64,000 nucleotides of DNA. Source: Vezdaea acicularis. Its lineage: Eukaryota. Below, piece after piece: positions 1 through 64,000 of this stretch. Both the position numbers and the translations under genes were made by a program. Positions within the stretch are counted from its first letter, which is position 1, and every line of letters begins with the position of its first letter. The notes beneath the pieces were generated by a model. The model searched no databases. It saw nothing but the letters and a program-made list of their open reading frames with translations, and was not told the origin of the DNA. The stretch lies in assembly GCA_026025075.1 (NCBI GenBank), contig JAPEUI010000042.1:62001-126000 (forward strand), written 5' to 3'.

Positions 1-1041
1 ACGATAAGATGCAAGCTAAAAGGGTGCAGCAAGAGGTGAAGCGCTAGAACCCCTAGAGCGCTACGCTCGGGGCAGTCCCTGAACCAAGAGGATGGAGCAG
101 GTCCCCACAACGGAGATGAGCGCCATCGCGTAAAAGCGAGTAATATATCCAATCCATGACTTGCTTTGATAAGGATTGCCCATGATATTCATCTTGAATA
201 ACAATGGAGTTTGCAACGAGATTAGACGACAATTTACAACACATTCTTCGTTTTGCATCCAGGAGAAGTTGGCGTCACAATTGACGGGACGGGTCTAATG
301 AAACTTGAAGAATAATCCAATCGCCCCATTGAGACCACCGGCTATTCCGTGCAATTCTAGAGACGGCTGAAAGGTTTAGGTCTAGAATTTCTTTCGTTCA
401 AGTCCATGTCTGCGGCTTGTTCTGCATCAGAATGGCCTGCGTTAAATTGCAAGTTTCGACGGGTCGAAGCCGAAACGAGAATCTGTTGCGCTAACATTCG
501 AAGGATGCGGCGACACTCCTTCCAACCGCGACTCGGCAGCATCCTTGAGGCTGGAATTCTTTTGCTACGTAGGTATGTTGCAAGCGATCTACATTTCCTG
601 CCATATCCTAGCATTTGGGGCAATCATCTCACTCTCATCACTGCACATGAGAACTACACGGTCGATCGAGTGTTCAATCCTCGCACTTGGCTCTTATTGG
701 TTTAAGTGACAGTGAACTTAGTTTCCTTTGCCCCAGCTCAAAACATCCCATGCATGGCTAAAGCTTTCGACGATAGCCTGTCCACACAGCTCAGCACTCC
801 GCACTCCGGTTCGTTCACCTTGCATGATCCGTGCTCTATGTGATTCTCGTGCTCTCGTCAAGTACAGCTCCCAGCCCTTGCCTAGAATTATGCTTCGTTA
901 TCAAAATAGAAAAATTTATGAAGGGAGGGTAGATGAAGGGTCGTGAGCCAACAATGAGTTGTGCCGAGTGCTATACCGAGAGCTAGAAGTTCATGGAGCG
1001 CCGCTCCTAACGAACAGTGATATATTCGATGCTGTCGCTTT

Positions 1042-2939
1042 CTACAATGCCGAGAAGACGAAAAGCTACGTATCGTTGATTAGCTAAGAGATAGGACACA
1101 GAGGTAAGGACTCCCCTTACGTTATTTGTTGCAGCAATAGCAATGCTGTCCTCGAAAGGGTGCCAGCTCATGTGCAGTATCTTCTTGTTGAAGTCAATTT
1201 GGTCTGCATCGGTTTCTTTCTTCATTCTTCCCCCTTGGCCTCCAGCTGCCGGACTTGTTGCACGAGATCCGCCTTTCTTGCCCGAGGCACTATTGGTGGG
1301 GCTGGTAGCTTGGTTGATAGGCGTCGGAACTCCCACTTTCTTAGCCTTGAACGCAGATTTGTCTGCTTGTAGGACAACCTCCATCTCTTTGTCCGGATCT
1401 GACGGGTAGATCATGAAGTTATTATTGTAGCTCCCGGTCATAACATTTTTCGCATCGCCAGAAAAAACCACCTCGAACTTGTCAAATATGCTATCGTTCT
1501 CGTACGTGTCACAAAGCCGTGGCCTCAGGTGCTCGTGAATAGGGATTGTTTTGATGGGCTGCCGCTCCATATTTACATCCCATATTTTGACCGTTAGGTA
1601 ATCACGCGAAAGAATATAGCGGCCGTCATGTGAGAATCGAACATCTGAAATTGAGGATATGATCTCCGAAAAGAATGATCGAGATGAAGGATCTTCCTCT
1701 TGCTCAAACTCTATAAGATGAAGTTTAGTACATATCAACGTCATCTGTCAGGTTGTATAAACTTACGCTTTGCATGTTGATCGCAAAGGGCGCTCTCTCT
1801 CATATCAGCAAGCTTGATAGTGCCTTTAGAGCTGGCATACATAAACCAGTTACAGCTTGAAGGATGAAACTCGGCTGCAGTAATGACTTCAGTCAGCTCC
1901 TCCATGTTTGCGGGCTTAATATCGACAATATTGAAGCTCTGGTCCTGTATGTTAAGATTCCATAGATTAATCCGAAGGTCGTCGCTACTTATAAAAGTCT
2001 CCCCATCACTATTTACGGAGATGCTGTTTATATGATAAGCATGAGCATTTGCGTATGTTCGGCGAGGAACGGCAGCGACGACTGTATCATGATGCGTGAG
2101 GCGTGGTAGTTTTAGTGATGCAGCATTAGGGAAGTGCGCATTAGTATTTATCCGCTGCGGACCTCCCCCACCAACAGCTCCACCAGGCGTGAGATCATGC
2201 GAGAGATTGTTCTCCGCTACGACTTTCAGCGACTTCTCAAAAACTTTCCATAATTTAATAGTCTTGTCATTCGTAGACAGGAGATAGTGAGACGCATTTT
2301 GACGCCGACACCATTTGATCTTGTTGATCTTTTCTTCGATCTCTAAAGATTTGAGATAGTCGAACTCGGGCTCGTGTGATTGAAATTCGGTATGGAACTT
2401 GTATTCGCATGTCTTTTTCTTTGTGGACAGTCAGAGCTTATACCGTAACGTTTTAGTGCAGGGGTACTAATTTGGCAAGAGAGGGGAGCCTGTTAGGCTG
2501 AGATAACCTACGGTGTCATTCCTCTCGAAGAGCACAACCCTTCCACCTTTATCTCCAGTCGCCAGATAATTTCCAGTATGATCGAACTCAACTGTCGATA
2601 TAATGTCGGCTACTCCACACAAGTATAAGTATATGAGTAGTAAAGCGTTACGTCGGCCACGATTTCAGATGCGACCAATAAGCTTACCTTCTGTGATATC
2701 CTCTACGTCACCCTTGTCTCCAAAGCACCTGATTGATTCAGTCAGCGTTGCTCAAAGACCAGTGTTTAATTATCCAATTATCGACATGCGACATAAGCTT
2801 GGCATCAAGTAAGAGAAAGCATAACTTTGTTTCCTCTTTTTTAAATGATCCCGGTATGACCGGTCGAGCTTCCTTAGGAAGTGGGGACAGCTTACTGCGT
2901 GAATTTCCATGTTGGGGAAGCCGTCTCTCCGTCCACCAT
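1042..2939 (-). CDS. CDC55: Protein phosphatase 2A regulatory B (B55) subunit, multi-exon
   Basis: Spliced N-terminus [40 protein letters not shown]40 core [34 protein letters not shown] and C-terminus [19 protein letters not shown] introns, e.g. 2729-2895 and 2610-2687. Confidence 0.95.
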
Positions 2940-4204
2940 GTTCTCTGATCCACCGCGGTCTTGGTATGGAGATCAGAATGAGGGGTGTTCAAAGAAGCTG
3001 ATTAGAGCTATTGTAGGTATAAAATGGGTTAAAAACCTGATAAATGTTGGGTTCAGACGGCAGAAAAGGGCGCAGATAAGCTTGCGCAAATACGAAGAAG
3101 TATATTTGGTCCGTCAAAGTGAATGTATGGACGCGGGATGACTAGGTGTTGTGATGGTCAAACGTCGCTTCACTCGAGTTCCGTGCGCGAGTAAGGCAAT
3201 TGAAGAGTGCTTGAATAATATATGTTGGCTACAGATGTAAGCCGTAGAAGTTGTGCAAGGTGTGAGGGCTTTGAGAATAACCCTGGAGAAAGTGATTCTA
3301 ATAACTCCCTGGTCCACAGAGAGAACTCATGAATTTGTGGGAGTGAGGGTGAAGCCAGGATGAGGTAAGGCGCATTCTTGCAGCGGCAATTCTGCCGGTG
3401 AAGATGGACCGCTCGCTAAGCATGCTGGACCTTGGGGTCTAGCGCCACAGGGAAAACTGACCAGGCAGCACATGCCAGCAGTCTTTTTTGTTCCTGCATA
3501 GAGCTTCGGCTTTGCTGTGCTATCATAAGCCGTCCGCGTTGTTACCAAGGGATACTCATATTATAGGTTCTTTGGATCAAGGGACTTGTCTGAACGAAAT
3601 AAATGCAGTTGGCCTCCAGTTCCAACATCTGTGCTTGTGTTCTTATAATTGAGCTGCATGGGTTTCGAAGCAAAATAGGGTAGCTTTGGCGGTCAAATTA
3701 GACCTTCAGTGGAGCTACTTCTATACAATACGTCAAAATCTCAAAGTCAATAAGATTTCCTTCAATCTAGTTCTTCAAATCCTCTGATGAAGCTTTTTTC
3801 CCACGTTCATAGATCCAGAGTCACAGCTTGGGACCGTACAGTTCTCTAGACAACAACGACATTGCCGCGGCGACCATTGCTAAGGCGATCACGATGATAT
3901 CAAACGTTCGTCTCGGGACCACATGAGTCTATCTGCTACCTCTTTGAGACTTTACTCGTCCCTATAGATGGCTGTTCTCTTATCCTTTGCGTGATGGTAG
4001 GCGCATAAGTTTTCTGAACTTATGATGTCGTGCTGACTTCGTTTTGGACACCTCTTCACACCGTTAACTTTCACAATCCTCCTACACCTGTCGTTTGCTG
4101 ATTTTCAACAAAGCGGAGGGTTTCAAATCCCCTTTCTGCAGATTGACTCAGTCACATTCAATTTCTTCGGTAATTCGAAGACTGCAGGCGAGCAAGCGTC
4201 GAAA

Positions 4205-5188
4205 ATGGACAACAAGGAAGGGAAAGGCAAAGGCAAAGCCCGCTCTAATGGAACTGAGCCAGAATTTCAGCTCAGTTCACCTTCTGGCTCGGCGATTGAC
4301 TCCTCTCTGGCGTCTGGAGAATCGCTGCCTTCAAGAATCCTATCTTCAGCGGCAGCCCTTTCAAGCAGCATGATACATTCAACCCTTACTGCCGATGCAG
4401 AACTCGCACAGAGCATTGCAAGCACTGAGAAGGGTGATTTGTTTGGCCAACCTTCAGCTCACGGTCCCGGGACTGAGGCACTCCAAGCAGCGCAACCTAG
4501 TACAGCCATGAGTAGCACGCAATTCTACGAGAGCATTCGCACTGAACCTAGCCATACGGACGAAGACTGGCCAGAGCTGAAGTCTTCACTACCTGCATTA
4601 CCAATTGAATATGCGTCCGAACCCATGGAAAGTCTGAAGCCTGTGCACCAAACGCCACACTCATCTCATCATATCATCCCCGAAGACGGCGCGGCCGTGG
4701 TTTCTCTCCTTGCTGACCCGACCTTTCATGCGCAAACTTCTACTCCGCCCACGAATGAGTTTCCCATGGCAGACGAGGATGAACAGCTAAACGAAGACAT
4801 CTCACCTACCGACCTGAAGCTTCTCCTAGAGTTGAAGTTGCGCCTCCCTGATCCGCCGACTCACACTGCACCCGAACCCACAAATCCTCTTAACCTAATC
4901 CCCGACTTCGGAGCCGCCGAACCTCAGGATATCGAGTTCAAACTGCCAGCTTTTGGGGAAGAAGCGGATGACGCTAACCGAGAGGACTGGCTCAATGATT
5001 GGCGGGACGTGCTCTCACAGTACGCCGACGTAGTTTGGGGAGGTTTCCAGGCTATATGCAAGAAGGCTCAAAAGGAACTCGAGGAGGTCAAAGAGGGGGA
5101 GCGAAAGGCCTCACAGGCAAAGGCAGTCGAGAGAATAGGACAGCTACTTGGGCATCTGAATTATCAAGACCATGGAGAGGAGAAATAG
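4205..5188 (+). CDS. Hypothetical protein (327 aa) with a low-complexity N-terminus and a helical C-terminal domain
   Basis: Single long ATG-initiated ORF. The C-terminal WLNDWRDVLSQYADVVWGG...AVERIGQLLGHL segment looks folded. No family recognised. Confidence 0.7.
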   Translation: MDNKEGKGKGKARSNGTEPEFQLSSPSGSAIDSSLASGESLPSRILSSAAALSSSMIHSTLTADAELAQSIASTEKGDLFGQPSAHGPGTEALQAAQPSTAMSSTQFYESIRTEPSHTDEDWPELKSSLPALPIEYASEPMESLKPVHQTPHSSHHIIPEDGAAVVSLLADPTFHAQTSTPPTNEFPMADEDEQLNEDISPTDLKLLLELKLRLPDPPTHTAPEPTNPLNLIPDFGAAEPQDIEFKLPAFGEEADDANREDWLNDWRDVLSQYADVVWGGFQAICKKAQKELEEVKEGERKASQAKAVERIGQLLGHLNYQDHGEEK

Positions 5189-5482
5189 CCTTGCCTGTTC
5201 AAGCTACGAGCTGGATTGACACCACCTTCGATGATCTTCCTACAATGCACCACAGCCATTCAAGAATTGTGGGAGATTTTTCAAAGCCAACCAGGCCTGC
5301 TCCTTTCTGAAGCACTTTCTCAGTGTAGTCTGCATGAAGCATTGATGGCTGGGTTTATATAGCTCGACAAGCAATCATGTAGCTTACAATGGCTTCCACG
5401 TTGCATTTTCCCTACTACATGCAAGAGCAAATATTAACCTAATACAACATGCACTTCTAGCCTTTAATATTCGTGACCACGG

Positions 5483-6376
5483 TCATGCTGCTAGAGATTC
5501 CGCCTGTGCCGTACCGTTCTGCTTCCCTGCCACAAACTCCTTCAAGAAGCCCGGATCGTTCTCGATTTCCTCCTTGACCTGTAATCGCACCCGAATCAGC
5601 ATATGTATCGTCAACAAGTGAAAAGTACTCACGATATCCAGTCCGCCAACTAGCTCTCCATTCGCCCACAGTTGTGGAAATGTCGGCCAGTCCGCAAACT
5701 CCTTCAAGCCCTGCCTCACCTCCTCATCGGCCAGAATGTTGAAGAACCCGTACCTCACCCCCTTCTCCCTTAATATACCGACAAGTTGCCGCGAGAATCC
5801 GCATTGTGGCGCGCTAGGCGTCCCCTTCATGAACAACATCACCGGCGCCGCTTTCACCAGCGCACTTAATCTCGCATGTAGCTCCTCCTTGCTTGTCTTC
5901 GCCTCCCCCGTACCGTTCGCCGGTGCCCCTGGCGGAGGCGCATATCCGGACAAGTCCTTCGACGTCGTGGGCGCCGGTGTCCCCGCTACCAATGGCGGCG
6001 GTAGAGTCGTTACTCCCTTGGCCGCCCCAGGCGCACCTGCATGCCGCTCCACTGCGTTTCTGACTTTACTCGCATCGCTCCCCGAGACGGTTTCGAGCAC
6101 CTTCGAGTCTTTGAGAAGCACGAGGAAGGGCACGGCGGAGACGTCGTAGGATTCGCTGATTTCGGGCTGTTCTTCGGCGTCGATGCTGAGGATAGAGAGG
6201 GTGGGTGGGTTGTGCGATGGATAAGTTGAGAGGAGCGCGCTGAGCGTTGTGCGCATCTGGGCGCAGGGAGCGGCCCAAGGTGCGTGGAAGGAGAGGACGA
6301 GAAGTGTGGATGGTGGGGTGGAGCTCAGGGCGGACTTGAATTGGGCCTCGGACTTGATTTCGGTGAGTTCAGCCAT
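5483..6376 (-). CDS. GRX4: Monothiol glutaredoxin Grx3/4 (thioredoxin-like plus Grx domain)
   Basis: WAAPC Trx-like motif, KGTPSAPQCGFS active site and WPTFPQL...GGLD. One probable 54-nt intron at 5579-5632. Confidence 0.95.
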   Translation of the reverse strand: MAELTEIKSEAQFKSALSSTPPSTLLVLSFHAPWAAPCAQMRTTLSALLSTYPSHNPPTLSILSIDAEEQPEISESYDVSAVPFLVLLKDSKVLETVSGSDASKVRNAVERHAGAPGAAKGVTTLPPPLVAGTPAPTTSKDLSGYAPPPGAPANGTGEAKTSKEELHARLSALVKAAPVMLFMKGTPSAPQCGFSRQLVGILREKGVRYGFFNILADEEVRQGLKEFADWPTFPQLWANGELVGGLDIVSTFHLLTIHMLIRVRLQVKEEIENDPGFLKEFVAGKQNGTAQAESLAA

Positions 6377-8514
6377 CTCAGAGGGGGTATTGCGTGAGTG
6401 TGAGCTAAGTTATGCCGAGAGTAGTAGAGATGATGATGTTCAGAGCTCGAAGTAAGCGAGGTAGTAGAAGCGTCTGTACGAAGTGGCTGTATAAGGAGGC
6501 GATTCGCAATTTTTCGTTCTGTCGCTTTGCTAGATGCCCAGAATCAGTTTCGAGCAAAGCGAAGTCAGAATCAGAGGTTGTAGGCGGTTGATCGAGCGGA
6601 GCTCAGGTGTGAGTGATGGGATTTGAAAATAGTACAGACATTCATAATTTGGACGAGAGATGTCGTTTGCTCTTGAATCGCGGCATGGTTCCGCATTGCC
6701 CCGCCAATTATTAATCTAATCTTATCTAATCGTTTTCCCCCCTTCGGCAAGATTCTCGATTCTTGAAACACCCTTCCCCAAAGCAGTGCATACGTACATG
6801 AGAGATTCGATACGTGGGGCACTCGACCTCGAGGATTCCTCACTATCCGCCTTTTGTGGGTCATACCTGAGCTTTCACATGGTCATGCAAGTCACAGGGA
6901 GAGTAGCAGACTCTTCTTATCCTTCAAGCCGACGAGTCGCCGGGAATGAATAGAAGTAAAAACTCGCCGCTGTCAGAAAGAAAAGGGTTTGTGAGAGCAG
7001 AAAGGCTTTAGAAGCTAAAAAACTCGAAAGAAATAGTCATTGCGGCGCAAAGAAATACAAAAGCTCAAGTATTTTCTCCTGCCTGGCCAGCGATGTGAGT
7101 TCTCCGCGTAGTCGCCCCTGCTTGGCGTATCGCAGTGGGTTGGCGGTAGTTGGATGCAAGAAGCGCCATCTGAAACGTCGGATGCATCGCGAAGCCAGCA
7201 CGTCCCTGACTCTCCGCCCACAAGAGCCTCCGGACCGCAAACGCTGAACTCCACTCCTTTTCATCTCCCTACGCGCAGCCCATAGAAGATCAGCTCGCAA
7301 AGGCGATGTCAAACTTACCTCGGCGCGTCACCGCGCTCGGTCGCCATTGCTCCACTGCAACGTCAGCTCGTCGAAACGCGAACGCCGTTGGAGAGCACCA
7401 TAGACTGAAAACGGGAGCGGCCCATTGGATTCCAAGCTGTCGATGTGTCGTCCATGCGCGACGCTTGCGACCCGATCTTCGGCCATTCCATCAACGTCTC
7501 CCTACCTGTACAGCAAAATCTCGAACCATGAACCGTGGTCGCTCTGATTTGCTATCGGAAGCTAGGAGCTGTGCGTGCAGGTGGAGCTTCGAGAACAGTG
7601 GTAGCCAGTCATAATGCCTTCCAGAGTCCCTGACAGGCCACCCCAGCACAAATGTTTGCGGTCGGGATTGAGGCCGACCAAGTGCAATGCGCGATGCATA
7701 CACAACTTGGCCGGGCGTCTGTTGCACAACGGGATGCCCCTCCAAATCTTCATTGTTTCAAGATCACTACTGTAGCCTGTGGCGTGTAGCTCGGCGGACA
7801 AAGATTCTATCTTTGTTTGAACAATGTCGAAGCGTGACCCGTCGTAGGATTAAAACAATGCCGTCCCCCCCACCGTGGCCTTCTCCAGTCTCTCATCTTC
7901 CTCAGGTTTGAGTCGAGAAATATCCCAGAGACGCAGAAGGCGTCAAGTGACGGTCGTTTCCTTCGTCATTCCTTCCCACGTGCTGGCACGTTTTGAACAT
8001 ACAACACATCTCCACGCAGGGCCTGGATCTTCCTCCAAAAACGCCTTCTCCCAGAAACTCCTTCCACGGCGGTCCATTCTTTCCCGTCATCATTTTCCCC
8101 TGCCGCTCTCTCAATCACACTCGCTTGACCAGCCGTCAGAAGTCGTTCGCCATAGGTGGTTGACATTTAGTCTCACCCAGCTACATTCTTTACAGCACAC
8201 AGAAGTCACATTCCACCTCAGTTCTGCCACTTGAGGCTTCGACCTCGCAAAGCCGCTCTTTTAAACTTTCAGCCTCAATCGTGCTGGCCCACATTGTTGC
8301 CTGCCATCATTGTTTCCTAATTGTTCGGTCTGAACATAGTTCCTCAATCGTATATAATAAGCCGTAAGCTCACTCAGAAAGGCTCCTTCCGTATATACCA
8401 TAAGTAAAGAAAGTAACTGATCACGAATTAGACGACCTGTACCTGAAAAGCTCCTAGCGTGCCCTCTTGTGCATACTTTAACCTCAGGAACATTTTTCAC
8501 TCTTTTCCTCCAAC

Positions 8515-10089
8515 ATGAAGGTCTCCACACTCGTTTCCATCGCTTCTACTATCACATTAGCTTTGGCGGCTCCCCGACCACAAAAACCATACTACACCTA
8601 TAAAAACTCTACCGGAACTACAAGCCCTGAACCCTTAAGACCAGGAACTCCTACACCAACGGTATATGCGTTCTCTACTAAACAATACGCTTCTGTCCTC
8701 ACACCATCCCCTTCCCCAACTCTGTCGCCATCGCCAGATGCAGCCTCAGCCTTCGAGTCCCTTCTTTCCCACTTCAATGCATCAAGCGCAGCTACCGCTG
8801 CGCCGAGCAGTCTCCCACAAGCAGATGGACAGGAGTACGTAGTTCTCTTCGATCCCGACCATCCAACTCCTCCTGAAGTGAGCGAAGTACTCCAGCGAAT
8901 CGGCATCAATGGTACGCAAGATATCAATTACGTTTATGACAACTCCGCATTTCGAGGCTTTGCCGGCGTGATGGGTGATGACCATGTTCAGGCTCTCGTG
9001 GACATGCAGGAAGTAAAGTTCGTGGAGGCATCCGTTAAGATCTCCTCTTTCGAGACTTTGGTCCGTGGTAACTCTCCTTGGGGATTGCAGAGAATCTCGC
9101 AGCAAGGGAAAGTCTCTGGTGATGACACCAAGATGGCCTTCCAGTATAGCTACGATAGCGTTGGCAACCTCGGACAGGGTGTCGACATCTACATCGTTGA
9201 CACTGGGATCAATATCGCACATCAAGCCTTTGGTGGGCGGGCGACGATGGGCTTTTCCAAAGACGGTGCCCAAGACTTGAACGCAGCCTGCGACCAAGAC
9301 GGCCATGGAACTCACGTAGCTGGCACTGCGGCTGCAAATATTTTTGGTGTCGCCTCTGGTGCGAATCTAATCGGCGTTAAGGTTCTCGGTGCAGATGGCT
9401 CTGGATATTCTTCCGACACAATCAAAGGCCTTGACTACGTGGTACGCACGCACGATAAAAAGAAGACTAGCCCTTTGTTTGTTGGCTCTATTGCTTCCAT
9501 GTCCTGGGGTCTTTCTGCACGCTCCGACAGCGTCGAGCAAGCCATCAACGCTGCTGTCGATGCTGGCGTGCACGTTAGCGTCGCCGCCGGCAACCAGGGC
9601 ACCAATGCCTGCAATGGTGCGCCTGCCTCTACTGGTGGAAAGGGTGCTGATGGAAAAGGTGGCAAGGGTGTGGCTGTCGGCTCCATCAACAATCAAGATC
9701 AGATCAGCACCTTCTCCAATACCGGTCAATGCGTCGACGTCTATGCACCAGGCGAGTATATCCTCTCCACCTGGATCAAGGGTACGAACACCGTCAACGC
9801 CCTCAGTGGCACCAGCATGGCTTGCCCGCATGTCACAGGCCTGATGGCATACCTGATGGCTCGCAACGCGACTTTGGCAGGCTGCCCAGCATTCTTGAAA
9901 GAATACCTCGCCTCGACCGCATTCGCGCATGACCTCACGGCCCAGAAGGCAGTGACTGGTGGTGATCTAGGCCTACTCGTCAACAACGGCGTCAAGGGCG
10001 TTGGAAAACAGGACTATTTTGGTAACGGTACAGTGGCGAAGAGAGGCTGGGAGATGCCGAAGACGACAAGGGTGGCTCTAAGGTGGTAA
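8515..10089 (+). CDS. Secreted subtilisin-like serine protease (S8A, proteinase K-like) with I9 propeptide
   Basis: Signal peptide MKVSTLVSIASTITLALA. Catalytic triad motifs IVDTG, HGTHVAG and GTSMACPHV, with oxyanion AAGN. Confidence 0.95.
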   Translation: MKVSTLVSIASTITLALAAPRPQKPYYTYKNSTGTTSPEPLRPGTPTPTVYAFSTKQYASVLTPSPSPTLSPSPDAASAFESLLSHFNASSAATAAPSSLPQADGQEYVVLFDPDHPTPPEVSEVLQRIGINGTQDINYVYDNSAFRGFAGVMGDDHVQALVDMQEVKFVEASVKISSFETLVRGNSPWGLQRISQQGKVSGDDTKMAFQYSYDSVGNLGQGVDIYIVDTGINIAHQAFGGRATMGFSKDGAQDLNAACDQDGHGTHVAGTAAANIFGVASGANLIGVKVLGADGSGYSSDTIKGLDYVVRTHDKKKTSPLFVGSIASMSWGLSARSDSVEQAINAAVDAGVHVSVAAGNQGTNACNGAPASTGGKGADGKGGKGVAVGSINNQDQISTFSNTGQCVDVYAPGEYILSTWIKGTNTVNALSGTSMACPHVTGLMAYLMARNATLAGCPAFLKEYLASTAFAHDLTAQKAVTGGDLGLLVNNGVKGVGKQDYFGNGTVAKRGWEMPKTTRVALRW

Positions 10090-11014
10090 TGGAACAGAAC
10101 AGAACTTCGCTTCTTGTAGATACATCAGCTTGGCTCAACATTTTGCTGATTCACTTGCATAGCATAGCGGCGGTGTTTCCCAGGTACCAGGCTTGGGCAT
10201 CATAGATAGGTAATGATCGCATTCTGCATCTTAGACTAGATAGGTGCTATGAATCATGAATTCAAACCCTTTAACAACATTCAATCGCTCGAATTGAACC
10301 TCCTTTTCTTCTCTCTGCTCGACTCGTTAATACCATGATGTGGTATCGCGGTTGACTGTTCGGCTTGCCACCCCATCTCGCATAGCAACTAGGGCAACTG
10401 AGGTGCAAGCCCTACTCTATCTTGTGTTGTAAACAAATCTGCAACCCCCAACGCAGAACTACATGTGTCACGTATTCCCACGTGATTGTTCAGTTTTTCA
10501 TCACACTCGACATTTTAACAACTCCAAAGCTGCGATGACGTTTTGCATCGCGGCACGACTAGGTCGCAGTAATCTGTACCTCACGCAGCAGCTTCCGGCT
10601 TCAATGCAGAAAGCTCCGGGTCACGTTTCGCCACAGATTTCTCCAGTTTCTCGTCCGAGTTTCAGTTTGAATGGCTCACGCTTTTTACTGGTCACTCCTG
10701 CCCAGTGGAAATAGTTGTAGCGGAGCTAGCGGGCAGTGGGACTTCTGCCTCGAAACTTGACAGGCAGGACAGGAAAGGCGAGGAGCACGTTTCTCCACGT
10801 GGTTCATGGCAGCTTCTCGTTCCATTTTCAATATTTATGGATATGATACAAGATCGAATTATAGAGTCCTTGACTTTTCCTTTGAGGCTGAAGGTTTGAA
10901 GATTTCTGGGGTATGGATCGACGCTACGCTTGAAATGCTTCAGAAATCCACACCAGACATGTCCCCCACTCCCCATGCCATGCCATCTATACAAGCAGGC
11001 CACCAATGGACGGC

Positions 11015-13598
11015 TCAATCATCTTCAATGTCGTCGTCACTGAGCACCAGCTTCTCCAAGTCATCGGTCTGTATCCCTAATACGCCATGCCTCTCCTCCT
11101 TCGCTGGCCTGCCAGCCTTACGCTTTCTATGCCTTGCTTCTTCTGTGGCTCCGTCGTCTTCCTCGTCGGGCAATTCCTCGCTCTGCGAACCCACGCCACT
11201 AAAAGCCGTAATCTTCTCCAGCTCGCGAGCGTCTTTCGAACTCTGGCTACGCCGACGGATGAGAGCCATGTAGGGAAGGCGCTCAAGCAGCATCTCTGTG
11301 CGGTTGGAGCGCACAGGTACTCTAGGTAATGATTCCTGCGCAGAGCTCTCACCCGATGGCGCGTTAGCCTTAGAGCTCGAAACAAATCTTCCACCCCAAC
11401 TCTCCACGCCACTTTGAGGCTTGACATTGCTCGATCCAACCTCACCCGTCAAGCCCCATTCAACCCACAGATCTACCAGGTCTCCGATCTCATCAGCAGT
11501 GCGCCAGAGCCGCAGACTGGTGGGATAGAACATCTTGAACGCATCTCCACCCCTTCCCTTTCCGCCTCTGTCATCGCCTCCTATACCGTGCGGCGGTGCC
11601 TGCCTCTTCACGGGGTTTGGCAAGGCAAAGAGGACGCCACGAACTGCGATCTGGAAGACGATCTCGTCCTGCCGCAATGCTTCGCCCCCACCCATGCCCT
11701 GAAAGCTGGTATTGCCGAACCTGCCTCTCGACTGGTGAGACGGGGGTACTATCATTGCACTGTCCGACAGGGAGTCTATACAGCCTATAACACTGTCCAA
11801 GGTATCCTCCGGATTCGTAGAGGTGCAGCTTAAAATGTAGTTCTCATGTAGCGCGGCCACAAAGGTCTGGGTATCTGTGCCTGTCTCATCAATCAGGATA
11901 TCGATATCCACAATACTACGCTTTAGTCTGAAGTGCTCGGACAGGTGTTCTGGCGGCTGTACTATGAGCTCAGATTGCGGAAATTCCTCTTCGCGCTTAT
12001 TGTATACAACTTTGCCCACAGCATGGAAGAGACCTAGGCTGGCTTCTCGCTGCGTGATGAGCTCGAGAGATGCCTGTTCCATTTTCGTCATTTCAGTAAC
12101 TGGCTCGGACTTCAGTACTCTCTTTGCTTTCCCGAAAGTGATCTTCCCGCCCCAATCTACATCAGCATCGCCACGTACACATAGAAATTCTAGCAATCCA
12201 ATCGCATTGCGAATGTCTCCCACTTCGCTAAGCTTCTTGATAACCTGCGGACCAGGCATCCTTCTTCGGCCGGATTGCCGTGAGTCTTTACGAATGACGA
12301 GCTCTAGGGCCTTTGTTAGAAATGTAGGAGCTATAGGATTATACTCAATGACGGTGGTTCCTGGATGGGAGAGGATCTGTGGACCGAGGAGCCGGTGGGC
12401 GGTCATACTATCTGAGGCAGATGTGGAGGTCGTGAGGAGGCTTTCAGAGATTATCAGTACTAGCGGGGTCGGCGAGGTCAGGATTTTATCAGGATGGATC
12501 GGGGATGTGAAGAAGAAGGGGGGGTGAGAGGTGGAAACGAGGAAGGACATTATGGCCGATCTGAATGAGTTGAGGGCTGTGGAAGCGCGGGCGGTCGTGT
12601 TAGGATATTCTTCGACCAGAAGGACTTGCCTTGAGAAGTCCTTTTGCGGTTCTAGCGCTATAGGGAGCTTGCGTTGGTCTGCGGAAGTGGTGCTAACAAG
12701 GTCGAGGGCACCAAATTTCCCAGCTCGGCCGAGAAATTCCTCAAATTGGGCAGACAAAGAGACGTAGCCTTCGGATGACTGTTCTGCTGCGACTGGGTTC
12801 CTCCATTCGACGAGCTTGAAGTTCATTAATTCAGAAAGTAGAGATATAGTTGTCGTCTTTCCCGCACCAGCTGGTCCTTTGAGGACAAGTAACCGCTATA
12901 TCAACATTAGTCTTGGTTTGATGAGCAATATAGCAATTCGGTTGGCTTACCTTGCGGTCTCGGCCATTTAGGATATCTTCTATACATGCCCGCACATCAT
13001 TGACTTTTCTTTTATGAACAGCCAACTCCTCCAATGACGCAGGTCCATATTTCTCTGACCAAGGGCGGGAATCACTTTGTGATTGTGATTTAGTTTCTAA
13101 CGCCATTCGCAGCGGCTTTTCAACTTTCCGCTTCTTTAGAAACTTCTGGCTCCCGCTAGGAGGCGGGTTGGTCGTGCCATTGCCCTCCGAAACAGTCCAT
13201 GATCTCTTCCGAAGGGCCGAGCCTGCTGAGAGCTCAGTATCCTCGGCCTCGTCACATGTTGAGCCATCCTGAATTGCATCCTGACCCTCCAGGTCTTGGC
13301 CTAGGTCTGCCATATCATTTCCATTGGTGTGAACGTGCCGCTCTTTGGAAGGGCTGAAAAATGAGTGCAAGGACTGATTCCCCGCATCTTTGATGCCCGA
13401 TTTGGGTTTCCTGGGAGATTCCCGTGTCTTGCTCGGCGAAGTTTCATCTGCGCCGAGAGATCCTTTCTTTGGAATGTTACGAGGCCTCGTAGGGAGCTTC
13501 GGCGAGTGCTCGGCGTCTCCCCTATTTCCCTCAAAGCCTTCATCGGAAGAAATAACGTTTGCTTTTGCCCGCCGCCTCTTGATTCGAGGCGCGGCCAT
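11015..13598 (-). CDS. RAD17: Checkpoint clamp loader Rad17/Rad24 (AAA+)
   Basis: PWSEKYGPASLEELAVHKRKV, then after an intron (~12896-12950) LLVLKGPAGAGKTTT (Walker A), LLVEEYP (Walker B-like), GDIRNAI and LFHAVGKVVYNKR. Confidence 0.92.
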
Positions 13599-14888
13599 AG
13601 CGCGCAAGGCGGTGCGCCGAGGAGTTAGGTTGAGCCGTCATATGGTTCCCGACGACTGGGAATGGGGGTTCGTTCGTTGGAAGTCCACAATTTAGTTGTC
13701 GTCTGGAGGCATTTCATCTTCGAATGACAGTGCATGTTAGGTAGCGAGAGGTGTCGCCCCAATGCAAACTCACTATCACATCACATCCTCACTTCTTACG
13801 ATACCAGTCCACCTACAAAGACTTGAGGAGTCATACGTGTCGGTTGCAATGGATTATTGCACTCTGTTGATGAACAATATTTGGGCGGTTTTTGATTGAT
13901 AATATTCGTCATCCGACTTTGACCTACTGCAGATCTTCATCCCCTCAACACGATTCTCCCCGCCTCCCTCACCCCCGAAGACCTTCAGACGCATCTTTCG
14001 TTTCGATCTAGTCCTTGTTTAGGATGATAGACTGATGCATCGTCCGCAACGGTATACAGTCTGTGAAGGACTGACAGCCCTATCTTTAGACCGACCTTGG
14101 CAGCTGCACGCCGAAAGTTTGATATTTGCTAGTTTTCTGACTACTATATATACTCCGCCGACCGTCTCTATGTACTTTAAGGATGGGTAGATCATATCCA
14201 GCGCACATGCCCTAAGTTTCTAAGCTTGAAAGACCTGGCCATTCTCAAGGCGTTGCCGTACATCCGCTTCTACCGCGAAGAGCAGATGTAAAGAGCTTTA
14301 AGGCAGTGCCAGACCACAATGTGCATGTACAATTTAACATGTATCATATTGCTTTATTCTTCACCACTGGCCGCTGAAATGTCGGTGCACAGGAACATAG
14401 GTTGTTCTTCCTTTTCCTATGTGAGACATTTGAACCGTAAATTCAAACCCCATCTAAAGTGGCGCAGGAACAAATCACTCATTATAGAGATTTTGACAAG
14501 GTATTAGCGCGGAGTTATGCATCCCATGTCCGAGCACAATCTTACGTCTGAACTGTGCTGCAGGACCCATAGGGTTGAATACGACACCTAGCGACGGTTG
14601 GTACTGGCGTTCGTGGTTCTCTCCAAGAGTATTTTGAAACCCAACCTACTACGCTGCAGTTTACTTCTTCGAGGTAGAGCTTTTGTCTAGTATATCCAGC
14701 TGGTCTCATCTCTCGCTGTCTGAACCTCTTATATCTTGCACGATTGTCGTCTCTAAGCTTCAGGTATAGACCTGAACGTGATTGATGCAGGGCAATCCTG
14801 CTCCGATAATCTACATCCACGGGATTGCTTTCTCCTCATCATTTTTCAATCTCTCACATGATTCTATCTCATCGACCACTTTATCGAT

Positions 14889-15980
14889 ATGCTGAGCCAA
14901 GCTTCATTGCGTACGTTGTTCCAGTGCGTTGTCTTCCTACTCAACCTAAGTTGGACCGAATCAGCCCGGGGCAGGAAATACCCTCCGCCTTGGCTGGGCC
15001 CAAATTACATACAGTGCGATGGCGAGCTTCCGGCAGAAGGTGATGCTCGGTGGGGAGATCCAAATCATAGGCATTACTATAACACTCTTACGGAGCTCTG
15101 CGCTGGGTCATCTTGGACAAGAAGGTCAATTAGCTTAGTCTGCGAAAGTCCTCAGGGCAGGCCCGTACTTATGGACATGCACTCCTGGAATGGAGTAAGT
15201 ACTCGGGACGGGTTAGTGAGGCTGTGCTTTTCTCGCTGCCGCTGCGTTGAAGAAAGCCTGCCTACACGTTCGCCTCCAATCCCGCCGTCACCATTGCCAC
15301 AAGATGTCCCAGAGCAAGACTATGTGATGGTCCCCCAAGATCAGGTTGCCGGGAGCTCAGCCCAAGGTGACAGCCTTGAGCTACCTAGTGGTGCCTTGCT
15401 CGACGACGACGAAGATGGATGGACCGAGATTTTCGGGCCCGGCGGGGAAGTGGATCGGTTCAGAGAACTTTCAGATCCAGGAACCTCCCAGAAACATTGC
15501 GAAGGCATGGAATGCCTTAACAGCGATGCAAGCACTCCCTCAGTTCCACCAGGCTCAGATCTTCCGCAGCCTAGGAAGGCAAGACGTCCCCCCGTCAGCA
15601 ACGATCTCCCGAAGCCCCGACGACCCGACCGCCGCCCCGCACCCCGTAAGTCACGTAACAAGCCCAGTATCGAGAACCCAGCGTCACAAGATCCAATCCC
15701 CTACCATCCACAGAACCTGCAACCCATCTGTGGCAACCAATGCACATCTCACGCCAACTGCCTACCTGGGTGTTACTGCCGAGCCGTTTCGCCATACGTG
15801 TATGGATTCGCCTGGAACGGATACCCGATCTTTCAAGCGTTGTGCGTACCGTTTGGGTCCGGAAACCCGGGCGAGCGTGACCCTGGTGGTTCCGGCGGTA
15901 TGAGCGGGGTGGGTTATCCCGGAAGGTCGGGCGCGATGTATGTGGCTGGCTGGACTCAGCGGTACAGACGGGATAAGTGA
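14889..15980 (+). CDS. Putative secreted Cys-rich protein with Pro/acidic linker (orphan)
   Basis: Hydrophobic N-terminus (LFQCVVFLLNLSWTESA) and two Cys clusters separated by a Pro/Arg-rich linker. A possible 3' intron (GTGAGG near 15977) makes the end uncertain. Confidence 0.6.
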   Translation: MLSQASLRTLFQCVVFLLNLSWTESARGRKYPPPWLGPNYIQCDGELPAEGDARWGDPNHRHYYNTLTELCAGSSWTRRSISLVCESPQGRPVLMDMHSWNGVSTRDGLVRLCFSRCRCVEESLPTRSPPIPPSPLPQDVPEQDYVMVPQDQVAGSSAQGDSLELPSGALLDDDEDGWTEIFGPGGEVDRFRELSDPGTSQKHCEGMECLNSDASTPSVPPGSDLPQPRKARRPPVSNDLPKPRRPDRRPAPRKSRNKPSIENPASQDPIPYHPQNLQPICGNQCTSHANCLPGCYCRAVSPYVYGFAWNGYPIFQALCVPFGSGNPGERDPGGSGGMSGVGYPGRSGAMYVAGWTQRYRRDK

Positions 15981-17670
15981 GGCAGCTCTCAAGGAGCCAA
16001 GTATCGATCGGCCCATTCACTCGCCATTTCCGATTGCCTCCACACCATATCAATAGATACAAAAGGTCATCACGGTACTTCCTACATTTTTCCGTTCCTT
16101 GCAGGCGTTATACGACACGCGATCTATTTCCTCTCCTTCTATATGATTCGCCGGCTACCACTCCGTACGCAAATGAAACTGCACGGAGTCAAATCAGGGT
16201 ACTTAAACCCCCATAGAGGCATCCGCACTCCCATCTTACTGCTCGTCTTTAACACTCTGCTATTTCCTAACTGACGACCTCACTAATCATTCACCCGGGG
16301 CCGCCCCACTCTCCCATGGAACCTCTAAGTTGCAGCCAGGGGTGCGGCAAATTATCACTCGCACGTTAATAGACAAATAGTAGACGGTGAGCCGCTTTCT
16401 GTCACACTGGCGGAACCACAGAGAGGTTGTTAGAGGCCGAGAAGTAGGCTCAAGTTCAATTTTTTTTCTGTGCGCTTCTTCAAATCTCTTGGATGGGTGG
16501 GAGTAATAGATGAATGATGAAGAGTTCATTGACGCCGAAGCAGAACGGCGGTTATGTAGTATATGTCTCGCCCGCTAAGGTTTCCTCCAATTGGGGGGTG
16601 AAAAGCTTTCCTCCTCGCTGTAAACAGTATCATGTAATATATAGTGGGAAGGGGGGGGAGGGCAAAAGTCTGAATACACCTTGGCCTCGCTCCACGCGCC
16701 GAAGTGTATTCAGACTTCTGCCCCCTCCCCCCCACTGCAACAAAGCCACCGCCGAACTCCCAAGCTAGGATCTCAACTCAGATGTCTCCTTTGTGTTTAT
16801 TCTCAGGATCTAAGACCAAAGCCTATAGTTCCAAGAGAAACTAGTCAACCCGAAGATCTTCTAGAAGCCTCCATTCCACCTGGAAGCATGCCACGCGCTA
16901 AAAGAGGTGTCAAATAGCCTCTAGTGCCAGTCCTCGCAACAAACGCAGCCACTCATATTTTAAAAAAAAGGGTAGCGTTCCTCGCTAGCCTCTGCTGCTA
17001 AGGACATTATATTTTCGAAATGCGTTAACTACACACATATTTTAGTAGATTTCAATCATTATATGTGAACAAAAAAGTAATTGGAAGGTTGGCTTCCCTT
17101 CTTCGCCTACAATCATCGTTCGTACACACTGTACCACTCCATCGGCGAGACCATGACGTCTTCGCAGAGTACTGATGACAGTTTCCGATACCGAAAGTTG
17201 TCTTTCACGAGTTTGCAGTGGTCTGACATGTTTAAATGATATTTATGCATTTACTGGGGGCGCAGCTATAAATCTGATGAGATGAGAGGAATGATACAAT
17301 CTGGTGGCACGTCCCGACAAGCACCGCCGACCAACGACGTCCTCTCACGATTCAATCTGCCGCCAAATTCCGATCTTTTCCATCCCCGTCCTTCCGATTA
17401 AAAGCGCTCAAATTCTGTTTCCCTGATTTCTCATGCCCGTCACTCGTTACCAAAAACATAGACAAAAAAGAATATTGTATATCAGAGGGGATTGACGAGA
17501 TGAGAACTGGTGTTTTTTTTTTTGGCAAGATTCATGTCTGGAGACATTCGATGATGATGAAAACAGATGACAGATGAAGGAGACAGGATAAGGAGACCGG
17601 AGTGACAAAAGCAGATCTTATGGCAATGAAATAGGTCACATCACTCCTCTCATATCATCAGCGTTGATCC

Positions 17671-20262
17671 TTACTCGGTGTGATTCTCCCAGTTCATGTA
17701 ATCATGGACCATTTCCGGAAATTGCTGAGAGAGCCCCTGGCCACTGATGGCATCGATTGGCGGAAACATGTCCTCGACGCTGTCCATGGTGGATGACTCA
17801 CCGGACGAGAACAGGCTGAAATCCTGCGTCGGCCGGCCGGCAGTAGGAATGAGATCGCCAAAGCCTTCGTCCACGGAATCACTGGTCTCCGTGTGAGGAG
17901 TATAGAGCATGGCATTGGCTTGCGCTCCAGGCGATAAGTGAACGTGATCATGGTCTCGCTCGGGTAGCCGAGCGGATCGGGTCGAGAAATCATTATATGG
18001 ACGCTGCTCGATAGACTGACTGGGTGTCAGGAGCTGGAGCTGTTCCGGTGTTGGCACCTGAACGCGATACGAATTCAAGTCATTGAAATTGAAGTCGACG
18101 GAGGGGTCAAACTCATGATGTGAGCCAGAAGCATCAGGATGATAATCTCGGTGAATGTCCATGGCGTCCGATCCTTCCACAAAAGGAGGCAACCCTGGAT
18201 AGTTGAAGGGGTCGTGAAGGCTTAAGAAGTGATCGCCCAAAGCATCTTCACCTGGAGTGCCAAAATGATGTGCGTCAACGGGATACAAATGTCCGTAAGG
18301 ATCTTGCCGCGCCTCCACGGGGGATTCGGGCGAGATTGGTGTAGGCATGGTGTACGAATCGGGAGTATTCATCGTGTCATCAGGACTGGTCGATGATGAC
18401 TGCTTGCGCGCCTTGCCATTGTTCTTAGAGCGAATGTATGTCCAGTTGTGGGATTTCTCCATGTGCTGCTTGCAGTTGCTCTCTCGCTTGGACCGGTAAG
18501 AGCAGGGCTTGAATTGACATTCGTACATGGCTGGAGCGTCGGAGTGTTTGTCATTCACATGGCGGTCCCGTTCCTTCTCAGTTGGCCAGCCTTGAGTGTA
18601 ATACTTGCAAAGCTTGTCAGAGCACTTCCAGGGACGCGTATGTGTCTTCTCATGCTTGGTAAGGTCGCATGGCCGCTTGAATTCCTTTCCGCAGTCGGAG
18701 CAGGTTTGTACAGCTGGCTCCTTTGCCGCATCCGAATTGAGTCGACGTTTGCCAGCACGGCGTGCCATTGACCTTAAAGCCGAGTCTTCGTCGTCACATG
18801 ACTGCTGGCTGGAAGAACGCTTCAAGGGAATGGAGCGTGGCTCAGTCATTGGCTCTTCGATCTCCTGACCGGTGGTGATGGAAATCGTCCTACCATTCCT
18901 CACTCTGACGAGTTCGGCACGTTGTCCGGTTTGGCTGAGGCCACCATGAAGGGCAACGCGCTCATTCCTGTGCGACGGATCTTTCATTAGCACTGTACCA
19001 GCTGTTGAGGGATTGGTGACTAACGGTGAGTAGTCCAATTCGCTGGGCGAGGCGCCAGCCGCCTGCCTCTGGCGAGAAGCAGCCATGATGTCGGCGTAAT
19101 GGCGGACCTGCTGGACGAGGTCAAGGAAATAACCAGTCGTGTAGGCTCGGTCCGATGGACGTCGCTGGTCACGGTCGGCGATATGATCGACAGTGGCCTG
19201 GATGCACTGGATGGAGGTTTCACAGAAGTTGAGGTATAGGGCAGGGGATTTGGCCCTTTCCTTTACGCCGGAAGACAACCAGTGAGTAAGGTCACTTTCG
19301 GTAAGACTCTGGCAGTCACTTACTGGTGCTAGAAGGAGTAAGGTTTTTTCCAAGTCACGAAGACAAAGGATCTCTTTTTCGTTGATCCTTCGCGGAACGT
19401 CGCGGACAAGAGGGTGGAAGTCCTTTAGGAAGGACCTGTGGAGGATAGGAGCGAGTATGCGTTTGCGAATCTGGTCGACGGCGTGAGCGCTGAGAGAGCG
19501 TTGAGAGGCCTGGGTTGACGGGTTGAGGGCGGAGTGAGATCTAGTTATAGCCGTAACGCTGCGAGTCGATGAGGAGTCGGTTGTTGCAGCCGAGACTGGC
19601 GCAGCACGGCGAGTACGGCGGGAATTGATAGCGGTGACTGGTGGCTTGTTAGCACGCTTGGGCGGAGATAACGCTTGAGGAGGCATACATTGGTTGGTGG
19701 GTTCGTCGCAATCCGACGATAAGTTGATGCTGCCCGTGATTGTGGATCCAATTCCACTGTCCGATGAATGATGTTTATGGCCTGCTCGAGTTGGAAGGCG
19801 GTTTCCTGTTCGGCGAGAACGGTTAACGGTGCTTTTATCCTGATGGTGTCCCGCTCCACTGGTCGGGCTTGATGTGTCAGAAGCCGCGGCGTCGAGGACC
19901 ATCCGGGGTAGAGGTAATTCCTCCTCACGGACGGCGAGGTCTCTCCTCGAAATCGTGGAGCCAGCGTCGGCCAGACCACGATCGAGAGAGTTGATCAGTG
20001 CAGCCATGCGACGCTCACGACCAGCGACGACCTCTTCCAGGGCCTTAGGACATGTTGACGCTCGCTGGGGAGGAGATGGAGCAGTGACGATGGGATCAGA
20101 ACACTCCGACGGTGGAGTGGGGGGGCAATGAAAGGTTCTTCCTTTTCTCAAGGGCATACTGTGGCTAATGGGGGTCCGGGACGGAGTGCTGGTCGCAGCA
20201 GACGAATCGGCCTGTCGAGTCACGGAGTTCTTGTCAGGACGTGGGGTACGGGACGATGACAT
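17671..20262 (-). CDS. sltA: C2H2 zinc-finger transcription factor SltA/Ace1/StzA
   Basis: Three fingers CSDCGKEFKRPCDLTKHEKTH, WKC...GWPTEKERDRHVNDKH and YECQFKPCSYRSKRESNCKQHMEKSH. Conserved SDSGIGS and ILCLRDLEKTL blocks. Introns at 19638-19688, 19261-19323 and 18968-19024. Confidence 0.88.
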   Translation of the reverse strand: MSSSRTPRPDKNSVTRQADSSAATSTPSRTPISHSMPLRKGRTFHCPPTPPSECSDPIVTAPSPPQRASTCPKALEEVVAGRERRMAALINSLDRGLADAGSTISRRDLAVREEELPLPRMVLDAAASDTSSPTSGAGHHQDKSTVNRSRRTGNRLPTRAGHKHHSSDSGIGSTITGSINLSSDCDEPTNQCMPPQALSPPKRANKPPVTAINSRRTRRAAPVSAATTDSSSTRSVTAITRSHSALNPSTQASQRSLSAHAVDQIRKRILAPILHRSFLKDFHPLVRDVPRRINEKEILCLRDLEKTLLLLAPVSDCQSLTESDLTHWLSSGVKERAKSPALYLNFCETSIQCIQATVDHIADRDQRRPSDRAYTTGYFLDLVQQVRHYADIMAASRQRQAAGASPSELDYSPLVTNPSTAGTVLMKDPSHRNERVALHGGLSQTGQRAELVRVRNGRTISITTGQEIEEPMTEPRSIPLKRSSSQQSCDDEDSALRSMARRAGKRRLNSDAAKEPAVQTCSDCGKEFKRPCDLTKHEKTHTRPWKCSDKLCKYYTQGWPTEKERDRHVNDKHSDAPAMYECQFKPCSYRSKRESNCKQHMEKSHNWTYIRSKNNGKARKQSSSTSPDDTMNTPDSYTMPTPISPESPVEARQDPYGHLYPVDAHHFGTPGEDALGDHFLSLHDPFNYPGLPPFVEGSDAMDIHRDYHPDASGSHHEFDPSVDFNFNDLNSYRVQVPTPEQLQLLTPSQSIEQRPYNDFSTRSARLPERDHDHVHLSPGAQANAMLYTPHTETSDSVDEGFGDLIPTAGRPTQDFSLFSSGESSTMDSVEDMFPPIDAISGQGLSQQFPEMVHDYMNWENHTE

Positions 20263-23200
20263 CCTAGAGAGTCAGGCCACCAGTCCCGGGGAAGCGGTGA
20301 TATATGTGTGCGAGGGTCAACCGGAGAGGTATCTAATCTGGGTCGAGTTAGCACGCATGAAATGCACGCCTCGAAACTTAGGATGACTCACGGGCTATGA
20401 CTATGATACCAGACCGGTGTCTTATTCGTCAATGGCCCCAAGCTTGGCGATGGTCACGACCCTTGACCACACAGGAGGTTGAGTATAAGTGTCAGAGCGG
20501 AACCGCCAACCACAGCTGTATGGTGATGATGTCCGGCGGTCGAGCTGGTGTTTTGTGGGGGACGGTCTGGTGGTGGCGAGCGGACCACACCCACGATGAG
20601 GAGGGAGCGAGAGGAGAGAGGTGGGAGTGCAGCCCTATAAGGATGACGAGGGCACGAAGTGGAGTCGGGAAATCAGGCAGACACGAACGAGACGGAGGTG
20701 CAGCGTGGCCGTTATAAGAGGAGCGATGCGTGTGAGGAAGGAGGACGACTGCGGACGGCGAGCGGCACAGCAGGTCGAACTAATCTCCCGATGCGGAGTA
20801 ACAGCAAAGCAAAGCGCGGTGGAGCAAAGTGGAAGTGAGCAGAATCGGCGGGTCGAGCGTGGTGGTTTGGTGGCAGTGGGAAAGAAGAAGGAGGAGGTGA
20901 GAGTCGAGGACGATGGGATTCAGCAGAGAGCAGGTCGTCGGGCTCACCAGGCTGTCTTTGAGATGTCGACGTTTAGGCAACAGCGCGAGGGTGCTCTGTC
21001 GGCCGCGTCCGCCGTAGCCTCCGTCCAATGATCTGGTTGGTTCGTCAGACGAATGAGGCTTGCGGCTTGTGCTGTGGCTGGAGTGGCTGAGCAGTTCGAC
21101 GGCCCCCATTTGCTCGGCAGCTCGCTCACAGGGCATCTATCTCCTGGACGCGTCGATCCCCAACGACAAATGCCAATAGCAGCTTCGGGAGCCTCTGATT
21201 TGTTCGGGCACGAGCACAGGACGAAAGCCCCCTTTCCCCACCAAAAGATATCGTTACCATCATCGCCTGAAGACAGGGACAGCTCGCGCCTTACGCAGGA
21301 GATCCGGCCCAACAGATGCCCACGCTGCGGCTCTCCCTCTGACCAGCGGCGGTCACTGGACCGGGAGCGGCGCCGTTATGACGGAAGAATCAGGACAGCA
21401 TCGGGACAACGTCCCACCATCCCCCGCTTCCCGTGGAAACAATGAGAAGGCCATGGGGCGGGCGCCCTACTGTCAACAGAGCACTTCCATCGCCGTCCTC
21501 GACGGTGCTCTCGCACGACGCGGCTCATGTTGCGCGTTGATTGCGACACCCTTGGTGAGACCCCACCACCCGTTTGGGCCTGCGTCGTCGTCAGCCGCTG
21601 CGAGGCATCCCCCAGCATCCCACCGCCCATCGCCAGACAGGTGACGGGGGAAGCGAGAGAAGGTGGTCGACGGCTTTGGAAGTCAGTGGTCGCGCGCGTC
21701 CTGGGAGATTCCGACGTGGCACGATCGGCTCCTCCTCCGGTGCGACCGGCGTTATCGGCGCGCGGTTAATGAGCCGCTGACCAATTCAGCTCCGACTGGT
21801 TGCCCCGTCGCTACGAAGCCAAATCAGCGCGCTCCGAGTAGATGCGGAACGGGCAGCGGAGAGAGGACGACGGGGAGAACTCGTCGCTTGCGGGGGGGCA
21901 GCCTCGGAACATCTCAAACGCAAGTCGTCGAGGATGCACATCGCGTGGTGAGAGGGCAACGAAGAGGGAAGGAAAGAGCGCGATCTGGCTCTTTCCTCTC
22001 CCGGCCCCGTCAGCGTCATCTGCTATCGATTGGTCCAGGACAGCCAACGACTGCGCGACCTTGGCCTTGACTCATTGGTGACTCGGTTCGCTCCTTCCCC
22101 CTCAACCCCGTAAGGTGCCCGCTTTTCGGTTGTCGCGCACCGCGCCAGCGCTGGGCAAACGAGAGTCGAGTCCCTCCAGACCGTAAGGCGCCGCGATTGA
22201 CCAGACTCAGATGGGGAGTGGAGCCGGACGTGCTCGGCGAAAAGCTTCATCTCATGAGAGGAGCTGGTCAGCTCATCCCACTATGATGTCACCGCCTGCC
22301 AATGCGCAGCCAAAGCTCTACGCTCGAGCTGGAGTAGCTCCATCATCATCCTAAGGCAGAAGGCGGTCGCGCCGCTCGGCGAAGCGAAGCGCTGTCCCCC
22401 ATTGCCTCGCCCTAGCCGGTGCTCTCCAGCGCGGGCGACGCGGGCGACGCGGGCAATGCGGGGGCCAAACGCTAATTGCGGGAGGTTTCCCCCAACAAAG
22501 TTCCGAGCGTTGTCCGAGCAGGGCCAAATCGCAGAAACGACTTCTCACGCGGGGAGAAAACAGACCCTGTCCAGCTGACGCTGAAACATCCAGCATGCAC
22601 CATGTCGCATGAGTTGAAGAATTAATTGCGTTGCGATAACCCGACCTTTGCAATTGAACCGGTCAGCTTCAGTCGGCGCAGCACTAAGTCCGTGCAACCG
22701 GTGTCGCTTTGCCGCAACGCGCCCCACCTGCTCGAGGCTTTGCCTTCTCGGGAAGAATTCTTATCGAAGCTATGAGCTTTTGTTCAGCTACAGACAGCGA
22801 GCGCTCAGAGTCAATTCTATTCCAATTGTCGATATGACGTCAGGTGGGGACATTGACTGGTGCAGTCCTGGAGCCGAGTGGCCGCTCATTGTTGCAGGAA
22901 GCAATAGGGCAAATGGCTTGTCCCCAAAGTGATAGTACGGCGTAAGAAAGCTCACTCTGCATCATGAACAAACGCAAAGCATAAGTTGACGGTGGTTTTA
23001 CGTACCAATCCATAGGTTTAGTGTACCAAGATAAGTAAGCTCTTTTAAGTAAGTAAGGTACGCGGGCACTTAGAGCCGGTCAATTCTTCCCAAATTGGAA
23101 ATGGGGTCGAGTCATCGGCATAAAGATTAAACGTGTATCTTGCAGCAATGGGTGTTCGTTCGAACGTCCTCCACTCGAAAGCTAATATTCTGTGGGATTG

Positions 23201-23989
23201 AGAGAGTCAAGCTTCGTTCGGCAGAACATCTGATTAGCTTCTCGGAAACGTAAGAAGATTAATGACGCCAGATGAAATTCGCTTGAGTAGATTTCGCGTC
23301 AAGTGCCTAGGTTTAGACGCGACGCGTGTTGATTTGACGCGAGACCACGTGCAAGCTTTGCCCGTTTCGGTAGTTCATCGTTCTGCCCGTAAAGTTCGAT
23401 TTCTTTCGTTGTATCTCAACATGAGCGGTTTCAGACGATCAAAATACCCTCTCTCTCTCGCCACCTAGAACCCAGGCGGGATGTGTAGAGAGCACTGTTG
23501 TTTTTCTAGAACTGACAGTCAACGTCCAAAGGGGTTGGCGGCAACGATCGCACCTCTGAAACATTCTCTGGCGAGCGTTTGAGCTTGCCACCGAATATTC
23601 GGCCCCAACCACTTCATTGGCTATCCTCAGCTAGATCGTACCCCTCAGTTCTGGAAGGATAGGGGAGCGTCTTTGCACGCTCTACGGTGCTGATAAGTAA
23701 TGTTGCGCCTCCGCAACATTTGACCTCTTGTTTTCTGTCCTTTGTTCTGCCTAAGAGTCGTCGACGATTCACGCTCCTTACATTGTTCAACCTGCTGGCC
23801 AGTGTTGTATTCACTTCTCTGAACAAATATCACATTCTTTACAAAGAAGTCGCTCATTCCTGTTCATATCTAGCATTCTAGCATTCCAGCATTCTAGCAG
23901 AAGATTGTCCTCAACTCCATTTGATAACCGTCAAGCTACAGACAATTTTAAAAAAATCTTCACATTATCAGCTGCACCACATTGTCAAA

Positions 23990-24673
23990 ATGAGCCTCCG
24001 GAAGACTCTCTACAATCTCCTTCCGATCCTCCTTGCCCTCCCTGGCGCCCTCGCCTCTCCTGTCTCTACCCGAGCAGCCGGCATCACCACAGCCCAGCTA
24101 CTAGCCATTGCTCCCACATCCGGCACCTGCGCGGGCGCTCCATTCCCTGCCGAATGCTCAACCGCCGACCACGCCGTTCCCTTCATCAACGGAGCGCTCA
24201 TCACGTACGGCATCACATCTCCATACGAGCAAGCCGCCATCATCTCCACCATGGCCTTCGAAAGCGGCGACTTCAAATACAACCGCAACCACTACCCTGC
24301 CCCCGGCCGCCCCGGGCAGGGAACGCGAAACATGCAGATGAGCACCTACAACCTGGCCTACGCGAAGAGCATCCCCGCCCTTGCGGGTCCGCTCGCACAG
24401 GTCGCCGCAACAGATCTGAATGGAGTCCTGGCACTGGTGATGGCGGACCAGTATAGCTTTGGGAGCGCGGCGTGGTTCTTGACGAGCCAGTGTGGGGCGG
24501 GCGTGAGGCAAGGCCTCCAGAGTGGGACGCAGGCTGGATGGCAGACTTATGTGAGCAGTTGCATTGGAACGACGGTCACGAGTGATCGGATGGCGTATTG
24601 GACGAGGGCGGTCCAGGCGCTGGCTGGGCAGGAGGGCGGGATGAATGGACTAGAGGGCGGTATGGGTGGCTAG
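23990..24673 (+). CDS. Secreted protein with a possible lysozyme/GH19-like fold
   Basis: ATG at 23990, signal peptide LLPILLALPGALA, four Cys. The motif QAAIISTMAFESGDFKY...GQGTRNMQ is reminiscent of the GH19/endolysin catalytic helix. Confidence 0.8.
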   Translation: MSLRKTLYNLLPILLALPGALASPVSTRAAGITTAQLLAIAPTSGTCAGAPFPAECSTADHAVPFINGALITYGITSPYEQAAIISTMAFESGDFKYNRNHYPAPGRPGQGTRNMQMSTYNLAYAKSIPALAGPLAQVAATDLNGVLALVMADQYSFGSAAWFLTSQCGAGVRQGLQSGTQAGWQTYVSSCIGTTVTSDRMAYWTRAVQALAGQEGGMNGLEGGMGG

Positions 24674-24979
24674 TAGAGAATGGTCGGATAGAAGTCAATT
24701 GAGGAGAGGGTAGATGGTAGTCTACCGCTCCTGATAAGAGGCTTTAGGGTAGGTAAAATAGAAGCATGACCTAGACCACAACGACCACATATCTATCTAT
24801 CATGAAACCATTGCAATCGCTCAGGCGGTCAGCCCGGGAAAGTTAACAACCTGATACAATGCAGCTTCATCAGGCTCATTTGAGTTCATTAAATAGACTT
24901 GAAACTTAATGCTACATTATGTACACATTTTGCTCTGTCAAACTTGCCTTGGAGGAGAGCATTTATCAAACTCAGTCCA

Positions 24980-26296
24980 CTAGACACCCCACGAGTCGAA
25001 CTCATCTGCGAGTATCAGAGCCGCCTTCAAGTACTGTTTCTGCTCATCTCCCCAAGTTTCAGCCGCTACTTTCATGGCTCTTAGGCCTTTGACGAAATGT
25101 GCATCCGTGTTATGCTTGCCTTCCACTGCCCGATTCTCTACCCATTTCCAATCGCGGCCTTTAGCGTCATGTTCTGGAATTTGTTTAATAAGAGGCCGTG
25201 ATTCCGTAATGTATGTAGTGATAACAAAAAGGAGCCATTGCCGTACGAGAGGCACATGAAGCTTTGGGGGGATTATGCCAAGTAAGACGCGCACCGCGTG
25301 GCTTGAAGTTAGAGTATGGACAAAGAAAAAGTTAAATGTTGAATTGCCTGATTCATGCGTCCCAAGTAAGAGTTTGACGGCAGCTTCTTGTGATTCACGA
25401 AACTGTTCAGTAGGATTGGTGAGATCCCACGCATTCCAGTGTTCTAAAACTAAGGCCTCATGGTCGAAGAGTACGTGCATATCTTCATCCCCTTGTGTCA
25501 CAGTGACCACGTCGAAACGCTTGTCGTTATGGATGTGATGGAGAATCTCGAGTGGGGACGTTGTACTGTAGCTTGAAGGTTTAGTGTAGCTAGGGTCATC
25601 GATGTATTTATGCATAGGGCTGTGGAAGCAGGCCGCCATTGCCAAGGCTTCCATGGCGATGTCGCGGTTGGAAAGCTCGTATGCATAGCCCAAGTGGATT
25701 AACGGGTGGGCTAGGCCTGATACTAGACTGCTGATCAAAGGCTCTGAGCCCTCAAACATATACTGCTGCAGCACTATCTTCCAGTCAAAGCTATGCCGGA
25801 CAAGCTCATCTTCGAAAAAGTCGACGAATGCACGCTGATAACTTACTCGACATTAGCACCAAGAAATGGATGCTGGAAACCAATATAGGCTGACTTACTT
25901 ACGCTGGCCAATAAATTGGCGCCAATCGTGCCTCGATACTTCGCCCGGGGAATCTTTCCATGGTTCAAGCTCCTTAGACTCTTGCTCATAGATGGTATTA
26001 AGCAACTCCGGACCAGCGCCGAGGATCCATGACGAACCCAAGATCTAAAGGAATAAGCTAGCACTGGACCAAACTGAAGACTTAAGACTCACATGGGGCA
26101 TGTGATTATGATATCTGAGATCGTAGTAGATAATGGAATGATTTACATGATTTGCTCGCAGCAAATGCTTCAAGGTCCGGGTTCGTTTGTCCTGGGAAGT
26201 TTCAATGTCATAGATTTTTACGGGCGTGACGCTGATTCCTGGGCTGGAAGGTTCACTGCGTAGCAACGGTAACTTAAAGCTAGGTAGCTGAAACAT
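24980..26296 (-). CDS. Questin oxidase-like / HypA-like oxidoreductase (DUF4243 type)
   Basis: Motifs YHNHMPH, YQRAFVDFFEDEL, SGLAHPLIHLGYAYE, NFFFVHTLTSSHA and DAHFVKGLRAM. Two introns (26045-26092 and ~25842-25902). Confidence 0.85.
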
Positions 26297-26698
26297 GCTG
26301 CGGAATTGCTTCGACGGCTGCCGAAGTAGGTCGGTTTGTTCATCGTGGCTGGAAGTCCATACGAGGATTTCTCAACTCGGTAATGTACCCCGCCGCTCGC
26401 CCACCACCGAACTACAGTACATGTACCAGGCAGGGCTCGTGAAAAGTCAGGCGCAGCCTTGCCCTTCTACAGACATAATACTGAGGGGACTCCGGCGAAA
26501 TTTCTTGTTTCATCTATATATACACGTTTGACAGATGGTGATACGTCGGAGCTTCTGGCTTTGACGGCGACGTTGGTTCAGTCTCCTTGTTATCTGGGGT
26601 AGGGACAGAAATCTGTTTCTCGATATTAATTCATCTCAAGACTTTTCACCATTATCATACTCGAATTTTGGAGGCAACATGCTTCCTCGGCTCCACTG

Positions 26699-28368
26699 AT
26701 GGCATCCATCTATGCCGAGTTCCTAGCCAACATCCAACAAGTAGCAATATACGTGACTTTGCCGTCACTTCCTACCTGGAATACCGTTGTTACTCTCAAT
26801 GGTGACAAAGTAACAGTAACGACCAAACACTACGGGAGTAACACAACTGCTCTTCTGCCTGCAAAGGTCCAAGGACCTTCAGAACTGGTCCTGCATGATG
26901 ATCAAAGCCTGGAGCACTCCTGGAGGCTTCCTGTCATTCCAGATGGCACTCGCCCATCCACAGCCTTCCCATTAGATGCTGTGAATGATGCGCCCTGGTC
27001 CGCATTTGATATGACTTCCAAAGCGTCTATTCTATGCCTGGTCTGTTTACGTCAAAAGAAGCTTCAACCGCTAATTGAAAGAGGGAAGGTTAAAGTTTGG
27101 AAAGACCTCCCAAGCCAAAATTGGGCGGAGCTTATGGAGTTCTGGCATTGTCACAAACCTTCAGATGTTAGCTCTGGAAAAGAGCTCGGAACATCTTCGA
27201 AAGGATACAGCGCTGAGAGCTCTCTTCTTGCGGAGCAAGGTACTGGCTTGATTAACACGACCAGCTTTCTGTTGGCAGAAAGGGACTGTACAGGACTAAG
27301 CGTACGTATAATACCTTTACTTCTCGTCCTCAGGTCTCTTGACTCGTTTTTACGTTACGCTTATCTCCCAAATTTCCTCGTCCCTTTAAGGCAACAAGAA
27401 GGAGATCTGTCCCGATATTTCTCGGCCCATGGCTTGATCACCGATACAATTGCCGAAGAAAAATCACTCGTCAAGCTGGGCACTTTATCTGAGATTATCC
27501 TCTCCCTCTTTTCTAAGCGGCCAAGATGGATTGCTCATATATGGTGTTTCAGCACTATATCGCATGCCTCTGCATTTCACCATGAACGTCTCAAAGCACA
27601 CAAGATTAATGTGATTTTGGCGAGGGACAGATGTACAAGCCAATTTTTTTCAAGATCTAAATTTCCCACTGTTTTGCATTCTTCAGAACACGAATATTTG
27701 CCCTAGCCAGCTTCTGATTAGTTCGCTGATGAATCCAATAGTCAGATTTCCGCCATCAATTAAACTCTGTCCAAAGCACTCCGAACGATGCCACTGAAGA
27801 TTTGCAATGCCTTGGACTACATGGCAAAGATCCCGGACCAAGACAGGTATCAACATTGCACTGTAACCAATGCAGCTCGGAAATTGGTGAAGTTGATAAG
27901 GATACCGCGGGATTGATACTTTTCAAGTGGGCAGTAGCTGTTTCGCACGGCGTTGGCCAGAAGGCAGAAGCATTCCCAATAGAGAATTTCATTTCAGCGC
28001 AAATTCTTGGGATATTAGAAAGCCACGGTGTGCAGCACATCATAGCGCATTGCAATAATCAAGATTTAGACGTACCGTTACTCAAGCTATGGCCATTCAA
28101 TAAAGATCTTCGGTATACGAAAGCTCCTAGCTTTAGTTCAACGGAGGTACAGAGAGCGATGAAGGTCTTCTTCCAGGTAATCGACAGCGATCAAGCAAGA
28201 AGGGAGATAGATGCACCTAGTGCTGAGGAGTTGTACCTCGGGCCAAACGATTTAAAGGCATTGTACAGTGCCCTTCAGGAGAGTAGGAAGCTGCTACCAG
28301 AAAGCGCCACGAGATTTCGGGGGTGGGATGTTGGACTTTTGAGTAGATTTTCGCTCTCTGAAGCATAA
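26699..28368 (+). CDS. IPA1: HECT_2 family (UBE3D/Ipa1-like) E2-binding protein
   Basis: IYAEFLANI start, WKDLPSQNWAELMEFWHCHKP signature, CxxC pairs and MKVFFQ...LPESATRFRGW. Exon 1 (26699-27301) joins exon 2 (27742-28368) in frame across a 440-nt GT-AG intron. Confidence 0.88.
27388..27603 (+). ncRNA. Intronic box H/ACA guide RNA, snR81-like (predicted U2 snRNA pseudouridylation guide)
   Basis: Hairpin GGCAA(27390)...TTGCC(27454) with upper stem GGAGATC/GATCACC. The pocket AAGAA / GATAC is complementary to U2 GUAUC-UG-UUCUU. H box AGAAAA at 27457, 14 nt from the pocket; candidate ACA box at 27598-27600. Confidence 0.62.
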
Positions 28369-28551
28369 CAATATCTTCAGACTCCAGATTTATACTTCAC
28401 GATCTTTGAAGACATCCAGCTCATCCTACCTTTTCATCACTTGTAATAACTAAAGCAGGGAACGGCAATCACTCTCAAAATGTACGGGGTTTATGGAGTT
28501 TATTTTAACAAGTAGCGGATCTAAGGAGGTATCTGACTTCTTTTTATTAAC

Positions 28552-29452
28552 TTATTGAGCCTTTGAGGACACGATACCTGCATGTAGGGTCAGTGATGAT
28601 TAATAGACTCTCAGTGGCAACACATGAATTGAACTTACGTTCAACATCCTGTATGCTTTGTTGCAAAATCTGTTGTAGAGCTCTTGGGTTTTCCAATTCC
28701 TTCTGAATCTTCCCGATGATAGTGTCCGCAAGCTCTTTCTGCTGCCTTTGCTTGACCTGTCCCTCATACCTAACCCACGAGTCTAGCACAGACTTAGCCT
28801 CCTGGATAAGTGCTGTCTTTTGCTCCATCTCATAAGCCTTAGCCTCGAGAGTCGCAGTCTCCTACTCATTTGATTAGAACTGTGTTGTTTCTCTTCAAAA
28901 TGGTTTGCTACCTTAGAAACTTCAAAAAGCTGCTTGGTGATATCTATTACACCTCCAAGCTCTTTCACGCTGTCGATCCTCTGCTGAACAGCAGAGGTGT
29001 GTTCTTCACGAGCACCATTCAAGATCCCCTTCATCTTTGCAATTTGGCCATCAGCCCACTCTTTGTACATTGGGCCACCGTAATGCGCGACAGCCCAAAA
29101 GACAGTGAAAAGGGCAATCATGACAACCGACTCCTCGTTCACGACGTAGACCTCATTGCTAATGGCTGCGATCGAAACACCGGCACCTGCGGAGAGGATG
29201 GCGGTCTTGGAAATCAGAGAATTGCCTGGGAGGGAGTCTATGATCGACTGGGCCTTCTTCTTAGGGTCCTCTACAGGCACGTTCGATGCCGATCGATGTG
29301 TCGTTAGTGATGTGAGAGCCGGGAAGATGTGAGGTTGAATCACCGGTCGAGCACGGACTGCTCCTGTTTTCCGTAAGCAATTGATCCGCATTTGTGATAA
29401 AGCCGGTCAGAAACCTACCAGCAGTAGTTCGCGCCAAGCGGGACGCCATCAT
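28552..29452 (-). CDS. ATP4: Mitochondrial ATP synthase subunit b (4)
   Basis: Presequence MASRLARTTA, PKKKAQSIIDSLPGNSLISKTAILS...ISNEVYVVNEE and EAKSVLDSWVRYEGQVKQRQQKEL. Three introns. Confidence 0.95.
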
Positions 29453-29639
29453 AAATACTTCACGACGGAGAGAAATTGATGGAATATGGGGGGCCGGGGA
29501 TGAAGAAGTTCAGTACCTGGAAGTCGCCAGGTAACTCAGACGAGCTTTGACGAATTCGGTAATCTTTACCGAATCTCGACAGCCGACGTTCGGGAAACTC
29601 CAAACTTTTTTTTGGCAAGGTAACCTCGCACCACCAAAC

Positions 29640-31468
29640 ATGCCTGGCTTGATCGAGCAGAGCCAATCGAGGAAGAGGAAGAGACCAGAGCGCTCGGAGG
29701 TAGTAAGCAACCATGCTGAGACAAGGTTCAAGAGCTCAGGAGCTTTGCATACCAAGCCCACTAGCAAAAGTCGAGAAGCAGAAGTCTTACGACTGGAAGA
29801 CGAGATAATCAAGTCGCGGCAGAATTACAACAGCATTGCGAACTTGATCACCATCCTTGAAGATACCCTCAAATCTCATCACACAGATACAATCGTTGCT
29901 GTCTCGTTATGCCGAATATTCACCCGCCTTGCTGTGGCTGGGTCCTTGACCAAAGCCAAGGCTTCGTCCAAGCCAGAGAGGATCGTTGTGCAGTGGTTGA
30001 GGGAGAGATATTCGGAATACTTCAGCTTGTTACTTGAGATGATAAAGGGCGATACAGCTGCCAACGCTGTAAGAGCACACCTATTTATTATCTGGGAGCG
30101 TCTAACAGGATTCTAGGACATCGCTTTGGCTCTTTCGATGCGACTTCTAAAGGATGTAGATAGCCAGATTGGTAGTGGCCATGGTAGCATATTTCCAGTT
30201 GAGCGATTCGAAAGCTGTGTCAGGGCAATTGTGGAAAACGGACATAATTTCAAGGTTCAAGAAGAGTTTATCAACAAATTCGTCACTATATACGATGACA
30301 TTAGGTTCTATACTTTTTCAGCATTGGGGTAAGATAATACGCTAGTCTAGCACTACTTCGGGTAGCTAATGCATAATAGTAATATTGTTTCTGACACGGT
30401 ATCACCTGACTCTTCCGATATAGTCATCCAGAATACTCTGGTTCTTCTTTCAGCCATCGAGCATGTTCCAGCTTCGAATGAGAGTCTCGAGAGCTTCTAC
30501 ATCTTGCCTCCGAAGGATATCAAAGCACCATTCAAGTCATTGCGAGCGCATAAGAAGAAAGCGCAGAGTGCTTGGCTTGCCTTGCTTCGATCAGGTCTCA
30601 CAAAAGAGCAGCGAGATACTATACTGGGTTTGATGTCGCATCAAATTGCACCATGGTTCGTTGATATCGAGCTTTTGATGGACTTCCTAACGGACTGTTA
30701 CAATATTGGGGGTTCGACATCGCTCCTAGCGCTTTCGGGACTGTATTATTTAATCCAGGAGAAAAATCTCGATTACCCGTCATTTTACCAAAAGCTCTAT
30801 ACGCTCCTTGATGCTGACTTATTACACTCACGGCATCGCTCTCGATTCTTTCGGCTACTCGATGAGTTTCTTTCCTCCACACATCTTCCGGCGGCACTGG
30901 TTGCCAGCTTCATAAAAAGACTCTCAAGATTTGCTCTGTTTGCACCTCCAGCAGGCATTATTGCGGTTGTACCCTGGGTCTACAATCTACTCAGAAAGCA
31001 CCCAACCTGCACGTTCATGATACATCGAGAAACGACTGAGAAGGCGGCGCTCGAAGACTTGGTTCGGCGAGGCATTGATGACCCTTTCAACGTCGATGAG
31101 CTAGATCCAATGGAGACCAATGCTATTGATTCTAGTCTGTGGGAACTTGAGACGCTCCAGTCGCATTTTCACCCCAATATTGCTAGCCTCGCAAGAATCA
31201 TATCAGAACAGTTCACAAAGCAGTCCTACAATATAGAGGACTTTTTAGACCATTCTTACGGCACTGTAAGTGACCAGAATATCACCGGGCTTCTCGACTA
31301 TACATATTTGATACTAAACCTTAGCAGATGATTGATGCAGAACTGGAGAAGGATCTGAAAAAACCGCCGGTCGTAGAATCCTTGATACCAAAGCGGGTCT
31401 TGTTCAAGCATGAAGCGGAATCGACTTCGAAGGACGGTTTGCTGGTGAACCTTTGGAGCTTTGAATAA
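29640..31468 (+). CDS. NOC4: Ribosome biogenesis protein Noc4 (CBF/Mak21 family)
   Basis: LLMDFLTDCY.GG..SLLALSGL, NLDYPSFYQKLY, HLPAALVASFIKRLSR and SSLWELETLQSHFHPN. Three introns; last exon ends LWSFE*. Confidence 0.93.
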
Positions 31469-31875
31469 AAGTTTCCTATAGCATTCATGTTTAGGAAAAT
31501 AGCAGAACAGCATGAGTTTAACGTGATAGCAGCATAATTCATGAATCTGTCGTTCTGTATACTCACGTGCCGAGGCACAGTGCATGCTTTGTACCTATAT
31601 GTGGAAGCGACTTGGAGCAAGCAATGGGGCGGAGCTAGAGCAATGGACGACCGCCCAAATCATTAACTCAAGAAACCCCACCCCGCGCCTCGATTCCGAC
31701 ATGCGATTTTCCAATTCACTTCGGAGTTTCAGGAGATATCGCGGTCACCTTCGAATTGGATAAAGCGCAGTTTTGAATTGCTTGATTGATCTCCATAAGC
31801 AGTCTACGTCTGTCCCTAAACGCCAGCGCAAGCACGCCAAACCCCTAGTCCTACCTCGTCTCCTGTACGCCAAAG

Positions 31876-33652
31876 ATGCCACTCAAGGATCTGCTGAGAA
31901 AGAAGGATAGGAGCAGAAATGAGGAGATTGATTCGATGCCCGAAAAGGCCGAAGAAGCGCCATCCCCACAATTCACGATCATGCGCTCCGACACAACCAC
32001 CCAAGAGATAATCCAACCACCCCACTTCCCCGAGGACGAACCCACGCCTGGCACAAACACATCTCCTCAAAGCAAGAAGCGTCTCTCACGGCTCCGTCGA
32101 TTCTCCAACGCATCCACTGCTTCAACAATCAGCGAAGATAAGGTGGAGAAGGGCGCCAAGGGCGAGAGGCGGTTGTCGCAGCGCCTAGGGATCCGTTCGC
32201 GCAATAGCAGTGCGAGTTCTGCAAACCTCCCCGCTGATCTGCCAGATATCGATGACGTTGGAGATGAGGAAGATGCTGAGAAAGAAGCAAAATGGGAAAA
32301 GCGCGCCACGCTCCTGGCTATGGGGAACCTATCCAGCGGAACGATTTCCTCACAGCCGAATACGGTGCCCACAGCAGAAACGACTGCATTGGGAGCAGGC
32401 AGTCCTCCGGTGAAGAGGAACAGGAGTCCGAGTGTCTCTGCTCCAGAGGGAGATGTAAGTCATATAGCCCTCGGTGTCGGGAGCGAGGCCCTCTCAACAG
32501 GGAGACTGATTTCATTGTCGAGGAGTAGGAGACCATCCAGGAGGCGATCAGGCTTCACGAGGCGGGAGGTAAGAAAGACAGAAGCGTTGCGCTTGCTACA
32601 TGCGCGAGAGAAGGGATTTTTGCTAAGAGGCTCTGTCACAGATCTTCCGCAATCGACAAAGATGTTTGGCAGGCTCGCAGATCCCGATGGTCCAAACAAT
32701 GCGCTGAGTCAAGTGCTGTATGGTCTTGCGCTCAGGTCAGTCTCCCCGATCACGAGAACATCGATTGTAGGGCATGAGCGGATCGTGCAATATCGAACAA
32801 GGAGCATTGTATTGAATCATCGTCGTGTGTAACAGGCACGGATGGGGCTGCGAACCAGATCCTCCAAGAGCGATCACATACCTCTCCCTCGCGGCTCAGA
32901 ACTCAGCCGCGATCGAAGATCTAGCCCTTCAAGCGGGCATGAAGAAAGGCGGGGCTGCGAAAGGGGAGCTCGTCCTGGCAATCTTTGAGCTTGCCAACTG
33001 TTTCCGCTACGGCTGGGGGGTGCAGAAGGATCCCCTGGCTGCGAAGCAGTATTACGAGACCGCAGCCAATCTCGGTGATACGGACGCCATGAACGAGGCT
33101 GCGTGGTGCTATCTCGAGGGCTTTGGCACGAAGAAGGACAAGGTACGTGACGAGAATCTCTTCTTCGGTGAGGCTGTTGAAGTGCAACAAGGAAGTGTGT
33201 GGGTTACACGAGATTTTCTTCACAGGGGGAGACGGGTTGGGCAGCATCTCAAACAGTTGAGATTCATGCATGAATTTCTCCATGCGAATTTCAATCATGA
33301 CTCCGGGCAAGGCTGACGCGGGTGACGTGCACAGTACGCAGCCGCAAAATACTATCGCCTTGCCGAAAGCAACGGGAGCAAGACTCTAGGTAATTCCTGG
33401 TACGTCCATCCCCCCCCCCACCCTTCCCATTTTTCCTTCTTTTTTTTCCGCCCTCCATGCGCTATTGCTTGAGGGACAGCCAGCCCGCCATGTGACTTCG
33501 CCCGCAGCACTTTGCAGCGGTTGGGTTCTCCGGGTCGATTGGCTGGCGGCGCTCGCTCGCTCGTCGCAGCTGCGCGTACAACGTGGCGGTGGCTGATTTT
33601 CATTGGTGCTCGATGCAGGATTTGGAAGGAGAAGTATGACCCGAAGAGGTGA
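31876..33652 (+). CDS. Sel1-repeat (TPR-like) protein, Dsf2/Nif1-like, multi-exon
   Basis: IQEAIRLHEAG, LYGLALR|HGWGC, ELANCFRYGWGV, DAMNEAAWCYLEGFG and AAKYYRLA...GNSW|IWKEKYDPKR*. Confidence 0.85.
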
Positions 33653-34776
33653 GACGGGGGGGCTGTCGCCGCGAATGGGGAGAGATACCTCGTCGGACTG
33701 GTCGCCGGTCGGTTGCCCCGTTCCGCTGGAGAAGGGGAGGGAGGGCAGGGGGAGAGCATGTACTCGTCTGTTCGGGCCGTGAGATTTCACAGAGATGGGG
33801 CATGATGCATCATTGGGCACATGGAGAAGGGGAGTCAGGGGAGTCAGAAGAGAAGATCCAATGACGCGAATGGTGATTACAATTGAGATCGTTCCGATCG
33901 AGAGAACTGTATCCAAAGGCGCCGCGAAGAACCACCCCAGCCGTACCCAACACCCTCCCACCGAAGGGTACGTTTCGCGTTGCGATGGGCCGTGAGGCCC
34001 CTCCCGTCATCCCGCCTGGAGCACTTCCAGCGAGAGAACCGGACAGGCCGCGCCCCATCGCCGCCACGCGAGCGAAGTAAAAAAGAAGTTGACCACACCA
34101 AACGCGCACCGAGCCCCGAACCGTACGGAGAACAGGTGAGAGTCCAAAAGAAGCGCTGCACAGGAGACGGAGCCCCTGCGTCCACGCTCGCGTGGACCCG
34201 AACCCGATCAACCGACCCTCCCTCGCCGATGCAAGAAATTCCAAAGAGAAGAAGAAGAAGAAGAAGCTCCCATGATCACAAAGAAAAAGGGACGAATGAG
34301 GCCCCGTGGGGGAAGTACTCACGCGCCCGAGATTCAACCCCAACCATAAAAATGTACGATATGCTGTGATGAGGAAATGAAGCTCGCTGAAAATTCACCA
34401 AAACAAGGATTTCATAATATGTCGTAAAAAGGGGTGGCCCACCAGACGCGGAGGGCGCGAGATGCGTAGATGCGAACGGTGGGAAGAATGGTAGAGGCGT
34501 CGTCGTAGTCGTGACAGCTGAAGATGGAAAGGAGAAGTAGGAAGTTCCGCTGCTCAACCCCTCCCAATGCATCTGATGTGTATGCTCAGCATTGGGTCCT
34601 GTTTGATATACCCCATCGTGGTGCCCAAGGATCCGAACTTGGTGAAAAATCGAATGCGATTCGGCTGGAATGGCGTCTGTCTTCGCAACCCTGTATCAAA
34701 AGAAAACTGCTGTTGTTTGACTGCGATCATTCTCAAATTTGACTCTGTCGATTTGATAGATGGATGGACGCAAGTT

Positions 34777-36648
34777 TCACTCGGCCGACTCCCTATCCGC
34801 CTTATTCGCTTCGGCCACCAGCTTGGCGAAGTCGCGAACGACCTCTGTTGGCACCTTGTCCCACATCAGTGATCGGGTGTAGACCTCTGCGGCGGTGGCC
34901 TTGCTGTTCTCCCGCATAGCCGCGAGGCTGGCTTCGAGGTTACGGCGGTGTTGGGATGGAGATGCGGGCTCGCGCTCGCCAAACTCATGTGAGGTGACGC
35001 CGTTGTACTGTTCCGCCGAAAGACTGAACAGCTGCTCGGCCTCTTGCTCCTTGGTCGGCGTGATCAGATGGTGGCTCAGGACTTCCAAGGATGAGCTTGA
35101 TAGCCCGACCATGCTGGACTCGCCGAAAGCGGTCTTCGAGGGCGCCGGCCAGGCAATCCCGGATGGTGCCGGCTCCAAAACCTCGACTCGGTTGACGTTC
35201 ATCAAGCGCGGATCGGCTTGCTGAATGCCGGCGTCCTTGAAGATGTTATCAAGCACGGTGGCCGAAGCGGCTCGAATATCATCGGGCATCCGTGGAATCG
35301 CTGGTGTAGAAGACGTAGAGCTCTTCGAGGCAACGAAGGCACCGCATAGCAAGAGCTAATGAGAGTAGTCAGTAAGGGCGAGCTGCAGCGAAAGTGAGGG
35401 TACAGTTCACATACAATAAGGAGTAGGCTGGAAGCGGTCGGCTTGTCTTCCTCGCTGATGGCCAGCTTCTCTGCTTTGACGGGGACCAGGGCAGTGTCGG
35501 TTCGTTGATCGGATTCCATGGGAAAGTCGTTGATGACGAAATTCTCCCAGCTGCTGTCCATCGTGATGCTGTCGATGTCGGAAAAGTCGGTGGGATATCC
35601 GGCGGAACTGGGGCCCGTCGAGATGGAAGCGGTCTCCAATTTCTGCACCGCCTCGACGAGGACGGAATTCTTCTTTCGCAGATCACCCGTCTCGAGGGTA
35701 TGCCGCCGGACCATCTCTTCCTTCTCGAACCGCATGTTATCGATGTACTGATCATACTGTGCTTGGGTCGCTTTCCAGTCTTCTCTTTCGCGGCAATGTT
35801 CATTCTCGCGAACCTCCAGTTGTGCGACTTTGTCTTCGAGCTCCGAGATCAGCTCAGTATAATGCTTCTTCTCCTCTTCCAGCCGCTCGGTGTGCTGCTT
35901 CTTGCGTTGACGAGAATCAAGGCTACGGGTCAAAGTCAGTACCAAAATTTCGTTGAAAGGGCCAGGAACGACCAAAAAAAGGTGAAGGGGGGCCCTACGC
36001 AGCCTGCCTATTCCGAAGGAGCCGTTTCTGTTGCTTGAGCTCCTTGATCTCTTGATCGTCGCTCGACTGCTGAATGAGATTGTCGATATTGGTGAGTGTC
36101 CTCTCGGCTGGTATCTCGAATCGAGCGTTCTTCTTGCGGATGCCATCCCGACGCACCAAAGGCGACGTCGGCCGAGGGCTGCTCGGTCGCATGCGTTTGG
36201 GGATTGAGCGGGGGTCCTGCTGTTCTGACGCAATGGACGACATCCAATCTCGTCCGCCATGATGGGGAGAGTGCGGGATCGACACGCTCGAGGAAGAGCC
36301 GGATGGGAAGGCCGTGGGGCGGATGTGACTGGCGGTCGCTATCTCGAAGGGCGCCGTGCCCATGGTCGAGCTCGACAAGTAGGGGGTGCTCGCGGTATCG
36401 AAATCGGTGGGGTAGCCGTCGTACACGGCCATCGGCGTCGTCGCGCCTGAGGCATCATCCCACGACTGATCGAACGAGCTCGCGAAAGGGTTGTTGCTTT
36501 GAAATTTGGTCGTCGATTGCCGCGTACCCAGCTCACCGCTGAACTCGGGTGTTGTGAAGTCGGATAGAATATCTTCGTCGAGCACGACGTCGTCCTCGGA
36601 GAACCTGAACTCCGCCGGCGACCGGTAAAGGTCGCTCGTATACGCCAT
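34777..36648 (-). CDS. bZIP transcription factor (possibly Neurospora ada-1-like)
   Basis: Basic region KQQKRLLRNRQAA|LDSRQRKKQHTERLE joined across intron 35923-35998, then a coiled coil and a hydrophobic stretch (SLLLI|LLCGAFVAS, intron ~35355-35414). The 5' end is uncertain. Confidence 0.85.
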
Positions 36649-39600
36649 GATATCGACTCTCTCTGTGCCAATCCGTGTGTGTGAAGGGGAATGTTCTGCG
36701 TGCTCTGTGCGCGTCGGGTGCAAGTGGGACCAGCGTTGGTCGGCGACTTCGATATAGAAACGAAAGCGATAAGTGATGTGTGGGAAGAGGGGGGGGGAGA
36801 CAAGCTGGGAAACAACTGCGAACCGGCCGGCTTTTGTGGGCTGGCAGAAGTGGGGGGGGGGGAAGGGCAACGAGGGTTGCATGGGCGGTCGGAAGGAAAA
36901 GCGTAAAGTCAGTTGTGGTCAGGAGCTGCTGGCGGTGGGACAGGCTGGTACGGACGGTCTGGTGGTGGTGGTGGAGGAGGAGGAGTCGGCGGGGGGGGCG
37001 ACGGAGCGGGCAGGGATGACTGGGCAAGCTCTTGGCCGGAGTGCATGAAGCGACGCGGCGCCGGCCTATCGTCGCGGGCGCAGATGGCGAGTGTTTGCTG
37101 GGGCGGCCGCGGAAACGACGGGACCGCTGAGCCCGCGGGCGTGAGTGGTGGAGTGCGCATGAAGGGCCGCAGTCTAGCAATCGCGCTGCAGCAATCCCCG
37201 GGCCGGCCAATCGATCGCATCACGACCGCCCGCCGTCGATTCTTGCCCTTGACCGTCTCCCTCAGCAAGAGCGCGCCTCATCGCGAGGTATTGCGCAGGT
37301 CCTGCTCGGTCTCGTCATGTCTCGGCGTCCAAGGCTGGCCGTCACGGGGGAGCCGTCGCGATTGTTCGTCGCCCCGGCCGTCACCCATCCTCTCACGCGC
37401 GCCATGTTTCTGATGTCTGCCCCCCGCTGCGAATCATGGCGAGAGCTGGGTGATGTTCGGGGCCTTGCTTTGGGCCCCTCCCAGCGTCGGCGGGTGAGGC
37501 GATCAGCGCCCTCGCAGATGAACGGTCGAAGAGGCATCGCGGTCGGTGCAATGGCAGCTTCAATGCCAACCCCGTTGGCTCGCTCCCCAACGCCCCTTTT
37601 GGCCGTGAGACGGGGGATACGACGAGAGGTGGAGGCGAGCAGAGCTGGACTGGGAGCTGGGGGGGGCATCTAGACGCGTGCTGGGCGCGTCGACCTCCCG
37701 TCGCTCGGCTGCTTTCGTCCTCGAGCAGGAGATGGAGGACGCAGATCGACGTGGTGCGCAGAGAGCGAGCAGCGTCGAACGGCGAGTGATAGGCGCAAGG
37801 GCGATGGAGAGGAGTGGAGTGAGAGCGAGAGTGATAGAGCGAGAAGGCGAGCAAGAGAGGAGGTGAGAGCGAGAGGCAGCAGGCGGCGGCCGTCCAGCGG
37901 AAAAGAGGCCGGTGCAGGTGCCGTGCGTGGGAAGCCGGAAAGCGGGCAAGACTCACTCACCCCCAGCGCCAGTCCTTGCGCCTGTCAGCGCGGACCAGGG
38001 AGCGGCCCGGACGGACGACGGGCGCTCGCCTGTTCGCCTGTCTGCCCGCCGAAGCCTATCGCCATCCCGGCCCAGCCTATCCCAACGTCCGCCCATCGCT
38101 CGCGGCCCCTCCAAACCCTCCCACCGTCCAAGAGTCCCCAGTCCCAGTCCCACGATGCCCTTGGATTAATTGCTCTCGGCACCGGGGCGCCCGGCGTGCG
38201 CCCGCGGTCGGCGCCCATCTGAGTGGACGGGGAAGGGCACGGCGGTCCGAGTCGGGCCCGTGTTCTGCTGGGCGAACCGTCGGGCCTTGCTCGCAGCGTG
38301 CTCGCGTCGTCCGTCGTGAGTCGTTGAAGGAGGAGGGCAGGACGCCGTGCCATCGAGCGTAACGTGCGAGCATCGAGATCGTCCCACGCGGCGAGGACGT
38401 TCGTGGTCGAGGCCGCCGCCGCGCTTCACCAGTCGAGGACGGCCGGGCGTGGCAGGCCAGCCATCGCACCGCAATACCATTATCGCATCCATCGAGACGC
38501 TCCGAGGCAGGTCCTCGATGAGACCGCGGCGAGCAGACCGAGTCCTCTCGTCCAGGAATAGAAGAGAGGAACGAGGGTTCAGGCGCTTGCGACCTCGTCC
38601 CCGCACCGGCGTCCCCAAAGCGGCGGAGGCGTCGGGCCCGAACGCGTTGGTGCCCGCCGCCGACCACGGAGCCGAGGCTGATCCGGGAGCTTCCCATCGA
38701 CCTGACGGGCGCAAGTGCAGTGTCGATCGCCGCCGGGAGAGTGAAAGAGGGAGAGGGGATGAGGGGGATGAGGGGGATGAGGGGGATGAGGGGGAGAGAG
38801 GGAGAGAGGGAGAGAAGGAGAGTGGAAGAGAGGAAGACAGGAAGCGGGCGACGACGCAGCGCAGGACCGTTGGGACGGATGCCAAGGACCGCACAGTCCG
38901 TTGGTGGTGGTGGAAACAATTCGGCCCCATCAAAGGGCGAGAAGGAGGGGGGGAGTCGAGGCTGGAATGGCATCAAACCGGCCACCTGCCGATCCGCGGG
39001 GGTGGCTGCGCGGGGCCAGCTCGAGAGCGGGGAAGGGGAAAGGATGTCGGCGGCAGGAGCGATGGAGGATGGATGATGAGGAAAAGAAAAAGGAAAGAGG
39101 CTTCGAAGGGGGAGGGGAGTGACCTTGTCCCCCACGCAGGTCCTGGGCTGGTAGTGAACAGCAATCCCGCTCGAGGTGGGCAGACGATACGTAGAGGGTC
39201 GATTGAGGATGCATGAATGATGGAGAGGTACGAGAGGCGTGACGGGCAAGATTCTCCTCGACGGCCACGCACGACGCACAGAACATGCAAAGAGACTTAC
39301 TTCCCCGCAACGGTCACGTCGGACGGTTCGGCCCCACGTCTTCGCGTCTCACTTCGTCCGTCCCAACAATTGAGTGCGTGAGCACGGTCATTGATCACTT
39401 GTATCGCTCGCATTTCACCAAGGCGATTGGCTCTCGGCGGACCGAGCGGCTCTCGACGCCTTGGCTTTCCGTGATGAGGATTATTCGTTGGCAGACATAG
39501 GGTACGATGCCCTGGAATCGAGGTCGAGCGGGCTGTCTCGCATTTCGCTCGGCGTGGAAGGAGGGAGGTGCGATGGGGATGGCAATGGGAGCCCTTCCGG

Positions 39601-40294
39601 CGTGCCTGGAATCATCCCATCGACAGCGCAACGTGGGGGGGGCGGTCATGACGAGAAAGCGAAACACCGGCTGCGAGCAACAGCGTTCTGGTTGGCTGTG
39701 TATCGGACAATAACGCATTTATCGTCCTACCGAAAATGGAAAAATGCAAAAATGGGAAAAAGGGAAAGGGCGAAAGGGCCCGGCCAATCGCCTGCCCACC
39801 GCCACGGTCCGGGAGCCGTGGCCCAAACCGGCTAGGACGCCACTTGCCAACGCATCGCTCCTGCACCCCGACGCTTCCCCACCCCACACCCGCAGCGCCC
39901 ACTTCTCCCCCCCCTTCCTTCTTCCCCGAGGGGGTTCCAAGGCAAAATGCCAGGACAACGCGAGGTCAGTGAGTGGACGTGAGGAAACAATGAAAATGCG
40001 AGAACGCGAGAAAAAAGAGAGATCGCGATCGTCAGATCACGACGGTCGAGCGCGGCATGGGCAGATGGGGAACCACCCCCCGCAATCTTCCCGTGCGCCC
40101 TTTCGCACACGTGCTCATGCCTAGGCGAGCAGTTGCGAGGGAGTTGGTGAGGGATCAGGACGGAGGGGGATCGGTGAGGTCATGGTCAGAGGGAGGAACA
40201 CAAGGAGACATCGGGGCGGGGGCCATGTCGCATTCTGCCTCCTCTGTAGTCCCCGCGGTGGCGTAGGCCAGAGACCTATGTACACGTGATGGCG

Positions 40295-42043
40295 TTAGAA
40301 TTTGACAAAGTCCCTTTGGTCGAAGATGTCGTCGTTGTTCGGCTCACGGCCGGCGAGGAGAGGCTCGTCCGTGAGGCCATCCGAATCGACATCCTCGCTG
40401 TCGATTTCCTCGTAATCCTCCTCCTCACTCGAGATGTCGCTTTCGGATTCGACCGGACGCCGATTCGCGGGGTCGGCGCCTTGCTGCGCGTTCTTTTGCC
40501 TCAGTCTTCCCGCACGGTCGACGTGTGGGAGGCGGCACTTCTGGTTGCGGCAGGATCCTGTGTTAGCATAATCGGGACATTCATGGACGTGCCGTTCGGT
40601 GCAATCGGAGCCCTTGGGGCAGAAGCCTAGGACCGCGAACGGCCGGCAGACGTCGGCGTCGGGGCTGACTCGGACATGCGCATAGCGGCAGTTTTCTTTC
40701 GAGCAGGCTCCCCGCAGGAAGTGTAAACAAGCTGGCACCCGCTCGGGAGTCGGATCGTGAGAGAGGTCGCAGTTGTCTCCGGCCGGACAGGACCCCTTCT
40801 GGAGGAAGTCTTTACAGATCGCGACTTTTGCGGGGTCATGGATGAAGGGGCACGACGAGCCCTTTTTGCAGGTACCTAGGAGAAGTGCTAGTTAGTACGC
40901 CTTTCAGTCTTGCCACCGGTGCCTACACGGTGATTGGAGATGTATATGTTAGTATAAGCCCTAGGAAGGGTAGTTAATATACCAGTCGATGTGAAATGTT
41001 TGCACGGCTGTGATATCTTCTTTACAACGCCGCTCCTCCTAGTCCGTCACAGACTTCCCATTAGCCTGGTATTTGAAAAATATCTTCAAGCCGTGCACCG
41101 GGACCGGCTACTAAAGGGGGCATACCGCTTTGCCTTAACCGTACTGAGACGATAAAGGTTGCCATTTCGACTTCGCACGAAGGTGACGCCAGCCACGCTG
41201 GCTCTTTTCGGAGTGGAGCGAGCGGATTTGGGGTTATCTGCACACTGTCAGTCGAAAACGTTCATTGCATATCGAGCATTGAGATCATTCTGTCTCCGCT
41301 GTAAATCTAACCAGAGGTCCGTAAGAGCTTGCTTCCGCCTCCGACGACTTGAAAGCGGATATCGTTGATAACCAACTCTGTTGATGGGGTTCCCCGCGCC
41401 GTGGAGGCTTGAGATCTTAGATATCTTGTGATCCTAGCCCTCTCACGATTGTCTCTTTCTCGCGCTCTTTGCTGCTTCGTTTGCTCGATACCACGTGCCC
41501 GAGCGAGCACATCCTTATCATAGACAGATGCATTGATGAGCTGCATTTGACCTCTGTCGTGCCTCATGACCCAAGAAGACTTTGCCGCGGTGACCTCCTT
41601 CGCAGCCTGTTCAGAGCTGGACGTTGGATTTGCCAGACTTTCCTCGATATCCTCCTTTGAATCCAGTCTAGGTGCATTATTCAGTATGAGAGATCGATTT
41701 CTGTGAGTTGACGGCGCAAATCGAGCCCCTCTCCATCCACGTTGTCCTCGGCCTTGGCCTCGACCCCGGCTCAAATCGTATGGTGTACCGCTTGTGTGGG
41801 GCCAAGGACCATCAGATGTCTTGAGATCTTTGGTAGGTCAGCAGTAAACACATAGGTGCAGGATGACAGTCAGGACCGCGGGTTCTCTGAACGGCATTAA
41901 GAAAGCGCTCACCTGCACTCTGCCTGTGGCGATTTATGAGACCTGAGTTTCACTTAAATCAGTAACCCAAAATAGTACGGTGGACAAGAGATTTCACCAG
42001 CAATGTGGCCAATCTGAGCTTTTAGTTTCTCGTTCTCTGACAT
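40295..42043 (-). CDS. Multi-CCCH zinc-finger protein (ZC3H3/Red5-like), multi-exon
   Basis: THRNRSLILNN, GVTFVRSRNGNL and tandem C-x8-C-x5-C-x3-H-type fingers (CKDFLQKGSCPAGDNCDLSH, CLHFLRGACSKENCRYAH, CRPFAVLGFCPKGSDCTERH), with an acidic tail. Confidence 0.85.
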
Positions 42044-42924
42044 GGCTTCAGACTAGATTACCTCTCTGTCAGTACGCAGGGACGTCTCAGATGATGGCTT
42101 TTCCTAGCCCGATCTCAAATAGGGAAACACACAATGAATAGAAGTCCTAGTGATGGACAAAGCTTTTCAAATCTAAGTCGAGGATGGGGGCTTATTTCAG
42201 TTAGGAAGTCAAGAGTGTGTTTAGGTAATCAAGTGAGCTTCTCGAAGGCGACACAGGCCCCATACGCGAATGAGAGCTTCTAAATAAAAAAATTTCCAAC
42301 ACAAGGTTTCGGGCGGCTCATCCTACTAGATCAAGCAAGAACTTCAGAGAAGACTCACGCGGAGCTTCTTGAAGAACAGAGCATTCAGTGATTGCCTCTC
42401 AAGTACTCCAAATATCCCGCTAATCCCAGGCCAACAAAAGCGAGTCTCTCGAACGCTTTCTAAGTTATCCCCCTATACCGGCTTCACGAGTCCTAGTGCC
42501 ACCCTTGAAGGGATCAGCATAGGATAGACTCCGCCTCTCTTGTAATCATTTTTCCCAATTTTGACAAGCAGCTATAGAAATAAGCCTACAGTAAGCGCTT
42601 TTAGAGCAGGGTCAAGCCGACTCATTTACAAGAGAATCGCCCCCCTCTTTGACAGCTTTGCCTTTGGACGACTTCGCACATCAGTCATACGTTCATTCAT
42701 TTGACGCCAAATAAAACCGAGCACTCCAGTTGAAATGAGGCAGCGAGGACCATTCACACATTTGATCTCTGCAATGTACAAATGAATATAAAGTAAAGGC
42801 AGGAGAGCCTTTTAGGTATCATGAAGCCTCAAAACGCCAGCTATGCTCAAAGGCCTTTACCCAGATCTTGGCTTTCCTTACGCCACGCATGCAGACGTGA
42901 ACAAGTCATTTGCCGTTCAACATT

Positions 42925-44182
42925 TCAAGGGGGCACAACATCCTCCATCTCATCATCATTACCATCTTCTTCGTTCGATCCATCATCGAGATCAGATCCG
43001 GTTTCAAACTCTGGGCTTGCTTCCGGCGCAGCGGCCTCCGCACCTTTGTAAGATGCTTCCTTATACGATGGCTTGAGTGTCCAATGCATCGCGAATCGAC
43101 CAGTCTTGACAAGTTCCGCAATTGGCTCGAGAGTCTCCTTTAGATAAGTTTCTGGTTGTCTGAGTCTGGCTCTCATAGACTTAAGAGACCAGTATTCGTA
43201 TTCCTTGAAACAAGCATATATTGCATCGAGCAGTTGTTCCTTTGAAACTCGAGTCGCTTTCTGCTCTTGTGATTTCTGTTTGGTGGCTGTGCTTATCTTC
43301 TGCTATTCGTCAGTATACACGAGAGTAAGTTACAACATGGCAAACCCACCAGTCCAGTCCCGGGTTGGATGTTGCTGTTTGGTAGACCCTTCATTCGCTG
43401 AGTTTGACGCTTCGGCTTAGATGCTAGCTCATTCCTCTCTGCGACCAATCGAACGTAGGCTTCACTCTCAACCGGCAAGCATGCTACCTCATGTTTCACA
43501 ACGCCTGCAATCGCTGTTCGCTCTACAACAGGTCGTCAGCAAACAGCGCATCCATGAGCAAAGATCTTTCCTACTTGGTATTGCTTTCCTGTAATACGGC
43601 TCAGACCGCTTCCACTTTTCTCCCTTCGAAAACGCCTTTGAATGCCCACGGTCTCGCCGGAGCAGTCTGGTCGGAATTGAAGGTTTCGAGATACCTGCCC
43701 CTGGTTTCTGTCCTTGTTTAGAATTGTAACCCGGCAAATCCTTCTCGGTGAATATGTAGGTATTTGTGGAATGTTGGTTTATCATATTCAGGTCATATTC
43801 CTTTGGTAGATCTTTTAGCGCATCAACGTTTGGTGAGAGAAACAAGGTAAGCTTCGTGATTGCATCATGGTCAGTAGAGCTCTTCGTGCGTGGTCATGCC
43901 AAGACTCACTTTATCCGCAGTGCCCACTCGCACCTTCCCGATCTCTATCTCTTCATCATCTCCCAACGTAGACCACCGTTCCCAGAGGAAGGTTGGTAGG
44001 CGCATGAGCCACACAGTCTGGTCGCCCTGGGGGAATTCTAGGTCTCCGGCGTCTTCATAGATATCGTCTTCAGATAATGCGGACGGAGAAGCGATCGGGG
44101 GACCTGTTCCAAGCGTGGCAGAGAGACGATCGTCATGTTCGAATTTCACTACGCCTTTGGCTCCCTCGACAGGATTAGACAT
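42925..44182 (-). CDS. TFG2: Transcription initiation factor IIF beta subunit (RAP30)
   Basis: VWLMRLPTFLWERW, LPKEYDL...NTYIFTEKD, KHEVACLP and RLRQPETYLKETLEPIAELVKTGRFAMHWTLKP. Several introns. Confidence 0.92.
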
Positions 44183-44740
44183 TACTGCCCCTGATTGAGT
44201 AAATAGGACACAGAAATGGTGAGGCTTCAAAGAGGTTTGAAGTTGTCATGCCCCAGTCAGCGTGATAAAGCAGATGGGTGGCTGAGTGTCGACATCTCCT
44301 CCCAGTGCTGAAAGATTGGCCAAGTGACAATGAAATGCGCACCTCTGCTTGAGGTGAAGGTCGGTGACGCTAAGGCACTCGTAGCGCCGAAGTGCCTGGC
44401 AAAATCTAAGCACGTGAGAGAAGTGGAAAACTCGTAGGCAAAACATTGCTCGACGACCACGGCACTTTGTAATGCTGCAAATTGCTAGAGATCTCACGGC
44501 ACACATGCGAGGATTATTTTGTCTGCTTAAATAATTTGATATATAAAGTGCCCTCAACTTGTGCAAGACAGGGGTATGCAAGCTTCTGCCGAATGGTCCG
44601 AGGTTCACTTCACACCTTTTGCAGCAAACACAATCAACAGAAGAGCACAGCACCCACAACGCTAATCGTTCAAATTAGCTTCACGCGTCTCCTTCTTGAC
44701 CTACATTCAGGACTTCTGGTAGGTAAAGCTTCGTCACTTG

Positions 44741-46054
44741 ATGGATCCTCAAACTGTCAGAAAAGAGCTTCTGGACATCGAATCCTCAACAACCCCACCG
44801 GACAAAAGTCCTAGATACGAGCGCTTACTCCATTCCATACTTGAGGACTCCCGACCCGACACCCTCTCCCAAAATTTGTCACTTATCCTTGATTACTTAT
44901 TGGATTATACTCTGGGTATTGTCGCTTCGAGACCTTTACTTGCGCGTTTCGTCGGTGCTTTGAGTTCCGTCTCTTATTCAGATGTCAAGATTGAGGTTGG
45001 ACAGCACGCAATCGACTTGCTCCAGCCTCGAATTGTAGCCTTTGAAGAGGAAGATGCGAAGATCAGAGAGATGATGGCTGCCACATACGAGGCACAGGAG
45101 GATTGGCTCTCTGCTGCTAAGGTGCTCAAAGACATACAACTGGAAACTTCACAGCGGAAAATTCTAGACGACGATAAGATCAAAATATGGATCCGAATAA
45201 TACGCAATTTTCTTGAAGAAGACGATACAGTTAGCGCGGACATATATTTGAATCGCGTCAAGACCTTGATCTACAAATGTCAGAACCAAGAGCTATTGCT
45301 AATGTTCAAGCTCTGCAGCGCACGAATTCTTGACGCTCGCCGCAAGTTCCTTGATGCTTGCCAGGCCTATCTTGACATGAGTTTTTCCCCTATCGTTGTA
45401 GAGGAGGAAAGGATGCGGGCCTTATCATCGGCTATAGTATGCGCGGTCCTGGCGCCTGCTGGTCCTCAGCGATCTAGAACGCTTGCAAAGCTATATAAAG
45501 ACGAGAGATCAGTCCAAGTTGATGAGTTTAGCATACTCGAGAAGATTTTCTTAGATCGCCTTCTGTCTCCAGCTGAAGTGGAGAACTTTTCCAAAAGATT
45601 ATCAGAGCATCATCTCGCTAAGAGTGCTGATGGATCTACGGTCCTTGCGAAAGCTGTGATCGAACACAACCTTCTAGGAGCCTCTCGAATCTACGACAAC
45701 ATCGGTACAAAAGATCTCGGTGTATTGCTAGGGCTCACCGGTGAGGAAGCTGAGGGATATGCTGCTCGTATGATTGAACAAGGCCGCTTGTCTGGCAGGA
45801 TCGACCAAATTGATCAAGTCATATTCTTCGACGGTGGGGATGGGAGTGGGGAGAGGACGACCGCTGGCCAAGCAGACTTGGTTGTTGGCAAGGAACTCAG
45901 GAGGTGGGATTCAAATATCCAAGGTCTTGCTGAGGACGTAGAAAGAGTCACTACCCTGCTGCAAGACCACTATCCTGTTAGGAGGCAATCTTTCGATATT
46001 GAAGTCTTTGGCTAACAGAGCTAGGATTTTGTCGCCGCGAATCTTGTCCATTGA
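44741..46054 (+). CDS. CSN4: COP9 signalosome subunit 4
   Basis: ARILDARRKFLDA, LAPAGPQRSRTLAKLYKDER and PCI domain AVIEHNLLGASRIYDNI...IDQIDQVIFF. Short last exon DFVAANLVH* after intron 45977-46024. Confidence 0.95.
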
Positions 46055-47152
46055 AATGATAACTCGCAATATTTTGATTGGCATTTACCAAGGATGGTAT
46101 AAGGCGGCTTTCAAAGACTGGACGAAGGCGAAGCAAGCATCCCATGAGATCAGTTGCTCGGTAAATTTTAGCCCGACAACGTCTCTGCAGCCGCGACCGG
46201 TTCGCCTGAATTGCAAATGAATGGCTTATTGATTCAGGTGCATTGGGCAGCTGCGCCGGCTAGTCTCTTTCGTTGGGCACATCTGAAGAAAGAAGAGAAA
46301 TGGCTGATCTTGGCCATCATCACAGAACCCCTCCTAACGTGTACACCACCGTTTTCGAAGGTATGACTCCTGTGTGAAGGAGGTAGCGCCCGAAAGCACA
46401 TTTTCATATAATCAATATCCTGGCATTCTTCCCAAATGCAGCAATCTCATCTGAGCCTTGACTGCTCTTTTATCGCATTTACTGACACTCTCGCTGAGGC
46501 TAGCTCTTGTCCCTTTCAGTGCCTTCATGCAAGCAAGGAACTTCTAGCCATCCTTTCTTCGAAGGTTAAGCCTTTATCCACGACCTTACACGCAGTCTTG
46601 ACTTGAACGCTCCTCCGAGAGACTCTACTTACCTAGTAAGAACGGCAACGCAATCGGCATTACTCGGGGTCTTATCACAACAGCCCAGACAGCTAGGTAC
46701 CATTTAGAACTATCGAGGTTCTGGTTTCAAAGGAATAGGAGAGTCGTGAGCTACAATGACTGTCAGATAACTCGGAATTGTAGGCTTTCCCCATCTACTA
46801 TAAGGAGCAAGTAGAATAATGAAATTATTCTTTGTTATAAGAATACACGGGTGACATTTATTTTGAGACCAACTCTCAGCCATGTCCAACTGACTACCTG
46901 CTTACTGCTAGATGCACCATGCATGGGTGGAATACTGAGGCTTCTGGTATTCGATGGTGTTGATACGGTTCTACGGGACTTGAGATATAGCCGGAATGAG
47001 TGAAGGTGTAGACCAGTTTCAATTATTTAAATTAGCTCCTATATATAGTATAAATCCATCTCTACTTAGTAATTGTCCTAAAATTGAATAGAATTGTGAA
47101 TAGTGATATATATAAGAGAGAAAAGCTATAATGGTGGGTGGAGGGGCTGGTA

Positions 47153-48952
47153 TCATCTCAGAGACCGATGAAAAGACTCTAGCAGCTTTACCACGGCCTT
47201 GTGCCCACCCGTAGCGGCCCTGTCCAGCGCCGTCCTTCCAGACTCATCCTTCGCCTCGACGTTGGCCCCCTTCTCCAGCAGCAGCTTGACCATGGCCTCG
47301 TGCCCACCCGCAGCGGCCTCGCCCAGCGCCGTCCTTCCAGAGAAACCCTTCGCCTCGAGGTCGGCCCCCTTCTCCAGCAGCAGCTTGACCACGGCCTCGT
47401 GCCCACCCGCAGCGGCCTCGCCCAGCGCCGTCCCTCCGAAGAGACCCTTCGCCTCGAGGTCGGCCCCCTTCTCCAGCAGCAGCTTGGCCACGGCCTCGTG
47501 CCCACCCGTAGCGGCCCTGTGCAGCGCCGTGCTTCCAGACTCATCCTTCGCCTCGACGTTGGCCCCCTTCTCCAGCAGCAGCTTGACCACGGCCTCGTGC
47601 CCACCCGTAGCGGCCCTGTGCAGCGCCGTGCTTCCAGACTCATCCTTCGCCTCGAGGTCGGCCCCCTTCTCCAGCAGCAGCTTGACCACGGCCTCGTGCC
47701 CACCCGTAGCGGCCCTGTCCAGCGCCGTCCTTCCAGACTCACCCTTCGCCTTGACGTCGGCCCCCTTCTCCTGCAGCAGCTTGACCACGGCCTCGTGCCC
47801 ACCCGTAGCGGCCCTGTCCAGCGCCGTCCTTCCAGACTCATCCTTCGCCTCGACGTTGGCCCCCTTCTCCAGCAGCAGCTTGACCACGGCCTCGTGCCCA
47901 CCCGCAGCGGCCTCGCCCAGCGCCGTCCTTCCAGACTTACCCTTCGCCTCGACGTCGGCCCCCTTCTCCAGCAGCAGCTTGACCACGGCCTCGTGCCCAC
48001 TCGAAGCTGCCCATGATAGCAGTGATTGACCGTTATCATCCATCGTGTTGACTTTGGTATCCTTATCGACTTTGGCATTCTTATCGAGTAGTAGTTTTAC
48101 GACGGTCATTAACCCTTTCTTGGTAGCCCACCAGAGTAGTATGTTTCCGTCGTCGCGGCATTTCTGTGCTAACACTTCTGCGCTTTCGACGTCCTCGTTT
48201 TCAAAGTCTTTATTCTGTAGCAGAAATATGGCGGTCCCTCGATGACCTCCATCAACCGCCAAGTGCAATACCGCAGCCTTGTCCGCCGCTGTAACACGGG
48301 CATCTTTAAAAAGCGTCTGTACTATATTCTTGTGACCGTTTCGAGCTGCTCTGTTCAGCGCCTTGTCTTTGTTGTTATCTTCCTTCGAAACATCGGCACC
48401 TTTCTTGACCAGCAACTGCACCACCTCTTCGTTCCCATTCTCGGCTGCCCAGTGAAGTGCCGTCCGTTTGCAGTTGTCCCCAGTGTTGATAAGTGCCGTC
48501 AGTTTGCAGTCATCCCGAGTGTTGGTATCATCACAGATCTTTTTCTTTTCAAGGAGCTCCTCCACAATATCCTTGTGCCCTCTAATTGCAGCCTCGTGAA
48601 GTGGAGTCCTCCCATCTGCATCTGTGAGAGTACATTTCGGATCCGCAAATTCTATGAGACGCTTTACAAACTCCCCATATCCAAGAGTTGCCGCCCAGTG
48701 CAGCGCAGATCTCCCGAGTTCGTCCTGAGCGTTGACATCAAGCGCGGTCTCTCTCCTGGATATCGTGAGAGTGGACGTGCGCCTTTTGAGCAGAGATTTT
48801 TGTATTTCATCTGGTTGATTCTTAATTGCAGCAAAATGAAGCTTTGTTTTTCCACTACGTTTTCCGACAACAGTGTTTGTCCGTTTCAGCTTTGGCATCT
48901 GGAGACCTCCATCCAGTCTGTTGGTTGATACGACGGGAGATTGCTTCTCCAT
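47153..48952 (-). CDS. Ankyrin-repeat protein with a C-terminal array of near-identical repeats
   Basis: Divergent N-terminal ANK repeats (GRSALHWAA, GRTPLHEAA, KRTALHWAA) followed by ~9 repeats of SGxTALxxAAxGGHEAVVKLLLEKGAxxEAKxx. First ATG at 48952; the ORF-track start at 49114 is TTG. No NACHT/NB-ARC seen. Confidence 0.9.
   Translation of the reverse strand: MEKQSPVVSTNRLDGGLQMPKLKRTNTVVGKRSGKTKLHFAAIKNQPDEIQKSLLKRRTSTLTISRRETALDVNAQDELGRSALHWAATLGYGEFVKRLIEFADPKCTLTDADGRTPLHEAAIRGHKDIVEELLEKKKICDDTNTRDDCKLTALINTGDNCKRTALHWAAENGNEEVVQLLVKKGADVSKEDNNKDKALNRAARNGHKNIVQTLFKDARVTAADKAAVLHLAVDGGHRGTAIFLLQNKDFENEDVESAEVLAQKCRDDGNILLWWATKKGLMTVVKLLLDKNAKVDKDTKVNTMDDNGQSLLSWAASSGHEAVVKLLLEKGADVEAKGKSGRTALGEAAAGGHEAVVKLLLEKGANVEAKDESGRTALDRAATGGHEAVVKLLQEKGADVKAKGESGRTALDRAATGGHEAVVKLLLEKGADLEAKDESGSTALHRAATGGHEAVVKLLLEKGANVEAKDESGSTALHRAATGGHEAVAKLLLEKGADLEAKGLFGGTALGEAAAGGHEAVVKLLLEKGADLEAKGFSGRTALGEAAAGGHEAMVKLLLEKGANVEAKDESGRTALDRAATGGHKAVVKLLESFHRSLR
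47182..48000. repeat. 99-bp tandem repeat array (~8.3 units) encoding ankyrin repeats
   Basis: The GGCCT(C/T)GTGCCCAC core recurs with an exact 99-nt period from ~47190 to ~47990. Confidence 0.97.
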
Positions 48953-49353
48953 GTCTGTTCGTTTCCGTACAAGATGTGGATATTCATAGCACAAGACAAA
49001 AATCAACCGAAAAGAGCCGTGATTCTTTATAAAAGAGAAACAAGGTCTAGCCTTTCCAAACGCCTTCAGCCTCGTCGCACCTGAAAAAATCGAGGATCCA
49101 TTGATAGGAGCCAATCAACCTCCATAAGCCCGTGTCGATGCGCCAAGGTGGCAAAGATATTGCCCCGTTTGTTAGTATCCATTTAAAGATCACACACGGT
49201 GCGTATTTCCTGCGTATAGCCTTGGGAGTCAAGGAGCGGAGTAGTGGTGCTGCGAACCACAGTTTTTCTTCTCAAAAGACAGATTGAGAGACCGGATCAG
49301 AGCATTTATCTGGGTCTCAATTGACATTTGCAACACCTTAAATCTCAATAATA

Positions 49354-51204
49354 ATGTCTACAGCTTGTCTCTGTCTAGCGCTTCTTCTTTTGTCCCCTGC
49401 CGCTCTTGCTAGCGACGCGGCCCGGCCCGAGGATCGTCCGGTCGGTTGGCAAGGGGCCAATCACCGGCGCGGCACTTGGGACATCATCATCAATTGTTTA
49501 ACCACGTTCATCGCCTGCACGTGGAGTGTTCAACATCTCAACGTTCCAGCAGAGGAAAACAGTCAAGAGAGTTCGGCAGAAGAACAAGGCGGACTCTTGG
49601 TTCATCTATGGCGGGCCTATTTGGCGAATACTTGGCGGCGTATGTGGCGACAACTCAAGTGGATGATTATCACGACACTGTTCCCTGAGCTAATCGTCAT
49701 TCATGCCTACCTCGAGCTCACTATGGCCCTCAAGGCTCTCTGGCGTATGAAAGGAAAGGGTAAGTCCGTTGAATTACCGTGGTGGTCCGACTGGCGATCT
49801 CTGTCATGGCCGCGAGGCTGCTTCTCCACAAGGCAGGAAGAGACAGAGGTTGAGAAGCAGCTTAACACAAAAGTACAGGCTGAAGTTGACAAGAAGTGGA
49901 CGTTGACTCATTGCTTCTTTGCCAACATGGGAGGCCTATACTACACCACAGAGAAAAGCCCGCCATCTATTTTGACAGCCGTGCAGCTTGCAGAAGAGTC
50001 GGAATTTGAGCAACCAGAGATTTCCGAGGACGAGATTAAGGACAAGAGCAAGCAAGATCTGTTTGCAAAAATTTTTGCAGTTTTCCAGATTCTGTGGCTT
50101 GTTCTGTCCATCATCGTCCGAAAATTTCGAGGATTAGCCTACTCACAACTTGAGTTAATCACATTGGTTTTCGCAGTGTGTGGCGTGTGCATTTACTTTC
50201 TATACTTCTATAAGCCTCAGAACGTGGAAAGAAGGATACGCATTGGACAAAAGAAAGAATCTCTAAAAGAAGCATCGTCCCGGGGTGGTCTCCAGCAGAC
50301 TAATTCAGAAAGAGATGCCTCTTCACAATCCCAGAAAATCAAGAAAACATACGATAGTCTCTGGGATGTGCTGATGAACAAATCACATTCTACGAGCGAT
50401 TCTAGTCATTCGCCTCTCATAAGGGTTCCTAATGACAACATTCCGCTTTCTAAGAGCCATGTTGCCCATTCAGCCGTGGTTTTCTTGGCCTTTGCGTCAG
50501 GTCTCTTCGGCGCCCTGCACGCTTTTGCTTGGGATTTCGAGTTTCCTTCTCGAGTAGAAAGATATCTTTGGCGAACGGCTACTTGCGTTGCCGCCGGCAG
50601 CCCCTTTGTTGGGCTGATTACGATACCGCTGGCGCAGCTGACACGCTCAGCCGGCGATCCCGAAATCTTCAAGGCAAAATGTCTGCGCTTAATGAGCGAG
50701 TATTCTTGGCATGTCTCTGACAAAGGCCCAATCAACGCCGCCTATGAGAAACTCGAGCATACTATCGTTTTTCCCGAGAATGACCAGCAGCAACAGTATG
50801 TCTACATATTCTCAGAGGGGCCAGAATCGAACGATGCTCAAGCAAGACAACTTGCAGGGAATCTGCTCGACTTCTTAGAGCTGAAAGAAGACTTTTTGGG
50901 AAAAAAACCACAAGAGCTGCACCACGATAAAGAATTGATTGGGCACTTCCAAACACTGGTTAGCATCATTGAAGGACATGAGTCTAAAAGACTTATCGAT
51001 CAGGCTAGGACAGACATTTTTCCACAGAAGAATGTGTTTCACAAAAGTTTTAATCAAGGTATTGTTGTTGTGACGACAATTCTCTACTGCCTAGCCCGTC
51101 TTTCAATCCTTGCTGTCGGATTCTCAAGCCTTCGCTCGATGCCAGATTCTGTATATGTGAGGACGCCTTGGACGACGTTCATTTCAGTGGCCGGATCAGG
51201 TTAG
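49354..51204 (+). CDS. Multipass membrane protein of an uncharacterised fungal family, with signal peptide
   Basis: Signal peptide and several hydrophobic helices. Recurrent family motifs RGTWDII..C..T...CTWSVQHLNVP, WM..T.LFPE, WTLTHCFFANMGG, EIKDKSKQD, KPQNV, FGALHAFAWDFEFPS..ER.LWR and LYCLARL...SLRSMP.SVY. Intronless. Confidence 0.85.
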   Translation: MSTACLCLALLLLSPAALASDAARPEDRPVGWQGANHRRGTWDIIINCLTTFIACTWSVQHLNVPAEENSQESSAEEQGGLLVHLWRAYLANTWRRMWRQLKWMIITTLFPELIVIHAYLELTMALKALWRMKGKGKSVELPWWSDWRSLSWPRGCFSTRQEETEVEKQLNTKVQAEVDKKWTLTHCFFANMGGLYYTTEKSPPSILTAVQLAEESEFEQPEISEDEIKDKSKQDLFAKIFAVFQILWLVLSIIVRKFRGLAYSQLELITLVFAVCGVCIYFLYFYKPQNVERRIRIGQKKESLKEASSRGGLQQTNSERDASSQSQKIKKTYDSLWDVLMNKSHSTSDSSHSPLIRVPNDNIPLSKSHVAHSAVVFLAFASGLFGALHAFAWDFEFPSRVERYLWRTATCVAAGSPFVGLITIPLAQLTRSAGDPEIFKAKCLRLMSEYSWHVSDKGPINAAYEKLEHTIVFPENDQQQQYVYIFSEGPESNDAQARQLAGNLLDFLELKEDFLGKKPQELHHDKELIGHFQTLVSIIEGHESKRLIDQARTDIFPQKNVFHKSFNQGIVVVTTILYCLARLSILAVGFSSLRSMPDSVYVRTPWTTFISVAGSG

Positions 51205-51497
51205 TCGGTACCGGCAGAGACTGTTTGAAAAAGCAAGATCTGCTGGACAGGATTTTTCGTATGATCACTTGATTCTACATAAACGCTCATGTTGCTTCTT
51301 TTCAAAAAATATTTAAAGGCAAATGTCACAGGGTTGAGCTGGAAACCTGCAGAATGGAGTGTATGGCGTAAGGCATCTGGCAGAAGGCATGGAAGCAAAT
51401 AAATCATCTGAAATCAAAGCGAATGGATTGCTCACAGCGTAGTATTAATAGATAGCTTTGTCCTTGCATTTGCTCCTTACAGAGTGTCTTGTAATTA

Positions 51498-51953
51498 CAG
51501 TGAAGCCTCGACATAAGGATGGCCTCGGGACCGGCCAACCCATCCTTACAGCAGAGGTATTCCTATATCCAGGTATCACGTGAAGAAAATCAAGGTCATG
51601 TGCAGAGAATTAATCCAGTGAATATCTAGCACTACAATAGAATGCATGATGTGTAGAATAATTGCATCTTACAGCCTTATTTAGATTGCATGTGATCAGA
51701 ACAATACAGTATTTCAGCAATATGCTGGCTGTCTTGAGTGAAATATGTTATTTGATATCTGCTATCTGACTGGTCTATAACAGCTGTAAGGATATTTTGA
51801 TGTAAAATTTAAGTGTGGGGACCAAAGAAATTAAAAATATCCTTAAGGTGAAATAAATCCTTAATTACCACCAAAAAGTATTGGGACCAATGAACTCATC
51901 CTTACTGGTTGGGTATTCTTGTATTGAATCATTCTTATGTCAAGGTTTCACCG
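51498..51953. mobile_element. Non-autonomous Tc1/mariner (pogo-like) element / MITE, 456 bp
   Basis: Left end TA|CAGTGAAGCCTCGACATAAGGAT versus reverse complement of the right end TA|CGGTGAAACCTTGACATAAGAAT. TA flanks both ends; no ORF. Confidence 0.85.
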
Positions 51954-52731
51954 TAATAGCAATCACTTTCATCTTACCTGCAGTGCCTTCAGGGCTTCAC
52001 TACCTGTATGTTTGTTTCGTGACAACAAATGAATAAAATGTATTTTAATTTGCAAAAATGAACTCTATAGTTTTTTTACCACCTAACCTAACAATCTAGA
52101 GTGGAGGGTCGTAAGGATTGTACATTTGCAAAATTGTGTCTTTTATTATTATCAACTTACCTTCCCGTGATCTAGCTTGCAGAACGACTGCGTTTAACAA
52201 ATGCTAGGGATACATCATGTGATCACCGTTATATAAAAAAGCAGTGAAGCATTGTAAAATAGCTTCTTAGTATTCAATCGTATCAATCTTGAGAGATATT
52301 TATTGAATACTATCTACTATTTACTATTGCCTGCAACTTGCATGCAATACGCATGCAACCATTTAAAATGAAGCTAATCTGTTGCCAGTCTATACACACG
52401 CGCCTTACACTTATTGTCATAAATCTATCTTTCCTATAATTTAGCTTGCAGAACAATTGCGTTTAGCAAGCGTTGAGTATACATCTGTTGTGGAATAATA
52501 AGCAAGAGGCAGCGATGAGCCATAGGAGCAGGAAGCAAGTACGTAATATACCAACAGAAGCAGCCTCCTCATAGCGCCTGCCCATAAAAGCAGCGCTATA
52601 AGGCATGCGATTGCTCTGTAATAGACAGCGCTTATTGCGCTGTCCTGACTGGGCAGTTGTGACCTGCATATATAGCATATCTTTATAGATAGAAACAATG
52701 CAACTCTTTGATCATAAACTTATATCAGAAC

Positions 52732-53087
52732 TGTCAGGGCACGGGTGTCCTAACGCGTCAGGGCACTAGGCGTCCTGATATAGTATGGGGATCAAAGAGT
52801 TGTATTTCTTCTATCTAGGAGGATACGCTATATATACAAGTCGTCACGTGCCAGTCACGACTACCCGGTCAAGACAGCGCGGCAAGCGCTCTCTGTTGTA
52901 GGGCAGTTGCATACCGCATAGCGCTGCCCCTATAGGCAGGCGCTATACAAAGGCTGTTTATATTAGTATTGCTGCGTAGTTACTTCCTATCCCTGTATCC
53001 TGTCGCTACCCCCCTGCTCCCATATGCAGGTGTCCCACAAGAAGAACGCTTTGTCCTTAAAGTGTCTGGACATCTCGTGCCCTGACA
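52732..53087. mobile_element. Solo-LTR-like element, distant relative of LTR family B in reverse orientation
   Basis: Ends TGTCAGGGCAC...GTGCCCTGACA. The start resembles the reverse complement of the 54128/59567 LTR. No matching TSD found. Confidence 0.6.
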
Positions 53088-53105
53088 ATATTTTATGATC
53101 ATTAT

Positions 53106-53565
53106 TGTAAGAATGGACACAAGCTCTGCTCCTTTTCTGAAAGCATGGCAGGCATATAACGTCTGTGTCCTGCTTTTGGCAAGGAAACATACGCTCAACA
53201 AGGTATACACAAGCTACAATAGCTAGATATAATGATATGCGGCGGATATAATGATAATTGTTTAATTAAATAAGGCGATATAGAGATAATAGGGTCATAT
53301 AAATATAATAATAATTGCCCAGTTAAATGAGGCAATATAGAGACAATAGGAACATAAAAATATAATGAAATCTTTTAGGATCTAGCTATAGCATATGGTA
53401 GGAAATTATTTGATGACAAGCCATCAGAGTGGCATCATTGAGCATATATAGATAAGGAGTTTGATCAGCGTTGTCTCTAGACTAGACTATAAGCAGCAAT
53501 CATCTTATTTAATCCACCATAGCTCTGCTAGCAAGCCATCAAAAAAATCACTACAGCGTCTTACA
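53106..53565. mobile_element. Solo LTR (family D), 460 bp
   Basis: TGTAAG...CTTACA termini with a perfect 5-bp TSD ATTAT. Degenerate inverted copies at ~55820-56194 and 56543-56956. Confidence 0.8.
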
Positions 53566-53618
53566 ATTATCATATACGTATAAGAATAAGCACAATAGAT
53601 GCCTTTAAAGCTGAAAAT

Positions 53619-53996
53619 TGTAAGGACAAGCATGATAGCTGCCCTTGATTTTGAGAGCGTGGTAGGCCAGCGCCGTCTGCGGTCCGCCTACAGTGTTGCC
53701 GTGTGTTTAATAGGCTATAGAGGTAGGTGGGCCGCCAGCGGTAGCTAGCGGTGTCACAAGGCTATATAAATATAGCGATATAGCAATATAATGAATAGGC
53801 TGCGATTACATAAATAGATTCCAAGAACTAGCTATGAGTCAAGACTATTTAATGCCGCATCCCTAGCGGAATTGACTTGATATATATATAAAAGGCGCGC
53901 TGACTAAACGCCTCCTGAGCGCCACCGGCGTCCAAATAAGAACAGCTGTCTAGGGCACGCCGGCGCGCCCTAGGCGGATGCCATCGCGTTTTTATA
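53619..53996. mobile_element. Solo LTR (family A), 378 bp, transition-mutated
   Basis: Colinear with 57546-57923. Flanks AAAAT/AGAAC are compatible with a 5-bp TSD after G>A and C>T changes. Confidence 0.85.
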
Positions 53997-54127
53997 AGAA
54001 CATAGTAAGATAATCCACATTTGCATCCCGCCTGCAACGTCTCTGCATGTTTAATGGGCTATAGAAATAGATGGGCCGTCAACAATAGCTAGAATATCAT
54101 TAAGCAGTGTAGGAATATAAATATAAT

Positions 54128-54471
54128 TGTTATGGGACACGAGGTAGGGGGCGTCTAGGCAGGAGAAAGCATCGCCCGGACATAGGAGCTAAAGGGTAGT
54201 GGCATCTGGACGCAAGGATAAGGAGCGATCATATGGCGTCTACTAATAGGGGCAGCGCTTGTACGTCATGCGACTGCCCTAGGACAGACAGCGCCTGCCG
54301 CAACTAGCAGCGCTGTCTTGTCCAGGCAGCCACAACCGGATATCCTTTGCCCTATATATATAGATGAATCCCCTAGCTAGATGAATGGAACAACTTCTTC
54401 ATAAACACCGTTTACTGACAGGACGCCCCGTGCCCTGACGTATTGATGCCAGGACGCCCCGTGTCCTGACA
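54128..54471. mobile_element. Solo LTR (family B), 344 bp
   Basis: TGTTATGGGACAC...GTGTCCTGACA with a perfect TSD ATAAT. Near-identical to 59567-59908. Confidence 0.9.
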
Positions 54472-56542
54472 ATAATGATATAACAGATGATCTGCAGTTA
54501 TGTGGATGGATTCTAATAACTAGCTACAAGCCAAAATTATTTGATGTCAAAGTTTCTAACGGGCTTGATTTAGTATATATGTCAGTAATACGCTGAATAA
54601 ACGTCTTTTACGCGCCGTAGGTGCGTAAACAAAAACAGTCCTCTAAAACGTGCTAGCATTTGTCATTGTGTTCTTACATTATTTAAGTTAATTCTTAAAG
54701 ATTTATATCTATTTTTGTTATAAGACAAAAGTTAATATTTATCTAAGCCATTATATAATGACTGTACTAGCTCCTAGCTTCTATCCAGACTTTTGGGATA
54801 AATAAAGGGTAAAAGAACTAGCTTTGCTTCAGCTTTGCTTCTATTTTGCCTAGCTTCCTAGCACCTAACATAAAACCAAGTAGTTTTTATATCACTTGAC
54901 CTAGACGAGCGTAGCTATTAGAGCTACCACGTTCTTTAAGATAGCTCTTCAGTAATCAACTCATCTATTCATCTGAATAACTAGTAGAAAGGCATCCTCG
55001 CTCTACTTTGTCTAATTTTTGCCTTGTCTCATCTTGCCTCCTTGCCTTGCCCTAGCTACTATCACTGCAATTAATTTTTGCCAGCAAGTCTTTGAGCCCT
55101 TGAGAATTAGCCCATACGCCTACAGACTCTCGCCTCCTGATGAAACACTGGCCTGTCCTTACACATTAACCCTTGAATTAAACTAATTAATGTTTTAATC
55201 TGTTAAATAGTAGATAGATAAAAAAAATTTAACATTTATTTATTTTATTTATATATATGTGCAAAAAACTTTATAAAACAACATCAATACTCTTTATAAA
55301 TGTTTTTTTTTCCAAAATTTGACATGCATTCACTTATTTTCTGAAGTTTTTTGTAGAAAGCCACCAAAACTTTTGCTTAAGCTTATTGATGAAATTATGA
55401 CCGCTAAATAAGATAAACCTTTGCTTAGAACATAGCTTAAGAAGAGTAATGATCAGCCTCTTTTAAATATATTGCTAATGGCGCTACATTATGGATTTGT
55501 AATTAAATAGTTTTTTACACCCTGGCAGTATATATGATATCTCCTAACTCATATCATTATATTTATTTAAGATTATTATACTTATTATATTGTAAAAACA
55601 GAAGCGGCATATGTTTAGAGCGCGCTAACGCGTCTTAAACAGCTATTTTTGCTTGAAAACCAGCAGTTCTTAGGAAATGCTTAGTTAACACACCTTAGAT
55701 ATATATATTGAGTTAATTCCGCTAGGAATTTGGCATTGAATAGTTTTAACTTATATTTAATTATTAGAATTTACCTGTTAAACGTTGTTATAACTTTCTC
55801 AAAAGCTTACCGGCGGAGCTATGGCAAACTGAGCAAAATAAACGCCGCTTAAAGTTTAGCTTAAAGGAAGCGACTATTAAACCTTTTATCTATATATGTC
55901 CAATAGTGTTACCCCAATAGCTCATCATCAAGTAGTTTTATTTTTATATTATAGCTAGATTTTACAGAATTTTATAATAATTCTATTATATCCATATGAG
56001 CTCATTGTTTTCATATTACCCTATTCAATTGGGCAACTATTATTATATCCGCCGCATATCATTATATCCAGCTATTATAGCTTCATAGTCCGCGTACATT
56101 TTTCTAAATATATGCCTTCTTGCTGTAAACAGAACGCAGGTGTCATACATCTGCTACGCTCTTAATAAGGGCAGAATTTGTGTTTATCCTTACATTACCT
56201 ACATAATTGCAGATCATCTATTATATAGCTATAAATTATATTTTTATACTGCTCAATGATATTGTTAGCTATTGTTTGCGACTTATTGACTCTAATAATT
56301 CATTTAACATGCAATGACATTGCAAGCAGGATGCAAACAATAATTGACCTATCACGCTCTCAGAATCAAAAGCAGCTATTGTGTTCATTCTTATAATTCT
56401 GTTTAATTTACCCTTAAAAAGAAAGCCTGATAGCCGTTGGCAGACATTAAATAAAAATACGCAGAGGTATAGAAATATCAAAATTATCTTTTACAACAAA
56501 AATAATTAATAAAAATAATAGCATCATGAAAAACAAGCTAAT

Positions 56543-56956
56543 TATAAGACACTGCTGTGACTTTTTTGGTGGCCTGTCAGCGGAGTTATAACAGACTAAA
56601 CAAGATAAATGTTGCCTAAAACCTAGCTCAAAAGAAACAATAATCAAGCCTTTTACCTATATATGCCGATAACGCTATTCCAATAGCTTGTTATCAATTA
56701 GTCTTCTATCATATGCTATAGTTTGATTCTACAAAACTTCATAGCAATTCTATTATATCTACATGAGCTCATTGTCTTTATATTATCCTATTTAATTAAG
56801 CAATTATCATTATATCCGCGGCATATTATTATATCTAGCTACCATAACCTCATAGCTTGCATACGCCTTGCTGAGCATATACTTTTTTGCCGCAAGCAGA
56901 ACGCAGGCGTTGTACATCTGCCACGCTTTTAGAAAAAGAGCAGAACTTGTGCTTGT
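56543..56956. mobile_element. Degenerate family D LTR (inverted relative to 53106-53565), truncated by a further insertion
   Basis: Starts TATAAGACACTGCTGTGACTTTTTTGG, matching the reverse complement of the 53565 end, and shares the TATATCCGC.GCATAT.ATTATATC.AGCT block. Confidence 0.65.
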
Positions 56957-57001
56957 TGTAGAACAACGGGATAAGAGCAGGGAGTAGCAACAGGCTATAG
57001 A

Positions 57002-57379
57002 TGTAAGAACGCGGTGGCATCCGCCTAAGGCGCGTTGGCGTACCTTAGACGGCTGTTCTTGCTTAGATGCCGGTAGCGCTCAGGGGGTGCTTAGTTAACG
57101 CGCCCCTTATATATATATCGAGTTGGTCCCGCTAGGGATGCGGCATCAAATAGTCTTGACTCATAGTTAGTTCTTAGAATCTATTTATATAACCGTAGCC
57201 TATTCGTTATATCGTTATATCGCTATATCTATATAGCCCTGTAACACCGCTAGCTACCGCCGGTGGCCCGCCTATTCCTATAGCCTATTAAACACACAGT
57301 GACACCGCAGGCGGACCGCAGACAGCGCTGGTCTACTACGCTCGCAGAATTAGAGGCAGTTATTATGCTTGTTCCTACA
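57002..57379 (+). mobile_element. Solo LTR (family A), inverted relative to the adjacent 3' LTR
   Basis: TGTAAGAACGCG...GTTCCTACA, 378 bp, perfect TSD ATAGA. Diverged reverse complement of 57546-57923. Confidence 0.9.
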
Positions 57380-57545
57380 ATAGAGGCAAGGAACAGATAC
57401 GTTATATACTAACAGAAGCAGTCTCCTTATAGTGCTTGCCTATAAGAGCAACGTTATGAGATATGCGACTGCCTTGCAACAGATAACGCTTACCGCATTG
57501 TGTTGACCAGGCAATTGTGATCAAGCACATGATGACCTATATATA

Positions 57546-57923
57546 TGTAAGGACGGGCACGATAGCTGCCCCTGATTCTGAGAGCGTGGTAGGCCGGCGC
57601 CGTCTGCGGCCCGCCTGCGATGTCACTGCGTATTTAATAGGCTATGGGGGTAGGCGGGCCACCGGCGATAGCTAGCAATGTCACAGGGCTATATAGATAT
57701 AGCGGTATAGTGATATAATGAATAGATTGCGGTTATATGAATCAATTCCGAGAACTAGCTATAGATCAAGACTATTCGATGCCGCGTCCCTAGCGGACCC
57801 GACTCGATATATATATAAGGGGCGCGCTGACTAAGCGTCCTCTGAGCGCCGCCGGCGTCTAAGCAAGAGCAGCCGTCTAGGGCGCGCCGGCGCGCTCTAG
57901 GCGGATGCCGTCGCGTTCTTACA
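57546..57923 (-). repeat. 3' LTR (family A) of the chromovirus
   Basis: TG...CA ends with TGTAAG/CTTACA inverted termini, preceded by the PPT. Internal (AT)5 TATA-like tract at 57807-57816. Confidence 0.92.
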
Positions 57924-58449
57924 ACTGCCTCCCCCCATACGAAGGCTCGTCCTCGAGCCTTGTTCCGACGTCTTGCCCTTACCCTAAGCTAGGGTCCTTC
58001 TAGGAGACATTTCTCCGTCGTCGGCTCGTCGTCCGCGGCGCTCCACTCTCCTAATTGCAGCGACGAAGTGAGGTGAGATATAGAAGTGAGGTGAGGCGAC
58101 GTAGTGAGGTGAGTTGAGTGGCTATCCCTAGCTGATCTCACTGGACAAGGAGTTCTTCTCCTTCTAGTTATCGTTAGCTTACTCTTAGGAATAGATTCAT
58201 ACGCCGTAGGCGTCCTCGTTGGCCTGCGCCGTCTCTATAAGGCAAGATTCTTCCGCCTATTCAAACCATCCTTCCTACATATACGCTCCCCCACGTCTAC
58301 GACGTCCTTCTTCTTGCCTTTGGCCCCGTCCCTTGCCCCCCGCGTCTAGTATACGTGTATCTAATACACGTATACCGTCTTCTTCTCTCCTCTCGGCGTG
58401 GCAAGAGCTCGCTCTTGTCACTTCTCTTCTTCTCGCCGGCCTAGCAGCC

Positions 58450-60230
58450 ATGCCTGCGGACCATAACGTCTCTCGCCCCGCTGACGCTCAGCCGGCGCAT
58501 CCCTATCGGCCTTTAAAGGAGACTGCGAAGATACTGGACCAGGCTGCCTCTCTTGGTGCCGTCGAGGGAGGCAAGAAGCCCTCAAAGAAACGGGCTCCGT
58601 CGTCTGCGGCCGCCCCCTGGGCTCGTTCGAGCAACCATCCGTCTCTTCGCGTCTCCGCTGAGCCTTCTTCTCGTGGTCCTTCTCTTTCGGCTGGTCAAGA
58701 CACCGTGGTTCCCCCTGTCGTCGCTGCCTCTCCGTCGGCGGCTCTTGATCCTCCTACTCCCTCTGGTTTTGTTGTCCCGGCGTCCCCTGAGCTTGGCTTG
58801 AACTCTTTCGTGGACAGCGTAATGGATGAGCTGTATCCCGCCGACGAACAGTTGACGACTCTTGCTGCCCTGTCTCCCTCTGGTCCGTCTGCGTCTCTCC
58901 CTCAAGGGCAGACCAATGGCGATGATCTTGTCTCTACGGTTCAGCCTGGCTACTTCGACCCATCCTCGGATCTCTTGCGGCCTTGTTGTAAGCGCTGTGC
59001 GAAGCACTACTACGACGATCTGACTCAGATCTGCGCTCCGCCGGTGGGTTCTAGGTCTCGCTCCTGTACTCGCTGTGTGAATGGTCATAGACAATGCGAA
59101 GAGGTAAGATTCTATCTTCTTCTCCCCCAGAGTCCCGCTGACGGTCCTAGGTTCCCGACTTTCTTGTGCCCTGGCTGCGAGACATCCAGGTCCACGTCGA
59201 TACTATGAAGAAGGATCACAGCGTGGCAGAGAGGCTCTTAGGCTGTCTCATGAATCGTTTTGAGAAGGCCTTGCTTGAATATGAAATATTCAACAAGAGA
59301 AATCCCCTGGATCAATGTGTTGGGCTCCTTCGCGACATCCGGGACTTCGCCGCTCAAAGTCTTGCCTTGAAGCGGAAGAAGGTGAGTGCTCCCCCCCTTT
59401 GACCCGCTAAGTCTGCGCTGACGTCTCTTTCTTCTCGTATAGTTGGGCCTTGTGCCTTATCTGACGCCCCGTGAGCGGGCCATACGCCGTCACCTTACCA
59501 ACCTGACTTTGACTATTATCCCCCAGTTCCATGACATGAAGGGTGTCCTTCATGTAGGTCGCGCCCTGTTATGGGACACAAGGTAGGGGGCGTCTGGGCA
59601 GGAGGAAGCATCGCCCGGACATAGGGGCTAAAGGGTAGTGGCATCTGGACGCAAGGATAAGGAGCGATTGTATGGCGTCTACTAATAGGGGCAGCGCTTG
59701 TACGTCATGCGACTGCCCTAGGACGGACAGCGCCTGCCGCGACTAGCAGTGCTGTCTTGTCCAGGCAGTCATGACCGGATGCCCTTTGCCCTATATATAG
59801 ATGAATCCCCTAGCTAGATAAATAGAACAACTTCTTCATAAACACCGTTTACTGACAGGACGCCCCGTGCCCTGACGTATCGATGCCAGGACGCCCCGTG
59901 TCCTGACATGCCCCCCCTCGCAAGAAGAAGACTGTCGTCCGCGGCAAATGCTTGGAGCTTCCGGATGCCGAAGAAGATGATGGGCCCGCTGTCGCTCCTC
60001 CTGCGGTCAAGCGTCGCGCAAAAAAGGGTTCGGCGGTGCGTCCCGACACCTTCAGTCGCAAGACAGGTTCCGACATTCCCCATGCCCAGCTCCGGAAAGG
60101 TAAGGGTAAGGGTAAGGGTAAGGCCCCGCCAGCGCCACGCCGCCGTGCTGCCAGTCCCGCCTCTCCCGAGGTCAGCCATGGTTCCGCCGATGAGGATGAG
60201 GACAAGGCTGGGTGGGGGGATAAGGATTAG
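58450..60230 (+). pseudogene. Antisense, intron-containing accessory gene inside the retrotransposon (Zn2Cys6-like protein), disrupted by a solo LTR
   Basis: Exons 58450-59103, 59151-59381 and 59443-59566 + 59914-60230. Introns GTAAGA..GCTGAC..TAG and GTGAGT..GCTGAC..TAG. Reconstructs to 441 aa without stops. Confidence 0.78.
59567..59908. mobile_element. Solo LTR (family B), 342 bp, nested in the accessory gene
   Basis: Matches 54128-54471. TSD CGCCC/TGCCC with one C>T change. Confidence 0.9.
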
Positions 60231-60529
60231 GGGTTCGTGGAAGAGTCGCCCGCGGGTAGGTGGTGGGGGTTATAAATTGACACGGATCGACTTGATCGGG
60301 GGTGTGCTGGATGGATAGCGTTGCTGCTTTGGAGCTTTAGCTCATTCTCAAAAACATTGTTTTCTTCTGCTCTTCGGAGCTTTAGCTCCGCCTTAATACG
60401 ATTGCCTTTCCTCCTGCTCTTCTTTGTCTTGTCGCCAGTGACGTGTCGATGTCTTGCCTGAAGCTTCTTTGGGCTTGTTGTTGTCCCCTCTTCTTGGGGG
60501 ATCCCCGCCGTCGTACCTCCTGCGGTGTG

Positions 60530-63500
60530 TCACCGTTGACGTTGTCTTCTCCTCTCCCTTTCATACGCCTCTAACGCCTCCTTCGCGTTATCCAGGTTGG
60601 CTTTAGGCTCCCACGTGTCTTCCGCCGGTGGGTAGCCTTCCCATCGTACTAGGTATTGCTTATCCCTACCGGATCCTCGCTCAGCGAGGATCTTCTCTAC
60701 AACCCATTCTTCTTCCCCTTCCACTAGCTGGGCTGGCTGTCCCTGCGGTGCTCTGGCGGAGCCCTGGTAGGGCTCTAGGCAGGAGACGTGAAACACCGGG
60801 TGGATAGCCTTGTATGATGTTGGCAGCTTCAGTCGGTAGGCTTGCTTGCCTATGATTGCTTCTACCTCGAACGGCCCTAGCCAGCGGTGGTCCAGCTTCT
60901 TGTTGGGACGTCTTGTCTTTATGTTTCGTGCCAATGGTAGGACGAGTTGTCCTATAGAGAACTCTTGTGGCTTATGGCGAGCGTTGTAGTAGGTCGCCTG
61001 CGCCTCTTTGGCGGCCTTCCATTGGGCCGCCATCTCCCCCCTGATCTCTATGAGCCTCTCAATTCTCTCGCGTGCTGCCGGCGCCTCCCCCTTAGGGGCA
61101 TCGTCCTCGATGTCCTGTGGTGCCAGTGGTAGGTATCCCATCAGGGCCTTGAACGGCGTCTCGCCCGTGGCTGAGTGCTTACTTCTATGTAGGCAAACTC
61201 TGCTGTGGCTAGAAGCGATACCCAGTCATCCTGGTGGTAGTTGGCGTAACATTGCAAGTATTGCTCCAGCGTCTGGTTCTGTCTTTCCGTCTGGCCATCT
61301 GTCTGCGGATGGAATGCGGTGCTCAGCCGTCGTTTTACCTTCAGGTGGTAGTATAGGGTAGACCAGTATTGGCTGGTGAAGATGCTCCCTCTGTCCGTGA
61401 CGATTGACGCAGGTGTGCCGTAGGTTCTGATTACCTTTTCAAAGATAATGTCAGCAAGGCCTATCGCGTCAAGAGTCTTACAGATAGGGATATATTTAGC
61501 CATCTTTGTATAGCGATCGACTATCACAAGGATAGCGTCGTAAGCCCTTGGTCCCCCTTCGCCATCCGCTGCTTTGCCTGCGGGGGCTAGGCTGGGGGGC
61601 AGTCCCGTGATAAGATCCATGGTGATCGATTCCCATGGCTCACTGGGTGGGGGCAACGCTTGCATCTCCCCGTAGGGCTTATGCCGTGGTGCCTTGGTTC
61701 GTTGACATATGTCACATTTGCGGACATAGTCGGCGACCTCCTTTCTGAGGGTCTGCCAATAGTATTTTCGACTAAGTAGAGCCGTTGTCCTGGCGGCTCC
61801 AAAGTGCCCCGCGTACGGGTTGTCGTGGTAGACCTTCATGATCTCTGCCTTTAGGGCTGCGTCTTTTGGTACGTATACCTTACCCTCAAATCGCAGTAGT
61901 CCCCTGTTGTCTACACGCCACTTTTCAGGGTGCGATCCGGCTACGGTTTCCTCGCCATCTCTCAAGCTCTTCTTGATGTCTGCAGTCAGGGTGTCCCTGC
62001 GCTGCGTCTGTGATATCAGCTCGAGCAGGAAGGGGCTCGGGTCCCCATATGCCGTTTCAGTCCTGGCAGCAGTCACTGCCATAAACCGTGGTACGAGATG
62101 CGTCGGCGCACCAGTAACAGCCATCCGTATTCCCGGATGGCCTATCGAGATGGAGTCCCCGTCATGGGGGCTTCCACTTCTCTCCTCTGCGTCAGGGTTG
62201 CGGCCCTTCGGCGACTGGGGTGCGGCCCAGTCCTTAGTAGTGACTGCTACCGTGAGTTCTGATTGTCTTGGGTCAATGTCCATAGGGTCCCCCCTTAGGT
62301 GTTGCCTTTCATTATCCTGCTGATCCCGCAGGTTGTTCACAACACTCTCAGCAAGAGAGATTTCAAATTGGTACGTTGTACTGTCGGTGGTAGTCCCACG
62401 TACAATGCGTACGTAGGCCTCGATACCATCCTCGGCCTCAGCCAGATAGGCTAGTTTCCTTTGTAGGGTGGGTAGCATTGACGCTCCCAATTCCTTGTCT
62501 TCTACCCCGTAGTCGGGTCTTCTGCTAGGCCCACCGGCGGGGTTGTTCTTGCCCGGCCGATATTCAATTTCAAAGTCGTAGGCGGCCAGCATCTCGGCCC
62601 ACCGGCCCTGCCGGTTGTTGAGCGACTTCGTGCTCATGAAGTATTTCAGATTGTTGTGGTCCGTCAGGACCCTGATCGTATGGAGGCTACCTTCTAAGTA
62701 GTGTCTCCAATGCTTAAATGCCTTGACTATGGCAAGGAGTTTGGCGTCGTGCGTTTCGTAGCGAGTCTCTGCGTCCTCCATCTTTTTCGACCAGAAGGCG
62801 ACTGGATGCCAGTGGCGCTGCGTGCTATCCACTGGCGTGCCGTCCGCGGGCTAGGAGAGGATTTCCGCAATGGCAAAGCCGGAGGCGTCTGTTTCTACAA
62901 GGATCCTCTTCTTGGGGTCGAAGTGTTGTAGCACAGGGGCGGTAGTAAACGCCGTCTTCAGTTCTTCGAAGGACCGCAGCCCCTGAGCCGTCATTTCAAA
63001 AGGGCCGGTCTTCCTCCCGTTCTTGCTCCCCCGCAGCATCGTCGTGAGGCCGCTCGCGACCTTCGCATAGCCCTTCACAAATCGTCTGTAGAAGTTGGCA
63101 AAGCCTAGGAAAACCTGCAGCTCCCTGAAGCTCTTAGGAACGGGCCAGCTCCGGATAGACTCGACTCGGTCCTCTTCCATAGAGACGCCCGTAGGTGATA
63201 CGACGTATCCCAGGAAGCCAACCTTAGTCGTATGGAACTCGCACTTGGACAGCTTTGCAAATAAACTATATTTGCGCAGCCTGTAGAGCACGCTGGCGAC
63301 GTCCTGGTGGTGCTGCTGGAGGTCGGTCGAATACACCAGTATATTGTCCATATAGACGACACAGCAGACGTCCAGAAGGTCCGACAGCGCCTCATTGATG
63401 TACGCTTGGAATGTCGCTGGAACATTCGCTAGGCCGAAGGGCATGACCTGGTATTCCCAGTATTCATACCGTGTGCGGAACGCCGTCTTCCACTCGTCTC

Positions 63501-64000
63501 CCTCCTTGATCCGTATCCTATGGTATGCGTCTCGGAGGTCCAGTTTGGTGAATATCGTCGCCCCCGACAATCGGTCCAGGGTTTCGCTGATAAGGGGTAA
63601 GGGGTGTTGGTTTTTTACCGTCATCTTGTTCAACCTCCTGTAGTCGACGCAGAGCCGCAGGCTACCGTCCTTCTTTGAGACAAAGAGTATTGGAGCTCCA
63701 GCAGGGCTAGTGGATCTCCTAATCCACCCCTTTGCCTCTGCGTCCTGGAGGTAATCCCGTAGGACTTCTAGTTTCCTCTCGGAGAGGTTGTAGACGGGCA
63801 TCCATGGTGGATCCCTCTGCGTTACGATGGCGTGTTTTTGGGCGTGGTGGAGGGGCAGCTCACCAGCCGCCCGCTCAGAGAAGACGTCTTCGTATTCTTC
63901 ATACTCTTTGGGGACTCCTTCCCCTGCTTTCACGTTTCTCAGGCGCGCCCCCTGGGGGTTTGTCCATTCCCTCTGAAAGACAGCGTACGCTCGATCTCCT
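60530..64000 (-). pseudogene. pol: pol polyprotein (RT, RNase H, integrase, chromodomain), inactivated
   Basis: RT LRLCVDYR, KLDLRDAY and YMDN (catalytic YxDD mutated). RNase H ETDASG followed by a TAG stop at 62851-62853. Integrase HHCC and GQTERQN with a 1-nt frameshift near 61187, GPF motif, and chromodomain YLVRWEGYPPAEDTWEP. Confidence 0.95.

Follow-up and report, generated by a model that had tools for sequence, protein, structure and literature searches.

A conserved divergent gene pair of filamentous ascomycetes encodes an ankyrin protein and a multi-pass membrane protein and is a candidate membrane-coupled recognition module

Almost all that is currently understood of fungal non-self recognition concerns NLRs and a few het loci. 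In plants, ACD6 and BDA1 are immune regulators in which ankyrin repeats and transmembrane helices are fused into one protein that also has a PGG domain. Among fungal NLRs, Podospora anserina Pa_3_8560 (architecture PNP_UDP/NACHT/ANK) exemplifies those that carry ankyrin arrays of high internal conservation; in the account of Dyrka et al. 2014 (PMC4986451), such strongly conserved ankyrin repeats are scarce overall (1.2% of the repeats in dikarya), and the sites at which they vary lie on the concave face. Several fungal recognition loci comprise two genes, including the NACHT-ankyrin gene Bcvic1 with the syntaxin gene Bcvic2, plp-1/sec-9 and het-Z, as far as these are described in PMC11138114; cwr-1/cwr-2 is likewise described as a two-gene fungal allorecognition locus. 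In the case of NWD2/HET-S, a recognition gene is reported to lie beside a membrane-acting partner (PMC4344463).

Here, we present an analysis of a gene pair in a window of 64,000 nucleotides from Vezdaea acicularis, in which an ankyrin gene and a gene for a membrane protein are arranged head-to-head. The features discussed below are as follows (positions in the window).

44741-46015: CSN4 (PSMD12/CSN4_N plus PCI; Pfam)
47153-48952, minus strand: ankyrin-only gene, 599 aa, no intron; uninterrupted ORF with Pfam ankyrin families only
47153-48040, minus strand: array of the ankyrin gene, nine 33-residue (99-bp) units (Tandem Repeats Finder and unit table)
48041-48952, minus strand: N-terminal part of the ankyrin gene, residues 1-304, with ~8 diverged repeats, conserved relative to 12 orthologs
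48953-49353, no strand: divergent intergenic spacer, 401 bp, presumed shared promoter region
49354-51204, plus strand: multi-pass membrane protein gene, 616 aa (uninterrupted ORF, AlphaFold2 model, hydropathy)
51.2-57 kb: AT-rich block downstream of the pair (GC 30-41%, TpA/ApT 0.93-1.06)
60.5-64 kb: Ty3/Gypsy-type pol (RT, RNase H, integrase, chromodomain)

The initial annotation had described two divergent ORFs in head-to-head orientation with a spacer of ~400 bp, all of which we recovered; the spacer measures 401 bp. It had also placed the pair between CSN4 and transposable elements, and CSN4 indeed lies on one side and the AT-rich block and the Ty3/Gypsy-type pol on the other. Both genes had been called intronless. 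Consistently, both ORFs are colinear with their orthologs end to end, and in a tblastn comparison with the metagenome locus L001, residues 1-615 of the membrane protein and residues 1-497 of the ankyrin protein align unbroken. A 22-residue stretch peculiar to the membrane protein of the window was considered as an intron and rejected; it lacks GT...AG borders and is an insertion.

Based on Pfam, the ankyrin ORF matches Ank_2 (E = 3.1e-124) and Ank (E = 1.5e-106) in 10-12 stretches, and no NACHT, NB-ARC or N-terminal effector/signalling domain (HET, HeLo, PNP_UDP, patatin or similar) was detected in its 599 residues, as had been proposed at the outset. Pfam matches nothing in residues 1-75, which run directly into ankyrin repeats. 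The N-terminal part begins with a basic leader with a KRRTS motif ahead of the ~8 diverged repeats, and an RR-x-S/T motif, which we take to be a protein kinase A consensus, recurs in the leader of aligned orthologs. In alignments, the N-terminal part is 35-56% identical to 12 orthologous N-terminal parts, and the best matches cover 86-97%; at this level of comparison, it and the membrane protein are conserved to an equal degree across orthologs. The ancestry of the gene is ankyrin-only: its orthologs, 359-657 aa in length, are likewise ankyrin-only, and those listed carry ankyrin Pfam entries only.

The C-terminal array differs from the N-terminal part in composition (GC3 of 0.81 versus 0.51) and has a period of 99, 8.4 copies and 92% matches over 47181-48012 in Tandem Repeats Finder. 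Units 2-8 are near-identical, six units fall in pairs that are at least 85% identical, and a stop codon shortens the final unit. Variation among units is found at unit positions 1, 2, 3, 5, 9, 10 and 13, i.e. in the hairpin and the inner helix, which is where Dyrka et al. 2014 report the hypervariable positions of NLR ankyrin arrays. The variant states are 20 non-synonymous versus 1 synonymous (binomial P = 0.011), with pN = 0.112 versus pS = 0.018. Every ortholog has an array consensus of its own. However, of 19 paired ankyrin orthologs, just 4 have units at least 85% identical and most have ordinary diverged repeats, and the synonymous/non-synonymous states in L001 (10/13), L002 (19/26) and L015 (10/20) show no non-synonymous excess, so that this excess is present in one of four arrays, that of the window. 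Thus, the initial description of the array as hypervariable holds for the gene of the window and does not hold as a fixed property of the module; hypervariability is instead a lineage state. Finally, the ankyrin protein P0114 is identical to that of L001 at 414 of 414 positions except for two exact 33-residue gaps, i.e. two whole repeats, a difference that could be due to a collapsed short-read assembly.

The window gene is thereby similar to Pa_3_8560-type arrays, as these are reported, in the near-identical 33-residue units, the difference in repeat number between near-identical alleles, the variation at the hairpin/loop and inner helix, and the signs of concerted evolution. It differs from the reported NLRs in having a conserved ankyrin N-domain in place of a nucleotide-binding or N-terminal effector domain, and in having a fixed membrane-protein neighbour.

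The membrane protein had been described as having a signal peptide and several transmembrane helices. We found a hydrophobic, signal-peptide-like N-terminal segment (residues 1-19) followed by seven hydrophobic helices (about residues 41-57, 104-122, 237-255, 268-286, 374-392, 409-429 and 570-593), with a helical domain at residues 430-565. The AlphaFold2 model has a mean pLDDT of 80.9; folding the N-terminal half by itself yielded a poor model (pLDDT 59). Polar residues such as N191, K233, R256, E267, N360, D361, H389 and E402 are invariant. Because the short loops are positively charged, the large conserved loops probably face outwards according to the positive-inside rule; this topology would leave scant cytosolic surface for an ankyrin partner, and outward conserved loops are no less compatible with a receptor or an enzyme than with an executioner.

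The protein belongs to a large family (113 relatives in one search and 7886 representative clusters in another), and its matches in the protein atlas are only unnamed "hypothetical protein" clusters. Pfam has no family for it, PGG and DUF3433 included, and none was recurrent among 45 members. A PDB sequence search returned no match below E = 0.5, a Foldseek search of the full model against the PDB nothing at E 0.001 or better (TM about 0.10), and a PHROGs search no match; VIA-align returned generic helix bundles only, with Z at most 9.5 and mostly over residues 266-594. A fusion of this family with ankyrin repeats, which the initial annotation had suggested searching for, was not found among the 23 long members scanned with Pfam: they carry no extra domain, and the sole row, CoV_NSP2_C at 24.9 bits, is under its cut-off. 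The pair shares with ACD6 and BDA1, whose context is immune, the coupling of ankyrin repeats with transmembrane helices, but as separate proteins and with a membrane partner that has neither PGG nor another Pfam family. In comparison with HET-S/NWD2 as described, the pair is similar in that a repeat-bearing gene is adjacent to a membrane-acting partner; however, neither an amyloid motif nor a HeLo domain nor a NOD was detected in it, and its partner is an integral multi-pass protein, whereas that of the HET-S type is a soluble pore-former. Distant paralogues of the membrane protein have, as their divergent neighbour on the upstream side, an NB-ARC gene in two loci (L037 and L050) and a HET-domain gene in a third (L076). 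The NB-ARC neighbours of L037 and L050 are probably one gene.

Co-occurrence of the two genes elsewhere had been set beforehand as a test of the pair. Among 80 fetched metagenome loci with the membrane family, 10 have a close ortholog (34-50% identical across most of the query). Upstream sequence of at least about 700 bp is available for eight of them, which are testable (L001, L002, L003, L005, L006, L013, L015 and L025), representing seven lineages because L003 and L006 are near-copies; L004 and L007, with only 354 and 129 bp upstream, were left out of the linkage count. In 8 of 8 testable loci, an ankyrin ortholog lies upstream of the membrane ortholog on the opposite strand, with intergenic distances of roughly 375-940 bp. 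In addition, 12 same-contig pairs were found between the 112 non-self membrane matches and the 120 ankyrin matches listed, three by consecutive locus tags (TrVFT333_006784/5 in Trichoderma, PG985_008090/1 in Apiospora and J3459_011907/8 in Metarhizium) and nine by source contigs of identical size alone. In a quick tree search, one branch separates 19 paired from 30 unpaired membrane proteins (SH-aLRT 96), and none of 500 label shuffles equalled this split. When the window was compared with the key loci by tblastx, and these loci with one another, only the pair matched, with no other shared synteny. The best 7-mer shared among the spacers, CCAATCA, is present in five of eight, while shuffled controls reach six. 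The named carriers form a patchy set of genera, suggesting an accessory rather than a core gene; Neurospora, Aspergillus, Colletotrichum and close Fusarium are not among the 113 membrane matches of a search that scores word-sharing candidates only. A literature search, supplements excluded, found no paper that deals with the pair or with any of six locus tags from the family. Because the arrangement is met again in many fungi that are only distantly related, the two genes almost certainly work together; as judged from these comparisons, the pair is a real, ancient two-gene module.

The locus is polymorphic. In metagenome contigs of a natural strain, which come from three runs of a single study and represent one other haplotype, the region 47973-49860 (N-terminal part of the ankyrin gene and spacer) is 4.2-6.4% divergent from the window, while the flanks (46900-47292 and 49833-51300) are only 0.7-1.5% divergent. 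The array itself is fragmented in 4 of 4 runs, with contigs of 35-121 nt; run X4 has one 450-nt skip, the shorter side of which is supported by only 23 letters. The initial annotation had regarded a monomorphic locus as an argument against its proposal; the divergent haplotype and the two-repeat difference between P0114 and L001 indicate otherwise. A variable recognition gene, here a candidate one, tightly linked to a membrane(-associated) partner and a raised local divergence are features that the pair shares with the two-gene allorecognition loci as described. It differs from them in lacking an NLR, SNARE, LPMO or DUF3433 domain based on Pfam, in being conserved across classes rather than species-specific, and in being known here from sequence alone.

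We tentatively favour the idea that the pair is a co-inherited two-gene module of filamentous ascomycetes that acts as a membrane-coupled recognition device. According to this model, the old, co-inherited module would be transcribed divergently from one short spacer. The ankyrin protein would be cytosolic, with its N-terminal ~8 repeats acting with, and probably docking on, the membrane partner, while the C-terminal run of repeats would be evolvable. In the lineage of the window, unequal recombination or gene conversion would recently have expanded and homogenised the array, which varies at hairpin and inner-helix positions, the usual ankyrin binding face. It could bind a variable ligand, whether a cue (biotic or non-self) or an allelic partner, and the membrane protein would be either the output or the thing watched. 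Several observations count against this model: most orthologs have ordinary diverged repeats, three of four arrays show no non-synonymous excess, neither protein has a NOD, death or other effector domain based on Pfam, the large conserved loops of the membrane protein probably face outwards, and no word shared among the spacers exceeds shuffled controls. Physical interaction, ligand binding and a role in non-self recognition are what we infer here.

It is also quite possible that the two genes form an ordinary adaptor pair, in which the cytosolic ankyrin protein serves a non-immune membrane enzyme, transporter or receptor as its regulatory, trafficking or scaffolding subunit, and the array in the window is a neutral recent tandem expansion without recognition function. 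The conservation of the two genes as a unit would be accounted for in this way, as would the ordinary diverged repeats in 15 of 19 paired orthologs and the lack of a synonymous deficit in three of four arrays. Similarly, many invariant polar residues are expected for an enzyme or a transporter, and the recurrent motif in the ankyrin leader suggests regulation by a kinase. However, this explanation does not readily accommodate the 20:1 ratio in the window array with variable sites clustered on the binding face, the local divergence 4- to 6-fold above that of non-coding flanks, or the accessory character suggested by the patchy carrier genera.

The initial annotation had proposed that the array binds a non-self ligand upon which the membrane protein kills the cell, either as an NLR-independent pair or as a het-type allorecognition locus. 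The evidence for a recognition device applies equally here, and known fungal recognition genes adjoin membrane-associated partners, as in the case of NWD2/HET-S, Bcvic1/Bcvic2 and plp-1/sec-9. The NB-ARC and HET-domain neighbours of the distant paralogues also point in this direction; however, they amount to 2-3 loci among 45 upstream ORFs compared with one NLR among 76 distal control ORFs, which is not significant. Moreover, the fold search returned only generic helix bundles, the predicted topology puts the conserved loops outside, and most lineages keep the module with ordinary repeats. We therefore consider killing by the membrane protein unlikely.

Linkage without joint function, in which adjacency derives from a compact bidirectional promoter or a historical accident, is quite unlikely, because adjacency and orientation are kept in the seven independent metagenome lineages and at least 12 further contigs, while all other flanking genes differ and the membrane proteins are only 34-53% identical; at such distances, these loci have otherwise not retained fungal gene order. 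That the ankyrin gene is the C-terminus of an NLR after loss of the NACHT/NB-ARC and effector domains, the truncated remnant considered in the initial annotation, is highly improbable: although the repeat unit resembles fungal NLR arrays and NLR-type proteins (GPIID_WHD or NPHP3_N-type Pfam entries) occur lower in the ankyrin match list, the closest relatives are all full-length and ankyrin-only with a common N-terminal leader and start codon region, the window ORF has no NOD based on Pfam, and in 8 of 8 loci its start is separated from the membrane gene by a few hundred bases, an interval too small for a NOD and showing no trace of one.

Returning to the recognition device, a bolder version, about which we are doubtful, is that the module is an ancient NLR-independent two-component recognition system, with an array that can be expanded anew and diversified as NLR sensor domains are, and that the superfamily serves fungal immunity generally, as a membrane output or a guarded target; the NB-ARC and HET genes that lie head-to-head with two distant paralogues would be in keeping with this. 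In the module, an evolvable ankyrin array of the NLR type is found outside any NLR and tied over deep distances to a member of a huge membrane superfamily for which we found no Pfam model, solved relative or literature. If the recognition reading is correct, the module would represent a new architecture in fungal immunity, and the diversification of repeat arrays would not be restricted to NLRs. Even if the pair is an ordinary adaptor pair, a defined, predicted cytosolic partner would provide the first functional handle on the superfamily. The presence of the pair in tractable Trichoderma species offers a clean experimental system. Among pairs of Trichoderma records, which may be alleles, paralogues or mislabelled species, the T. 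virens membrane proteins are ~98% identical over the aligned parts, those of T. atroviride are identical in 460 of 515 columns, a 15-residue gap included, and two "T. viride" records are 70% identical.

The ankyrin gene and the membrane-protein gene are both uninterrupted and diverge from a spacer of 401 bp. The pair and its nearest recognizable neighbors are arranged as follows.

44741-46015: CSN4 (Pfam), upstream of the gene pair
47153-48952, minus strand: ankyrin ORF, uninterrupted, 599 aa
49354-51204, plus strand: membrane-protein ORF, uninterrupted, 616 aa
60533-63999, minus strand: Ty3/Gypsy-type retrotransposon pol, with RVT_1, RNase H, integrase zinc-binding and core, Tf2-1 SH3, and chromodomain matches

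The initial annotation had described two uninterrupted genes diverging from a spacer of ~400 bp, one with near-identical ankyrin repeats but no NACHT, NB-ARC, or effector domain and the other with a signal peptide and several transmembrane helices, placed between CSN4 and transposable-element DNA. Because the ORFs, Pfam, Tandem Repeats Finder, the AlphaFold2 model with a hydropathy scan, and the flanks (CSN4 on one side, an AT-rich block and then pol on the other) all agree, this description is accurate.

Scanning metagenome contigs with an alignment of the membrane family gave 80 loci, of which 10 carry a close ortholog of the membrane gene, aligned along most of its length at 34-50% identity. 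The upstream DNA is long enough in eight of them (L001, L002, L003, L005, L006, L013, L015, and L025, with L003 and L006 being near-copies of each other), while L004 and L007 have just 354 and 129 bp. Based on tblastn with the ankyrin protein, an ankyrin ortholog lies directly upstream on the opposite strand in all eight, across intergenic gaps of roughly 375-940 bp. The remaining 70 loci contain paralogues that are more distant, and only one of these loci, L017, gave ankyrin matches. There, an NLR-like gene with PNP_UDP, winged-helix, and ankyrin domains (11412-15170, minus strand) is located downstream, ~3 kb or more from the paralogue; its ankyrin units and those of the window's array share 49-54% identity. 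Besides the pair, tblastx of the whole window against key loci, and of key loci against each other, detected no shared genes. Linkage that preserves orientation while all other synteny is lost strongly supports joint action of the two products; we infer that they bind each other.

The same pairing was found in named genomes. Proteins of 47-573 aa, a range that excludes the window's 599-aa protein, were searched with a profile built from the N-terminal part of the ankyrin protein. Among the 120 matches listed, at least 12 are on contigs of exactly the same size as those of membrane-family matches, and these 12 same-contig pairs are a lower bound. Three of them have consecutive locus tags.

Ankyrin/membrane pairs with consecutive locus tags
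TrVFT333_006784/5: Trichoderma virens
PG985_008090/1: Apiospora marii
J3459_011907/8: Metarhizium acridum

The other nine include Metarhizium rileyi, Diplogelasinospora grovesii, and Trichoderma chlorosporum. Checked against the taxonomy, the paired species span Amphisphaeriales and Sordariales; Trichoderma and Metarhizium belong to Hypocreales. Co-occurrence elsewhere, which the initial annotation had proposed to look for, is therefore found in eight of eight loci and 12 further pairs. When 66 membrane proteins, six of them on long branches, are placed on a quick maximum-likelihood tree, a single branch (SH-aLRT 96) parts all 19 paired proteins from all 30 whose checked neighbor is not an ankyrin ortholog, and none of 500 label shuffles matched this split. 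The paired side also holds proteins from Penicillium, Talaromyces, Periconia, Mollisia, Xylaria, and Trichoglossum, which are outside the 19 checked as paired; the Periconia protein is sister to that of L015 and the Xylaria protein to that of L002.

A search of 5.8 billion proteins returned 113 relatives of the membrane protein, all from Pezizomycotina and all unnamed or "hypothetical," with the best non-self match at 49% identity. The superfamily comprises 7886 representative clusters at E ≤0.001 and 267 at ≤1e-30. The AlphaFold2 model (alignment of 45 sequences; mean pLDDT 80.9) and the hydropathy scan agree on a signal-peptide-like N-terminus, ~7 transmembrane helices after it, and a helical domain (residues 430-565). 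No Pfam family matched the window's protein and none recurred in 45 members; a PDB search by sequence gave no match, and a fold search with the model gave no specific match. The initial annotation had also suggested searching for fusions with ankyrin arrays, and none of 23 long superfamily members has an added domain. The family alignment has many invariant polar residues, and the short loops are rich in Arg/Lys; if the signal peptide is cleaved, the conserved large loops would be on the outer side and residues 58-103, 256-267, 393-408, and 594-616 in the cytosol. A 22-residue acidic/hydrophobic insertion at residues ~66-95 (window 49549-49640) is present in the window's protein and in none of seven orthologs; no splice borders surround it, and AlphaFold2 confidence is low there. 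Distant paralogues have other upstream neighbors. In L037 (3-2559, minus strand) and L050 (2-694, minus strand), the divergent neighbor is an NB-ARC (plus DUF7779) gene, probably one gene sampled twice, and in L076 (958-2679, minus strand), it is a HET-domain gene. A GTP cyclohydrolase II gene lies upstream in L026, L033, and L035, the last two being identical on the tree, which points to another subfamily with its own conserved neighbor.

The ankyrin ORF matches only ankyrin families in Pfam (Ank_2, E = 3.1e-124), with no NACHT, NB-ARC, or effector domain along its 599 aa. The proteins nearest to it are likewise ankyrin-only (359-657 aa) and match residues 1-304 with 40-52% identity and 86-97% coverage; they have the leader and the order of diverged repeats in common with it, and NLR-type proteins appear only further down the match lists. 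The distance from the start of the ankyrin gene to the membrane gene is a few hundred bases in every locus inspected. These relatives and this start position make a truncated NLR remnant, which the initial annotation had raised, very unlikely. The leader contains KRRTS at residues ~66-70 (window 48740-48760), before the first conserved repeat; this RR-x-S/T motif, present in 6 of 13 aligned orthologs, presumably resembles a basophilic kinase site.

At 47181-48012, Tandem Repeats Finder detects a tandem repeat of period 99 bp (8.4 copies, 92% matches); at the protein level, these are nine C-terminal units of 33 residues. In units 2-8, 13 of 33 codons vary, and the recurrent multi-state positions (1, 2, 3, 5, 9, 10, and 13) map to the tip of the hairpin and the beginning of the inner helix, the face randomized in designed ankyrin binders. 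Dyrka et al. (2014; PMC4986451) describe this face as hypervariable in NLR ankyrin arrays. Pairwise, pN is 0.112 versus a pS of 0.018, and the variant states relative to the consensus comprise 20 non-synonymous and 1 synonymous (27% synonymous expected; binomial P = 0.011). The claim of a hypervariable array thus holds for the window's array but extends poorly to the orthologs: units ≥85% identical occur in only 4 of 19 paired ankyrin genes, and in 1 of 13 further orthologs with the partner unchecked (P0116), counts that short-read assemblies may depress by under-representing near-identical arrays. In the L001, L002, and L015 orthologs, near-identical units also occur in runs, with a separate consensus in each ortholog, but there is no synonymous deficit (synonymous/non-synonymous 10/13, 19/26, and 10/20); in L015, the hairpin holds nearly all variation, including length variation. 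P0114, a near-identical relative of the L001 gene but from a different archive, matches it at all 414 of the 414 aligned residues; the two differ only by two exact 33-residue gaps, which reflect either repeat-number polymorphism or assembly collapse. GC3 is 0.81 in the array versus 0.51 in the rest of the gene, a contrast that biased gene conversion or acquisition of the unit from a foreign source could explain.

In our ranking, the leading reading, held tentatively, is that the pair may form a membrane-coupled recognition module. The conserved ankyrin N-domain would serve the membrane partner, and the C-terminal repeats would provide a binding surface able to evolve, one that recently expanded again and diversified in the window's lineage. 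Nearly as likely is an ordinary adaptor or regulatory partnership in which the array is a neutral expansion. The sensor-executioner model of the initial annotation, or a het-locus model, supported by analogy and by two or three suggestive neighbors of paralogues, would be an improbable third. Fungi are already known to have hypervariable repeat arrays and two-gene recognition loci, but not this ankyrin/membrane architecture or this membrane partner; the literature consulted held no description of the pair or of the membrane family.

Seven public runs contain part of the stretch, and four were compared with the window. Three, from one study and probably one strain, count as one observation.

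Difference from the window in three runs of one study
46900-47292: 1.0%
47973-48630: 6.2%
48291-49860 and 48609-49860: 4.6% and 4.2%
49833-51300: 0.7-1.5%

Comparison across these contigs reveals a block, spanning the ankyrin N-part and the spacer and reaching a few hundred bases into the membrane gene, that is four to six times more divergent than its non-coding and coding flanks. The fourth run, which belongs to a different study, has both genes and diverges from the window by 5-8% throughout the stretch. The array is in fragments in all four.

The AT-rich block between the membrane gene and the retrotransposon (51205-57000) has a GC content of 0.30-0.41 and a TpA/ApT of 0.93-1.06 (RIP-like dinucleotide indices), contains no ORFs of ≥120 aa, and looks like RIP-degraded repeat DNA. 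The pol region consists of three adjoining ORFs, and the element continues past the window end. At 35200-39350, GC is 0.60-0.68 and many long ORFs overlap on both strands, none with a Pfam match. A HECT_2 (E2-binding) gene at 26630-28365 (plus strand) appears as two ORFs covering profile positions 1-197 and 198-369 and is presumably split by an intron.

Follow-up and report, generated by a model that had tools for sequence, protein, structure and literature searches.

A two-intron antisense gene between pol and the 3' LTR of a Vezdaea acicularis chromovirus, probably an accessory gene of the element

Why should a plus-strand gene with two predicted introns lie inside a retrotransposon whose own genes are read from the opposite strand, and does it belong to the element? 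In the stretch of Vezdaea acicularis DNA that we analysed (64,000 nucleotides, hereafter the window), such a gene occupies positions 58450-60230 (plus strand), between the stop codon of a minus-strand pol gene on one side and a polypurine tract and 3' LTR on the other, and is antisense to gag-pol. Additional ORFs located between pol and the 3' LTR and antisense to gag-pol form the architectural class called aORF-3R, and the gene has precisely this position and this orientation. It is a new, lineage-restricted instance of an already known class of antisense extra ORFs. We consider it probable (roughly 60%) that it is an accessory gene, of the aORF-3R type, of a chromovirus family restricted to Vezdaea.

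The nature of the element is apparent from pol (60530-63999, minus strand, with its stop codon at 60530-60532), which continues past the end of the window. Pfam recognized RVT_1 (2.5e-35), RT_RNaseH (1.5e-26), Integrase_H2C2 (5.7e-21), SH3_Tf2-1 (2.1e-18) and Chromo (1.6e-17), each above its own curated cut-off, and the rve match reached 27.2 bits against a curated cut-off of 32.6. With a reverse transcriptase, an RNase H, an integrase and a C-terminal chromodomain, the element is a chromovirus (Ty3/gypsy). Its 3' LTR (LTR-A, 378 bp, 57546-57923, minus strand), which reads TGTAAG...CTTACA in element sense, could be aligned with two further copies in the window, at 53619-53997 and 56999-57379 (inverted), with a mean column identity of 86%. 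LTR-A is a real LTR, since the copy at 56999-57379 is a solo LTR with an ATAGA duplication on either side; besides, contigs of other sequencing runs, with unlike flanks, break off at 57546 and 57923. The polypurine tract, read directly from the sequence (GGGGGGAGGCAGT in element sense, 57924-57936, minus strand), abuts the 3' LTR and marks its junction with the internal region. The 3' LTR, the polypurine tract and the TG..CA ends are visible in the window, and the 5' LTR, the PBS and the chromovirus's own target duplication fall outside it.

The antisense gene is preceded by a region (57937-58449, plus strand) that contains an 18-nt x3 tandem repeat (58060-58113) and presumably comprises a promoter and the 5' UTR. 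Exon 1 (58450-59103, 218 codons) begins with the ATG at 58450, ends with ...CEE ahead of the GTAAGA at 59104, and encodes a conserved N-terminal motif, a Ser/Pro-rich region and a cluster of cysteines (58987-59097). Exon 2 (59151-59381, 77 codons) encodes a predicted helical core with the motif NRFExAL...FNK; it lies between intron 1 (59104-59150, 47 nt, GTAAGA...GCTGAC...TAG) and intron 2 (59382-59442, 61 nt, GTGAGT...GCTGAC...TAG), both predicted from sequence signals. Exon 3 is in two parts, the first of which (59443-59566) runs to ...HVGRAP, whereas the second (59914-60230) encodes a basic Lys/Arg-rich tail with a (GK)n repeat and an acidic end, up to the stop codon at 60228-60230. All these features are on the plus strand, and 299 nt (60231-60529) separate the stop codon of the gene from the convergent one of pol. 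A first-pass annotation of this DNA had described a gene inside a chromovirus, antisense to it and with two introns; its coordinates, ATG, GCTGAC elements and TAG acceptors match the sequence, and the intron signals are canonical for fungi. Note that the gene is already at NCBI as a hypothetical protein of a V. acicularis MAG. This deposited model (P0002), like that of a sister copy (P0003, see below), uses an earlier in-frame donor for intron 1, the exon ending with ...APP at 59043, which removes 20 residues including three cysteines.

The length of the frame exceeds chance expectation, as judged from dinucleotide-preserving shuffles of the spacer between pol and the LTR: the longest stop-to-stop frame has 332 codons, versus 150 +/- 32 (maximum 301) in the shuffled sequences, of which 0/1000 reached it. 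Pfam detected 0 families in the five minus-strand ORFs of the same spacer, so that nothing points to an extra gene on the sense strand.

Between the two parts of exon 3 lies a 342-bp solo LTR (TGTTATGG...CCTGACA, 59567-59908) that belongs to a second family, LTR-B; it is bordered by imperfect duplications (CGCCC at 59562-59566, TGCCC at 59909-59913) and is 94-97% identical to the sequence at 54128-54471, the latter with a perfect ATAAT duplication. When the LTR and one duplicate are taken out, 1326 nt remain, i.e. 441 codons and a stop, reading ...GRAPPRKKKTVV... This reconstruction, proposed in the first-pass annotation, proved correct. Indeed, P0003 reads uninterrupted through the insertion point (...HVGRAPPRKKKTVV...), and contigs from three of the four public sequencing runs compared (X1, X3 and X5, the remaining run being X2) join 59562 to 59910 as predicted, omitting 347 nt, that is, the 342 nt of the LTR plus 5. 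The chromovirus copy in the window is dead, because the solo LTR splits exon 3 and because pol contains an in-frame stop (62848-62850) as well as a frameshift between the ORFs 61141-62850 and 60530-61225. An extra T is present behind 61187, within the overlap of these two ORFs, in 4/4 runs.

The same four runs bear on the association of the gene with the element. LTR-A, the gene and pol were tiled in this order by contigs in every run, at roughly 94-97% identity: the LTR is joined to the upstream region by X2 record 9 (57737-58208) and X3 record 16 (57916-58351), and the 299-nt gap is crossed by X1 record 5 (to 60482), X2 record 13 (60024-60834) and X3 record 20 (60251-60803). In X1 and X2, cover is zero over about 58338-58471. 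Among the indels listed for these runs within 57924-60529, the coding sequence has one in-frame deletion, of 6 nt in a GGTAAG repeat at 60099 (X1, X2 and X5; P0003 is two residues shorter there), and one -1 indel at minority depth, and the non-coding flanks of the spacer have four whose length is not a multiple of 3.

Exhaustive searches with the protein returned only five relatives, every one of them from V. acicularis or from metagenome contigs. Apart from P0002, these include P0001, from an ENA contig, and P0003 (KAI9862024.1, 419 aa), which is encoded on another contig of the V. acicularis MAG and is identical at 384/419 aligned residues. At least three near-identical copies (P0001, P0002 and P0003) are thus found at the protein level, and the sister copies to which the first-pass annotation had looked do exist, as does the reconstructed junction. 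P0006 (KAI9855773.1) is a more distant paralogue, with 31% identity (P0003 versus P0006, BLASTP E 1e-35): it shares with P0003 blocks at the N-terminal end, in the helical core and in exon 3 (TxRER..HL..IPxFHD..GVLHVGRAP), and its gene model has a splice site where intron 2 aligns, but it is devoid of the Cys cluster and carries a long Ser-rich repeat tail. Over 58450-58821, tblastn gave 91% identity with P0003 and 41.5% with P0006. P0004, from another source, is a near-identical relative of P0006; its ORF is continuous through the place of intron 1, with neither this intron nor the Cys cluster, and at intron 2 the unspliced ORF reads VS... and then meets an early stop, like the read-through in the window (VSAPPL, then stop).

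Beyond this set, no homologue was found by phmmer among 1.84 billion representatives or by a word-indexed profile search; one further phmmer match turned out to be a repeat-protein false positive. A search of metagenome contigs with the family alignment gave 133 pattern matches, of which 0 were confirmed. Related chromoviruses were examined at the best 80 of 463 confirmed loci, in which the family profile had no match (best E 0.066), the same profile recovering the three exon frames of the window at 4e-137, 3e-49 and 9e-19. An LTR pair was found in 21/80 of these loci, the spacer between pol and the LTR reached at least 800 nt in 11/21, and the larger spacer ORFs were mostly on the sense strand. 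When pol was used as the query against proteins of 312-994 aa, 218 were retrieved at E up to 1e-60; the best identities among the 120 listed were 53-57%, and none of these 120 came from the contigs carrying P0001, P0003 or P0006. Since neither other organisms nor the 80 chromovirus loci yielded a homologue, long-term retention of the gene is shown within one species only.

Could the gene be a mere passenger, taken from the host or newly arisen as an orphan, which the element picked up once by transduction or recombination and which plays no part in its life cycle, P0006 being the host original? The divergent architecture of P0006, with its Ser-rich tail and without the cysteines, would be in keeping with such an origin, and transduced aORFs are described in PMC7264820 as occurring in one or few copies. 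The substitutions among close copies also look neutral: the 11 exonic substitutions listed comprise 4 synonymous and 7 nonsynonymous changes, versus 30% synonymous expected (p = 0.44), and purifying selection is not detectable from them. A single capture nevertheless fits poorly with the presence of at least three copies and with the LTR-gene-pol order kept in four runs. Furthermore, P0006, like the element-borne subfamily, recurs as a near-identical relative (P0004) in a second source, and an ordinary conserved host family is not apparent, as the searches above yielded no homologue outside the species. We therefore regard the passenger origin as unlikely.

It is likewise improbable that what matters is antisense transcription itself, through dsRNA or siRNA formed with the pol transcript or through interference with the sense RNA, or that nothing matters at all, the open frame being incidental or decaying. 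This explanation draws on the convergent stop codons, which are merely 299 nt apart, so that the 3' ends of the two transcripts probably overlap; on the protein, predicted to be largely disordered (mean pLDDT 38); and on the 11 listed substitutions, in which selection is undetectable. Regulation mediated by dsRNA is raised in PMC7264820 as something that antisense transcription of aORFs might serve. Yet an incidental frame would hardly account for protein blocks kept at 31% overall identity, for a frame that both subfamilies maintain across an intron whose position is conserved, for an ORF length that no shuffle attained, or for the fact that the sole well-supported coding indel among those listed is in-frame.

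As to what the protein might be, the first-pass annotation had called it Zn2Cys6-like. The cysteine spacing that it gave, C-x2-C-x11-C-x10-C-x2-C-x6-C, is indeed found at residues 180-216, and a Gal4-type DNA-binding transcription factor, acting as an LTR transactivator or as a silencing blocker, would be suggested by the six cysteines with their two CxxC pairs, by the second half of the cluster (C-x2-C-x6-C), which fits Gal4-type spacing, by the fungal origin of the protein and by nearby basic residues. The basic stretches PRKKK, KRRAKK, the GK repeat and PRRR, read by eye, could act as nuclear localisation signals. However, the assignment found no support in domain and fold analyses. The spacing of the Zn2Cys6 family (PF00172), C-x2-C-x6-C-x5-12-C-x2-C-x6-8-C, differs from that observed, the first loop having 11 residues instead of 6. 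Neither Zn_clus nor any other Pfam family matched exon 1 (E up to 1), the 43-aa Cys segment (E up to 10) or P0003 (E up to 10); Transposase_28, SMC and bZIP likewise had no match in the Pfam analyses of the protein. The sole Pfam match listed, on P0006, was sub-threshold and unrelated. By sequence, the best PDB match was a FYVE-RING protein with a non-significant E of 2.4, and the profile search of the PDB gave no match. In the ESM Atlas, no score for the Cys segment exceeded 0.83 and no Zn_clus cluster appeared; DUF3716, assigned to 28% of one cluster, is a lead only. The helical core had no usable match there. AlphaFold2 modelled the Cys segment alone with a mean pLDDT of 50.4, which gives Zn2Cys6 no support, and P0003, with a 5-row alignment, with a mean pLDDT of 38.0 and low-confidence helices at residues 201-298, the quality of both models being insufficient for fold searching. 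Finally, the cluster is missing from P0006 and P0004, and the splicing assumed in the deposited models removes half of it. We hence consider a Gal4-type protein very improbable; taken as a whole, the earlier interpretation is partly supported.

Several known systems share the arrangement seen here. The first-pass annotation knew of no characterised equivalent in fungal chromoviruses, a statement that proved wrong because the Boty-like elements of Botrytis cinerea combine a CHROMO-domain gag-pol with an antisense gene, brtn (Zhao et al. 2011, Virology 417:248, cited in PMC7264820, PMC8365987, PMC4227169 and PMC5987419). As in Vezdaea, the host is a fungus, gag-pol has a chromodomain (PMC4227169) and the extra gene is antisense between pol and the 3' LTR (PMC7264820); a transcript resembling BRTN is reported in Monilinia (PMC5987419). 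By contrast, no sequence relationship was found, the phmmer search, which is not a direct comparison with BRTN, having returned only Vezdaea and metagenome relatives, an outcome that argues against close homology. In plants, the aORF-3R genes comprise GENE23 of maize Grande and those of rice RIRE2, Silene Retand (TRP28 domain) and Phaseolus PvRetro13 (ORF2); they have the same position and orientation, and their products are described as lacking clear database similarity (PMC7264820, PMC11963269). GENE23 is a nuclear protein, and a part in regulation has been suggested (PMC7264820, PMC11963269). These genes differ from the Vezdaea gene by their plant hosts and by their unrelated proteins, the Vezdaea protein having no Pfam Transposase_28 or SMC match, and Retand belongs to a non-chromovirus lineage (PMC11963269). 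According to a 2020 review, none of the antisense extra genes of LTR retrotransposons has a determined function. The word 'intron' has 0 occurrences in the main text of PMC7264820 and PMC11963269, neither of which thus takes up spliced antisense aORFs.

Outside retrotransposons of this kind, HBZ of HTLV-1 and APH-2 of HTLV-2 are nuclear regulatory proteins whose antisense genes occupy the 3' end of a retrovirus, an element that is likewise reverse-transcribed (PMC11963269). The likeness is one of working principle only, i.e. a gene antisense at the 3' end of the element, with no homology and no bZIP detected in the Vezdaea protein. HBZ is a bZIP protein, and its mRNA is spliced and begins in the 3' LTR. 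The VANC proteins are anti-silencing proteins of the Arabidopsis VANDAL transposons; on an analogy drawn in the first-pass annotation, the Vezdaea protein may likewise be a transposon-encoded accessory protein acting on the chromatin of its own element, although VANC comes from a plant DNA transposon and not from a fungal chromovirus. No paper on transposable elements in Vezdaea was found in our literature search.

If the gene is an accessory gene of the chromovirus, its transcription would start at a promoter of its own, within the ~0.5 kb beside the polypurine tract and 3' LTR, or would stem from LTR activity in the antisense direction. Both introns would outlast retrotransposition because, being antisense to the genomic RNA of the element, they are never spliced from it. 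The product would be disordered over most of its length and comprise a conserved N-terminal motif, a helical core of ~100 residues and a Lys/Arg-rich tail; the Cys cluster, peculiar to the subfamily of the window, may bind zinc. The most likely role, which we put forward tentatively and well below even odds, is in regulation: the protein would act in trans, in the nucleus, on the expression or silencing of its own element. Such a role has been suggested for plant aORF-3R proteins and is known for retroviral antisense proteins. A more specific version, in which a zinc-binding, largely disordered nuclear regulator encoded by the spliced antisense transcript acts on LTR-A chromatin and activates the element or shields it from silencing, is speculative and quite improbable. 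Were it true, the chromovirus of this lichen-forming fungus would possess a protein comparable in role to HTLV HBZ or plant VANC, one that arose de novo inside the element and is diversifying with its subfamilies.

The weight of the finding would grow if the protein proved to be a regulator of the element; for now it amounts to a hypothetical orphan, already in the databases, from a fungus expected to be difficult for experiments. The predicted spliceosomal introns, which can persist only as antisense to the genomic RNA, provide a built-in marker of the transcription strand, and the two diverged subfamilies reveal which parts of the protein are kept. The locus adds a fungal lineage outside the Sclerotiniaceae to the elements with an antisense extra gene, and each new unrelated example of this kind indicates that the same slot is repeatedly filled with a convergent gene, evolved or captured.

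The antisense gene lies in a Ty3/gypsy element whose pol occupies minus-strand positions 63999 to 60530, and whose Pfam domain set (RVT_1, 2.5e-35; RT_RNaseH, 1.5e-26; Integrase_H2C2, 5.7e-21; SH3_Tf2-1, 2.1e-18; Chromo, 1.6e-17) identifies it as a chromovirus. About 2.6 kb downstream of pol, in the sense of the element, a purine tract (57924–57936) directly abuts a 378-bp repeat with TGTAAG...CTTACA ends (57546–57923), which is the 3′ LTR of the element (family LTR-A); as a result, the 2.6 kb carrying the antisense gene are internal to the element, whose 5′ LTR lies outside the window.

As a structure, the gene is real, and the coordinates, two introns and solo-LTR split described by the first-pass annotation were all found in the sequence. 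On the plus strand, exon 1 opens at an ATG at 58450 and runs to GTAAGA at 59104, the donor of a 47-nt intron that ends before 59151; exon 2 (from 59151) runs up to GTGAGT at 59382, the donor of a 61-nt intron that ends before 59443, where exon 3 starts. Both introns contain GCTGAC and end in TAG, and their retention in an element gene is a neat consequence of the antisense orientation. In 1000 shuffles of the spacer that preserved dinucleotides, the longest frame averaged 150 codons and peaked at 301, never reaching the 332 codons of the stop-to-stop frame that contains exon 1. An LTR-B copy (342 bp, 59567–59908), belonging to a second LTR family, splits exon 3 and is 94–97% identical to a copy at 54128–54471 flanked by a perfect ATAAT duplication; its own target duplication is imperfect (CGCCC/TGCCC). 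As found, the frame meets a stop 8 codons inside the insert; once the LTR and one duplicate are taken out, the frame is open to the stop codon at 60228–60230 and comprises 441 codons. The window copy of the gene and its element is inactivated, pol being broken by an in-frame stop (62848–62850) and by a frameshift between ORFs 61141–62850 and 60530–61225. Some 340–390 nt upstream of the ATG and about 130 nt from the purine tract, an 18-nt unit (GCGACGAAGTGAGGTGAG) occurs three times (58060–58113); one possibility is that it belongs to the promoter of the antisense gene, another that it acts in cis in the RNA of the retrotransposon.

When exon 1 was used as query in a word-indexed search of 5.8 billion proteins, three proteins were matched. 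P0002, labelled by NCBI as a hypothetical protein of the Vezdaea acicularis MAG, is 100% identical across the shared exons and is therefore the window's own deposited model; P0003 (419 aa) comes from a different contig of the same MAG, and P0001, from an ENA contig, reads through exon 1 without splicing. P0003 is uninterrupted across ...HVGRAPPRKKKTVV..., exactly the junction that had been proposed for the rejoined exon 3. The two deposited models, P0002 and P0003, use another in-frame donor for intron 1, the exon ending ...APP at 59043, which removes 20 residues with three cysteines; the P0002 model counts the LTR insert within an intron. Both donors, the one at 59104 and the one after 59043, are predictions.

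Two studies supplied four DNA runs whose Logan contigs were aligned to 57400–61400 with a likeness of at least 85%. In X1, X3 and X5, contigs connect 59562 to 59910, skipping 347 nt: this is the empty site, which bears out the removal of the LTR-B copy. Others join LTR-A to the spacer (X2, 57737–58208; X3, 57916–58351) or exon 3 to the pol side (X1, to 60482; X2, 60024–60834; X3, 60251–60803), and an X2 contig (58573–59519) spans both introns gap-free with 39 differences. An extra T behind 61187, within the overlap where the window's pol shifts frame, is present in all four runs, which suggests that the frameshift is private to the window copy; other copies probably have pol open at this point. 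Among the indels listed between 57924 and 60529 in the other runs, the coding ones are an in-frame loss of 6 nt in a GGTAAG repeat and a loss of 1 nt in a minority X5 contig, and the four in the non-coding spacer flanks include no multiple of 3. No selection is visible among these close copies: of the 11 exonic substitutions listed, 4 are synonymous, versus 30% expected (p = 0.44). Neutral decay of copies once they have inserted would give such a result, which lends no positive support to selection.

The main argument that the protein is made and selected comes from a more distant comparison. A phmmer search with P0003 against 1.84 billion representatives gave four matches at E ≤ 0.001, namely P0002, P0001, P0004 and P0005, the last of which is a repeat protein judged to be a false positive; a five-protein family profile found no further members. 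P0004 clusters with P0006 (508 aa), a hypothetical protein encoded on a third contig of the Vezdaea acicularis MAG. P0003 and P0006 are 31% identical (BLASTP E 1e-35), mostly within blocks formed by the N-terminal ~60 residues (MPADRxVSRP...AHPYRPSKE...), the helical core (NRFExAL...FNK), exon 3 (TxRER..HL..IPxFHD..GVLHVGRAP) and part of the tail. Intron 2 of P0006 falls at the same aligned position as in the antisense gene, and the unspliced P0004 ORF reads 'VS...' and then a stop, as does the window's read-through. This blockwise conservation, with the frame kept across a conserved intron, points to a protein under selection. P0006 and P0004 lack about 100 residues, including the entire Cys cluster; since P0004 is a continuous ORF at that place, this subfamily lacks both the cluster and intron 1. 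The C-terminus of the family is evolving fast: the tail is Lys/Arg-rich in the subfamily of the window gene, whereas P0006 ends (residues ~330–500) in a tandem array of about six Ser-rich units of ~23 residues each (…SSGEESSVDDHSSGTYCSYTA…).

The cysteine spacing of the first-pass annotation was exact on re-reading; its label 'Zn2Cys6-like' failed every test applied. Pfam returned no family for any exon at E ≤ 1, nor for the Cys segment or P0003 at E ≤ 10, and a single irrelevant, sub-threshold match for P0006; the PDB gave one non-significant match (E 2.4) and none with the family profile; ESM Atlas scores were at most 0.83, or there was no usable match. AlphaFold2, which had been proposed as a check of the cluster, modelled the Cys segment with a pLDDT of only 50 and P0003 with one of 38, predicting helices at residues 201–298 only. 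Judging from the alignment, the Cys cluster is a trait of one subfamily and no core feature; its two CxxC pairs may still allow it to bind zinc. The best guess, made only by analogy, is that the protein has a regulatory role in the nucleus.

The neighbouring 52000–57500 region is AT-rich (GC 0.36–0.42 versus 0.56 in the element) and crowded with degraded LTR copies. It includes two further LTR-A copies (53619–53997 and, inverted, 56999–57379), only 83% identical to the element's LTR and apparently diverged mostly by transitions; the region looks like a RIP-affected transposon graveyard beside an unmutated element. The inverted copy, a genuine solo LTR as judged from its perfect ATAGA duplication, lies only 166 nt from the 3′ LTR, and the pair forms an inverted repeat of 381 nt that is 83% complementary. 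A 620-codon plus-strand frame (49342–51204), some 2 kb from where this zone begins, has to the eye the look of a host multi-pass membrane protein.

Among the matches listed, the closest pol proteins in the database were only 53–57% identical. We took the best 80 of 463 related chromovirus loci from metagenome contigs (37–55% identity, 704 kb); 21 of the 80 have a recognisable LTR pair, 11 of these with a pol-to-LTR spacer of at least 800 nt, and the larger ORFs in these spacers are mostly on the sense strand. The antisense-gene profile, which picks up the window's exons with E values of 4e-137, 3e-49 and 9e-19, found nothing in these 704 kb (best E 0.066). Four loci (L041, 11895–12815; L062, 11894–12334; L067, 11907–12314; L052, 10197–10586) share an ORF on the sense strand that opens directly after the pol stop (consensus ...STTATV.TNEGWTF...), so that these relatives of the element carry a distinct extra ORF in sense orientation or an extension of pol.

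Our literature search found no paper naming both Vezdaea and 'transposable'. The first-pass annotation knew of no equivalent in fungal chromoviruses; there is, however, a precedent. The portions available of a review of additional LTR-retrotransposon ORFs define as aORF-3R those ORFs that lie antisense in the stretch from pol to the 3′ LTR, with maize Grande, rice RIRE2, Silene Retand and Phaseolus PvRetro13 as examples, and state that they also occur in Boty of Botrytis cinerea and Sclerotinia sclerotiorum; they describe GENE23 as nuclear, give the functions of these ORFs as unknown and mention a proposed regulatory role or dsRNA formation (PMC7264820). In Retand, according to an excerpt, antisense ORFs are almost always present, most with a TRP28 domain (PMC11963269). 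Excerpts on Boty-like elements describe a gag-pol with a CHROMO domain (PMC4227169) and, besides it, brtn (PMC4227169; PMC8365987), and a transcript resembling BRTN has been reported from Monilinia (PMC5987419, in excerpt). Boty is thus, like the Vezdaea element, a fungal chromodomain element with an antisense extra ORF (PMC4227169, PMC8365987, PMC7264820, as excerpted), and the antisense gene is most plausibly a new, lineage-restricted addition to this known class of antisense extra ORFs of LTR retrotransposons.
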